A stretch of DNA of 63,696 nucleotides, counting the filler, from Asterionella formosa (taxonomy: Eukaryota): NCBI GenBank assembly GCA_002256025.1. It is 16 parts of 16 records of this genome, joined end to end, with 100 filler letters (N's around TTAATTAATTAA, not from the genome) between each part and the next. Parts side by side here need not be neighbours in the genome. Positions count along the whole stretch, not along the records: positions 1 to 21,822 come from NKIB01002940.1; 15 more parts are not named here. One strand, given 5' to 3'. Positions 1 to 63,696 of this stretch are shown piece by piece. The notes beneath the pieces are model-generated. The model had not been told where the DNA came from. It did no database searches and saw only the letters and a program-made list of their open reading frames with translations. Every line of letters begins with the position of its first letter. Position 1 is the stretch's first letter. The translations under genes were made by a program, and so were the position numbers.

Positions 1-16
1 GTCACTCAAGACTGCA

Positions 17-817
17 ATGTTATATGTTGAGGATGCAGATGCCCAGCTAGCAATTGCCCACATACACAACAATCATTTAAACAAAGTGCGTACATTCAAG
101 TCTATATTTGTCAAGGTGACTACAGCTACACTAGTATTAAACCTACCATCGGTGGTTTTTCAGTGCGAAATTTCGGAGCTTTCTACAAGGTATGTACATG
201 ATCGATTGAATGTCCCAAGGTCACACCCAAGCTCCTTCAGTCCTGCGCACATCTGTACCCTTGCTATGAGCTACGTACGGCCGCAGAATGCCAATGAACA
301 GCTCGAGTTATTTTTGAACGAGCTAGCTACCCCTCGTGCAGAAAAATTACGCAGCCTGATCAACATTGTGGTACATGCACGAGTTATGAAGAATGAAGAA
401 AATCGGATGTATTCTAATGCTATTGCTGCTACTACAAGTTATCAAGATTCAACAAAGGAAAATGGTTCTACTAACACAGTTTATGCAATTGGAATAACGG
501 ATGCTGCTACCATCCCCACAGCACCAAAGAAAAACCGGAAAAGTGGGTCCATAGAATTTGACGAGATTTTTGAGGTTGCAAAAACGAAAAATTCTCATGA
601 GAAGCTTGAGTTGATCTTGAATCTTGCAAGAAAAATGGAGCGTCTCCTCCACTCAGATGTCACTGAAAGGATGCGACTCTTTGATGTAAAATTCATCAAG
701 CCGATCATCGCATGCTTCCTGAATCATTGCGACAGCAACAAAGACACTTTCCACAGTCTCCATCCCCAGTTCCTCCACTCAAAATTCTCCAAAGGTTGCG
801 GATGTAGCAAAGGTTGA
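17..817 (+). CDS. hypothetical protein (possibly 5'-partial)
   Basis: 266-aa ORF at the window edge; no recognisable motif. Confidence 0.35.
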   Translation: MLYVEDADAQLAIAHIHNNHLNKVRTFKSIFVKVTTATLVLNLPSVVFQCEISELSTRYVHDRLNVPRSHPSSFSPAHICTLAMSYVRPQNANEQLELFLNELATPRAEKLRSLINIVVHARVMKNEENRMYSNAIAATTSYQDSTKENGSTNTVYAIGITDAATIPTAPKKNRKSGSIEFDEIFEVAKTKNSHEKLELILNLARKMERLLHSDVTERMRLFDVKFIKPIIACFLNHCDSNKDTFHSLHPQFLHSKFSKGCGCSKG

Positions 818-1057
818 TTGTAGAGTAAATTGGTTAGTAAAACAAAAGAAATTGCATGTTAGCGATAGCAAGAACCAGTGACCGCTTTCAATCATCACAT
901 TTGGTGAGTTTGCTGTTTATTTGCATTTCTGTGAGGTGATGTGCAAGATGCAACGTTGGAGATGAATATTGAAAAGGTGCACATGCGCAACAATAATATT
1001 TCAAAATGACTTCGTGACGTCATGTCGCCGCTGCACCACATTGCACCACCATAGACC

Positions 1058-1139
1058 TACTGGTACCTGTACCTGGTACCGGTACCAGTGCCTAGTACTG
1101 GTACTGGTACCGGTAATCTGGGACTCCGGTACCAGGTAC
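1058..1139. repeat. TA-delimited CCGG/CCWGG/CTGG mixed micro-array
   Basis: Reads TA CTGG TA CCTG TA CCTGG TA CCGG TA ... TA CTGG TA CTGG TA CCGG TA. Confidence 0.85.
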
Positions 1140-1876
1140 TGATTTACATTCCGGTATATACCTTTGTGCTTGGAGTGTGATATTGAAACTAAATGCAGCA
1201 AGGAGGATTCAATTTAAACGAGCCATGAGCATAAGAAAATTAATGTTCGGATACTCCTGTTTTATATACTTTTTTTGGCGCCTAGTAAAATTATGTCTGC
1301 ATACAGCAACGAAGATAAAGTATTAACGTTTAAATATCATTTTTGTTTTTTCAAAATGGAACTCTATCAATCTGGCGCCGATTCCTATTTATTTTAAATA
1401 TTGCTTCAAATCGACACTCGAATCATGGGAATTCACATGGTAGAAAACTCCTTGCTCCCTGCCGTTTCTACAACCCTAGCGACGTTTTCTCCAAACTAGG
1501 GTTAAGCCGGGCCCCACCCTTAAGTACAAAGCAAGGCACTTATTGAGAGGCTCCAATAAAATTTCGGTGAAACTTGAAGAAGTTTTACCTCTAAGAAAAA
1601 CAGGCTTAAAAAGCCCGGAGAATACGAACGTTGTATGTGCGAGGACCATATGAAGAAAATGGCCCACACGATCGAAAACAAAATCCAGTCGGGTTACGGT
1701 AATAAAACTAAAATAAGCGATGTTACTATTATATTTTTACATCATAGTTAAATAGAGACCAACAGCCTGTTGTTCAATTTTGAGCCAGGCATGTGGCCAT
1801 ATCATACACAATTAATGGTTGCATTGCTTGTGTTGACTGACATTCGAGTCGTCATTTTGACAACAATCCTCTTATC

Positions 1877-3229
1877 ATGAATTGGTCGACGATATGCAGA
1901 ATACAGCTTCTGGTCGGCGCAATTTCCTCCACACAGAATCGTCAGACAGCAGCGGCCACTCTGAACGACGACAAAGGGGCTCAACGTGGCCTTAATCGAG
2001 GAATGGCGCCGTGGATTATGCCAGACTCGCCTTCTGATAGGAAATTACAGAACATCTTCAAAGTCATCGCGCCTCCCCCTAAGCTGGCACCTTCGACTGC
2101 CCCGTCATCAACTTCTGCGCCACAACTTGCAACGACAGTTTTGCCTTCATCAGAACCAACGGCCACCCCGGTTTGGATCCCATCCCAACATCCCAGCGTT
2201 TCCCCCACTCTCGTTTCCATCGTAAAATCATCCATCTCTCCATCAGTCGTTTCCTCTGAATCTCCATCGACATCGAGACCTAGCGGTTCGTCCTCGGTTC
2301 CGTCCTCGGTTCCGTCCCAGAGTCCATCCAAAATATACATTGATTTGCAGTTTTCGCTCTACTCGCCCCACATCAACATTCGTGCCGTGGATGTGTTGAT
2401 AGGAAAAGTGCCGTTATTGCTACAAGCCTTGAAAGTGGCTATTGCTTACATTTTATGCATAGAGACTGATTTTCAACTAGTCGACGATACCATGGAAGAT
2501 ATTTGCAACAATCGCACACGGCGACAAGAAAGTGGTAGCGTGCTTCGCAATGACTTGTTGAATTTCTCGGTCAAGGACATTGACACGCCAGCACTGAACT
2601 ATACTCTTTGGACTATTCAATATCCTGTCATGTCGGTGGGTCAAGTATACATTGAAACTGCGATGATCAATTCAGGAAGTAGACCCTTGGTCGAGGATGA
2701 ATTACTTACGGAGAGCGTTCTTGTCATGGAACGAGTGGGACAACTTGCCCTGATGGTTGGAATTTCTTCGGGTCAGATGGATTCCATGTTGCCAAATGGA
2801 ACACTTACCAGCGTGGTAAAAATGGAGGAGGAGACGTTTTTGACAGATACACAAGTAGAGAGTACTCAGGCACTTAATCCACCAGCAATGAATGCACTCC
2901 GTGTGGCTGGGATTGTCATATTTGTCTCAATGTTTGTTCTCTCGACGGTTTTAGTCCGACTCGCCAGACGACGAAAGAAAGAACGCGAATGGGACGACCA
3001 CTTCAAGGAGCTTGCCAATGGCGGACTAGTGACCGAAGAAGGGTTGAACTATATTTTGGACATTGGTAGGGGATCTCAGTCGATGCATGTCACCAATAAT
3101 TTGGAAGAACCTGAAAATCCTGACGATGACCTTCGAAATATTCCATTGCCGGAAGTATACATGAATGTCGCAGATAGTCAAAGATCACCACAAAGTGTCA
3201 AGGTGGAACATCTGAGGAAAGTGGCATGA
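1877..3229 (+). CDS. single-pass membrane protein with Ser/Pro-rich (PSxxPS) extracellular linker
   Basis: 450-aa ORF with PS/SS-rich low-complexity tract and hydrophobic helix VAGIVIFVSMFVLSTVLV followed by the basic stop-transfer RRRKK. Confidence 0.75.
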   Translation: MNWSTICRIQLLVGAISSTQNRQTAAATLNDDKGAQRGLNRGMAPWIMPDSPSDRKLQNIFKVIAPPPKLAPSTAPSSTSAPQLATTVLPSSEPTATPVWIPSQHPSVSPTLVSIVKSSISPSVVSSESPSTSRPSGSSSVPSSVPSQSPSKIYIDLQFSLYSPHINIRAVDVLIGKVPLLLQALKVAIAYILCIETDFQLVDDTMEDICNNRTRRQESGSVLRNDLLNFSVKDIDTPALNYTLWTIQYPVMSVGQVYIETAMINSGSRPLVEDELLTESVLVMERVGQLALMVGISSGQMDSMLPNGTLTSVVKMEEETFLTDTQVESTQALNPPAMNALRVAGIVIFVSMFVLSTVLVRLARRRKKEREWDDHFKELANGGLVTEEGLNYILDIGRGSQSMHVTNNLEEPENPDDDLRNIPLPEVYMNVADSQRSPQSVKVEHLRKVA

Positions 3230-3798
3230 GTAATTTTCTAAATACCGGTACATTCTTTCTCAAGCGATACGAGGAGTCTTGGAAAACATGAGATTGGCGA
3301 AACTTAAGTGCAAGTCTGGTTGTCCTCGAAAACTGATCACTCCTATACCGGTACCTGGTACCAGGTACCTCCACTCCACCATAGCCTCTCCTTCGAATGT
3401 GCAGAAGTGTAGCTAAGACAGGGATATTTTCACACAAAGTTATTATTAGGTAGCCTATATTCGCTACCTCTCAATTCGCATTTAGTCTATTTTATGAAGT
3501 TTTAATACTAGAATACCGGTAGACAACCAGGTTACCATGTGCACTGTTGATCGATGATTAGAGCAACGATAGCAGGCAAATAATATAGCGGTAGGTCTAT
3601 GTAATAGGTACGATTTGCTAAGCTGGAAGTCCACAACAAAACAATCAGGTAATGATTCCACTTGATTCTCAGCCAGTGCGTTTGAGATTCGACCTATTAC
3701 TAAAATTCTAAAACATAAAAAATCTGAGACTCCATTTCCACGTCAGCACCTCATTTTACATATCATGTACCAGTACATTCTAGCTCATTAACCAGTTA

Positions 3799-3806
3799 TG
3801 ACGTCA
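3799..3806. promoter_or_regulatory. TGACGTCA bZIP (CRE/aureochrome-type) element upstream of CPS
   Basis: Perfect palindrome; a second copy lies at 4248-4255 in CPS intron 1 and ACGTCA half-sites are nearby. Confidence 0.35.
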
Positions 3807-4057
3807 TAAGCATCTCAAAAGGACGTCACCGAGAGATACCCCCATCTGTTTTACGCATGTAGTATGTAGCGTACATATGATGGATGCACAAATATGAAAA
3901 TAAAGACACAATCATACCGTACCGTAGTAGATTTTCCAGGTTGCCATTGATGGCCATACCATTCCTGTTCATCTTCGCCATTGCTACCGTTCTGCTCCCC
4001 TTCTCCTCGAGTCCTGTTCACGCATTTTCTTTTTCATCCATTCGAAAGCAACCCAAA

Positions 4058-7000
4058 ATGGCGAATTCAGAAGATGCAGGCATCTTCGATGCTTTGGAGT
4101 CCATGGTGAGAGCGAAAATAAAATCCGATGATGTTCTTGATTTTGTCAATTCATTCGGTGGATACCAACAGTTACGGCACGTTAGATTCCTCGTTGTTCA
4201 ACCATTCAGTACAAATTATACGTAGTCTTGGAATCTGGCAGCACCCGTGACGTCATCACACTCACGATTTGGCGCGCCAACATCAAGATTTTATGATGTA
4301 TTTGTTTGTAAACACCTGGTTCTGCCGACGGTGACATTCTCTAACCCAACCCCTCCCCCACTCCATGAGCATAGGGCGACCCAGCGTGTCTCTACCTTGC
4401 CGATGGGTCCTTCCCGCTGGAAGGCCGGTCATTTGGAGCCCCCATCTCCATGAGCGGTGAAGTCGTCTTCAACACTGGAATGGTCGGATACCCAGAAGCG
4501 CTCACGGATCCATCGTATCGTGGTCAGATTCTTGTGTTGACCTATCCACTCATTGGAAACTATGGCGTCCCCGATGACGGTGTCAAGGATGAACATGGCC
4601 TCCCTCTTTACTTTGAGTCTTCAGATATTCATATTACCGGATTAATTGTGTCTTCCTACAGCTGGGAACACTCCCACTGGACTGCACAGAAGTCACTTTC
4701 GGAATGGTTGACTGACAAGGGCATCCCTGCCATGTATGGGATCGACACACGAGCCCTCACGAAGAAATTGAGAGAACATGGTTCGCTTCTTGGTCGTCTC
4801 GAAGTGGTGAGTTGTTGAAAGTATTCTGTGGAGCAACAATTCCCTAAATCAAATTGCTGATTTCACCGCCTCCTCCGTATGAGCAGAACCCTACCCACAG
4901 GAACCCCATGCCTATAGAAGATTTCCCGGACCCAAATAAGCGCAATCTTGTCCAAGAAGTGTCAGTCAAGGATGTCGTCGTATACGGAAAGGGGAATTCC
5001 CCGACGATCCTGGCTTACGACTGTGGGATGAAGTACAATATCATTCGTTACCTCGTTGAAGCACACAAGGTCGAACTTCACGTAGTTCCTTTTGACTATA
5101 ATCTGGAGAAGAACCCTGCAAAGATTGAGTGGCAAGGTCTCTTCCTGTCCAATGGTCCTGGTGACCCTGCCATGTGTGTTCAAACTATTTCTTCCATTCA
5201 ATACGCTCTCGCACTGGAACCAGCTCGTCCTATTTTTGGAATTTGCCTGGGCAACCAGCTATTAGCCCTGGCTGCAGGGGCCAAAACTTATAAAATGAAG
5301 TACGGGAACCGTGGGATGAACCAACCTTGCATTGACTTGCGCACAAGTCGTTGTTATATTACTCCCCAGAATCATGGATTTGCCGTGGATGCCAACTCGC
5401 TTCCTTCTGGTTGGGCGCCTCTATTTTTGAATGCCAACGACTTTACCAATGAAGGCATTGTCCACACGAATAAGCCATTCTTTAGTGTGCAATTTCATCC
5501 GGAAGCGAGTGGTGGTCCGCTGGATACTGCATTCTTGTTTGACAAGTTCGTTGGTCATGTTCGTGAGATTCCACAACCACTTGTCTTGCAAGATGGTTTG
5601 CACTACAATCGTAAAGTTTACAAAAAGGTTCTGCTCGTTGGATCTGGTGGTCTCAGCATTGGACAAGCAGGTGAATTTGACTACTCAGGATCACAGTGCA
5701 TCAAGGCTTTGAAGGAAGAAGGTATTGAAGTTATCTTGATTAACCCCAACATTGCAACCGTCCAAACATCGCAAGAAAAGGGCGAACCCAGTCGCCAAGC
5801 TGACCGTGTCTACTTTTCGCCAATTCGACCTTCTGTAGTCATGGATATTATCCATAAGGAGAAGCCAGATGGTATTATTGTGTCTATGGGGGGACAAACT
5901 GCATTGAATGTCGGTATCGAATTGTGGAATTCGGGACAGCTGCAAGCTGCAGGGGTAGAAGTTTTGGGCACACAGATTCCAGTTATTGAGGCCACTGAAG
6001 ATCGCGAGATTTTCAGTGCCAAACTCAAGGAGATTGACGAGACCATTGCCCTTTCATTTTCAGCCACAACTGTTGACGATGCCATTAAGGTGGCCAATAA
6101 GATTGGCTACCCTGTCTTGGTCCGGGCTGCCTTCGCTCTTGGAGGACTTGGATCTGGTTTTGCCGAAAATGATGCGGAGATGACGGATCTTGCCAGGAAG
6201 GCATTTGCAAGTAGTACTCAGATTCTTGTTGATCAGGATCTTCGTGGATGGAAAGAGTTGGAGTATGAAGTCGTTCGAGACTCGTCGGACAACTGCATAA
6301 CTGTCTGTAACATGGAGAATTTTGATCCCCTTGGAATCCACACTGGAGACTCTATTGTCGTGGCCCCATCCCAGACATTGTCAAACCGTGAGTACTTCAT
6401 GCTCCGACGTACAGCACTGAAGGTGGTTAGACATCTTGGTATTGTTGGCGAGTGTAATATTCAGTATGCTTTGAATCCAGAGAGCGAGAAATATTGCATC
6501 ATTGAAGTCAATGCGCGTCTCTCTCGTTCTTCTGCCCTTGCCTCAAAAGCTACCGGATACCCCCTCGCATATGTTGCAACCAAGCTTTCACTTGGAAAAG
6601 ATTTGGTTTCCATCCGGAACTCAGTAACCAAGAACACAACTGCTTGCTTCGAGCCCAGTTTGGATTATTGTGTCGTCAAGATGCCTCGCTGGGATCTCAA
6701 GAAGTTCCAGCGCGTGAGCAATAAGCTCGGATCATCCATGTTGAGTGTCGGTGAAGTCATGGCGATTGGACGTACGTTCGAGGAAACAATTCAGAAAGCA
6801 TGCCGCATGGTAAACCCAGCACTTGCTGGCCTCGATGGTGAGGATTCTGGTCTCATGGACGACGAAGCGATGGAGGTGTGTTTGAGGACTCCTACCGACA
6901 CTCGTCTCTTTGCAGTTCAAACTGCCTTGGAGCGAGGCTGGACAATTGACCAAGTTCATTCCCTAACCAAGATTGACAAGTGGTTTTTAACCAAATTGAA

Positions 7001-9038
7001 GAATATTGCGGAGATGCGACGAGCAGTAAAGCTCGGAGGAAGCATCGATGCATTAGTTCGAGTCAATGGGCAAGATCGAATGCGAAATCTGAAGATGGCT
7101 GGATTCAGCGATAGGCAAATTGCTAGGTATTGCGGTCTTTCCGCTGATATACACGGAGAGTCCCGTGTTCGCGAGATCCGTAAGGATTTGGGAGTTATTC
7201 CCGTCGTAAAGCAAATTGATACACTAGCTGCCGAGTTCCCAGCACAAACTAACTATTTGTACATGACTTACGCTGGTGATGAAGATGATCTTGATGTCGC
7301 CGCAAGTTCCGGTCCACTGACCCCTTCGTATCGGTTGTCTCAGACCACCATGGATTCTCCAGGAGATTTCCATCGCCGTGCCCGAGCTTACTCCACCGCC
7401 AAAGCAGCCGAGTCACTCAGTGTTGCCAAGAAACAGGGTGTTCTAGTTCTTGGTTGCGGTGCATACTGCATTGGATCCAGTGTTGAGTTTGATTGGTGTG
7501 CCGTCTCTTGTGTACGTCAACTTCGCCGTGATGGTTTCAAAAGTATCATTGTGAACTACAACCCCGAAACTGTTAGTACGGACTATGACGAGAGTGACCA
7601 GCTTTACTTTGAAGAATTGAGTCTCGAGCGCATCTTGGATATCTACGAACGCGAGGGTCCTGCTGGTGTCATCGTATCCGTTGGCGGTCAAATTCCAAAC
7701 AATTTGGCTGGACCTCTCGCCGAATGCGGTGTCAACATTTTGGGAACCTCTGCTCGAGATATTAACCGTGCTGAGGATCGTCAAATGTTTTCTGCCATGT
7801 TGGATACCATGGGACTCAAACAACCTGCGTGGTCAGTCCTCACGTCAAAGGACGAAGCCATTGAATTTGCTAACAAAGTCGGTTTTCCTGTGTTGGTTCG
7901 TCCTAGTTTTGTGTTGTCTGGAGCCTGTATGCGCGTTGCCGCCGACGAATTTCAGCTTCGGAACTTTTTGGGACTTGCTGCTGATGTAGCTGCCGACAAA
8001 CCTGTCGTTGTTACCAAGTTCATTCTAAATGCGAAGGAAATTGAGTTCGATGCCGTTGCTAACAAAGGTGTTATTTTGAACTATGCAATTGGTGAGCATT
8101 TGGAGAATGCTGGCGTCCATAGTGGTGACGCAACCGTCATTCTTCCGGCGCAAAAACTGTACGTCAACACCATTCGCCAAGTGAAGCGATATGCTAGTAG
8201 TATTGCGAAGGCACTTCGCATTACAGGCCCGTTCAACATTCAGTTCATGGCACTGGACAATGATGTTCAGGTGATTGAATGCAATCTGCGCGCCAGTCGC
8301 ACTTTTCCCTTCGTCAGCAAGACACTGAACCACAATTTTATTTCTTTAGCTACCAAGGCAATGACTGGCATTGATCCAGTCCCCTTCCGTATTTCCTTGT
8401 TGGACATTGATTACGTGTGTGTCAAGGCTCCCATGTTTTCTTTTACTCGCCTTCGGGGAGCTGATCCTACTCTGGGTGTTGAAATGTCTTCGACAGGTGA
8501 AGTCGCCTGCTTTGGCGAAGATGCACACGAGGCATTCCTTCAGGCTTTGTTGGCTACGGGCTTCAAGCTACCCGTTCGCAACAAGACAATCTTGATGTCT
8601 ATTGCATCTGATGAATTCAGGTATGAATTTGCTGCGGCTGCCCGGATTCTCGACAAGTTGGGTTATATTTTGTACGGAACCCCTGGTACAGCTAAGTATT
8701 ACGAGGAGCACTACAACATCACTCTCAAGGTCGTCACCAAGCCAGAATCTGAAGAAGACGATGGCCCGGGCACTGCTTTGGAAGCGATCAAGAATCGATT
8801 GATCGACATGGTCATCAATATTTCTGAAGGCACAAATCTCCGGGATGAAATCACGGGTGGATACATCATTCGTCGTGCAGCTGTTGACTTCGATGTGTCG
8901 TTGATTACCAATGTCAAGTGCGCCATTCAAGTGGCCGAATGTCTGGATCGGGGCGCCGAGAAATTCCTTCCTCGTCACATCGGAGAGTTCTACAAGCTGC
9001 CCACGATCGGTTGGCAGCATGACTTGAAGGCGATTTGA
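4058..9038 (+). CDS. CPS: glutamine-dependent carbamoyl-phosphate synthetase, fused small+large subunit; exons 4058-4105, 4375-4806, 4887-9038 (possible upstream in-frame start at 3950)
   Basis: [21 protein letters not shown]; GATase SNGPGDP, GICLGNQ (catalytic Cys) and QFHPE; large-subunit [39 protein letters not shown]-terminal MGS-like domain. Both introns are GT-AG and phase 0. No DHOase/ATCase fusion. Confidence 0.96.
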
Positions 9039-10256
9039 TGGGAATCATAAGATGTAGGAAAGATTAATGCATGTTCAGACGATATTAAGACTATGATAGA
9101 TATGCAGCCTTTGAAGATTTGAAGTATTCATAAAAGTAAAATGTAAAAAATCCATTTCAACCGGAATTTTAAATTTAACTCTACAGTCATAGTTGAGCTC
9201 TCCCAGGTATGTCATCCGCACCTTCCGCGGCAAAATTCGTTCCACTCATCATCACGAAAGTGGCTTTTACAGATTCGACATGTCCCGCAGGCAACATAGA
9301 ATCGAGTGTGACATTAGTGTTCAACGCGCCTGTTGGATCCGTTTCCATTGCCATTCTCACTACTTTTCGTTTCCCCAACCTGTAAATCGCTGCAACAATG
9401 AGCATGTTGCAAACCATCATGATAATCCCAGCAACACGAAGGGGATGAAAAGAGGTGGGCTCGAAAGGATCGTTTTGTTAATCATCGTTTCCTCCTCCTC
9501 CTGTAATATTTATGTTCCCCTTTTCAATATTGTTGGCGTTTTGTTGTGATGAATTTCGCAAACTATGAACTTTTGCAAGCGAAATGTGGATCGGTAATAC
9601 TTGTCCTGTGCACAATTTTGACGACGAGTAACAAAAGTAGAGGGAGATCCAAACGAAAGAAAGAAATTGTGTTGCTTTTTTTTCGAAAGGTGGATACCGG
9701 TATGTTTAAAAGGCGCACGTAGTGCTCTTGACATGATAATACGGTATATATATAATAAAAATGGGAGCAGGGGCGTACCTGGTGGTACCGGTACCTCCAT
9801 GATAGTTGGCAGTTCACAACATACATACAAGGAGTATGAATGGATAAAAGATATACACCAAGGTACCAGGTACCAGAACAAGTTGCGGTAATATTGCTGA
9901 AGCCAAAGATTTAGCTATTTTTATCCAAAATTAAAATGTTAGTGCAAACAAATTGAACGCAACTTGCACAGGTACCGGTACCCTGGATACTAGAGGAGTA
10001 CTGTATGGGTGTGATCAATAATTCCTGATACGTGTTGGCCGAAGGCGACAAACGTTTGTAGCATGGGAGGGTCTCGGCTATTTTAGTTTTTGACCACGAA
10101 GCAATGTGTTTGGATAAAATAGAAAACAACGTAAATTACTATTTCATCTCTATAATTACTTTCACTTTCTACATCAATCCAGTCTCTATATACTAACCTT
10201 ATACCACAATTCACTTCACTCGCAAACCCACATGAATGCCACGAAATCGCATTTGA

Positions 10257-11484
10257 TCAAACTCCTTCAAAACTCTGAAGAGTCCCAAGAGGCGATGCTG
10301 CCACTTGTTTGGCCCAGTTGGATAATAACGTCACTAGCTGTCCCTGCTCCGCCTCGGGAGCTGAGAACAGAATACTATCCTTGAGGCACGAGTGCATCTC
10401 ATGCAGTTTGGTTTGAAATACTTGGACATTACAATCGTCTTCGGCAAAGGGATTTGAACAAAATTGATCCAATTCTGAAAAGGCTTGATCGAAATCAATG
10501 CCAAAAGGATCAAGAAATTGTTCCTCATTCGGGAGCTGAGGTTGGCGATCTGGAGATGCCGTTACTTCATCGAGGTCCATACCAAAAGGATCTAACAAGG
10601 GGTCGTCTGAGAAGGGCATCATCAATTGCCGATTAAGGCGCATGGAGGGTTCCATACCTGGGATTGGGTGAAAGTTTCGGTTAAAGATATCTGGACTCAT
10701 TTCTACATGTGGTGGGAATAGCGTAGGTGGAACAGTATTCATAACCATTCCATGGCTGAATGCTCGGGTATGCTTGCTACGGCGAGCGGATGTTTTTTTC
10801 ATTCCCCGTCGGGCTGACACGGGCGATTCCTTACTGTGACCCTTATTAATGGCACGCTTGGCGGAAAAGTATACATGAAGCAATCGATATTCAAGATCTT
10901 CCTTCCCATCTGTTCCATACTAAAAATTTTCCAAGGAAGTGCGACGTGGACGTGAGCAATACAACGATTAAATTCCGAGATTTCCACAGACTAACTCACC
11001 ATGGTCCAAAGCGCTCCTCCTTTTTGACTACTATAATCTGGGTCTCCCTTTGGGTAACAATATCTCTGCTGAATGGCAGTAGGATGGGGAAACTGAGGTC
11101 CACTGAGCGACCAAGGGCAAGTTGCGGGGAGAATGTCCTGCATAACCATGTGCATTAGCGACGATGGGACCATTGGCTGGTCTGCGGCTTGATAAGATTT
11201 CTTCTTCTTTTGTGGCTTCAGAAGAATAAAAAGTCCATCTGTTATAATGTATTGTATCAGTTACAGTAAACTTATCTTGTCACAAACACAAATGCAAACA
11301 CACACACACATCATCATCATCATGACCCACCTTCAAATTGGTGCGATGGTGGCGACAACTTCAAGCCGTCCGGTCCAACAGGAACAATTTGAAATTCCAA
11401 ATGAACAGGAGGAGGATTATTATTGTGTACGGCTTCAAAGATCGCTCGCACATCTAGATCAGAGAGACGACGTATGGTTGCCAT
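10257..11484 (-). CDS. hypothetical protein, 351 aa, 3 exons (11484-11331, 11238-11000, 10919-10257)
   Basis: GT-AG introns 11330-11239 and 10999-10920 join the frames into MATIRRLSDLDVRAIFEAVH...DGLFILLKP...QRYCYPKGDPDYSSQKGGALWTMYGTDGKEDLEYRLLHVYFSAKRA followed by a basic, then acidic, tail. Confidence 0.8.
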
Positions 11485-11997
11485 GGTTGTCAATATCTAT
11501 TTGTAGTTTCTCCAGGCTGGGAAAATAGAAAAGTGGAGGAGAATTATGATGCTTCCACAGATGGTTGCAATGCAAGACTAATTCGATTTCCTCACGATGA
11601 GGTAACATCATCGTGGAATAGATCCGTTGCTATCCAATGCAAGAAAAGTTCAGGATTTCGAAAATCGAATTCATTCATGAAGGATACCTTGTTCAAAAAA
11701 TCGGGATGTATTATGACGCCTCCAGTAGGATTTGTGTAGAAAATAGTTTGTGATCTGATCATTTCTGTCCTAGTACATCGCTCATTTTTGCTCTCGTAAA
11801 CAAGAGCTTCCTCGTTGAATAGTAAAAGATAAACAAATCTATGCCGCCCACATGGTCAGACTGACCATCGAATGTTTCGGAAACCATGGTGTGTATAATG
11901 GCGCTCGTTTGGTTGGGTTTCCCATCGTCATGTTCAGATGTTGTTCTGTGGCTTCTTGCTACTTCACAAAATGACAAGAAAGATTTGGTAAGCAGAC

Positions 11998-12365
11998 TAC
12001 CGGTACCTGGTACCTGGTACCAGGTACCAGGTACCAGGTACCATGTCAGTGCCCTTGCACAGTACCGGTATCTTTAAATTTCAGGAGCCACAGGCAGCAC
12101 ATATATCTAAAAAATTGAATCAGCTAGCGTGTAGGTACGTAAACGGTACCAGTACTGGTACCTGGTACCGTGTTTCTTCCACATGTGATAAATGGATAAA
12201 AATGATGAACAGATAGATCCATACATACCAGAATATTATCGATAGTAACGGTACCAGGTACCAGGTACTCGGAGTACCTGGCACATGGTACCATGTCCAG
12301 TGTGGTACCAGGTACTCCTACCAGGTACCTGGTACCAGGAACCGGGACCAGGTGACACCGGTATA
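11998..12365. repeat. TA-delimited CCGG/CCWGG arrays in divergent intergenic region
   Basis: 11998-12040 = TA CCGG TA CCTGG TA CCTGG TA CCAGG TA CCAGG TA CCAGG TA; further clusters at 12145-12170 and 12250-12365. Confidence 0.9.
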
Positions 12366-12524
12366 CCCGCGTATGTAATAAACCACCCTCTTGCCTCCAA
12401 TAAAGAAGAACTCGACCATGATGCCTCTGAAGAAGCAACGACGCTATTTTAGGTAGCTTTGTTGTTGAAACAACTATATAGTACTACTATTCAGATATAG
12501 TGCACCGACGCAAATTGCCACTGT

Positions 12525-13664
12525 ATGATTGCACATCTACGTCATCGGATCACGCTGTCACTCCTAATCCGTCGACCACAACTTGGGACCATTCGTCCAA
12601 CAACAACACTAGTATTGACTTTGACGACTCCTCCCTCAACATTGTGCGACAGCCAAATCATGTACGCATCACACGTTACGGAGAATGGCAAACTACATCT
12701 CTCGATTTGCGATACCCGTCACATGCCAGTCGTCATTAACCGGACAACTGTGGAAGAAGTACCTGACACAGTCCTTCAGTTTCAGCGCCAAATGAGAAAA
12801 TTGCAAGCCGCCGATCGAGCGGGATCGGCAGTTACCAAGGAACAGCACTTGCACGTTGTCTACCAAGACCAGCATTTGGTAGTAACGAACAAACCCAGTG
12901 GCGTGTTGTGTGTGCCTGGTGTCAATCATAATCCTTCCTTGTTGACACTTGTACATGAGGAGTTTGCTCCGACAGTGCAACCCGCCGATAGATTGGTCGT
13001 ACATCGGTTGGACATGGATACGAGTGGGATTGTTGTGTTTGCCAAATCAGTGGATGCCACAGTGCTGCTTCACAAAGTATTTAGAGAACGCACGGTGGAA
13101 AAGGTATATGAAGCCTTGGTGTGTGGGCACGTGGAATATGACCAGGGGACCATTGACTTGCCATTACAAAAAGATCATAAGCAGCCACCATTTATGAGAG
13201 TCGCCACACCACAGTCGGAATACGAAGCGGTGCAAGCTGTACAAGATTTGCAACATCATGGATGGAAGAAATTGGTGTGTAAACGACCGAAGCCCAGCAG
13301 GACGGAATACACTGTCCTGGCAAGGCAAACGTTCTTAGGCACAAACCTTCCCGTCACTCGACTCGCATTGACGCCAATCACAGGAAGAACTCACCAATTG
13401 AGAGTTCACTGTGCGGCGATGGGGCACCCAATTGTGGGAGATCCAGCCTATGGGCTTTACGGTGAAGCATCGGGCAATGGTGGCTTCGAGGAGGTAGTCA
13501 TGGATGACTTGAATAGGACACGGGCTTCGTTGCTATTGCAGCAACAAATCAACGAGGCAGTGACTAAAAGCAATTTAAAGATGTGCCTGCATGCTAAGCG
13601 ATTGCGATTGATGCATCCATTTACAGAAACTATTATGGAGTGGGAAGCCCCTGTTCCATTTTAA
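12525..13664 (+). CDS. RluA/RluD-family RNA pseudouridine synthase, possibly organelle-targeted
   Basis: NKPSG, catalytic HRLDMDTSG, TGRTHQLRVH, GHPIVGDPAY and LHA motifs; Arg/Thr/Leu-rich N-terminus lacking acidic residues. Confidence 0.93.
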   Translation: MIAHLRHRITLSLLIRRPQLGTIRPTTTLVLTLTTPPSTLCDSQIMYASHVTENGKLHLSICDTRHMPVVINRTTVEEVPDTVLQFQRQMRKLQAADRAGSAVTKEQHLHVVYQDQHLVVTNKPSGVLCVPGVNHNPSLLTLVHEEFAPTVQPADRLVVHRLDMDTSGIVVFAKSVDATVLLHKVFRERTVEKVYEALVCGHVEYDQGTIDLPLQKDHKQPPFMRVATPQSEYEAVQAVQDLQHHGWKKLVCKRPKPSRTEYTVLARQTFLGTNLPVTRLALTPITGRTHQLRVHCAAMGHPIVGDPAYGLYGEASGNGGFEEVVMDDLNRTRASLLLQQQINEAVTKSNLKMCLHAKRLRLMHPFTETIMEWEAPVPF

Positions 13665-13866
13665 CTGTAGCAAGCGATGAAGAAATGAAAGAACTTTCAG
13701 AAATGGTTAACGAAGCTATTGTATAATTAATGTATTTTAAACATGCACACACTTTGTTTCATGAAAAAAGGTATTGTCAAACTAGATAGCAGTCAAATGC
13801 AGACTTTCTGTCACGCGTGATTACCCCTTCATCGGATCTCGCTGACAATCTTTGACACAATTGTTC

Positions 13867-14849
13867 TTACATACCCCATAATCTCATGCTAGACCGCCCC
13901 ACTGGAAGCACAGCTGCTTCTCTCCTGGTTCGCGTTGGGTCTGCCTCGCCTCCCTCCTGTAGGGAAGAGCGCACGTCTTCATCCCTCCTTTGTTCCTTCT
14001 TGCAACATAAGTAAAGCCCAAAAAGGTCACAAAATCCTGGCACAAACTGATCAGGATGAGCCTTGCGTAACTTCGATTCTTCGTATGCTTGCCACCCTCC
14101 ACCAATAGCAGCGCTAATCATACTGGACGCGAAAAAAACTATTAGGGGGAGGGAGAGGACATTGAATTGGCTCATATGAGGAAGGGAGTCCTGAGGATTT
14201 AAACACGCAATGCATCAAAAGTGTAGTAATTACCATTTGTCCAAATATTCCCCGGGGCTTCGTTCTGGCTTTCAAAGTCATGATAGACAATTCTTGTGGC
14301 TTGATTGGCATATTGCGTAAGACAATTTAGCAGTAAAAACACAATAATCCATCGTCTCTTGGCAATGGGTACATGAAACCAAATGTCATGGACATCCAGT
14401 CCATATAAATTCTTCCCTTGCGCATTTGATCGCACTGGGCAGCCCACACCAAACAAATGAAGCGCATTTGTACATCTCCACGGCATACTCACCGTCACCA
14501 TGTAGGTAAATAGAACGTTCAAAGCTTGAACACTAAAATTGTACCACCAATTCCTAGGTTCGCAGTCAGTCCTGGGTCGACACATTCGTTGAGCACCAAT
14601 CAAGAGAAAAAAGAAAAAAGCACCATCCAGGACGACCAAAAATAGAACAACGAGTCCAAGGAACTGAAACACTTTGCCATCCAAGAGACGAAGGAGCGCG
14701 TCCCGAGATCGCTCGCCACAAGAACGTGGCGGATTCAGCGTCGAATAATCAACTTCGGTGCCGCTGTCATCGACGCAGCTGTCACTTGGCGTGATCGGGG
14801 TAGAGGTGGGCCCTTCCTCCTCGTCTTGTTCTTGTTTCAGGCTCTCCAT
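13867..14849 (-). CDS. multi-pass membrane protein, DUF2985-like; exons 14849-14234, 14138-13867
   Basis: Hydrophobic helices and W..Q.LN.LFT......PWR motif; GT-AG intron 14233-14139 restores the frame (IWTN-VFFASS). Confidence 0.7.
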
Positions 14850-17294
14850 TGCTCAGCGTGTGATCTATATCCTTCAGACAGGATGAGCCTTGTTGTAGTT
14901 CACCCTTTTACCAGGCACCGTATCTTCTTGCAATCCCTGATGATAGTCGATGGACGAATACCGTAAAAAAACTCCTGACTACGTAAGATTGCTGTATCCT
15001 GGCATGCAACAGTTTAGGTACCAGGGTACCGGTACCTGGTACCCTGGTATTCAATTTTTTTTACTGTGGGGACAAAGCAGCAAAAAATACCGGTATGTAA
15101 TACCTATATGAATACGCGACATACCTACCTACTGTCATTATCTAGGACTCCACCTGGTAGACATCAACGAACAAGCCTGCCGTTTGGCAGAAACAATTTT
15201 CACTGACTCGTCCGTTTCGTCAGGAGTCCTATGGCTATGAAATCCCTCTTTTCCGGTATACCGGAAGTTGCACCCAGACTTTAGGTCACTGCCTCTCATG
15301 GAGCGCAAGCTCCGAAAATTCTCTGGGTAATAAATGGCCCTGCCTTCCTGTTCAAAAATTATTCCGAACCTAATGGGTGTATATATAATACATGTTCTAT
15401 AAAGTCTAGAATTACGTGAACCCGACCTCGATTGATTTGTTTTGGCGCGTTTTTCGTAGAATCGCGCCCTGATTGGAATGTTTGCACTGGACGGCCCCCT
15501 GTTTTCGTTGACCCTTTGTTAGTCAATACGGTAGACATACGAAAAAGGATATATGTAACACCGAAACAGTGACAATATATATATACCATCGCCTATTGCT
15601 CGTTTCGCAACCACAAACAAAGGGAGGCTGATGAGACCGACTACCGATTTATGCATGGCCAGCCCTGTCATAAATCCGGGCTTGCACCAAGCTATATTAT
15701 TGGAGGTCTGTAGAACGAAATGCTCAGTACTTTATTTAGCTTTATCTCTTTGTAGTAAATGCCGATATTAGAGACACATATACAGGTCAGCATCCTGGCC
15801 AACGAAGATCTATAGCCCTAAACGATATGCCAGTGTTGCTATTTAGCGTCTTCAATTGTGCTCAAGGTTGCTGTCGATGTCAGTGGTTTTGGTAAACAAG
15901 GTTATTATTCTTTTCAACTGATGGGGTATAAATCTTTATGTCTGGGTGATGTGCAAAACTGGGTTGCTCATCCCTTGCTCCCGTCCAAGGATACAGGTGA
16001 TCTAATCAACAGCAACACAATGTCAATTGGGTTGTTCAGACCCTTGCTTCATGTGTAAATATGTGAAACAAATCCGTTGTTCACACAGTAAATATTGTCA
16101 TATTGCAAAAGACTAGAAGTTTTGCGTACAAACTGTGAGAATACCCCATTTTAGGCAGTCATCTACTGGTAAGCAATCATGGTGGGCCTTGCTCAGTTTT
16201 TGACTTAAGTGGTCATGTCCATTTTTTACAGCTTGCTTTTTATTACCGGTAGTTGCTGTATGAAAGGGCTCGTACATAAATATTTTGCGAACCCAAGCCG
16301 TGGTTGGACCATATCCTATGTATGTAGAGCGAAAATGTTAAAAGAAGCAACTGAGCGAGGAGAGGATGGCTGACAATTCCTACTTAATTACTAGGTAACC
16401 TCCGTGCTCCTTAACATTAGAGGGTCTACATTCTACACATACGGCATACCTAGTAGTGCAACAAGGTACTCGGAGTACCCGGGAGAAACATGTACTTACT
16501 ACCAAAAAGTCACTTGAAACATAAACCTGGTACTGACATCATGTTGACAATTCTTAGCTGGCTGGCTATCCTTGTCCGCTGTTGGATGGGTTTCACGGCA
16601 GCCATGGCACCTGCCGTCGTCCTGTGCCCGCCAAAGTATTCATGGTACGCCAGCACGCATCTCAGGGTCGACGTGTGACGGCAAAAAAATCGCACCTCGA
16701 GCTGTATCAAGGCGGCTTCCTCCTCAGAGGCATGTAGACTGGTGTGTAGATATGTAGAAGATGTACGTCTTGTACTTGACCTATCCCAAAGAAATGAGTC
16801 TTGTAATTTCTTCATATGTTACCTTCGTGACGCAATAGAAAATTTGGCTAAAGTATTCGAATTCATTATTTACGAGGTGGCCGCATATTTGTGAAGATAC
16901 CATCGTGCGATGGCACGTTCCACTATCATGCATACGTACATATAAATCGAGAGCCGTTGCATCTGTGTTTCCCGCCGAGTTTGCTGCGCGCCAAAACTTC
17001 GAGGGAGGGAATGTTGCGATGTTGCCTTCAAAGCACACGAAACACCCAATTTAAAGAGTATTATTTGCCTCTGGGTTGCATTACATACTTCCTTGCTGTT
17101 GCTTACAAGGTTGTCGCTGAATGCACGAATAGCTTAGGTATCGTTTTTTGGTTGAAAGTAGAAAGGAACCAGCTAGAACGGGAGAGAGCAAGCGCGGCTC
17201 CAGTGTGCCATTTTTCGCATACCTCTGCTGAGCCCTTCCGAGTACCTCTTTTGATTCAAGTTTTGGCGTACAGCGTGGAGCGCAAAACTCCACA

Positions 17295-20200
17295 ATGACG
17301 CTGCAAACGAGATCAAAGTCGATCAAGCAAGAAGACGACGAGGAAGGCGACGAAGTAGCCACTCCAGCTGTTACACATGATGGCACTGCTGGAACCGGAT
17401 TAATTGTAGCAGCAGATTCAACTAGTAAACAACAGCACTTTCATCCGCCGTCGAATGCAGCTTCGCGACTAGCCCGACAAGCACGAACCTTGATTCCGTC
17501 AAGGCGAAGTCAAAGTGGAGCAGCATCACACGCAGAAACAGAAGTCAAACAGGAGCCGACACCGGAAGCATCAGCTAGAGAACAAGATCAGAAACGTCAG
17601 TCATCATCGGGAAAGCCGAAAGCGAGTCCAATGCAGAAACACGAATCAGCGCCCAACAGTGGCAGTAGTTCAAGTGCGCAGTCTTGCTCTCCCTATTATC
17701 AGGTGCGTTTCATATCCGTCGATCGGATCCCCGTAAGCATCTCCATTTTTTTTGTTTAAACCAGAGCATTGCTTGGCACGTGCGTGATGGGGGTGATGAT
17801 GTATGGGAATGATTGATCTAAGGAGGGAATGACCCCAAGCGTTGAACCAATCGTTCCAACCACAATTATTTTGCTGATGTCGTCATAGTCTTGGGGCAGT
17901 CTTGGATCTAAACTCCTTTTCAGTTGATTGATGTTTTTGTTAGTGTGTTCGTACTCGGATAACAATTCGACATAGCTTTCTGTGCAATATCATCAATGCA
18001 GAACTATGACATTCATGATTCTATTCTTTTCTTGAGACCATGGTAAATGATGCTCTCTACCTTCTTCAGCCTTTTACTAACACTATCTGATCTACTTCAT
18101 TCCTACCTCCATTGACTACCAACTGCATTCACGATTACTTTTTCATTTTACGTATATCTACGCCATGGTTTCTCCTCCTATACGCTTTCATGTTCTCCTA
18201 CAACATTGGTGACTCTGATTCAAATGCTTCTCGTCCTTCAATCGCCACAACGCTCAACATCCATGACTTGATGCGTTGAAAATAAACTTTACACGATTGC
18301 TGTACCTCATGGCAACGGCTACTTTTGCATGATGACCAACTCCCTTCAACTTTTCTCGTCTACGCCGTCCATCGCATCTCACAAATCCAACAGAGAGGCG
18401 CTTCACATCAACATCCTTCTGGCACCAAATCCTATATGTCGTCTCGAGACAACCTTCACATTTCCGCCGAACTTGACACAATCAAGGACGATTTTGGCCC
18501 TTCGATTGAGGATTGCTTAAACATGGGATCCTTTGCCGAAGAAGACTCCCCACCCAGGCATAGCAAGCGCCAGCATGGAAATTCGCCAGCCTACACAGCA
18601 TCGCATGGAGCCTATCCTCCCTTTCGGTCTGCACCAGGATATCACACTCAACCTCCAACATACAACTATCCTTCTCAGGGATATTATTATCCTCAACGAG
18701 GGTATCCACCACCGCACGAACAAGGAAATTGGTCGTCCCCTTCTACTTATGATTATGCTGGACATGGTAGATCCGAACCAATGCCACATACGTCTCCGCC
18801 GACAGCAAAAAAGGCTCGTTGGGGACAGTTAACCCCTGAAAAAAAGACGGGGCCTTCCCCATTCCGGTCTCCTCCAGATGATCATAAATACAAAAAATCC
18901 CCACTCTTTCATGGAACGCCGTCGTTTGGTGCTTACGAAAGTTTTGGAGTTGACACTCCTATTGGGTCGGGCCACCTAGGGGAATTTTCACCGATGGGCC
19001 CGCCCGTCTTTGCTAATTTTGATTCCAGTTCCTTGGTTCATTTCCAACTCTCCAAATCGTCATCAGGTGAAGAAAACAATGGCAGCGTGAAACAAACGAT
19101 TAACCAGCGACTAACAGGGTCAGAAGATGATTACGCAGAAAACATCTTGGGAGACGTATTATCCCCTTTCATTGGGAATATTCAAATTCAAGGTTCACCT
19201 CTCCGAGCTGGCCGGAGTGAGCGCAAGCCATTACTGCCGTCGTCTCTTAAAAAGTCGGCTTCATCGGGGAATAAATCTCGTTTCAGCTTTTCGTCGCCAA
19301 TGGGGTCGAGTGCGACTATACAAAAATCACCTTGGTATTCGGATACCAAAGCACCGGGCCCGGTGAGATTAGAGGTGAGTTCTGGTGTCGTAACTTTATT
19401 TTTTTCTTCTTTGTTCCGTGGGTCTAACGCACGTCGTGGCTGAACACCAACTAGTTGGGAGACTTGAGCACAAAGCGTGACGAGACACGGAAGGGACTCG
19501 AAGGCATTAATAGCATGCTCCGTAGGGGTTCAAGTCGACAACGTTCTACTCCAGCGACTGCACTTCGACCCCGGCAGCCTGACCAGCAGATACGTCCATC
19601 AGAGACATCAATGTCACGAGGGATCACTTATCTTTCTCATAGTGAGATTGAAACTCCTATTAAGTTATCCCATCCTCACGGACATCGAAGGACTACGCCG
19701 TATGGGCCGAGTTCAGCGGCTAACTCACAAATGCCTTCCATGGCTGAATCAACCCCTAGATTCTCAGGATCAGGAAATCGCAAGAGTCCTCGTTCTGGCA
19801 AAGAAAACTTGACTCTTATGTCATGTAATTGCAAGAAATCCAACTGTCTCAAACTCTACTGTGTGTGCTTTGCCGCCGAGCGTTTTTGTGATGGATGTAA
19901 TTGCAACGACTGTCGTAACACGACTGGAAACGAAGATGCTCGTGTCAAAGCCATGAAGGACTGCCGAACCAAAAATCCAAACGCGTTCAAATCAAAGATT
20001 GATCATAATCGAGTCGTTGTTCAAGGGCCACCTGGTTTATCTCCTCAGAGTATTCACAACACGGGCTGCAAGTGCAAGAAATCGGAATGCCTCAAGAAAT
20101 ATTGCGAGGTGAATAACTGTGTGCGCTAATTGTCATTCCATTCGTGATGCATACTGACTCATTCTCCAATTGTCCCAACAGTGTTTTCAAAATGGTGTTA

Positions 20201-20919
20201 TGTGCGGAGGCAAATGCAAATGTGTGGATTGCTTGAACTATGGTGGTTCACAAGCTTTGATTGACAAGCGACGAAAGATCAAGGATCATCGCGGTGCGGA
20301 AATTGCAATGCGTGTCGCAGACGAGACCTGGAAAGGAAAACACGGTCCTCCTCCAAATTTGACACCTCGGCATAATCCCATGCAATCCCCTCCTCAAACA
20401 GGTCATCGACATCCTCCTCACGTTTTGCACCCTCATTCGATTGTTCACCCCAGTCCATCAGTGCATGGTCGTGGACACCCACCACAATATATGCCACCTC
20501 ACTATATGGGGGCCCCAATGGGATACTCGCCAATGGGCGGTCCTCATGGCACTCCCAATTACATGCGCGGCAAACCCGTGATGCGCATTCGTCATTCTGG
20601 TGGCAGACCTACCCCGCAACCCCCTTCATATGCTGAGGCAAGGAAGCCTCGGTTGGAACCCACTCCGAAAACACCTAGAACTCCGGCGATTCGTCTTGCT
20701 TACGACCCTAAAACCAGTAAGAAGAAGCGCAAACTCCCTCTTGGTTTTATGGAACAATTATTTCCTTTCTTTGGCAAACTCCCAGATCAACCCAAGACTG
20801 CTGCACTGACCATCTTTTCGTTTTTGACAAATGACGAAATGTACAACGCCGGACTCGTATGCAAACGGTGGTCACGCCTCGCAGTAGACGAGGAACTCTG
20901 GGACTTGCCTCAATTCTAA
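17295..20919 (+). CDS. tesmin/TSO1-like CXC (CRC/CPP) DNA-binding protein, LIN54-like, with C-terminal F-box-like motif; exons 17295-17702, 18394-19374, 19455-20108, 20182-20919 (~926 aa)
   Basis: Two CXC domains (CNCKKSNCLKLYCVCFAAERFCDGCNCNDC; GCKCKKSECLKKYCE|CFQNGVMCGGKCKCVDC) with KNPNAFKSK hinge; three phase-0 GT-AG introns. Exon 1 is the least certain. Confidence 0.88.
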
Positions 20920-21822
20920 ATGTTTTCAAATCAATTAAACTTATCTCGACATATACTGATGTTGACTCGGGACAAGATCTTGGCGATTTTGTTACCCATG
21001 CAGTCCATCAAAATCTATGTTTGGAAGTCTTCATGGGGAAGATTTTCATTTTTTCGTAACGTTTAGAAATAAACCGTTTGTGCCTGTCTCTGCCTAGCGT
21101 GTATTGGTTAAATTATATTTCGCTTGTTATTGACAAGATGAAGAACGCAATGCTTTGATTTGTGTAGACTACACAGTAGTCGAAGTTAATTTTAATTATG
21201 CATGATGCTGTGAGTACCTGGTACAAATAGATGTTATTTATAGTCCAGCAAGAACAAAATCAATTGATTGTGCGAACTTCACTTGTTCAACAACACTGCC
21301 ATTCAGCATATTGAACTTGCTAAATACTAGAAAAAGCTGAGTACATTACTTACCACGTTAGGAGGAATATTAATTAGTAGCTACCGACTATGAGCAAGTT
21401 AGTCCTTTTAGATAAGAAAATAGTAACCTGGAAAAAAGTCAACAATTAGTTAGTTTAGTTTTCATCAGAACGCTGTTCCTTGCTTCTTGGAGTTTCGAAC
21501 CCTATATTTGGTAAGAAAACCTTGCTTCTCTTTCTCGTTCAGCAAAAGAGAAGTTCCACCCACCCCGGTCGCCATTCCAGGACTGATTTTGACGAGCGAT
21601 AAGGCAATGAGCGATGGTCTAGCACCCACCTAGCCATCAACAAGCAAAAGAATTTCTTGGCTGGGTTGGCGCGAGTATGGCTCTGTCATATCCATCGTCG
21701 TGTATGCACATTAATCGACTGCTTCGACTGCAGCAGCCTGACAGACAGACGCATCTTTCTTTGGCCAATGAAGTTATACGCACATTTTCGGACCATGGTT
21801 ATCACACTCACCATAAATATTA

Positions 21823-21922
21823 NNNNNNNNNNNNNNNNNNNNNNNNNNNNNNNNNNNNNNNNNNNNTTAATTAATTAANNNNNNNNNNNNNNNNNNNNNN
21901 NNNNNNNNNNNNNNNNNNNNNN
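21823..21922. other. artificial contig linker (N44-TTAATTAATTAA-N44); 14 more start at 43738, 45166, 46592, 48018, 49444, 50876, 52301, 53726, 55150, 56578, 58002, 59426, 60849, 62273
   Basis: Identical 100-nt blocks with stop codons in all six frames. Confidence 0.99.
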
Positions 21923-24900
21923 AGCGTGGATGATAATGAGGTAGATACTGATGAAGTGGAGATCAGACTAGTCATAATACCGGGCATATGCCAGAAAGTT
22001 TGATCTTTGTCAAATTGGTGAGCTTCAACGCTGATGACAGTAGGTTCACCCAGCCACGGAGCAGCTTGACTGATATGTGAAACCGAAACTGTGGAACCCC
22101 TAGATACTTTTCTGTTGAATGCAAGTGGAATATCCGGATATTGACGGAGGTATTTCGCAATTTGTAGTAACGCATCAAAATGTAATGATCCAGGAGCATT
22201 TTGATATTGAGCCAGCCTTTGTACTGCTGTTTGTATATCAAGCCTAGTCCATTGGCATAGGTGTTGAAATTGCCCCAACAACGTCCTATATTCAAAGCCA
22301 TAAAGTTGAATCGCTTTATGAAGTTCACTTGGAGAATATGGTATAGTACAACTAGCGAGTGCTTCTTCATGTTGTACGCCACTGAGCATAGGAATCATGT
22401 TGGTTCTCGAGATAATTTGTTTATCCCAGGACGAACCATAAACATATTGAAGAACGTCATGAACCATATGAGTTTGGTCAATTGTCATACAATTGGAACT
22501 AAACAGGAATCTGAGACCAAAAAAATGAGAGACTTGCCCCATATTGTGTATCTTCCAGTGAGATTCAAGAGTAGTAACAATATGGTTGTATGTATCCAGT
22601 GACGAAGTTCCAACCAATATATCATCAGTGGCTCTGGCTAAGATGACATGACATTGATTAATTGTACCTTGGTAGATGCATTGATCTGCGCGATTTTTGA
22701 TTAGGCCCAGTTGTCCACAGAGCACTTTATCAACATGTTCTCCCCATTCTCGAGAAGCATCTTTGCGCCCTTGTACATGAGCAAACATTTCCACACCCAA
22801 GCTTTTCCAAGATTGTTTGGCCAGTGGGAATGTGTGTTCAATATTTTTATATTGAACTGGGAATCGTCTGGTTTGATACCAGAGCATATATTCAGGAAAA
22901 ACTTTGAGCCAGATACGGTTCCCTGCTGCATTAGTTGGGGCAGGAGTATTTTGAAAGGCATTGCTAATATCAAGATGATAGAAATTGTAATGCATATACG
23001 CACGTGCCAATGGCCAAAAAAACTTTGATCGACATGGCGAGTATGGTGGGAGCAAAAGATTCAGTATAATCCACTCCTTTAATTTGATAGCTGCCATTCA
23101 CACATAGCCGAACTTTGCGATCATTTATCTGTTTGGCTGAATTCACCACATGTTTGAGAACCAAAACAGCTGGAAGCAGAGTTGCATCATGGGGTGGAAG
23201 GCCTGGAGCGCCAAAGGTCCCAATGCTATGACAGTTATCTAGATGATGAAAGAGAGCTGCAGTCCATTCTCCTCGAAATGGTCATTTCATTGCTTCATGA
23301 AATGATTGTGGACAGAGTGTATTGGGATGAGAAGTGATGGAAGAGACAGTAAATCCTGACCGAAGCGTACTGATATCCCCTGCACCAAAGGAAAATGTAT
23401 CTTTCCAGTCATGGTTTGTGCGTGGTTTCTTCACCGACAGTAGAGTGAGGTTGGTGAGCATACCAGGAATGAATCGTGGATCATGAGGATCACTTAAAGA
23501 AAGATGCCCATGTGTAGCAAGGACATATCCATCAAGTATCTCCTCAGCATCATTGATAGTGCATACGTCATTTCCGTTGATCTGTTACAGCACTCTACCC
23601 TTTAATATTTGTATAGGGCCTTTCGTCATACGACGCCCGAAAGCACTATTGGGTTCAATCCCAATTATCTCACATCGTGCTAGGTCAGCATGGTAATGGA
23701 GAAGTAAGCCATGTGCCTCATCTGGTAATTGATCAGAAATTTCTGTTACGGACATGTCGTGATTTAGCCATGGTGAACAACTTGGGATAAGATCAGAGAT
23801 TGCTGTTTTCAAAGCGGCCGTGTGTGGTGAAATGGAAACATCAACAGCTGAGTGATTCAGGAGAGTTTTTGCTGCTGGAGACCGATCACTAGGAAGTCTG
23901 TGAACACAAAGTTCATCAACAACAGCATGATGAGCATATTGAACCCGGCCGGAATCCCCAATATATTTGTAGATATGCGCAGTCCCTTGGAAACCAACAA
24001 AAGTCCCAAGAAGTGTATTAGATTCAGGACGATGCCGACTGGCGCGTCGATTCTTGACATGGAGTGGTGGAGAGCCAAAAATAAAGGCCATTGATAAATT
24101 AGGTGCATGTTTGTGGAACACTTCATGAGGGGTGCGACCATTATGGGCATCACTAGGCCGAACATTAAGAAGAAAAGTGGCATATGTGACAGCAAAACAC
24201 CATAGTGAGGGATCCATTTGTGCTCCATATAAGAGACATTGAGCAGTGAGTCCAATAAGTTTAATGGAGATCTCAGCTTTTCCGTTTTGCGAGGATGAGT
24301 ACACACCAGTGGGCTCCACCGAGATGTGCAGCAGAGACAACTCGGTCTTGAGCATGTGGTTAGCAAATAATTCCCCATCCATACGGATACGGCACACACG
24401 GTTGCCAGTCTGGATCTGCAAGTGTTGGATGATCCAAAGGATGAGTTTTACTGGTGTAGTGCGTGATTGACAACAGAATGTCCAACGATGATTAGAGATT
24501 GCCTCTGTGACTACTAAAAAGCATTTGAATCCACAGTAGGATTGTTTACCATAGAATCCAAAATCCATATGGATAAGACTTCCAAGAACCTTGAAAGGAG
24601 ATTCAACAGTAGGACCTCTGGATAAGGAGGGCAGTTTTTCTTTGAGACAGATTGGACAGGAAAATGTGTCTGGTATAGGGACATTCAAAGGGAGACCCAT
24701 AACGCTTGTTCCATTGAGCAATAATTCCATAGCACGCCGGCCTGGGCAGCCCATTCGAAGATGAATGAGATGATAAAGTCCTGATGGTTTCATGGTTTTG
24801 ATAAGGTCAATAGCAGAGGTGGTAATCCCTAAAGACGGTTTATGTAAACGGACAATGATGTAGTCTGCATCATCAAAGGTCAATAACTTGAAAGAATATT

Positions 24901-27628
24901 CTTTCCCATTGGGAGGTTTTAACCATAACAGGTTACCTGTGCGACGAAGTTGATGATCAGCCTCATAGCCTAGGCGTTTGAGAGCATGAATACTGAGGGA
25001 GCGCCGCCGATAGTGTGGCATTTCCACTGTGTTGGGAAGTGATACCTCCAGTTCAACAGTTCTATCTGATGAAATGAAACATGGATAAAGTGTGCCCATG
25101 TATCCAACTTCATCGGCGTCACCAAGTTTAGCAGTCTGGCATAGAACAGTGGAGCTCACAACATTGTGTAATTCGTTGCTCATGCAAGTGACATTCCCAT
25201 TTGCTCCAGTGTCCACATGCATCAAAGTTTCACCTTCGTGGAGGTTTGCAGCAAATTCCAGACCAGTGGTGGATGAGGAAGTGGAGGAGTGCGGTAGAGA
25301 GGAAGAGATATGTGAAAGAACTTCAGTGGGATCAGAGTTTATCAGAGCTAAGTCATCAACAACCTTGTGTGAATCACGAATATCAGCAACAAAAGCGACC
25401 ATGCCTGTGTGATAAACTGGGGAAGATGTGATAACCTGATCATTGTCAATATCATTAAGTCCAGGGGATCTAGGAGTGGGGACATCCCAGCTGTATTGGC
25501 TGATAAGAAAATGGTGCAATGTTATACATGTTCTCTCTCGATGTGATATGTATATCATCTATGACAGACTGAAGGTGTGTAGGCTCCGCATTTTTGTCCT
25601 CAGGCATGGTGGAAATAGCCTGAACTGTAAAGAGTTAAGTATTTGCTGGAGTGGTGTCTCATGGACCAGAGCGACCAAGAGAACCACGAGGAGGTCGAGC
25701 GGGGGTTGCATCAAACGGAGGGAGCCGAGCAATTTTAGCAGAATGTGCTTTGACAAGTAGTTCTTTTCGGTTGTCTGAGAGTCTATTGAGATGCCAACAA
25801 TCGGGCGTTTTATGGTTACTACCAAAACAAATACAACAACAGAGAGGGTCATGTTTGACACCACACCAAGGAAAGAGACATATTTGGTGAGGATTAGGAA
25901 CTCTCGCGCGATTAATGGCCGAAATCATGAGCGCATGAATGGGATTATGGTCATGAGTAGTGGTATCAGGGTGGCCTTGAAGAGCACATTCCAATGTGTG
26001 TGCAATGTCAATAGTAGAGACTGAAACCATATCAGCATGAACAGGTAGAGTGATCCCATGAGTGGAACGATGGGTGCAAGGAGTAGGTAAATGTTGGAGG
26101 AGTGATTTGAGTTTGTTGTATAGACTTTCCACTTGTAATTTCTTGGGAATATTGTTTGCCGGAAGGTGCTCTGAATACAGTCGGAGATCATTTGTTTTGA
26201 TAACCCGGAGTGCAAATAATTCTTCTTGAAGATAGTGAGCGTTGACTCCTAAACCATTTAAATAATGCAAGGGAATGTCCACTTTACGAAAAGTTGAATG
26301 TTCAGGGTAGAGATGCAAGAGAGCAAGCCATCGTGTATATTGCGTATTGTAACGAGTGAGGCCATCCATTGTGGTCTGATTTCCAGTAAGCGTGTATTGA
26401 GGCGCCTTTGCTGTATGATCAGGGAAACTAGGGGCTTGATTATCTCTCAGACCAGGGTGAAATAAGAGTAAAAAATCTTGAAGCACACCAAATCCATCTC
26501 CAGTTGGGCTATATTTCTCAAGTATGTCCTTAGCTTGATTACCCTGGTGAAGTGGAAGTATGTCGCCATGGTTGAGAGCAGAATAGAGAATGTTGCTAAA
26601 TCGACAATTTTCACCTTGAAAATACTGAGGAGTCGCTGTTATACCAAGTTTGGGACCAAATTTGATGTGCATTCCTTCAAGAAGCTCACCATCAATTGGA
26701 GAATCTTGGAGATCAGCATCATAGACCATGTCAATGACTTTTGGGAGCAAATCCATGTGAAATCCTGTGGAATTGAAGGCTGCGCAAAGTGTATTATACC
26801 ATGCAAAGAAGTGTGCGGAATCAAGTGTAACAAGTTTTGTGAATGTTTTACTAATTTGGGCATATTGACCACCATAGGACCAAGAAGAGTACTAGTGGTT
26901 GAACTTTGGAACCAGGCAACTTCAGGAGCATTAGAATTACAATGCAAGGAGCGGATGCGGATATTTCTGAGATAGTTCGTGAGTTCTTCTTCTGTAGCTG
27001 GAATGGGGCGGAATCTTGGGAAGAATGGATTATCTGCATTGTAGGCAGCAAGATGATCATTAAATGGAGGGTCAGCTTCACTGTTGGAATGAGACTGGTC
27101 AGATGAGGTGGATTCTGGTGGATCATCACCTGGATCAGGATCATTATCGTTGTATGACTGGTGATGCTGGTGTGACAAAGAAGGACGAAGTGTAGAGGAC
27201 TGAAGTGGTGGCTGCATACCTCGGCGGACATGGTAATTTTCCACAGGGTGCATAGAATAACGGCCGTCGTGTGTTATGGTATTTAAAATTAACCGCTCCT
27301 TTACGTAAGACTGTATGCAGGACTCAATGTTATTGAGTAGCTCCGCAGGTAACGTGGGAGTAGGGGAAGAGGGGAGAAGAACAGATGTACGAGTATCAAC
27401 AGTATTCCCGTCTGTAAGAGTATCATACTGTTGGCCACTATAAGTAGAGCGGGCGTCCAAAGGTATGTTTCGAGTCATAGAGACTCGACTGTGGGGGGCA
27501 GTATTGAATCGCTCTTCAAGAGACATACGGTGGTAGGAATTACGGCGTCGACCACGTGTCATGATGTGATCATGAAGCGGGTCAGATTGTATGCTGATCG
27601 TCATGGGGTAAGGTACGACTTTATGCAT
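21923..27628 (-). pseudogene. gag-pol polyprotein broken by stops/frameshifts (fragments 27628-26639, 26756-25659, 25558-23585, ~23300-21923)
   Basis: Consecutive domains lie in different frames; in-frame TAA at 23585-23587. Confidence 0.85.
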
Positions 27629-28060
27629 AGTAGGATTAGTAGGAGCCGCTGAGTGGACACGTGATGTTGCAGAAGGGGTTCCAAGTGTCTTGAGTAAAGA
27701 TGCCAGCTGGCAATCCGAACCACGGAAAAGATGTGGTTGGCTGGTAGGAGAAACGTCTGTGATATGTGGGTAAGTGCCATGAAGGCGTGTGGAACGTCAG
27801 GGGTGCTCAGGGAGTGCAGATGGTGGTGTTGTTGTTCATGTTGTACGAGCATGTTGGGTAGCACAGTCATGGTCGCTCATAGTTCGGGTGTATGTCAATT
27901 GTCGAGACGACATCCTGATAAGAAGAGTAAACCAAAAAAGATTGTGTAGAGACTATGATTCTTTGTGTAGAGTCTATGATTCGTCACTTCCACTTATCAA
28001 TGCTTCTGCAATGGTATCACCTGGTACTCGGAGTACAGCTGGTAATCAGTACCACGTCCC

Positions 28061-28268
28061 TGGTACGGAGTATATAACAGGTACTCTGATACTTCGGAGC
28101 TTCGGAGTACTTGAGGAAGTCTCGAGTACCAGTGCAGCTGTACGGCGGAATATGTCCCTGATAGCTGGTACGGAGTATGTAACAGGTACTCTGATACTTC
28201 GGAGCTTCGGAGTACCGGTACTTGAGGAAGTCTCGAGTATCTGTACAGCCGGTACAGCGGAATATGTA
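28061..28268. repeat. two-copy ~105-bp tandem repeat in the Copia 5' leader
   Basis: TGGTACGGAGTAT..AACAGGTACTCTGATACTTCGGAGCTTCGGAGTAC starts at 28061 and 28166. Confidence 0.9.
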
Positions 28269-29200
28269 CCGGGTACCTGGTACCTCGTACGCAGTGATAA
28301 TTAAGTAAGTAGTGTAGCCTATGCACTGTACGGAAGCTTGGTATGCTTACTGTACGTGGATGGTGTTGTGGATGGGACGATCAGCGATTCGGTTGTACAA
28401 TGAAGTAGATTGGACTACGTAGGTTTGTACGGTCGAAATTACTATGACGAAAACAGAAGTGATAACTTGCTCAATATATTTGTCCGCCCCGCCCTAATAT
28501 GTATCAATGAACGTGGATGGTCTATCCAGATACCAAGGATGCCAGTCACAGTGAAATGATTGATTTTCGTCACAATTTCGCTGTAGCAATAACAGTGACG
28601 AAACGAAAAACGAAAAAGCAAGTACGATGATTGTCCTTGGTGCTTCTGGTTCACAAGTGAACCGCACGACACCCAGTTAGATAAACCCCGTAGCCGGCAA
28701 CTATCGATGTACTGTAGATCAATAGTGCAACAAAGTAGTGCGTAGGTTTGCGATTACGAACGACGATCACCACGTAGTGTAATAATTCCGTAGCGGAAGA
28801 TCTGACTCAACGAGAACGAACTACCGGAGTAGTGTATTGTGGTAACTGGTAAACAGTACTTATGAAACACTCGTGCACAGATGATCGTTTACAGTAGAGT
28901 ATTTTCGTAGCCAAAATAGTGTGAAGATATGAAAACGATTCACGACGAAAAAAGAAAAACGCCGTTGACGATGTGTTGCAAATGAAAAGCAGGCAACCTT
29001 TGAATGCCAAATAGCACTCTTTTGATAAAGATTGCTCAATACACTTGTCTACTTCTGCTGTGTGTAGTATATAGATAGACAGATGTAGCAGCCAAATGAA
29101 TGATGCGAAAACAATCAAAAGCGAACGAGATTTTTCGATCGGCGCCAACAGTGAGATCGAATTAACAATCAACAATTTCGTTTCTTTCAAGGAAACAGCT

Positions 29201-29213
29201 TGGGCTCATAACC
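29201..29213 (-). promoter_or_regulatory. primer-binding site GGTTATGAGCCCA (tRNAiMet anticodon-arm, half-tRNA type)
   Basis: Directly follows the LTR-terminal CA on the minus strand; the plus strand reads TGGGCTCATAACC, matching the initiator-tRNA anticodon arm. Confidence 0.85.
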
Positions 29214-29453
29214 TGCAGTGAAATAGGGGACGAGAGAGATCGACGAGGTCGATGAACGAGGAGACGATAGAGGAGGGGAGTCCGATAACTAACCTGACAA
29301 GCTCAAAAGGAGATTGGAAGGTGTGTTTGTTAAAAGAGTGATTAGATAAAGTTGATATAGAAGAACGATGATTTAAATAAGATGCATAGGTACTGTCAGA
29401 CAAACAGACACATACATATACTGACACGTCATGTAAAGGGGTGATTCACAACA
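29214..29453 (-). repeat. 5' LTR of the Copia element (~240 bp)
   Basis: Minus strand TGTTGTGAA...TTCACTGCA (TG..CA, 7/9 inverted repeat), abutting the PBS. No second LTR is available to confirm the outer boundary. Confidence 0.7.
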
Positions 29454-29556
29454 TCGTTCAAAATTATTCTATAGAAATTCGCAGTTCCAGGGAATCTCGG
29501 CAACTGTAAGCAATATTTTTAATTTTGCCTAGGGGTTCAAATGCAGGAACCTTAAA
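29454..29556. repeat. dispersed repeat, inverted copy at ~51733-51835
   Basis: TTCAAAATTA..GTTCCAGGGAAT..GGCAAC..TAAGCAATATTTT..AGGGGTTCAAATGCAGGAACCTTAAA matches the reverse complement of 51733-51835. Confidence 0.8.
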
Positions 29557-29697
29557 GCTATCCAATAATCACAGTTGTGACCATATGAATGGCAACAATT
29601 ATGACTGGTTTTGTTCATCTGTATGGTACAATGGGTCCTGTCTGCTGAGCAGCCAGCCCCTTTGGAACCCTAGGGAGGATTACATGAAAAAGACAGG

Positions 29698-29760
29698 TGG
29701 ACAATGCAGGAATTAAACCCACCACCTCATGAGGTGTGCTAACCACTAAGCCATTCTTCC
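29698..29760 (-). mobile_element. degenerate tRNA-like sequence (SINE head or tRNA pseudogene)
   Basis: Minus strand GGAAGAA-TGGCTTAGTGG (A box)-TTAGC-ACACCTCATGAGGTGGT-GGGTTTAATTCCTG (B box)-CATTGTCCA; too short and mismatched for a functional tRNA. Confidence 0.5.
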
Positions 29761-30164
29761 CCAATATTTTGTTCCTCTTTCATGACAGATGCTTGTGCTG
29801 GTTTTCATGAGTCTGGCTGCTGGTTGCAAAATGATAGCTAATATTCAGGTACAAGTAAATATAATGAGAGTGATATTGTTACAAGCAAGGTTATCACAAA
29901 TATGCAACTGATTGACAACTAGAATAATAATTAGGTCATGAAGAGAATAGATTGCATGATGGTCATGGAACTACAAATGCTTTTTTCAGGGGGGAATTTC
30001 CCCCTTTGAACTGCTGCCTCCTAACTTGCATGTCTGCTATTACATTTGAAGTTGTTACTGGACCTTGCCTTTCTGCTGTTGTGACTGTGTGATGCTCATC
30101 ACTCATTACTGCTGATGGTTCGCTGTACATACGTCTTTTCTTTGCTTGTCATTGCAACTCAAGA

Positions 30165-30208
30165 TTTTGGCGCGACTCGTCTGGCCATCACCACACGGCG
30201 CGCCAAAA
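30165..30208. promoter_or_regulatory. paired E2F-type sites upstream of POLA1
   Basis: TTTTGGCGCG (30165-30174) and inverted GGCGCGCCAAAA (30197-30208), 150-195 nt before the ATG; consensus TTTSSCGS. Confidence 0.65.
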
Positions 30209-30358
30209 AAGTCTACTGTTGCTTTGTTAATAAATGCTTTGATTATCCTATAAATTTATATCCACACATGTATATAATCAAAAGGAATACAAGTATTTAA
30301 AACCTTAGCAAATCGACTCGATGTACAGATTTAGAAACGCAACACAACATAACACATC

Positions 30359-33300
30359 ATGTCGAGCAAACAAAAGAAAGGAGCGGCATTGCAGGCTTTG
30401 CGGGACGCACGATCTCGGAAAGATCAAGGGTTGTATGGAGGTATTGAAGAAGTGGAAATCAAAGAAGAAGAAGATGTATATGATGAAGTTGACGAAGACG
30501 ACTATCAAAAACTCGTCGAATCCCGACGACAGCGCGAAGATTTTGTGGTAGACGATGGTGCGTTCTTTTACTTTGTCCTTGTTGAAGACTCCTAGATGAT
30601 TCATACTCACACATCAGGGCGCAGATGGACTCGGTTACTACGATGATGGAGAAGAACGCCTTGGTGCCGAAGACGACATGGCTGCGCAGCAACAACGGAA
30701 CAAACGAGGAGGCACGGCTCTCACAGCAGCTGCTTTGAAAAAGGTCCGCAGAGCCAAGGCTCTTCGCACCAATGCTAATGATGACCCCACAACGACGAAT
30801 ACAATGTGGGACTTCGTGCAACGGGGAGCTGCAACGTCAGGTGGTAATAGTAGTCGAGCACGGGTACCTGTCGCCGACTTGGACTCATTGTTGGAAGAGT
30901 TGGATGCACCCGTACAATACAACCGGCAACCTCATCGTGGCCCCTCCCGAAGAACACGGAATATTCGCGCTCCTCCTCGTCGACCACCACCACCAACCTC
31001 TGTTGGTTATCATCACAATGACGATGTCGACGACTTCGGAGCGGGAGGAACGGATTGGGACGATGGTGATGCAAACCTGCTCACTCCTACGAATTCAAGT
31101 CCAGCAGCACCCGCAGGAATTCGATCGACGCCCGAAACACCAAAATCGGTTAGATTCGATGACACTCTCAATCAAGAAAAGACTATTGACAACAACGATT
31201 TGACAGATGATGCCATGACGGATGGTACTGCGGAGGAAGCAGCCAAACCGGCTCGCAAGAGATTTGGCCGTCCCAATTTACAGAAATTGTCAGCTCCAGC
31301 ACTCAAAGCCAAGGAAGAAGAAGCTGCGTCATGTTCGACCAAAACCAGTCTACCTGGAATCACAGCGCCTTGTCAAGTTGACACAACCAGCGCTTCCTTT
31401 CAACATAGTGACATTAACACAGAATCTCAACAACCTTCAGATGCTGCGGTGGCATCTCTTCAATCTGTCCTTCAAACAAAGGACGACAAGAGCTTTGTCG
31501 ACTTGTATTGGATGGATGCCTGCGAACAAAATGGGGATATTTTGCTCTTTGGCAAGGTGGCCACCACCACGACGACATTCGTTAGTGCTTGCGCAGTGAT
31601 CAAGGGGAATGTACGCAATTTGTTCGTACTGCCCAAACAAGTTGGGGCGAGCATGCTTGATTTACACAAGGAGCTAAAGGGCGTCCTGCAACCATCATGC
31701 ATTCCTCATGTGGCGGGGGCCAGTTGGGCCGGCAAGGTGGTAAAGCGACGCTATGCCTTTGATGACGCCGATGTTCCGAGGGAAGAGACGGAATATTTGA
31801 AGGTGGTGTACGATGCCAAGTACAGCGTACCTCCTGAAGATGTTTGCACTAATGGTGGAACACACTTCACCAAAATTTTGGGGGCCGGGGCATCGACTTT
31901 GGAGAATTTTATCATCAAACGCAAGTTGATGGGTCCTTGTTGGATTCGCCTCTATTCACCAAAGCCCCAAACTTCTCTCCTATCGTGGTGCAAACTGGAA
32001 CTCCAACTAGAGTCACCCAAGCAAATTTCCAGGTTGGACTTGGCGGAACCAGGTGCTCAACGACCACCTCCCCCAATCGTTGCTGTTTCCATGAAGATGA
32101 AGACTGTTGTAAATGCCAAGTCTCATAAGGCCGAGATTGTTTCTGTCTCTGCCATTTGTCACAAGCAAGTTTTGTTGGATACAGCGTCGGATGAATCGAT
32201 CCGCCATATGACGCAACTCTCTCTGATTCGTCCTCTGGGCACAACCACGAGCAACGGTATCCCCCAATTCCCACGCGATATTGATTCTGAGATTTCCCAA
32301 CACATGCCACAGCTTCAGAAGATGGCAAATGAACGTGCCTTGCTCAGCCGACTCATGGTTCAAATTGGGAACTGGGATCCAGATGTGATTGTCGGGCACA
32401 ACGCGTGGGGATTTGATATGGGAGTGTTGCTCTCGCGGTGCATCGAGCACAAGGTGTCCATGTGGAGCAAGATTGGCCGCCGGCGAGTCATGAAGTTACC
32501 GAAATCGCAGTTGTACATATCTGGCAAGGATTGGGCTATTTCCGACGCCGTGCAGGGACGTGTCCTTTGTGATACGTACTTAGCGGCAAAGGATTTGTTG
32601 CGTGAAACGACTTACTCTTTGACACATCTGGCAGCTACACAGCTCAAGACTATGCGAACGGATATTGAACAGGTGGATATCCCTCAGTGGTACGACCAAT
32701 CGAAGACGATTGTTCAACTGGCCGCTCATACCCTGAATGACGCTCAGTTGGTTCAGAGGTTGATGTTTAAGCTTCAGATTTTACCATTGACAAAGCAGTT
32801 GACCTGTGTCGCCGGTAACATTTGGTCTCACACTATGAAGGGAAATCGTGCCGAAAGAACAGAATACTTGTTGCTTCACGAATTTCACCAAATCAAGTAT
32901 CTAGCCCCAGAAAAGAAGCGACCCGGTCAAAAGAAGGAAAAGGGTGGTGGACGTGAAAAGGCCAAGTATGCTGGTGGTCTCGTGTTAGAGCCCAAGAAGG
33001 GCTATTACGATTCCTTTATTCTTCTGCTAGATTTCAATTCCTTGTATCCGTCCATTATCCAAGAATACAATTTATGTTTTACTACCATGAACTGGGCTGA
33101 TTATACTGGAGAGAACGATCCCATTCCTCCTGTTCCTGATGAATCATCGGATAGGGGCATTCTTCCTCGCGTAATTAAGAGTCTTGTTGAGCGCCGTAAA
33201 ACTGTGAAGAAACTTATGAAGAGCGAGATAAATGCCGAAAAGAAGGAAGAGGTAAATTGTTGAACTTATGAAGCCGTTGTTCTTATTTTCTTTCGTTTTT

Positions 33301-34991
33301 CTCACGTTTTTTGTTCTCCATTGTAGTTGGATATTCGTCAGAAGGCTCTCAAATTGACGGCTAACTCGATGTACGGATGTTTGGGTTTCACTCATTCTCG
33401 CTTCTATGCCCATCCAATTGCTGCTCTCATTACGTCCATGGGTCGTGAGACTCTGCAGCGCACAGTTGATATTGCCACCAACACTGTCGGTCTCGAAGTA
33501 ATTTATGGTGACACGGACAGTATCATGATCAATACGCGTATCACAGACCCGGTGGAATATTCCAAAGTTCTTGGCCTGGGTAACAAAGTAAAGTATGAGG
33601 TGAACCGACTCTACAAGACGCTTGAGCTTGAGATTGATGGTACCTTTCGATCTATGTTGCTATTGAAAAAGAAAAAATATGCTGCAGTAACTGCTGACCT
33701 AGGCAAAGATGGACAACTTGTTTTCAACAAAGAAATGAAGGGACTTGATTTGGTCCGTCGAGATTGGTGCATACAATCCAAGGATACTGGTCGCTATGTC
33801 CTTGATCAGATCCTTTCTGGAGAAGAGAGCGAAATTGTCATCAAGAAGATTCATGATCATCTCGAGGAACTAGCTATCAAGATGAGGAATGGTGAACTGC
33901 CTCTCGAGAAGTACATTATTACAAAAGGCCTCAACAAGCATCCCAATGACTACCCCGATGGCAAGTCACAGGCTCATGTACAAGTTGCAAAGATGATGCT
34001 GAAGAATGATCGTCCTGTCAACTCCGGGGATCACATCCCGTACGTCATTACTGCTGTTTTGGAAGATCAAGACGGCAAGGCCCCTTCCGCCGCAGAGCGA
34101 GCTCGCCACCCGGATGAGATTCGACGAAGTAATGGCATTTTGAAGCCAGATATTGAGTGGTACTTGACTCAACAAATCCTACCTCCTACAGCTCGTCTTT
34201 GCGACCCAATTGCCGGAACCTCGCAGACTATCATGGCTGAGAAGCTTGGCTTAGACTCAACCAAGTATAGCCAAATGATGAAGGCCTCTGGAGGCGAGAT
34301 CGACGATGAAGAATTAGTGGACTATATCCCCTCGTCGATGCTGGCCGACGAAGAGCGTTTCAAAGATGTTGAGCATCTTCACTTTATGTGCGCTGCCTGC
34401 GGAGTCAACGGTGAATTCCCTGGTGTATTTTGCCAATCCAAGGATCTTGGTGGCAAAGTGACACTGACTTCTGGTCTCCGTTGCACTAATCTTGGTTGTG
34501 TGAGACCAGAATTCTGGGGCCAAAATGGTCATGTAGAGATTCTGGCACGTGTGTCCAACGCCGTGTCTGCGTTAGTATATCGCCATATGCAGGCGTATTA
34601 CCAAGGAGTTGTCCGGTGCGATGACCCAACTTGCACGCAACCAGAAACGTGCCAACTGTCCGTTGCCGGAACTGTCTGCCTTCAGAAGGGGTGCAATGGA
34701 CGTGTTCACGCCAAGGTCACCGAACGTGCCATGCATAACCAGCTGAAGTACTTGGACTCTCTGTTTGACGTGAACCACGTGTGTGACCAGATTACCCAGA
34801 AGAAACATCCGACTCCAAAGAACGAGCTTATGAAATCAATATCCAAGAATGAGAGGGCAACTTTCGAGGAGCTTCATGAGACGGCCAACAAATACATGCG
34901 CGGTAGCGCTTTCAACTGGATCGAATCTTCACTTTGGAGCTCACTTTTTGGGGCTGAAGTGACTGAAACTGGGGCGTCAAAGAAGCAGTAG
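30359..34991 (+). CDS. POLA1: DNA polymerase alpha catalytic subunit; exons 30359-30557, 30625-33251, 33327-34991 (~1496 aa)
   Basis: N-terminal DFVVDDDGLGYYDDGEE, LLDFNSLYPSIIQEYNLCFTT, KLTANSMYGCLG, YGDTDS, LLKKKKYAA, KGLDLVRRDW, C-terminal Cys motifs; GT-AG introns keep frame. Confidence 0.97.
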
Positions 34992-35096
34992 TTTATATTT
35001 AATAAAGTTTGATCAACAGAAAGTGGCGCAAATAGTACAAACTAGATTTATGAGTAAACGTCCACTGAAAATTATTTGATATACAAGGCTGCAGAA

Positions 35097-38000
35097 TTAT
35101 ACTTCGTGGCTGACATCGCTCTTGTCTCCTCGTTGACGAAGGTTCTTCATCACATCCTTCATTTTCTTCATCTTCTCGACAGCTCTCGCTTTCAATTTAG
35201 CCTGTAACGGGCCTTGCTTGCGCTCGTCCAAAACACCTTGCAGGACAAAGGAGAGTTGCAAAGTCGGGTCTACGTATTCTTGAGATATCTGGGTCTGCTT
35301 GTCCTCAAATGCCATCAATTCCTCTATGTTCTTGTCAATCACCTCGTGAATGTACCCCTCGTTGGTCGGATTCACGAGTTTCCATAGCCCTGCTGAAAGA
35401 TAACGAGTAAAAGCAACGTTACGGACATGTCTTTGAATGACAGGAAGAAAGTCCTCAGGGGCTGCTTCGTCCAACTCTGTAGCAACAGCCAATAGGCCAA
35501 AGACGTTCTCCAAAACGTCAAATTCGTTCTCAATAATCCGAGCAAGGGGTGGAAATTTTTCCACGAGCCTTTCGAAGAAATCTCGCATGATTTTAATGTC
35601 ACCAGCCATTCTCCTTAGTGCTCGTTCATTGTTTTGAAAACAAGATGATCTCACCTGCACACCTCGTTTTGCTGCTTTCAGCATAAGGTGTCGAATGTAA
35701 AAATTTACGCAGCCTTTAACCATCGCATCAATTGACTTCCGAACCATGACATCATCCATCCATTGTGCAATATCTTGAAGAAAGTCTTCAATTGTTCGAA
35801 TGATAGTCATTGCCATTTCATTGTGCGTCTTGTCTTCCCACTCAAACTCAAACAGTTTTCCTGCCAATTCATTTTCAAGGGCTTCGAAAATAAAAACGTG
35901 GACAGATTGAGCAGAATAAACGGCATCGTTGCTGTACTGACGAATCAATTCTTCCGTGACTGCCTCGAGCATCAATATACTTTCATTTGACATGGCAGAT
36001 GACTTCTGAAACTTTACCAGTGTTTGTTCCGCGCGCTCACTCATTCTTAGGAGGTCGTTTGCTGCAGCGCAGCATGTTTCCAAGTCCACCAAAAATAAGT
36101 CCCGTGTTCGACGTTGCTTGAATTGCATCTGGTGAAAAATAATGGTGGTGGCATCAACCAGAACACATGAATCTTCTGGCAACATTTCGCCAATCGTCTC
36201 CACCTGAACGCTTGCTAAACCCCATACATCTTCCGGTAGCGATGTTATGAGTGTACCCCCGGAAATTTGGGCCTTTTGGTGGTCAGCCTTATAAACGTTC
36301 TCCAGCCATTCATGTGTCTGAAATTGAGTTCGAACCATCAATTGATCCTGTGCCAAACGATGGATATCCCAGAGCACGTGAAGTACAGAAACCAACCCCA
36401 CTTTGGTGGAATCATCGTTGATTTCCTTGCCTGTTAGTAATTCTGTGACACTCACAAATCTCGTCTTGACAATATGATCTCGAATCATGTCAGGAAATGC
36501 GGCTTCGGCCTTTTTTCGAAAATGCTCTATCCATGACAACAATTGCAACAGCTGTGTAACTGACATGGCTTCCAAGTTGTTACCTTCTTGACCTCCGATT
36601 TGCTGAAGAAAAAATTGGGAGCATACAGTGGCGACACAAATAATCCACAAATTTGTCACATGCCAGCAAGGGGGCACATTGGGCTCGACGTTGCTTTGAA
36701 AAAAATCAATCTGCTCCATCAGCGTTGTTGCTGCTTGATGAATAGCATTAAATTGAAGTTGTTCGACGTCTTGAGAATGAGCGTCGTTGGCAGCTTGTTC
36801 TTGTAGAGCTTGCACGACCAGATAACAACGGCTTTCAAATGACTCAACCAACACACCTAGCGCCAGCTGTCGGATGGGAGGCACATAGAGTCGAGATCTC
36901 TTTTTCGTTCCGGGAATGGGAACGAATCTCGAGCACTCCTCCGACGCTTTTTCGTACAGTTCCACCGATTCTACCAATGCCGAAATTTTATCTTGTCTCA
37001 GGAGGTGAATAATTTTTATGCTTTCCACCAATCGGTTTCGTAATCGTAAGCCTAAATCCCAAACAAGTTTGACTGGTTGCAACAAGAATTGGTCCACACC
37101 TCCATGATTGGGGTAGGACGGAATGTAGCAATGACTATGGAGCGTTTGTTGGTTGCACGTGGTAATTCCACAAATTACCGCTGCCTCCACCTCGTCCATG
37201 CGATCCTTGAGATCCTTCTCAATCTTAACCAACATAATTTGCAAATCATTGTGCTGCTGGCAGAGGTCTCGTAAGATCATCGGATCGTCGCTCAATTCTC
37301 GGTACAGTCGATCGCAAATCGTTGGAATTTCACAAAACGTCTCGACTTGGTCAAAAACATTTACAATGTGCTGTCTACTTGAAATCAACGCTTGAATCCG
37401 AGGAAAGCCTTCCAACCCTTGTAAGTCCATGGCTGCCTTGCTCTTGCTGACAGTCGACTCGTCGTCGCCATCCTGAAGTAATGGATGGTCGTCCAGTTGG
37501 GCGTTCACAAGTGAAAGCTCTCGTCGCATACGCTCTCTCAAAATGTCAATTTCCAAGTCCAGTCTTTCTAGCCCCTCCATGGGAAATCCATGAGCGCCAA
37601 CTTCAATCCCTTCTTGAGACATCACGGATTGAACCGAAAAACTATCGACACTTGATAAAGTGGCAATGGCATTTATATTTGTGATGTCATCGTACAGTCC
37701 ATGATCCAAAATCCAGTGATTCAGGATTTGTGCCGCTCGAAGTTCTGCTGTTTCTGGGTAATCATCAAACGAGAGGGTCTGGACGGCTTTCGATGTATCC
37801 TCTAACACAGGTAAGGTCGTCGTTAAAGCAGCTACGCCATTCCTTTGACGAAATAAAAGCTCCATCGGCACATCATCAACCTCTTCATTGTCAAATGTGT
37901 CCGCCGTTGTAAACTCATCGAACCAAGGTTCCGTATTTTCAGATGGATCTGACTTCTGATCAACACGGGTCCGTCTTCCCCAGCTTCTACTCCGTCCCTG

Positions 38001-38231
38001 TCTAGACTTGCTTCGTGCCCGTCGTTCCACCCTTCTATTCCGTCTAGGTGATATCAGTTGTTTCGGAAAACAACAGTTGGTTGCAACACCATCGGATTCA
38101 TTCATCCAGTACTGTTTTTGATTCGATCCAAAGGCAGAATTGAAGTAGTCTTCTTGGGATGATCCGCTTTCAATGGTATTGAGGGCGAAAGGGTCAAAGG
38201 CGATCAAGGGTTTTGTGTCGGAATAAGTCAT
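35097..38231 (-). CDS. SEC6: exocyst component Sec6/EXOC3-like helical protein
   Basis: 1044-aa intronless helical ORF with SLPEDVW..VQV, CAAANDLLRM, F.FEW...M.TII.TIEDF..D and L..MAGD...MRDFF, resembling the Sec6 C-terminal domain by eye. Confidence 0.68.
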   Translation of the reverse strand: MTYSDTKPLIAFDPFALNTIESGSSQEDYFNSAFGSNQKQYWMNESDGVATNCCFPKQLISPRRNRRVERRARSKSRQGRSRSWGRRTRVDQKSDPSENTEPWFDEFTTADTFDNEEVDDVPMELLFRQRNGVAALTTTLPVLEDTSKAVQTLSFDDYPETAELRAAQILNHWILDHGLYDDITNINAIATLSSVDSFSVQSVMSQEGIEVGAHGFPMEGLERLDLEIDILRERMRRELSLVNAQLDDHPLLQDGDDESTVSKSKAAMDLQGLEGFPRIQALISSRQHIVNVFDQVETFCEIPTICDRLYRELSDDPMILRDLCQQHNDLQIMLVKIEKDLKDRMDEVEAAVICGITTCNQQTLHSHCYIPSYPNHGGVDQFLLQPVKLVWDLGLRLRNRLVESIKIIHLLRQDKISALVESVELYEKASEECSRFVPIPGTKKRSRLYVPPIRQLALGVLVESFESRCYLVVQALQEQAANDAHSQDVEQLQFNAIHQAATTLMEQIDFFQSNVEPNVPPCWHVTNLWIICVATVCSQFFLQQIGGQEGNNLEAMSVTQLLQLLSWIEHFRKKAEAAFPDMIRDHIVKTRFVSVTELLTGKEINDDSTKVGLVSVLHVLWDIHRLAQDQLMVRTQFQTHEWLENVYKADHQKAQISGGTLITSLPEDVWGLASVQVETIGEMLPEDSCVLVDATTIIFHQMQFKQRRTRDLFLVDLETCCAAANDLLRMSERAEQTLVKFQKSSAMSNESILMLEAVTEELIRQYSNDAVYSAQSVHVFIFEALENELAGKLFEFEWEDKTHNEMAMTIIRTIEDFLQDIAQWMDDVMVRKSIDAMVKGCVNFYIRHLMLKAAKRGVQVRSSCFQNNERALRRMAGDIKIMRDFFERLVEKFPPLARIIENEFDVLENVFGLLAVATELDEAAPEDFLPVIQRHVRNVAFTRYLSAGLWKLVNPTNEGYIHEVIDKNIEELMAFEDKQTQISQEYVDPTLQLSFVLQGVLDERKQGPLQAKLKARAVEKMKKMKDVMKNLRQRGDKSDVSHEV

Positions 38232-39749
38232 GGTTTGCTTTGTCTTGTCTGTATCGTGTTTGCTTTCATAGTTTCCCCGTCACAAGGATAGAGCGCTGGT
38301 TTCGAGTAGGAGTCACAGTCGCCAACGGGGACTGAAAATTTGAAACTGTATCAGTTTTAAGCAGTACCGCAGCGGAGTCCCTGTCACGATTGATATGCTT
38401 GTAGCGACGGGTCTGAATGGGCTAAAAAGGGAACCAGCCGTTGACTTTAGCGGATTTAATGGATGGACCCTGGTAGCCTTCGAAGAATAACAACTTCACT
38501 CAATTAACTTCGAGTTCTTCTCGGTGCTTGCACTCCGTATCTGACCGATAAAAAGACGAACAGGTGATTCTGTCAAAAGGTTCAATGGGATTCTGAACGA
38601 GAACTCAAACCGGACTTCAAAACATGTAAGTATTGCAAAACATGGAACAAATGTCTAGTACATATGGTATAATATAGCATATCGTAACACGAAGTATTAT
38701 AGTATTACATGAAATTTATTACGGGTAAAATATATACATCAAATATTATAAATATTTTTACCATGTAGTAGCGTAGCGTCGCATCCAGCATGTTGACGAT
38801 GTACTGTAGTGTAGCGCGCACTCCGTTTCTTTGCATGTTTATTTGTCCATAAGTTTTATATGTGTATTGAATATGAATAAGTAAAAACAAATCGAAGGGT
38901 GATATTTGGTCCCGGCTGAATGGTACTGTCTGATGTGTTCAACGCACAATGTATCAGCTATAGTGTATTGTACATAAATATGTTCATGAAAGCCCATTAT
39001 TGCTATTATTTTTACAAACCACATGTGATATACTATGCATACTAACTAGACTACCGGTAACATAGGGTGGTGTTCTGTACGGCAATTTTTCGCCTTTTCC
39101 TAGATCAACATTACACCAACCGTTACGTGCACTATTTCAAAATCTAATTTTTCCAACACTCAACCGTTGATGACCACATCCTGAACAACCAATAATTCTC
39201 TGGAGTACTCCGTACCAACTAAAAACTGAGAGTCATCCTTATTTACCCTACATTACGACTCAAATTATTTTAGTCCGATTGCATGGTAAAATGAAGTAAG
39301 TACGAAGCTTACTATTGTAGCTTGTCCTCTCACGTACAACTAAGGGCCGTTCTTATCATTCTGTTATTTGTTGTCATTGGTGTATCATCGCCGAAATATG
39401 ATACAAGAATGGCGGTTTGGTTTTTTTTGTGTATCACCAACGGTTTTTTTGGTCTGATCACCAGTCTATCATGGGTGTATCACTGATGCAGTTTTTGGAC
39501 CCCTTACCAATGCTGTATCACTGATACAGCCGTTGATCACTGTGTATCACGTCCGTTGGCACTGATAAAATAACTGTAAATACGCAAGCACAACACTATT
39601 AAATATTGCGCCAACTATTATTTGTCATCTATATATGGTACTCCATATAGTACATTACCTTTCAGCTTCATCAGTCAAACACGAATCAGTAGTCCGCTCA
39701 TCTCTATACCTATCTTCCAACATCAACTATATCTCGATTAATTGGCGCA

Positions 39750-41453
39750 ATGAGCAGCAAAGTAGTGGGTACAGCTGAAACTTCTGATGCTGCCTCTTTT
39801 CCCATTTTGGAAGAGAATCAATGCATTGTAGCTGATGAGGATGTCGAAGATATTGTTGAGTTGTCTACTGCTGGTCCAACCAACATTGATGAGATGGGTC
39901 CTCCACCTGAAATGAAAATACCTCCAACTGCTGGTACACTCGATGTTAACGAGATGAATCCATCCAAACCTGCAACTGCTGGTGCACTTCTTGACATTAA
40001 CGAGATGGGTCCCCCTGAAAAGAGGAAACCCTTTCCCGGTTGTCTAGCCAATATTGATGAGTTCGTCAACTCGCTCATAGTACCAGATGACTTTGTTCTG
40101 GATGAAAGTGGGCTGGGATTGATTCATATAAAAGGAATTGACATATAACATAAATCTGTCAAGGTACTTCGAAAAATTTGCGTGAGATTTAAAGTGTCAG
40201 GGTACAGGAATGGCAAGAAGGACTTCACTATTTCCTTAATTGTCCGTTTACTGAAAAGAGACTGGCTGTTTGGTCAACTATTACCCCCCTCTACTATGAT
40301 CACTTATAATGAAGTGATTGGCATCCACAACAACAACAGGAACAATGATGAATCTATTATTGAAGATGAAGAAAAGAGTTGTGGCAATGTTGAAATGGAC
40401 TATGATTGTTCACAGAAAGGGAAGCCAGATGAAGCAGACAAAGACCCTGAATATGTTCTTAATTCGCAAAATAGCAGTGATGACGATAACAAATCATTGC
40501 CTCTTCCTCCTCCTGTTACAAAGAAGGCAACAAAAAGGAAAAAGGCTACAATAGCAAAATCAACTCCTCCAAGCAGTGTTACATGTGCTAACACATATTT
40601 TCGTGTCATCAAGGTGTACATGTGTGAGCAACACATAAGTGATGTGTTGATGCTTGGTCAGCCTCCAACTATGGCTGAACTGGATACAAGGAAATTTAGG
40701 CACAAATACATTTTCGATAGACTCATAACTAAATTCCTTGATGATGAAGATGATGACAGCAATAATCTTGCATTTTCACAAGATCCTTATTGGGAACAAA
40801 TGGGAATAGACAGTTGTTACCCAAAGACGTATGATACTCTGTCCTCTGTCGAATTTTCTATGGCAATGAGGTACATTAAGTATCATTACCAAATCGCATA
40901 CAGGAACAACAAAAAGTCAGGAAGTCATGATGACTTTGTTAATTTTGTTGGAAGCCGACCTTATATATATTATTCCCATATGTGGTTGTACCAAGTTCCT
41001 CACCTTCTCAATTTCGCTGTTCCATTGCTTCCAAAATCATCATTCCATGAAAGTGCTGATAATGCCAAATCTTCATCCTTATCATCGAAGACAGTTGACT
41101 CGAAGAAAGGAAAATGTTCATCTACTTCATCCAATTTGTCCCATCATTCCTCTTCTATGGTACAAATGGCAAATGCATTAGAGTGTTTTGAACGAGTAAA
41201 TGCAGTGAAACTTCAAGTGCTTCAATCTTCAGCAGGACCAAGACGCGAGAAAGAGATCCTAGATGTTCTGGATCTCTATACAAGTCGTCTCAAGAATGCT
41301 CGGAAGGATTTGGAAGAGTTGGAGAATCATGGGTATGACTCCAATAATTCTGATGTAGTTCAGGCTCGACTAGAAATTAAGATATGCAAGAGAAATTGGG
41401 ATCACTATTTTCATCTGCTTTCAGAAGGTGAAACATCAGATAAATCCAACTAA
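39750..41453 (+). pseudogene. Harbinger accessory ORF with one in-frame stop (TAA 40146-40148)
   Basis: ORFs 39750-40148 and 40182-41453 share one frame; ends with a coiled-coil-like region; contains YRNNKKSGSHDDF. Confidence 0.7.
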
Positions 41454-41473
41454 TGAATAAAATATATATTTGT

Positions 41474-42772
41474 CTACATTAAATTTATTGCATATAATTC
41501 TTTCCTTCTCCTCTCTATATTCACAGAAGGTCGTTGCAAGCCCAAGGTTTGCAATCTGGTTAGAATCACATCTCGCATCACAGAGCTTCCAGGCAATTTA
41601 CACAATGGTTCCACAGTTGGCAAGTAGCCCCAACCAAGGGGTGACAAACTGACTGAAATCATCTCTGTAAGTATTAGATAATCATCCATAATCTCGTTAT
41701 CAATTATCTTCTCATTAATCACATAGTTATGAATACGTGCAGATGTTTCCAAGCTTGTCGATAGGTTTTTTTTAGATCACACCATTTTGTCTGAAGAAGA
41801 CCAAATGCCATTTCTATTCTTATCCTCAGCTGTGAAAGGAAAAAGTTAAATGTATCCTGTGTTGGATCATCACGTTGTGAGCCAACAAAGGGAACAAGCA
41901 TTACATCAGACAATGTGTAAGCTGCATCGCCGACCAGACAAAAACCTGTGTTGAATGCTGCAACTCGATCGAAAATGGAAGTTCGTTCAAAAGCTACTTG
42001 CTTGGTCACTGCATTTTCCCGGTGCAATCACACCAAAATAAATAAATCTTGAGTCAGCATCACAAACAGCCTGGACATTGATTCCATAAGTCATGTAGTG
42101 ACCGGAAAAAAATGAACATGGGTTGTTGCCACTTTCAACTAAAGTCAGGCGGTTGATGGTGGCTAGGAAGCCGTCAATAGCACCAACACATCCTCTCATC
42201 ATACCCTCTGAGCTTTTGCATTCAAAGCTGGAAGCCAATTTGATAAATTCTTCTTTTTCTTTTGGAAAAATAATTTCGAGTTCTTCACAGTTTAGTACAT
42301 CATCAATGAACAAATCACGACATCGATAAAGTGAAGCAATGCTACAACCGTAGGCATGACGAATGTCGATGTAACTGCCACCAGCCAGCCATCGCAAACC
42401 AATGGCTACCACAATTTCGGGAATTATGGGCTCAGAAGTGCCACATTTGGAATAATTCCCTGCAATCTGAATTTCCAGCATGGAGGTGAATTTTTTGAAT
42501 GCTCTGTGTGACATTCTGTATGTCTTCTCGAAAGCAATCTTGTGATTGAGTTTCTTGACATGTGATTGCCAGGAGATTCTTTCGTGGTGCCACTTGTGAC
42601 TTCGTTGTCGTCGTCGTTCAGATGACTGAAGCTGCCGTTTACAGCGTCGCCTTCGTCGTTTGGATGAGTGTTCTTCTTCCTCTGCTTCCTTAGCTAAATG
42701 ACAGAGGAAGAAGAAATCAAGATCACTACTGTCATCGTCATTATCATCAAGTAAATCAAATGGCGACGACAT
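41474..42772 (-). pseudogene. Harbinger/HARBI1-type DDE transposase, frameshifted
   Basis: YRMS...F, LRWLAGGSY, GCVGAIDG, INVQAVCDA, VGDAAY, FNFFLSQLRIRIEMAFGLL, ARIHNY spread over three ORF fragments. Confidence 0.92.
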
Positions 42773-43837
42773 GATTCATGCAAATGTGTGCTTTTAATAT
42801 TATATTTAGTTTCCCGGTAATTATATTTTGTTGTTGCTTGATATCAAGACCATCATTATATTCCGGAGGGATATACACATGATCTTCGCCAGCCAGTTGC
42901 CGTTGAAGATCCATGTTACTCCATGATACAATGTGATCACAAATTAGTGATACAGTGACACTTTTGGAATGAATGAAATTCAGTTCAAATCGAGTCACTG
43001 TTGCTGATACATTTTCAAAAAATTTCAAATTCCGTGATACACGAAAAAAATGATAAGAACCATCCTAAATCTAATGAAAACTAGGATAAAGACAATATTT
43101 CTTGAGATATGAAAGATTCTAATGTCATCGTTTTGCCTTGTCATAAGGATGACTCTCAATATACCGGTATCACTTTTTAATACATACATGAGGAAATTTT
43201 TATCATCAATTTTTTTCCCGATTTTTTTTTGATGCCACAAAATTATTACCGGTAGTCCGTTACTGATTACTTACTACTCACATTATTTAGTATCCCTTTC
43301 GATGTTTTATTCCCATAATAGTAGTCGGTTTCGTTGATACTCCACTATTTATATTTGGTTTCGGGTCAAATGCAACTTTAATTATTTATTTTGGTGACGG
43401 TTTAAGTAATATTTAATTACCTCTATCGCGTGACAGACAGCCTACCACTTGTTGTTTGACAATCCTCGTACATATAATATGTAGGTCATACAATACTTGC
43501 TGACTGTATTCCTGTCGTATGACACGTATATGTAATATGCCGGCACCAGTACCCTAACATAAAATATTATCCAAAGGAGCAGCAAACAAGAATGTGACGA
43601 CGAGCATGGCTGTTGAAATGGTCCGTACTCCTTCCCGCGGGTTGGGTCTCTCTTCACGTAGACTCTTACGTGATCGTAGTACTACCTAGTACCACTTACT
43701 TTCTCTCTTGTCTCTGCTTCTAGCCTTCCTGCTAGATNNNNNNNNNNNNNNNNNNNNNNNNNNNNNNNNNNNNNNNNNNNNTTAATTAATTAANNNNNNN
43801 NNNNNNNNNNNNNNNNNNNNNNNNNNNNNNNNNNNNN

Positions 43838-44832
43838 AAGAAACTACAATAGGTTTACAATAGGATTATACTTACCTTCGGGAATCATACTATTACCACA
43901 AAAGACCTACGTCCTATGATACTTAAAGACATCAATAGGTTTACAATAGGATTATACTTAAAACCAGATTACAATAATATTATACTTAAAAGAAACTACA
44001 ATAGGTTTACAATAGGATTATACTTACCTTCGGGAATCATACTATTACCACAAAAGACCTACGTCCTATGATACTTAAAAACATCAATAGGTTTACAATA
44101 GTATTATACTTAAAAGAAACTACAATAGGTTTACAATAGGATTATACTTACCTTCGGGAATCATACTATTACCACAAAAGACCTACGTCCTATGATACTT
44201 AAAGACATCAATAGGTTTACAATAGGATTATACTTAAAACAGATTACAATAATATTATACTTAAAAGAAACTACAATAGGTTTACAATAGGATTATACTT
44301 ACCTTCGGGAATCATACTATTACCACAAAAGACCTACGTCCTATGATACTTAAAAACATCAATAGGTTTACAATAGTATTATACTTAGAACAGATCACAA
44401 TAGGTTTACAATAGGATTATACTTAGAAGAAACTACAATAGGTTTACAATAGTATTATACTTAAAAGAAACTACAATAGGTTTACAATAGGATTATACTT
44501 AGAAGAAAATACAATAGGTTTACAATAGTATTATACTTAAAAGAAACTACAATAGGTTTACAATAGTATTATACTTAGAACAGATCACAATAGGTTTACA
44601 ATAGGATTATACTTAGAACAGATCACAATAGGTTTACAATAGTATTATACTTAGAACAGATTACAATAATATTATACTTAAAAGAAACTACAATAGGTTT
44701 ACAATAGTATTATACTTAGAACAGATCACAATAGGTTTACAATAGGATTATACTTAGAACAGATCACAATAGGTTTACAATAGTATTATACTTAAAAGAA
44801 ACTACAATAGGTTTACAATAGGACTATACTTA
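43838..44832. repeat. AT-rich satellite with higher-order structure
   Basis: Core ACAATAGGTTTACAATAG(G/T)ATTATACTTA in ~28-39-bp units; a longer CCTTCGGGAATCATACTATTACC..GACCTACGTCCTATG block recurs four times. Confidence 0.95.
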
Positions 44833-44919
44833 CCTATCGTTAATTGCAATACTATCTCAATTAGTTACTAGGAATATACTTTCCCCCCCTAGGGTAATCG
44901 TATTCATTTAGAGTTTGCC

Positions 44920-45165
44920 TTTTTTTTATATTTTTTTCCATATTTTTATATTTTTATATTTTTTTTCATATTTTTATACTTTTTTTTATATTTTTATCCT
45001 TTTTTTATATTTTTATATTTTTTTTCATATTTTTATACTTTTTTTTATATTTTTATACTTTTTTTATATTTTTATACTTTTTTTTATATTTTTATATTTT
45101 TTTTTATATTTTTATATTTTTTTTCATATTTTTATACTTTTTTTTATATTTTTATACTTTTTTTA
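44920..45165. repeat. T-rich low-complexity tract
   Basis: (TTTTTATAT/TTTTTATAC)n with no G on the plus strand. Confidence 0.95.
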
Positions 45166-45487
45166 NNNNNNNNNNNNNNNNNNNNNNNNNNNNNNNNNNN
45201 NNNNNNNNNTTAATTAATTAANNNNNNNNNNNNNNNNNNNNNNNNNNNNNNNNNNNNNNNNNNNNGAAGCTAATATATTCAAACCTCAAAGCATTTTTTC
45301 GCTCAATCACAAATGGACTTCAAGAAAACTTGATGAGTAGTTTTGTGCGCAAAACATGTTCCGTCACCCTAGGTATTCTCGTCAGTAATACATACAAAAT
45401 AAGTGTGGGGATCTATCCTCTTAGCACTACGTTCTATTCCTCTGTTGCTCAAATAAGTCACATCATAATCCACCACATTCTGCGGGT

Positions 45488-46591
45488 CTATATCTCCGCA
45501 GTCATTGGATCCGTTTCAACGCACACTCCCAAACACCCCAGCGTGGCATCCGCTTGGGCCCAAGAATCGCAATCACTTTCCGAATGTTCCGACTCGGATT
45601 TCGCCTTGCGATAACCAGGATTTGCCGCTCCTTTGGCTCCGTGAAGTCCTAATAATTCATTCTTCATCTTATTCCCCATATCTTCCAAGGAGCAAGGAGA
45701 AGAAACCTCAATGTATTCTTCAGACATCCCATCGCTCATTGTCTCTTCACAATCCACAACAACTTCTCTCGATAGGCGACGAATTTCACCTTTGCTTGGC
45801 GGAACGTACATGGAATCCTCTTCGTCGTCGCCTAGTTGTGACTCTCTCTCGGCTGCGATTGCTTGCATTTCGCTTCTCTGGCGTCTGCGCCGTCTTCGGA
45901 TAAAGACCGATAAGACCAGTCCTATGAAGGCCAAAGCGAGGCAAACAGCTCCCGAAATACCAATTGGAGTGAAAGATTGTTCGCTATTTGTTGCATTTGT
46001 CACCTGCGAATTTATTGCAGGAGCCAAGCTTTCTTTACCCGTCCCTTCATAGGATTCTACATCCACATGAGTACCAAGAAAAGACACTCGCAAGTTGGTG
46101 TTGGCAGAAACAGCACCATTCGACATTTCCTCTGAGATGTGCCTAACAATCTCGTTGGGATCTTCTGGTCCAACAACTGAGACAGCTAGAGCACTTGACA
46201 ACGAAATGCAACCTTCCTTTGCCGATGGGGCCAATTCTAAGCATTTTCCTGTGAAGATGGCTCATCGTTAGTGAATTCATTTGTGGAAAATACCTTCAAC
46301 AACACACACAAAACTCTCGTACCAAATACATCAGTTCCATTTTGTGGTACACTGCTCGCCTTGAGAACCCAGAGTCCTTCTAAGGGCGGCTCGGTGCAAG
46401 CACTTCCACTCCCAAGACCATAAACCGCTGCAATCTGCTTCAGGAGGTTGCTCTCAACTTCCAATCGAGCAGTTCCCGTGTCCAGAGACGTGGGATATGC
46501 GAGATCATATAGATAAGTCACCTCGACTAGATTGACATAGTTCTGCTTCTCCAGCAGATCCTGACAAGCATAAGAAAGCGGATTGCTCATA
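45488..46591 (-). CDS. single-pass membrane protein, 5'-partial; exons <46591-46323, 46248-45488
   Basis: GT-AG intron 46322-46249 keeps frame (DVF-GKCLELAP); TM helix IGISGAVCLALAFIGLVLSVFI followed by RRRRRR. Confidence 0.72.
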
Positions 46592-47742
46592 NNNNNNNNN
46601 NNNNNNNNNNNNNNNNNNNNNNNNNNNNNNNNNNNTTAATTAATTAANNNNNNNNNNNNNNNNNNNNNNNNNNNNNNNNNNNNNNNNNNNNAATTATGAA
46701 TTCAAAGTGAGCATCCGTGTCCAGCAGGAGTGTGTTGGAGAAAATATTTTAGGAAAGAAAATCCCGGTATAAATTACCTACTACATATTGAATCGAATGA
46801 ATCAAGAAAGAATATGGTACCAGAGAATTCGAAAACAATCTACGCCAACAGTAAAAACCCATAATTCTATTAAAACTCTTAGGAACGATTACAATCGATC
46901 ACGGAGGCATCGTTGTTATATCTACAGCCTATTTGGTCCCTGACGTGTCCTTACAGGATACAAGAAAGCATAGAGTGCTTCGGGACGCAATTTCAACATA
47001 TCCCATCATACTCATCACATCTATACCTGAAGGTAGTAGCCCTACACAAACCAGCGAAATAATCATAGAAGATCTAACCAACCTTGAAGACATGTGCCAA
47101 CAGGAACTCATCGCCAAGCTTACCTTCCACCACAGCCACACAAAACACCAACCGCCGATCTGGTCTCGGAGGCATCTTATCACTTCGAATTTTAAAACAG
47201 AGAACCCGGAAAACCCGATATTCTCACAATCTTGCCTTTCTGCCGAATTCTTTGTCAAACATGATAGCGAGAGATCATTGTGAACGACAAAACAAAATAA
47301 ATTAAGGGAAACCATCTGATTCAGCTCAGCTTCTAGTCAAGCATCCAGATTTTAGGGCACTTGGTATCACTTTCACACTCATCTCTCAATCCATTATTAG
47401 CCTTCTTGCATACCATCAATGACATGGATGACCGGCGCATGGGCTCATTTTCATTTGGGTCGAATAAACTCACTGGTACATGCAACGCCTCACCCCAAAG
47501 TCAAATCTCAGTACCTGATGGCCTCATAGAAACGTTGTTTAAAGCTACCTTTTTCAGGTCAGCTGATGTTCCTGGTGGTACTTGCTACAAACACATATGA
47601 TAGACTGAGTATGACTAATCGACCAAGTAGAAGTGCGACCTTCGCTGCACTCCTAGTATCCAGGCAATAAAAGCACAATTTATAAGGGGTCTAACTAGAT
47701 CAGTTGATGCCATTGTCAAAATATACTTCTTCTATGCATCAG

Positions 47743-48017
47743 CTAGAATGATAATGGGTCGATTCTCTTTCCATTAATAAACTCATCAGTGTCACCAGTA
47801 TCATCAAACTTGCCCTGCCAATCATCCCTCCTGTCTTCTCCACGCACAACTTGATTCACCAACTTGATCGCTTTCTTGAATGCTGTATTTAATACCTTGA
47901 CAGCGTAGAAATCATATCCGTCTGATTCCATTGACTCCATTAGTCTAAGTGCTTTCAGGGGTTGACGAGTCCTTTCATATGCCGCAACTGTTGTGGTATA
48001 GAGATCAACGTCAGGAG
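47743..48017 (-). CDS. pentatricopeptide-repeat protein, C-terminal fragment
   Basis: Frame is open to the contig edge: PDVDLYTTTVAAYERTRQPLKALRLMESMESDG fits the 35-aa PPR consensus. Confidence 0.6.
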
Positions 48018-48117
48018 NNNNNNNNNNNNNNNNNNNNNNNNNNNNNNNNNNNNNNNNNNNNTTAATTAATTAANNNNNNNNNNNNNNNNNNNNNNNNNNN
48101 NNNNNNNNNNNNNNNNN

Positions 48118-49443
48118 CAGCGTGCAGCAATTGACAAATTCTAGTACACCAACCCAACAGGACAAGCGTGCCTCAACGAACGAAAATGCAAAGAGATTTC
48201 TTGTTAGGCTTGATTCCTTTCATTGCCAATTAGAGCGTGAGTATGCGAGTGAATCTCCACCTGCAACATTTGTCCCTTTTGTATATTTTGAAATATCAGA
48301 ATGCCCTATTGAATATGAAGCGTCCACCTTCAGAATCTCAGCTTTAACTCAAGATCACCATTTCATGGGCTGGGTAGGCCAGCGAGTTGCTGTCAAGGAT
48401 GGATGTGGCATCTACAAGGCAAAGATACCCATCGTACATAGTAACGAATTTGCTTCAGTGCACCTCCACTGGACATCTCATAGACTGTCATATACCAATC
48501 GACTCAGCGATGTCGATTGGGCATACAATGCAAAATCGATAGTGGACCAACATAATCTCAGCGACTCAGGGGTACGTGAACACCTTGGAGAGGATAGAAT
48601 AGATTTTATTCAAAATCATCTTGAGGCTATTCCTGGCATGCCATTCAACTTCACGATTAAAAAAGGTGATTTAGGACTTTCATCACCTGGCCCAGAGAAG
48701 CTACCAGATTGCTCAGACATACCAGTATCCCATTGGACCCCCGCTGGCGTGCTGCATTCAGGAGAGAGCTGGAAATTTGCGTCTTCTCGATGCTCATTTC
48801 ATGACAAAGGAATTGACGAGTTAAATGAAAGAATGAAGGGGATGAGAATTAGATTCTTGTTAGACAGCCACGGCGTCGATTGTTTGGCCCCTGTCTGGAA
48901 AGCTTTAGTGTGCCCTCAAAGTCCATCAGCTAATGATTTCTTCCTTCATGACTATGACTGTCCAGATCATAACAATACCTTTGTTTTTGCCCCTCGGTTT
49001 TTCCGAGCTGTATACTCTGGCAGCGATTTAAAGTCGGACTTTGATGGCATATCAGCCGCATTGCGACAAGGTCTACCTAGTGCCTGTAAAGATATTCTTG
49101 GTCTCGGTCTTTACAATGCAACAATTATTGGTATTCCAACATGGATATACGTATATGAAACAAAAGAAGGTCAGGACAATATTATTACTTCCATCGAAAG
49201 TCTGCTACAGAATTGCAAGGAAAGGTTGCCACTTTTGTAGAAGGATCACATTGTCTTGATACAAACATCAATGTCAGTCACGTCAGATCCACAAGAAGGT
49301 CTGGCAGAGGCTTGGAGAGCAATACACAATTTCAACATTGAATCTTTTTCAGCCTCTATTTCTCAGCGCCTCGGTCCACTAGTGGATGGCATTATTCCAG
49401 TCTTTGACATGACATACGCAAAGGAATATTTTGAGCCCTTGAG
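48118..49443 (+). pseudogene. SGNH/PC-esterase-like protein fragment with in-frame TAG at 49238-49240
   Basis: W...RCSF...L...MKGMRIRFLLDSHG resembles the GDS block; the same frame resumes at 49241 (…IIPVFDMT). Confidence 0.4.
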
Positions 49444-49543
49444 NNNNNNNNNNNNNNNNNNNNNNNNNNNNNNNNNNNNNNNNNNNNTTAATTAATTAAN
49501 NNNNNNNNNNNNNNNNNNNNNNNNNNNNNNNNNNNNNNNNNNN

Positions 49544-50875
49544 GGATAGCGCACATTTTTCTAAGATGTATTAATATGACAATTATTTCCGTCTTGTGAA
49601 AAATGAGAGAGTTCTTCACCTCGCAAGAAAAACGCGACTTCATGTTGTTCTCGGCGATCTCAATTTTCGTTGTCATTATTAGTGTTATTACTTTACTTCT
49701 TTTACGATTGTATTTTCCATGTTATTCTTAATACAGGTAGCAAGTAGCAAAGCGTCGTTCTCTATTTTCGTGGAGATAATTCGTATTTTCGTCATGGTCA
49801 AGGTTGCGATAACATCATGAAGGATTCTCCAGCTGCTCACAGCCACTATCTGTCGTCTCTTGTGTTTTGTATGTACAAAAGAATCGCAAAATGGTAGCTA
49901 AATTATTACATACTAGTGCCTACGAGGACAAAAAGAATTATAGCACGTTACTTTGTCTATGACAAGAAAATTATTGGGTGTTTGGTTCCACCTCGAGAAA
50001 AATGTACAGGGGGGTCCAGCAACCATAGGGGGGGTCCAGGACAATGAAGTATACGGTAGATGAGCTCACTTTAACACTCTCCTTGTTCCAACAATCCATC
50101 ATCCCGTTTTGGATCGCATATCCATGCATGTTCATAATCTTGTCCGTGACATTTTTAGTTAGAACATCTGCTGGATTCTTTTCCGTATTGACGTAGTCAA
50201 CCTTAATCGTTCCGTTTTCGACTTGTTCTCGTACATAGTGGTATCTAAAGTCGATGTGTTTTGTACGTGCCCCGACCTGATGATTTTTCGTTAAATAAAT
50301 CGCACCGGTATTGTCCTCACCCATTAGACTAGGCATCACGATAGTGGTTATTTCGCCCAGTAGATTCGTTGCGAAGACAGTTTCCTTTGAGCCGTTACTG
50401 AGTGCGACATATTCACACTCGGTGCTTGATTGCGTTACGATATCCTGTCCTTTTGATATCCAGTGAATTAGGGCGCACCCTCCGATCGTGCCTAAATAAC
50501 CGCTGACACTTTTTCGTGTATCAGGATTAGAGGCGAAGGCGCTGTCCACGACATCTTGTATATGTAGCTCGTTGGGCGCACGTAGTTTCATTCTGCATGC
50601 AATGTCCCCATGTAGACACAAATACCCGAGTAGGCGTTCCAATGCTTGCCAGTGCGTTTCGCCTGGGTTGTCGAGGTGCTGTGACAATTCACGACATGCG
50701 TTGGCGCATACTGGCGATATTTTCTTCACGAAGTAAAGTACCGGTATCTTTCCAACGAGGGAGCGATATTCCTTATTCTTGATCTTCTCTCCTCGGTTCT
50801 TACTTAGGACCGTTCCCGGGAATCCCGGCGTTGAGGCTTTCTTTGGTTCCTTTCCAAATATAGTCGTGTAGTCAT
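49544..50875 (-). mobile_element. second Ty1/copia element, 3' end (RT tail, RNase H, PPT, start of 3' LTR at 50076)
   Basis: YRSLVGKI, VDSAFA..PDTRKSVSG, QSSTECEYVAL, EDNTGAI, RTKHIDFRYHYVRE, NPADVLTK; purine tract GGAACAAGGAGAG (50089-50077) followed by TGTTAAAG. Confidence 0.92.
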
Positions 50876-51681
50876 NNNNNNNNNNNNNNNNNNNNNNNNN
50901 NNNNNNNNNNNNNNNNNNNTTAATTAATTAANNNNNNNNNNNNNNNNNNNNNNNNNNNNNNNNNNNNNNNNNNNNGGAGGACCACCAGTCTAAGAACAAT
51001 TCCACAACTACTACGAAAAGAATTCAAGGAGTCTTTGATAGAACAGACAAGGTAAAATGGAAATACCACCAATCTAAGAAGAATTCAACTACTGCAAAAA
51101 AATGCAAACAATAAAATATTTTTTAACTATTGACTATAAAAAAACTACATGAACTAACTAATATTGTGCCAAAGGGTGAAAGAGGGGATCGATTTTAGCA
51201 TAAATCCGGGATTATCTGGAAAACGATATAATAACATGGCTCAAAGCCATTTATAACTGGTATTCCTTTTATAGAGATGTTAAACTATTATCCATTTTGA
51301 TAGATCAATATCGTTAGACAGAGAAGACTATAGATAGAGATGTTCGTTTCTCTTTCCGTTTCTATATTCTTATTGTGAGTTTACTAATTTAGTTTAGGTT
51401 GTTCTGTTTGAACAACAAACAAACGAACTATTCTCCAAATGCTGTTTGCATTTCTAGAAACATACAATCATAGATAGACCCATGTCTATCTCACACTTAC
51501 TGATCATAGGTTTTTAACCATGATCATTCATTTTCAAACTATTGGTCTTCCGAAATAGCTTATATTGTCTGGCTCATTATAGTCGGAGTAACAAGGTATA
51601 ATGTGTGGTTGATGAGAGCTTGGTACATCAAAGATGACTCATTCGAATCGTATGACTCGTTTGACTCCGAGTCCTAACTAC

Positions 51682-51702
51682 GTAGATGAGCTCGCTTTAA
51701 CA
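51682..51702 (-). repeat. LTR terminus related to the second Copia element
   Basis: GTAGATGAGCTCGCTTTAACA matches 50056-50076 at 20/21 and has no adjacent PPT, so it is a 5' or solo LTR edge. Confidence 0.6.
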
Positions 51703-53627
51703 TAGAGATACCTGCAAGTTGCAGTCATTTTGTTTAAGGTTCCTGCATTTGAACCCCTATGCAAAAATTAAAATATTGCTTAGGGTTGCCAAAATTCCCT
51801 GGAACTAAGAATTTTTATGAGTTAATTTTGAATGACGTTATTCCATTTGAAATATTTGAATGACTGGAAATTTGCGCGTACATACATAGATTCCTTTTCG
51901 AAATCAATAAATATATACATCAACATTCCCCATCGCTCAATGTTTATATACCCTATCATACAATCAACATTTATGTGTCAGACAAGCTGGCAGCATGGCA
52001 AATATTGTTGATGACTACCGGTAAGAAACAAAAAAAGCAACAATCAACCATGAGCGAAATTACACATCAAAATGATGACAATGGTAATGACGAATTTAAC
52101 TATAGTCATAATAGTTGTCCTACCTGTCAAGACCGGTTGATTGTAGATTCGTATGTGGAGGGATGTGAGGATTGCATCTTCTGCGAATGCTGCGATTTTT
52201 GCTGCCCTGAATGTCAGTGCCGATGGGATGAAGTCGAAGAGTCGGTGGAGAAGTTTCTGGAAGGTGAATCCATTCTTACCAGGTTGAAGGATGAAGACAT
52301 NNNNNNNNNNNNNNNNNNNNNNNNNNNNNNNNNNNNNNNNNNNNTTAATTAATTAANNNNNNNNNNNNNNNNNNNNNNNNNNNNNNNNNNNNNNNNNNNN
52401 GAATGCATCCACATTGCCGTATCTTTCGTCAGTCAAGTTGATTACCAATGCTCCAACTACAGCGAATGAGAAATAATGCATTGTCCAATGGCGGTTTAAT
52501 AATTGGTTGATTGGATTGCAAGCAAAACGACAGCCAACAGAAGGGGGTCGATGACGACCGTCGGATTTTGTTGTTGCATATACCGACCGGTGGTACGCAA
52601 AATCATATGTAGTCGTCTACATAGGTTGCTCAATTTTTATCTCTCTCTCTGTAAATGTGTATTGCGGGATGTATTTTCCTAAAATATGGAATACTGATAG
52701 GCTTTTTATGTCCTGTCGAGGTGGCGGAGCGATTGAAGATGCACAACAATACGACGAATCAAGTCTACGTATGTAAATGCCTCTGATGGTTGTTGTGAAG
52801 TTAATTAACTTTGGCGCGATGAACTTGGAGCAATGGGTGTAGTACCAGGTACCGCACATTTTTTTCATGCGCACATTTTCAGTTTCGACCCACCCCCAAT
52901 GATTCCTCTCATGCCTGCCAGACAAGAAGATAGGCCAGCTTTTGATGGAAATAATAATCCTTAAGCAATTTTGGAAAACATCAATCTTATTGACCAATGA
53001 TGATTTGCAGAATCAGTTGTAGAATCAGTCTCTGAACACGACTCGGATTTGCTGACTGATGAAGCTGTTCAGCAAATTGTCTCCTAGCTTTGGAATACAA
53101 AAAATAGGAATCATCTCATTCGACATTTAGAACTTTCTGACAATGACTTTTATTTGCTGACTAAAAATATAACTTGCTGACAACAACTAGAAGTTGCTCC
53201 TGGCAATGATTAGAGTTTGCTGATGATGACTAGAACTTGTGGATACAAATCGATTTTCTGAATGCTGACCCTTATGCCCATGAAGTATACATATGATCAG
53301 ACACAACCACTACCCCCTGATAGCCTTGCCAATACTATGAACATATGTAACGTGATATCTATATCCATAGTCACAGTCATTGTCACGCCTGATGCAACAG
53401 CCTATGGGGATAAAGCAATATAGTATGCAATATCATACATATCACATGCATATCACATTTCCTATGGCTGGTACTATGGATATATGCTCAGGGTACCCAA
53501 GGTAGCCCTTGTAGATGCTAGGAAATATTGCGACTTGTTTCTATGTGTTAAAACGCTACAGAGTAGGTCTTGTGAGTAGGCAGCTGGAGAATCCTGCGTC
53601 ATGCTGTCACCGCCTTGACCCTGATGA

Positions 53628-53725
53628 AAACCAACTATTTCTCATACATCAGGCAAGACCGTGTGGGACCATCGTAAGGAGTGTGGGAGTCAAACCCAAC
53701 AAATGGGTTCTAAAAATTTTGTGGG
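53628..53725 (-). repeat. dispersed repeat with Pol III B-box/T-arm, second copy at 56780-56874
   Basis: Shared CAGGCAAGACCGTG.GGGA..GTAAGGAGTGTGGGAGTC.AACCCAACAA; the minus strand of copy 2 reads TGGGTTCGACTCCCA-CACTCCTTACCA. Confidence 0.7.
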
Positions 53726-53825
53726 NNNNNNNNNNNNNNNNNNNNNNNNNNNNNNNNNNNNNNNNNNNNTTAATTAATTAANNNNNNNNNNNNNNNNNNN
53801 NNNNNNNNNNNNNNNNNNNNNNNNN

Positions 53826-53948
53826 CTGTATCGTCATTTGCTTGTTGAAATTGTCCGTTGCCTCAAACTTGCTTGGCGTGTGCGTGCAGACACTGTCGAC
53901 TGGTTTTCAATGGTATGTTGTTCTTGTATTCACTGTTGAACTTGTCCG
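53826..53948. repeat. dispersed repeat, inverted near-identical copy at 62373-62495
   Basis: Direct sequence match over ~120 bp. Confidence 0.9.
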
Positions 53949-54759
53949 CATCTTTGTTACCATCAATAGAGCGACGCAGACGAAGTGGGTCTCTTCATTG
54001 TTGTTTGCTCCTGAAAATGTCGGTGTCCGTGTCCGTGTCATCCTCATCAATAGAGAGACAAGTTCTTTCGTTGGAAACATTGGTACCCGTGGTATCATCA
54101 TTCGCTCGTTGGAACCGCTGTCCGTTGCCTCAAACCTGATTAGCGTCTGAGTACCGGTATGTGCACTGTCGACTTTGGTACATTACAGGCGGAGTGACTT
54201 CGCTACTAAATTGCGTGATATAATAATATACCCTGTAGCACATCGCAGAATACATTTGCTTCCCAATCATCTCATCATGATTGATAAGATGATACTGTGA
54301 TATCATGATAGGGTTACATCGATGCATACATCACCAAAGTATGACACGTAATATTGAATAAAGTACATCACATAGCTATGATACAATTGATCATAAAATT
54401 ATGATGATTTTATCAAATGTTTATGATATAATTTTGATCAAAATATGATTATGTAAAAATAGTACCATGACAATAAAATACGATAAAATATGTACGCAAG
54501 TGTTACCAAGACATCATAAAAAAAAAACAAGCAATCATAAAGTATGTTAATTATTATATGTGTTTGTCGTTTAATGTATACACTTAAAGTCAACACTTAA
54601 TATGATAGTATTATACAGTGGATAGGATCTAAGTATACGGATGCGTTGATATGTGCATCACTATAATATGATTTGTGACATGATGGATTGATGCATATCA
54701 CATACGGGTATCCTCAACAACCAGCCATCACGTTCATTGTTGTGTCGTCTTTCCTTGTT

Positions 54760-54981
54760 TTAGCTATATATATGCTCAGATCCGTTCTTCCATTGCAAAT
54801 CTTCCTTCAATAGGTCAAACTCGTCATCCTTGAGCATTTGCCTTCCAGCGGCATCGTAGGACTGAAGCGCGTCCAGAAAGATACGCTCCTTTTCGGCTAC
54901 TGTGAGACGAATGCGTTCCCCACTTTCCGGATCGACGACACAGTATTCCTTGTCAGGACTACTTTCGTTTTTGCTTGATTC
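54760..54981 (-). pseudogene. PGRL1: truncated PGRL1-like fragment
   Basis: After a CCATAG acceptor: ...YCVVDPESGERIRLTVAEKERIFLDALQSYDAAGRQMLKDDEFDLLKEDLQWKNGSEHIYS*; similar to the PGRL1 block EQEFLQALQSFY..GK.IMSNEEFDNLKEELMWEGS. Absent from the ORF track. Confidence 0.72.
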
Positions 54982-55249
54982 CTATGGGGAAAGATGGAAG
55001 TAAGAATTTTTATTTACTCATTAATAGTTACTAACAAAATGGTTATTTGTTTTTAATCAAGTACAGCCATTTGCAAATAACCGGACGCTGGTGTCGTTTC
55101 TTTTGCTCCATCGACCGAGTCGGACAGAAGTGTCATGTTTATGACAAGTNNNNNNNNNNNNNNNNNNNNNNNNNNNNNNNNNNNNNNNNNNNNTTAATTA
55201 ATTAANNNNNNNNNNNNNNNNNNNNNNNNNNNNNNNNNNNNNNNNNNNN

Positions 55250-55775
55250 CATCAATTGAATTATAAGAGAGATCAAGTGTAGTCAAGACAGTATTGACCT
55301 TGAGAGCCTCTGCAATGGCCTTGGCTCCGTCATATACAATTGAATTACGATAGAGATAAAGTGTAGTCAAGACAGTATTGTACTTGAGAGCCTCTGCAAT
55401 GGCCTTGGCTCCGTCATCACCAATTGAATTACTATTGAGATTAAGTTTAGTCAAGACAGTATTGACCTTGAGAGCATCTGCAATGGCCTTGGCTCCGTCA
55501 TCATCAAATGAATTATAAGAGAGATCAAGTGTAGTCAAGACAGTATTGACCTTGAGAGCCTCTGCAATGGCCTTGGCTCCGTCATCATCAATTGAATTAT
55601 TAACGAGAGAAAGTGTAGTCAAGACAGTATTGACCTTGAGAGCCTTTGCAATGGCCTTGGCTCCGTCATCTCCAATTGAATTACGATAGAAATCAAGTGT
55701 AGTCAAACTTGGATCATTCGCTTTCAACCGTTTGACAGATTTTTCCAATTCTGTTTCTGTCTTCTTTCGAAACAT
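55250..55775 (-). CDS. ribonuclease-inhibitor-type (NLRC3-like) 28-aa LRR protein, 3'-partial
   Basis: KRLKANDPSLTTL cap then six 84-bp tandem repeats LTTLxLxxNSIxDDGAKAIAEALKVNTV (sixth incomplete); runs off the contig. Confidence 0.88.
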
Positions 55776-57334
55776 TGTCAATGTCGTCTTGAATGTAATG
55801 AGAGTTGTCTTTGGTTTATTCGAGCGACTTTCTTGTTGGTTCTTGTTTCGTTTTAAAACTCCTTTTCTTGTCGTCGTCGTTATTGAGAAGTAATCTATCA
55901 GCCCTCCTGCCAAAATAGTGTCTCCACCACTTGTCGTAGAATTCTACACAACTGGGACATAAAGATTCGCATAGTCGTTCAATAATTCAGTAGAAATGCA
56001 GCATCAGCTGGCAGCATGACAAACAGCATGCCAAGGCACACTAACAACTCATGATTTACGGAGCCCTGTTATCATATGACATTAACACAGAATCAGAAAG
56101 CATCAATACTCAATCCTGGATTTCATCCGAATGCTCCTGCACTGAAAGGGTTTGCTGCAATGTCAATTGAATGTAGAGGAAGATCAGTGTGAGTTTTCTC
56201 AATGTATATTGTTCCTGTTAGCTAGTCATGTTACAGTGACACAACGACACACAATTCCATCGTATCCTCTTGCTTCACTTACCACAAATCAATGCAACTG
56301 AGGATGCATAAGTCTGTAATAGTAACTTGTCAGTAAGCCAAATTCTTGCATAAGTAAGTTTCGGATATCCAATGTTGTCGAATAAAACTTACCGGTTCAT
56401 TTTTGTCATCTTAACTTTGAGAGAAGGTAAACGTTTTGTCAGTTTTGTTCCAACAGAAGTGAATAGGTCCAACGAGCGACAAGAGCACTTACGCAATTTG
56501 GTTTTGTTTTGTTTTACATTGGTGCTCCCCAACAAGCGAAACGAGCTGTTGAATCAACTGAGAAAAAAGGAAATGTGNNNNNNNNNNNNNNNNNNNNNNN
56601 NNNNNNNNNNNNNNNNNNNNNTTAATTAATTAANNNNNNNNNNNNNNNNNNNNNNNNNNNNNNNNNNNNNNNNNNNNCCCCAACCACCTTTCATGAAAGG
56701 TGATCATCTTAATAGCTGCATCATTAGGGGAACTCCGACTGCCTAGTAGGAAGGCGGCACAAGCTGCTTGTAGGGGAGCAAACCCACTATTTCTTGCACA
56801 CCAGGCAAGACCGTGCGGGATGGTAAGGAGTGTGGGAGTCGAACCCAACAACTGCTTCTCAAAAAAATTGCGGGAAATGAACCACACAACGTCAGATAAA
56901 AGGCAACATGCAGCTGCTCAACCAACTGGCATAAGCCATTCCCTGACATATCTTTATATGTAATAATATAATAGAATTATGTGTATAGCATAATTCTGAT
57001 GGGAGCAGAATACTTTTCAGTATGAGATATTCAAGCAACAATGGTTAACAGGCCCAGGATGGTAAAGATATGCATGGTGTGCAGGAGCTTGAATCTATTG
57101 TATAGATATTTGGCTGGCAGACAGGCAACTTCTACAAGCAGTATATCCAGCTGGGAATGAAAGAAATTGTAGAGCTCAAATCAGTAGAATTAAAATTTGC
57201 TTGACATTTTCCTTTGGGTCTGGTGACACACAGATTCATCATGATCTGCGAGTTAAATACCAACTTATGTCTCTCGAGAAATTTGGTTCCCACATGACTT
57301 TTTAGTCACTGGTCAACCAGTCCATCATGGCTAA

Positions 57335-57575
57335 TCCACTATTACTAATTGACTGTCTCTCAACAGTCCTGCCAGGACTGTTGATGCTCTACTATTCCTA
57401 ATTTCCTGTCTCTCAACAGTCCTGCCAGGACTGTTCTTGCTCCACTATGAATATTTTCCTGCCCCATAACCGGCCTGTCTATTGTGGTTACACCACTATT
57501 AATAATTTACGGTCCCACAACAGTTCTGTCCATTGTGGTTACTCCACTATGAATAACTTCCGCCTGTCTCTCCAA
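57335..57575. repeat. degenerate ~51-54-bp tandem repeat, two units carrying a perfect hairpin
   Basis: AACAGTCCTG-C-CAGGACTGTT at ~57362 and ~57414; recurring CCACTAT anchor. Confidence 0.75.
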
Positions 57576-58101
57576 ATTGACTGCTGTCAACTGGTGACAA
57601 CTCCTAGCTTCTACATTGTCTTTCAACATTTAGCTAACTTCAAAACATAGCTTAAAGTTGAGCCCATTTGCTTAAACTCAAATAGTCTTTCAGGAGGACT
57701 TTAAACCAAAATGGCAAAATACAGTGGAATAAATCTTTACCAAATCATCTGAAAATGTCGAAATTTGCCCAGGTCGCGTTTATAGCTATTGGTCAGATGG
57801 AGCCAACCATCATAGAAGTTTCAACCTTTGATTTCTCAAAGGCTACTGAGTCGGGATGTATCTGTCAGAACTGGGAATGAATTGTACAAAACGGCGAAAC
57901 AGACACCACTTGCTTATGGTAAGTACTGGCATGTATAGAGTACTGGTACATTATCTGGTAAACAATTTTACCACCTCAAGATGGGGTGATTACAGAACGC
58001 TNNNNNNNNNNNNNNNNNNNNNNNNNNNNNNNNNNNNNNNNNNNNTTAATTAATTAANNNNNNNNNNNNNNNNNNNNNNNNNNNNNNNNNNNNNNNNNNN
58101 N

Positions 58102-58272
58102 CGCATGCTTCAACAGACCGAGTCGGGATCCAAGGATTTCAATGTTACCATGGTTCTCAAGAATAATAACATTATTGCATCTGCGGAATCCAGTGGTGCT
58201 GCCCGTACTTCAATTGGGATTGCTATGATTGCGCTTGCTTTCGGTACTGGCTTTATTGGTTTCTATGCCTAG
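58102..58272 (+). CDS. C-terminal fragment of a putative GPI-anchored/surface protein
   Basis: RMLQQTESGSKDFNVTMVL...ESSGAARTSIGIAMIALAFGTGFIGFYA*: small-residue omega region plus hydrophobic tail. Confidence 0.5.
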   Translation, partial: RMLQQTESGSKDFNVTMVLKNNNIIASAESSGAARTSIGIAMIALAFGTGFIGFYA

Positions 58273-58764
58273 ACAGATTTTCTTTTTTGGCTCGTGATGA
58301 TGGCAAATAATTACAGCCTTCCGAATCACTTGGTTGGACCTTATTTACCAGTTGGCACTTGTGACGCCAAGCATACACTAGAATGGGTGGACTAATATAG
58401 TTGCTTCCACATATATACCGGTACTTGCGAACGGCAAACTATGAACAATCACTATAGTAGCCAATATTAGTCTGGCATTTTAGGCTAGTTTTTTCTGCGC
58501 ATCATTCAATACACGAATGGTACCGTATCTCTAAATGTGACATTGCCCACTCTTTCACTGTCGCCCATCAGCTACCAGGGGGTATGTTCCCACCAATTCA
58601 TAGACTAATTTTATTCTCTGTACATAACTCATATGCTCCTAGGCAGAAGATTTGTCAAGAGGGAGGTAGAGTAGCTCTTTTATATTCAGCGAGGAGGTGT
58701 ATATTGTTATTCATCCGACCATGTATTTAGTCTCGTGAAGGATTGTTTGTTCCTGCCCACAATG

Positions 58765-59284
58765 GACCTGGTACTGGTACCTGGTACCTGGTACCAGGTA
58801 CGCGGTACCCGGTACTCCCTCACAGCCATGCACATGATGATTGGCTTCGGTGGTGCCTGCTATACCTGGTATAACAGTATGGTACAGTACCTGTACCAGG
58901 TACCAGGTAGTCCCTTGTACCTTGTACATATTAAAGCCGCCACATTGGGTATGGCAAGCCCTCATGACCTGTTATCTCCAATTACCGGGACATGATGCAT
59001 ATACCGGTACCTGGTACTCCGGTACCGGTAACCTATTGTCCGCCCATAATTAATTATACCAGTAGACTGACTACCTGTACATCATGCCAGTACCGGTATA
59101 TTCGTTTTATGCTATGTAGGAGCTCCAGGTCTCAGGTTTTACCTGGCACTGCACATGGAACCAGAGTAACGGTACACCGGTGATCAAGTTCGATGGTGCT
59201 ATTAAATGGCCTTTGTTAGTACGAGGAAAACATACGAGGTAGGTTACCAGTTACCTGGTGCCAGGTACCAGGTACCTGGTACCA
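58765..59284. repeat. dense TA-delimited CCWGG/CCGG arrays
   Basis: Multiple GGTACC(A/T) clusters. Confidence 0.85.
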
Positions 59285-59633
59285 TCAATTCCGACAAAAT
59301 CATAAATGCCGGCGCTACCGGGTACTCGTCCATCTATCTACTCCTTCCCGACTCGACTGAACCACATTAGCACCCTGACTACCGGCGATAACATAGACTG
59401 GATGATGATCGCGGCCTTGGGAAGANNNNNNNNNNNNNNNNNNNNNNNNNNNNNNNNNNNNNNNNNNNNTTAATTAATTAANNNNNNNNNNNNNNNNNNN
59501 NNNNNNNNNNNNNNNNNNNNNNNNNAAAAATTCTGGTTAACAAAGAATTCCTCTTGCCCATTTACATTGACCTTCGAGGGTTTTTTGTCAACAGCAGGAA
59601 CTGCCATAAACAATAATGTCATAGGCTTGTTGG

Positions 59634-60460
59634 TTAGGCCAAAACCATTTTTTTAATCTCAAGAAAATCAGAAGCATCAGACAACCTGTATACACCGATA
59701 TTCTGAAATATATCAGAGAATAAATTCACACATTTTTCACTGAGAAGATCAGAAAGAGGATTACTCAATATTCCAATCCCATATTCTTCATGATCTTCTC
59801 CAACTTTTGCAATCCCAATAGTGGCTTCACATCCTGAAGGAAGGCGTGCAACAATGGTAGGATGATATGATTGATTCCTTTGTGCCATCATGGCGACTCT
59901 TTGAAGATGACTTGACTGACCAAATGTTTTAATCGTTAAAATCCCACCTTCTTCTTTCAAAAAATCGTTCCCTCGAACATGCTGATTATGACTCTGACCA
60001 CTACAAACAGCTCCTCCACCAGAACTCAGTTCATTGCCATCAATATCAGCACAAACCAAAGTTACTCCTTCCTCTTCGGATTCAATGTCTTCAAAAAGCC
60101 TGCCAGCAGTGTTATCGACTCTTACAGAATCTTGTGTCACAATATCACTTCGAATATGTTGTTGCCCAGAATCAAACACAAGTTTTTTTCGGATAACTCT
60201 TGGATCCATATTTGGACGTGGAAACTTTGCCAAAGAAGAACGCCTAATATATGATACATTCGAAATGGGAGTTCTGTTTGAAGACCCTTGTGAGACATTG
60301 GAAAGTACATTCTTGTCCTTCTCAATAGATTCGATTTCCTTTGCATCAGATTCAAAGTCAAAATCTCCAAAACTGTTAGATTCAACACCACCTCCTCCAC
60401 CGACTGGTTCATGACTTTTCTCATCTTCAATTAAAACATCACAAATACCTTCAGAACTCA
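59634..60460 (-). CDS. hypothetical acidic low-complexity protein
   Basis: ~275-aa ORF from MSSEGIC; no motif recognised. Confidence 0.4.
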
Positions 60461-60570
60461 TCTTTTCAAATAAAATTAAAAATATGAAGATAATTTGAGA
60501 CAATATATACACACACAAAACTGTTCAATAAATGCACACACAAAGCTGTTCAATAAATGAATGGAATAGA

Positions 60571-60658
60571 AAATCGCTCAACTCGCTAAACAAGAAGAAT
60601 TTTTAACAAACTGTAAATCGCTCAACTCGCTAAACAAGAAGAATTTTTAACAAACTGT
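60571..60658. repeat. two-copy ~44-bp tandem duplication
   Basis: AAATCGCTCAACTCGCTAAACAAGAAGAATTTTTAACAAACTGT x2. Confidence 0.9.
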
Positions 60659-60948
60659 CTCTCAATAACATCAGTTTATCTATAAAAAAAAAACTAAGTA
60701 TATACCTACATGAATAAAATAACAAACAATAACACATAAATTAATCCATAAAGATCAAACTCGCTAAATTGCAAAAATTTGAAATATAACTAAGAATTTA
60801 AAAAACATAAAGAAGGAATACAAATAATCCGATGTATACATAAAAACTNNNNNNNNNNNNNNNNNNNNNNNNNNNNNNNNNNNNNNNNNNNNTTAATTAA
60901 TTAANNNNNNNNNNNNNNNNNNNNNNNNNNNNNNNNNNNNNNNNNNNN

Positions 60949-62014
60949 TACCAGTACCAGTACCAGTACCAGTATATACCGCTTGCAAGTGCGTTGCTGT
61001 AATTTTGCTGAACCCAAGAGTTACCGGTACCAGGTACTGGTAGCTCCTATTCTCTCAGCAGATTACCAACCAGTAAAGTGTTTGTTAAAAGCAAAATGAC
61101 CGCAACTTGCTGGTACCTGGTACCAGGTACCAGGTACCAGGTACCGCTATGCAAGTTGCAGTGTTTCTCCCTAACCTTAAAGGACCGTTTTCTTTACAGC
61201 AACTCCCTGGTATCAAGGTACCTGGTACCAGGTACCAGTATCAGGTACCTGGTGCTCGGTGTATTCTGCAAGTCGTACATTTTTCTTACCCATTCCTATC
61301 TTATGCATGATCAGCATGAAGTACGGTACCTGGTACCAGGTACCCGATACCTTGTTACTGATACGTGGTAGTCTACAGGCTTTGCAAGGTACGGCAGGCG
61401 ACGATTTTGTGCATGCATGTGGTAGAGAAAACTTTGATACCTTTACTCACTTTTTCTTAAAATGGAGTAGACTACCGGTACCGGTACCGGTACCAGGTAG
61501 TCTAGGTCTACTAGTCTAGGTACTTACCGGTATAAAAAGTGCTATATATAACAATTACTCGGAGTAGTCTACCGGTATTTTGTAACATGGTCCCTTGTTG
61601 GGGTGGTGCACGGACAACACACATCACAATTACATCCCGGTAGTTCGAAGTTTATTAAAATCTGGGTACAGCCAGGGTTAGGTATTTGTTTCTGGGTGCC
61701 GGTATGGTGACGACCCGTCCATAAATACGCCTTACTACACTTCATGTCATAGTTTTATTGGTACCAGGTACCAGTATCATATGTGTGAACGACATCAGTT
61801 TATTCTATAAATAATTTTATGTACCGGTGGTACCAGGGTACAGCTAGTTCTTTGCAAATACTTTGATGAACGGAACTCTTAATGTCAATATACCAGGTAG
61901 TGTACAGTTCCGCACTACGGTAATCTAACTCAAATTTTACTCCAAAGCACTATACCGGTCGGTATATAGGTTTCTTACTACCTGGTTCCCTGGGTACCTG
62001 GGTACCTGGTACCA
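60949..62014. repeat. dense TA-delimited CCAG/CCWGG/CCGG arrays
   Basis: (TACCAG)4 at the contig start, (GGTACCW)n at 61112-61145 and 61217-61252, (TACCGG)3 at 61473-61492. Confidence 0.9.
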
Positions 62015-62606
62015 CATGCATTTATTCACTGCCAACATAAGCAACAAGTACTGTTTCTACTTTTATTTTGTAGGACCTTTTTTCATTTGTCCTAACCACT
62101 CCTATGTAAGACAAAATAACCAGAACACTCCTTTGCGTGGTTTACTATTAGCTAAGACATCATCAGATGTTATACGAATTGCAGATTGCAGATCAGAACC
62201 TTCATCAGTAGAAGCGTCAACCGGACATGCAGTCGGCAGAGAAGGGTGCTGTGTCGAACAGTCATCGATCCCNNNNNNNNNNNNNNNNNNNNNNNNNNNN
62301 NNNNNNNNNNNNNNNNTTAATTAATTAANNNNNNNNNNNNNNNNNNNNNNNNNNNNNNNNNNNNNNNNNNNNCGGACAAGTTCAACAGTGAATACAAGAA
62401 CAACATACCATTGAAAACAAGTCGACAGTGTGTGCACGCACACGCCAAGCAAGTTTGAGGCAACGGACCATTCCAACAAGCAAATGACGATACAGATATC
62501 AAATTTTTCCTACGAGCAAACAACAATGAAAAGAGCCACTTGCTTTCGCTCTCTTGATGGTATCAAAGATGCGGACAAGTTCAATAGTTAATTCAAGTAC
62601 AGTATG

Positions 62607-62930
62607 CCAAATGCAGAAACGAGCGAGCGATATGAAAATGAAATGCGTTCTAATCAGAATACATTCTATAACTATAGCTATGTGGACAGTAGTCTGTTAT
62701 GCACATTTTCGTATCTCCTTCTATGCTGAATCTTAATAGTAGATGTAGTATCATGTGAGAATTGAAGTATTCCAAATGCAGAAACGAGCGAGCGATATGA
62801 AAATGAAATGCGTTCTAATCAGAATCATTCTATAACTATAGCTATGTGGACAGTAGTCTGTTACGCACATTTTCGTATCTCCTTCAATGCTGAATCGAAA
62901 TAGTAGATGTAGTATCATGTGAGAATTGAA
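62607..62930. repeat. two-copy ~165-bp direct repeat
   Basis: CCAAATGCAGAAACGAGCGAGCG... starts at 62607 and 62772. Confidence 0.92.
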
Positions 62931-63696
62931 AATGTCAACGAGAACAAGGAGAATGTGTTTGTTTTCGGGTTGATTGGCGAAATTGTCATGTTGAAGTCGA
63001 CGAAACGGATATACTTTGTGCGCTGTGTGCGGAAACATTACGAGTTCGAATGATTTCTTCTCTCCTGTAAACTCTTAATTGAATGATTATGAACAAAGGT
63101 TCACTGCACATGACGATTACTCGAAGATATAAAGATCACTTGACCAACAAATTGTAGACGTTATCGCAAACATTCATTCCGCTTGTCATTGCTAGTATTT
63201 CGTTGTTGTTGCAAAAATTGGAGTGATGACGGATGGAAATCACAAGCCAAATTACATTACTTGAACTGGTACATTATCCTACCAAGAAATTCGAATACAG
63301 GAATCAAATAGAAACAATACATGTAATAATTAAATATATGTAGTCAAAATGGTTACTATTTAAATTTCAAAGGCATTTATCAAAATTATTAGATGATATA
63401 ACGAAAAATTATGATCAGATGATCACAATCCTATGATGCATCATGGACATATGATAGTATTTATTTGCAGACGAGTGACAGAGGCAATAGCAAATCCACC
63501 ATTATTTTCCTGTAACTTTAAGATAACGCGTCCAGCACCTGTAGATGTGCTTATACTGTCAGTCCCAGTGCTTGGTGTTTCATTAGTAGTACCATCATCG
63601 GCGAGCAAATCTGTATTGTCATGTTCAAAAGGATCTCTTCCCAAAAATTCCCGACATGCAACACCTATGGCAATGTTTTCGATAATTCGTTGTTCA

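Follow-up and report, generated by a model that had tools for sequence, protein, structure and literature searches.

The DNA analyzed here (the window; 63,696 nucleotides) is a series of 16 Asterionella formosa contigs joined end to end with spacers between them, and counts refer to it unless other DNA is named. It carries genes for carbamoyl-phosphate synthase (CPS), pseudouridine synthase, DNA polymerase alpha, and Sec6, and its non-ORF DNA contains short units delimited by TA, either singly or stacked into arrays. The array on which we focused (positions 11998 to 12040) reads directly as six TA-delimited units (i.e., CCGG, CCTGG, CCTGG, CCAGG, CCAGG, and CCAGG, in this order), just as an earlier note on this DNA had described it. 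The head-to-head spacer in which it lies holds 15 units in 1.64 kb. Most units have TA on both borders. Some are decayed and not cleanly bounded, so that the description of the units as always TA-delimited was somewhat too strict. The arrays and units (no strand assigned) are listed below.

11998..12040: focal array; CCGG, CCTGG (two units), CCAGG (three units)
12063..12334: additional units and arrays within that head-to-head spacer (12063, 12147-12167, 12252-12267, 12306, and 12319-12334)
1058..1138: two arrays (1058-1084 and 1096-1115) followed by a lone CCAGG unit (1130-1138), all within a high-copy repeat
3243..3521: TACCGGTA at 3243, 14 bp past a stop codon; array 3346-3367; TACCGGTA at 3514
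15019..15095: array of CCAGGG, CCGG, CCTGG, and CCCTGG; single CCGG unit at 15088
58772..59281: arrays 58772-58800, 58888-58909, 59002-59016, and 59266-59281, plus single units
60949..61342: arrays 60949-60974, 61022-61042, 61114-61143, 61219-61240, and 61327-61342; polymorphic relative to allele L015
61473..61499: array of CCGG (three units) and CCAGG; L015 has TA and then a foreign CCGGGACTTTTCCC end
61762..62011: arrays 61762-61776 and 61995-62011, plus single units

Abundance and distribution of the TA-delimited words

The palindrome TACCGGTA occurs 30 times, in agreement with the count of about 30 previously made by eye, while shuffled sequences contained 0.40 copies on average (largest count, 3; none of 100 shuffles reached 30). 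TACCWGGTA occurs 42 times (0.24 expected), and the CCAG/CTGG words TACCAGTA and TACTGGTA occur 18 times (2.5 expected under an order-2 Markov model). In an unbiased list of every TA-X-TA word, the top entries were CCGG (length 4) and CCWGG (length 5). Two other length-4 words that ranked above CCAG/CTGG appear to stem from the satellite contig at 43838-45165, which is AT rich, with a degenerate short unit and a T-rich run at its end. For the 96 8-bp palindromes of the same composition, the median count was 1, and the second most frequent after TACCGGTA was TGGTACCA (14 copies), which is a junction word of the unit arrays.

The 90 copies of the commonest words (i.e., TACCGGTA, TACCWGGTA, and CCAG/CTGG) are split between 30.8 kb of ORFs (2 copies) and 31.4 kb of non-ORF DNA (88 copies); the numbers inside ORFs are 1 of 30, 0 of 42, and 1 of 18, respectively. 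The palindrome had been reported as absent from long intact genes; 29 of the 30 copies lie outside ORFs. The exception, at 50739, lies in a fragment that by eye resembles the end of a copia-type pol and that has no Pfam match. By arithmetic from these counts, the density is about 3 footprint-like words per kb of non-ORF DNA, or about 2% of non-ORF bases. The spread is uneven, with TACCGGTA present in 7 of the 16 contigs and multi-unit arrays in 4. A scan of a viral collection with the array pattern gave three loci (L001 to L003), two further patterns gave none, and a prokaryote scan gave six loci; we treat these matches as chance. The viral-collection contigs L001 (20 kb) and L002 (12 kb) have four copies of TACCGGTA apiece and one short array.

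Runs labeled algae or freshwater metagenome contain near-identical DNA, and at least half of the words are found in 8 of the 24 runs listed. These runs bear on the explanation that the arrays are an assembly or library artifact, i.e., short-read mis-joins at palindromes or products of restriction and ligation. Short-read contigs do frequently break at arrays, and the array words include common restriction sites. However, independent runs span arrays without gaps (e.g., 3243-3367), the arrays recur, with differences between alleles, in an independent metagenome contig, and ORFs are largely free of the words. The gap-free crossings and the allelic arrays make an artifact unlikely, and we assign this explanation only a very small probability.

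The same words could instead be binding sites of a homodimeric factor of transcription or chromatin. Selection and slippage would keep and multiply such sites in promoters, and any likeness to transposon ends would be due to chance or to elements with the same site. Among the nine spacers compared (0 to 9.1 units/kb), the highest density is indeed that of the head-to-head spacer with the focal array (9.1 units/kb), and tail-to-tail gaps of 202 and 105 bp contain no units. The words at 3243, 3346, and 3514 are invariant across other samples (3243..3521 is gap-free in a contig of run X2 and, up to 3435, in a contig of run X3). The identical 8-mer is an oomycete promoter motif according to the accessible portions of PMC10031896 and PMC3520976 (motif-9), and a footprint origin of the analogous TACATGTA is rejected by the authors in the accessible text of the latter. 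On the other hand, the words also occur 14 bp past a stop codon and within repeats, the 1.46 kb upstream of the DNA polymerase alpha gene has no units, and the arrays vary strongly between alleles. The spacer that separates the CPS gene from a gene with full-length homologues, both adjoining it with their 3' ends, has 3.3 units/kb, but an ORF remnant (9187-9477) makes it ambiguous. Moreover, a binding site can account neither for one-step clean gains from TA to TA-unit-TA, nor for a transposon end at an array TA of the L015 allele, nor for the identical letters at the tips of TA-flanked TIRs (all described below). Accordingly, we consider this explanation improbable.

The ORF remnant at 9187-9477 (minus strand) has weak similarity to the transmembrane portion of the protein encoded at 1877-3229 (pairwise E value, 3e-05), and no homologue was found among longer proteins; its presence weakens the status of 9695-9990 as a clean tail-to-tail gap.

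Unit order and variation among alleles

Stacking is far more frequent than random hits on TA would produce, with 64 of the 101 units in the window being stacked (8.7 expected; maximum of 23 in 2,000 simulations). Neighboring units in the window and four loci (52 pairs) differ in 31 cases and are identical in 21, against an expectation of 10.6 identical pairs (P = 0.00035). For pairs of CCWGG units, 15 are the same and 8 differ; W switches at most once in any array. The mixed pairs rule out pure slippage, while the excess of identical pairs rules out independent insertion alone; thus, both insertion and slippage act, and slippage or local duplication also lengthens the arrays. Simple slippage would give homogeneous units, as the earlier note argued, whereas 21 of the 27 multi-unit arrays are mixed (6 are homogeneous) and gains that are not duplicates occur; identical neighbors are nonetheless found at twice the chance level. 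A simple slippage microsatellite, with homogeneous units and alleles differing only in adjacent copies, does not describe these arrays.

Clean differences between empty and filled sites were found at the following positions, of which the second is the weaker pair.

28060..28283 (plus strand): tandem duplicate (86% identity); TA empty in copy 1 (28108-28109), TACCGGTA in its place in copy 2 (28213-28220)
54152..54159 (no strand assigned): TACCGGTA; two paralogues (about 73% identity) are 6 bp shorter and have TG, not TA, at the site

In the tandem duplicate, copy 1 has a bare GTAC where copy 2 has GTACCGGTAC, a clean 6-bp difference that is not copied from neighboring bases. The CCAGG unit at 1130 is missing exactly (7 letters at 1128, leaving an empty GTAC) from one contig in each of the four runs aligned, and its gain is likewise not an exact copy of neighboring bases; these alignments were made at 80% likeness and are swamped by repeats, and the indels come from the 12 listed among 175. 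A metagenome contig, L015, is an allele of the contig at 60949-62272. Four of its six gaps of at least 4 bases relative to the window lie in unit arrays or create them, and the other two are unrelated 6-bp gaps. Among the unit-related changes, two units (17 bases) are gained without being copies of anything nearby, three identical units (21 bases) are lost, and 7 bases are lost and 10 bases changed at the other two sites. One unit is CCAGG in one allele and CCTGG in another. As a weaker pair, TACCAGTA at 16164-16171 is present in a truncated repeat copy (16000-16207) and absent from its relative in contig L076. At the focal array itself, the alignment of a run X2 contig ends at 12000 and a run X3 contig spans the array with 27 gap letters (net change, -15), which suggests that alleles probably differ there as well. 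Empty and filled TA sites, which the earlier note had proposed to look for, exist (28108/28213, 1130, and L015). These indels are unpolarized, and a filled site could lose its unit via GTAC microhomology. An indel recorded at 15025 (6 bases left out) was discarded, as multi-mapping is likely.

The tandem duplicate adjoins the long ORFs of a copia-type retroelement (21923-28300; minus strand; RVT_2 hit). In one paralogue among P0033 and its relatives (homologous to the window at 52016), the upstream translation would allow an additional CCTGG before TACCGGTA, as judged from the protein.

Growth without any transposon was also considered. A palindromic GTAC or GGTACC seed would expand by replication slippage together with fold-back template switching or templated end-joining, which would flip CCAGG to CCTGG and leave hairpin-symmetric arrays. 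The limit of one W switch per array leaves room for such fold-back events, and the excess of identical neighbors, the CCAGG/CCTGG difference at a single unit, and the 21-base difference of three identical units are consistent with this scheme. So are the 41-bp near-perfect palindrome formed by the focal array and the G and C that flank 22 of 65 arrays (4.05 expected), a bias shown by arrays and CCWGG-type words. Single TACCGGTA words, however, have a GTAC flank in only 3 of 24 cases, i.e., without preference, and thus offer no local template. These mixed flanks also rule out a parse of the words as GTAC duplications, and no preference for scars is evident for single TACCGGTA. In addition, the gains of CCGG (28213) and CCAGG (1130) are inexact relative to neighboring bases, and template switching predicts neither TA-flanked TIR elements with the same tips nor an allele occupied by an element. 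We regard a transposon-free origin as unlikely.

TIR elements and their ends

Repeats with ends resembling the units are present in the window and are listed below.

9873..9972 (plus strand): whole 100-bp MITE with CCAG...CAGG ends and a CAAGTTGCG TIR core; TA at 9871-9872 and 9973-9974
51709..51733 (plus strand): TA and CCTG-CAAGTTGC TIR remnant of the MITE family, broken at an internal TTAA (51734-51737) by a GG-ended repeat
61093..61113 (minus strand): CCAG-CAAGTTGC TIR end, abutting array 61114-61143; also present in allele L015
16000..16207 (minus strand): truncated left-end copy of L076's CCAG-TC element; TA is retained, terminal CC missing; about 70% identity, with ambiguous gap placement

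The MITE at 9873-9972 is short, non-coding (no ORF of at least 40 aa lies wholly inside), bounded by TIRs, dispersed in multiple copies, and flanked by duplicated TA on both sides. It is nested in an array, with a CCAGG unit (9864-9872) on one side and a CCGG unit (9973-9980) on the other. Self-comparison and a motif search located its TIR core, CAAGTTGCRGT, preceded by TA and CCAG or CCTG, at 9873, 9972, 51711, and 61113. A metagenome scan for this core with the flank left free gave at least 118 loci, and among the 118 listed, 5 matched the window by BLAST (L015, L024, L037, L076, and L100) and the other 113 were dropped. L024 and L037 represent one locus, which leaves four distinct loci from this or a close organism. 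Full copies number four (the window and contigs L100, L024/L037, and L076; 72 to 85% identity; differing flanks), with TIR arms of 21 to 36 nt in an element of about 100 bp, and unit arrays adjoin three of the four. The paralogues are without the 2-nt insert at 9877. Depth in the bin at 9757-10277 is far above the single-copy level, for which the arrays are partly responsible.

Eleven distinct ends of the MITE family were compared. An exact TA adjoins seven of them, a one-base variant adjoins three, and the TA is shifted by one base in the remaining one; nine start with CC(A/T/G)G. In the flank-free scan alone, among the matches listed, an exact TA was found at one of five distinct genuine ends; the TA of the others differs by one base or is displaced by one. 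The TIR pattern gave one locus, in a phage, in the viral collection, which we treat as chance.

The earlier proposal of a single element with CCW...WGG termini gives way to at least three end types (i.e., CCWG-CAAGTTGC, CCGG-GAC, and CCAG-TC). The CCGG-GAC end was found in L015. This allele agrees with the window as far as the array at 61473-61499, through its first TACCGG, and continues from there as GACTTTTCCC..., a foreign end; about 30 bases on, the contig ends. In run X19, a loose end behind 1063, where the first TA of array 1058 lies, shares 25 of 28 letters with this terminus. The CCGG-GAC end is thus known from two short contig ends and has no matches in the window. Judged from these junctions, an allele apparently occupied by an element exists in one clear case, at array site 61473, where occupied and scarred alleles can be compared (the far flank of the element lies beyond the end of the L015 contig), and possibly also at 1058. 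No site among the compared alleles combined empty, occupied, and scarred states.

The CCAG-TC end was found in L076, in which an array is directly followed by TA and a repeat starting with CCAGTC. The TA|CCAG left boundary is common to the two copies of this repeat (L076 and 16000-16207). The L076 repeat contains a 14-bp motif that recurs near both of its ends, resembles an 18-member cluster of internally deleted derivatives, and includes remnants of the N- and C-terminal parts of protein P0130 (51 to 62% identity); a right TIR was not seen within L076. P0130 is 931 aa long and has aspartates at 463, 612, and 650 (D-D37-D spacing), which presumably sit in motifs resembling those of pogo. On the basis of these features, the remnants probably derive from a pogo-like D-D37-D transposase. 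P0130 had no Pfam, NCBIfam, or PDB match, including no DDE_1 or HTH hit, its predicted model was unusable (pLDDT, 33), and no relatives were found in the viral collection. No connection between P0130 and the CCWG-CAAGTTGC MITE was found.

The search for TA-flanked TIR elements that the earlier note had suggested thus produced ends starting with CC and flanked by TA, but no intact autonomous element. An intact transposase together with both TIRs was not seen in any element of the window and the metagenome loci, no autonomous partner with the MITE TIR was seen in the window or in the five genuine metagenome loci, and none of the 35 plus 74 ORFs scanned had a Tc1/mariner or pogo Pfam hit. The sole DNA transposase hit among the scanned ORFs was a frameshifted DDE_Tnp_4 (Harbinger-type) nuclease at 40182-42775 (minus strand), which faces a 423-aa ORF without a Pfam hit. 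An ORF at 52050 (P0021) was rejected as a partner gene of the MITE because it lies in the GG-ended repeat inserted at TTAA within the MITE end. P0021 is a multi-copy, Cys-rich protein of 152 aa with no identity assigned by Pfam, PDB, or Atlas; it and P0022, both carried by the GG-ended repeat, may be KolX-like accessory proteins, an identity that found no support in these three resources.

The GG-ended repeat itself (51734-52300) follows TTAA, is nested in the CCWG-CAAGTTGC MITE end at 51734, and has an end that recurs at 29552 (29450-29555). A GG end after TTAA is a Kolobok signature, according to the accessible part of PMC9587614. The high-copy repeat at about 900-1520 (depth of about 1,500 versus about 18) ends near CC and then TTAA at about 1519 and is perhaps another Kolobok-type MITE.

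A footprint model and related systems

We consider it likely that the words and arrays arose as excision footprints, through re-insertion and slippage. The source elements would probably be TA-targeting cut-and-paste transposons of the IS630/Tc1/mariner group and their MITEs, pogo-like in kind. In this model, source ends begin with CCA, CCT, or CCG, and insertion duplicates TA. Excision by staggered cuts would leave up to three terminal bases on each flank, to be sealed by end-joining. CCA and CCT ends would pair over one base to give CCWGG, CCG ends would pair over two bases to give CCGG, and trimmed joins would give the four-base units CCAG, CTGG, and CCTG. Every scar would supply another TA, and two neighboring scars would create GGTACC; fresh insertions at scar TAs, together with slippage of existing 6- to 7-bp units, would then build mixed arrays.

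Several observations are consistent with the footprint model, among them the near absence of the words from ORFs, the pairs of empty and filled sites, the apparently occupied allele at 61473, the excess of stacking, and the differing neighbors described above. TACCGGTA and TACCWGGTA are short inserts with TA on either side, and the resident TA-flanked TIR ends (i.e., CCAG, CCTG, and CCGG) match the letters of the inserts. Ninety-seven of the 101 units can be written as at most three bases of a left end plus at most three bases of a right end, with a unit list picked after the data were seen. From the stacking of units and the nested elements, we infer serial re-insertion into earlier scars. 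The 3-nt stagger, the acting transposase, the direction of each indel, and the preference for scar TAs are likewise inferred.

The chemistry of footprints and re-insertion into a footprint are known from other systems; what appears to be new is how dense the scars are, that they stack, and that several CC-ended families take part. In Tc1/mariner elements, cleavage of the non-transferred strand falls within the element, and 2 to 4 terminal bases remain between the TAs after end-joining (PMC6943129 and PMC6629774, accessible in part). The Sleeping Beauty scars TACAGTA and TACTGTA described there resemble the arrays in having TA on either side of a few terminal bases and two variants of W. Whereas these scars retain 3 bases of one end, the units described here take 4 to 5 bases from both ends (2+2, 3+2, or 3+1), occur stacked, and reach about 3 per kb of non-ORF DNA in natural genomes, where they are fixed or segregating. 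Stowaway elements are similar in their both-TIR footprints, an element beside an older scar, multiple families per site, and enrichment near genes (PMC1925063 and PMC6881990). Their both-end footprints and insertion beside an older footprint were described at one grass locus (PMC1925063), and parallel insertions affect 1.6% of sites in carrot (PMC6881990). Unlike the present case, the accessible parts of these two papers deal with single loci or 1.6% of sites, and they contain no genome-wide arrays of up to six scars and no algae.

Pogo elements with a TA target and long transposases are present in stramenopiles (PMC7386202 and PMC7325037, as far as accessible). They resemble the P0130 element in their TA target, short TIRs, transposases of up to 977 aa, DDxD triad, and occurrence in stramenopiles (PMC7386202), but P0130 has D-D37-D spacing and no match to DDE_1 or HTH in Pfam. 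Among the Mover entries of PMC7386202, the 15 in the accessible part begin with CAC or CAG, while the ends described here start with CC, and no diatom names were found in the accessible supplements of that paper.

In oomycetes, TACATGTA (motif-1) and GTACCGGTA/ATACCGGTAT are reported as promoter motifs (PMC3520976 and PMC10031896, in the portions accessible). Like the words in the window, they are plentiful TA-bounded palindromes of stramenopile intergenic DNA, and one of them is the commonest word here. The difference is that they were interpreted as transcription-factor sites; a footprint origin of motif-1 was named and dismissed, and the accessible text reports no arrays, alleles, or TIR matches. 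No report of genome-wide stacked footprints, or of these words in diatoms, was found among the papers listed in full-text searches outside subscription journals, Repbase entries, and bioRxiv supplements.

Footprints are usually taken as rare single-locus traces, but here they would be among the commonest non-coding words. If the footprint reading holds, the genome is a countable log of past excisions, transposons moving in and out are a leading source of small insertions and of new short tandem arrays near genes, and motif-discovery studies in stramenopiles may have labeled scars as transcription-factor sites. It also predicts that enriched TA-x-TA words follow the end letters of the resident elements across species. 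More tentatively, and with some doubt on our part, scars of CC-ended transposons might regenerate a preferred target, GGTACC, so that the arrays would feed themselves as a ratchet. Several families would then have written about 2% of the non-coding DNA, and the oomycete TA-x-TA "promoter motifs" TACATGTA and GTACCGGTA would likewise be scars of those species' own elements, some later co-opted as regulatory sites. Such a ratchet, if true, would mean that transposons can give rise to microsatellites as well as to cis-regulatory words.

Two further features were observed in the window. A second footprint-like word, TA-CTCSGAG-TA, occurs four times (12266, 16467, 28025, and 61556; 0.02 expected), and a shorter form, TACTCCGTA, occurs at 28064, 28169, and 39206. 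No element with CTCC ends was found in the window; the letters of this word suggest another TA-targeting family with Stowaway-like CTCC ends. Lastly, a leucine-rich-repeat ORF at 55250-55913 contains near-identical 84-bp DNA repeats.
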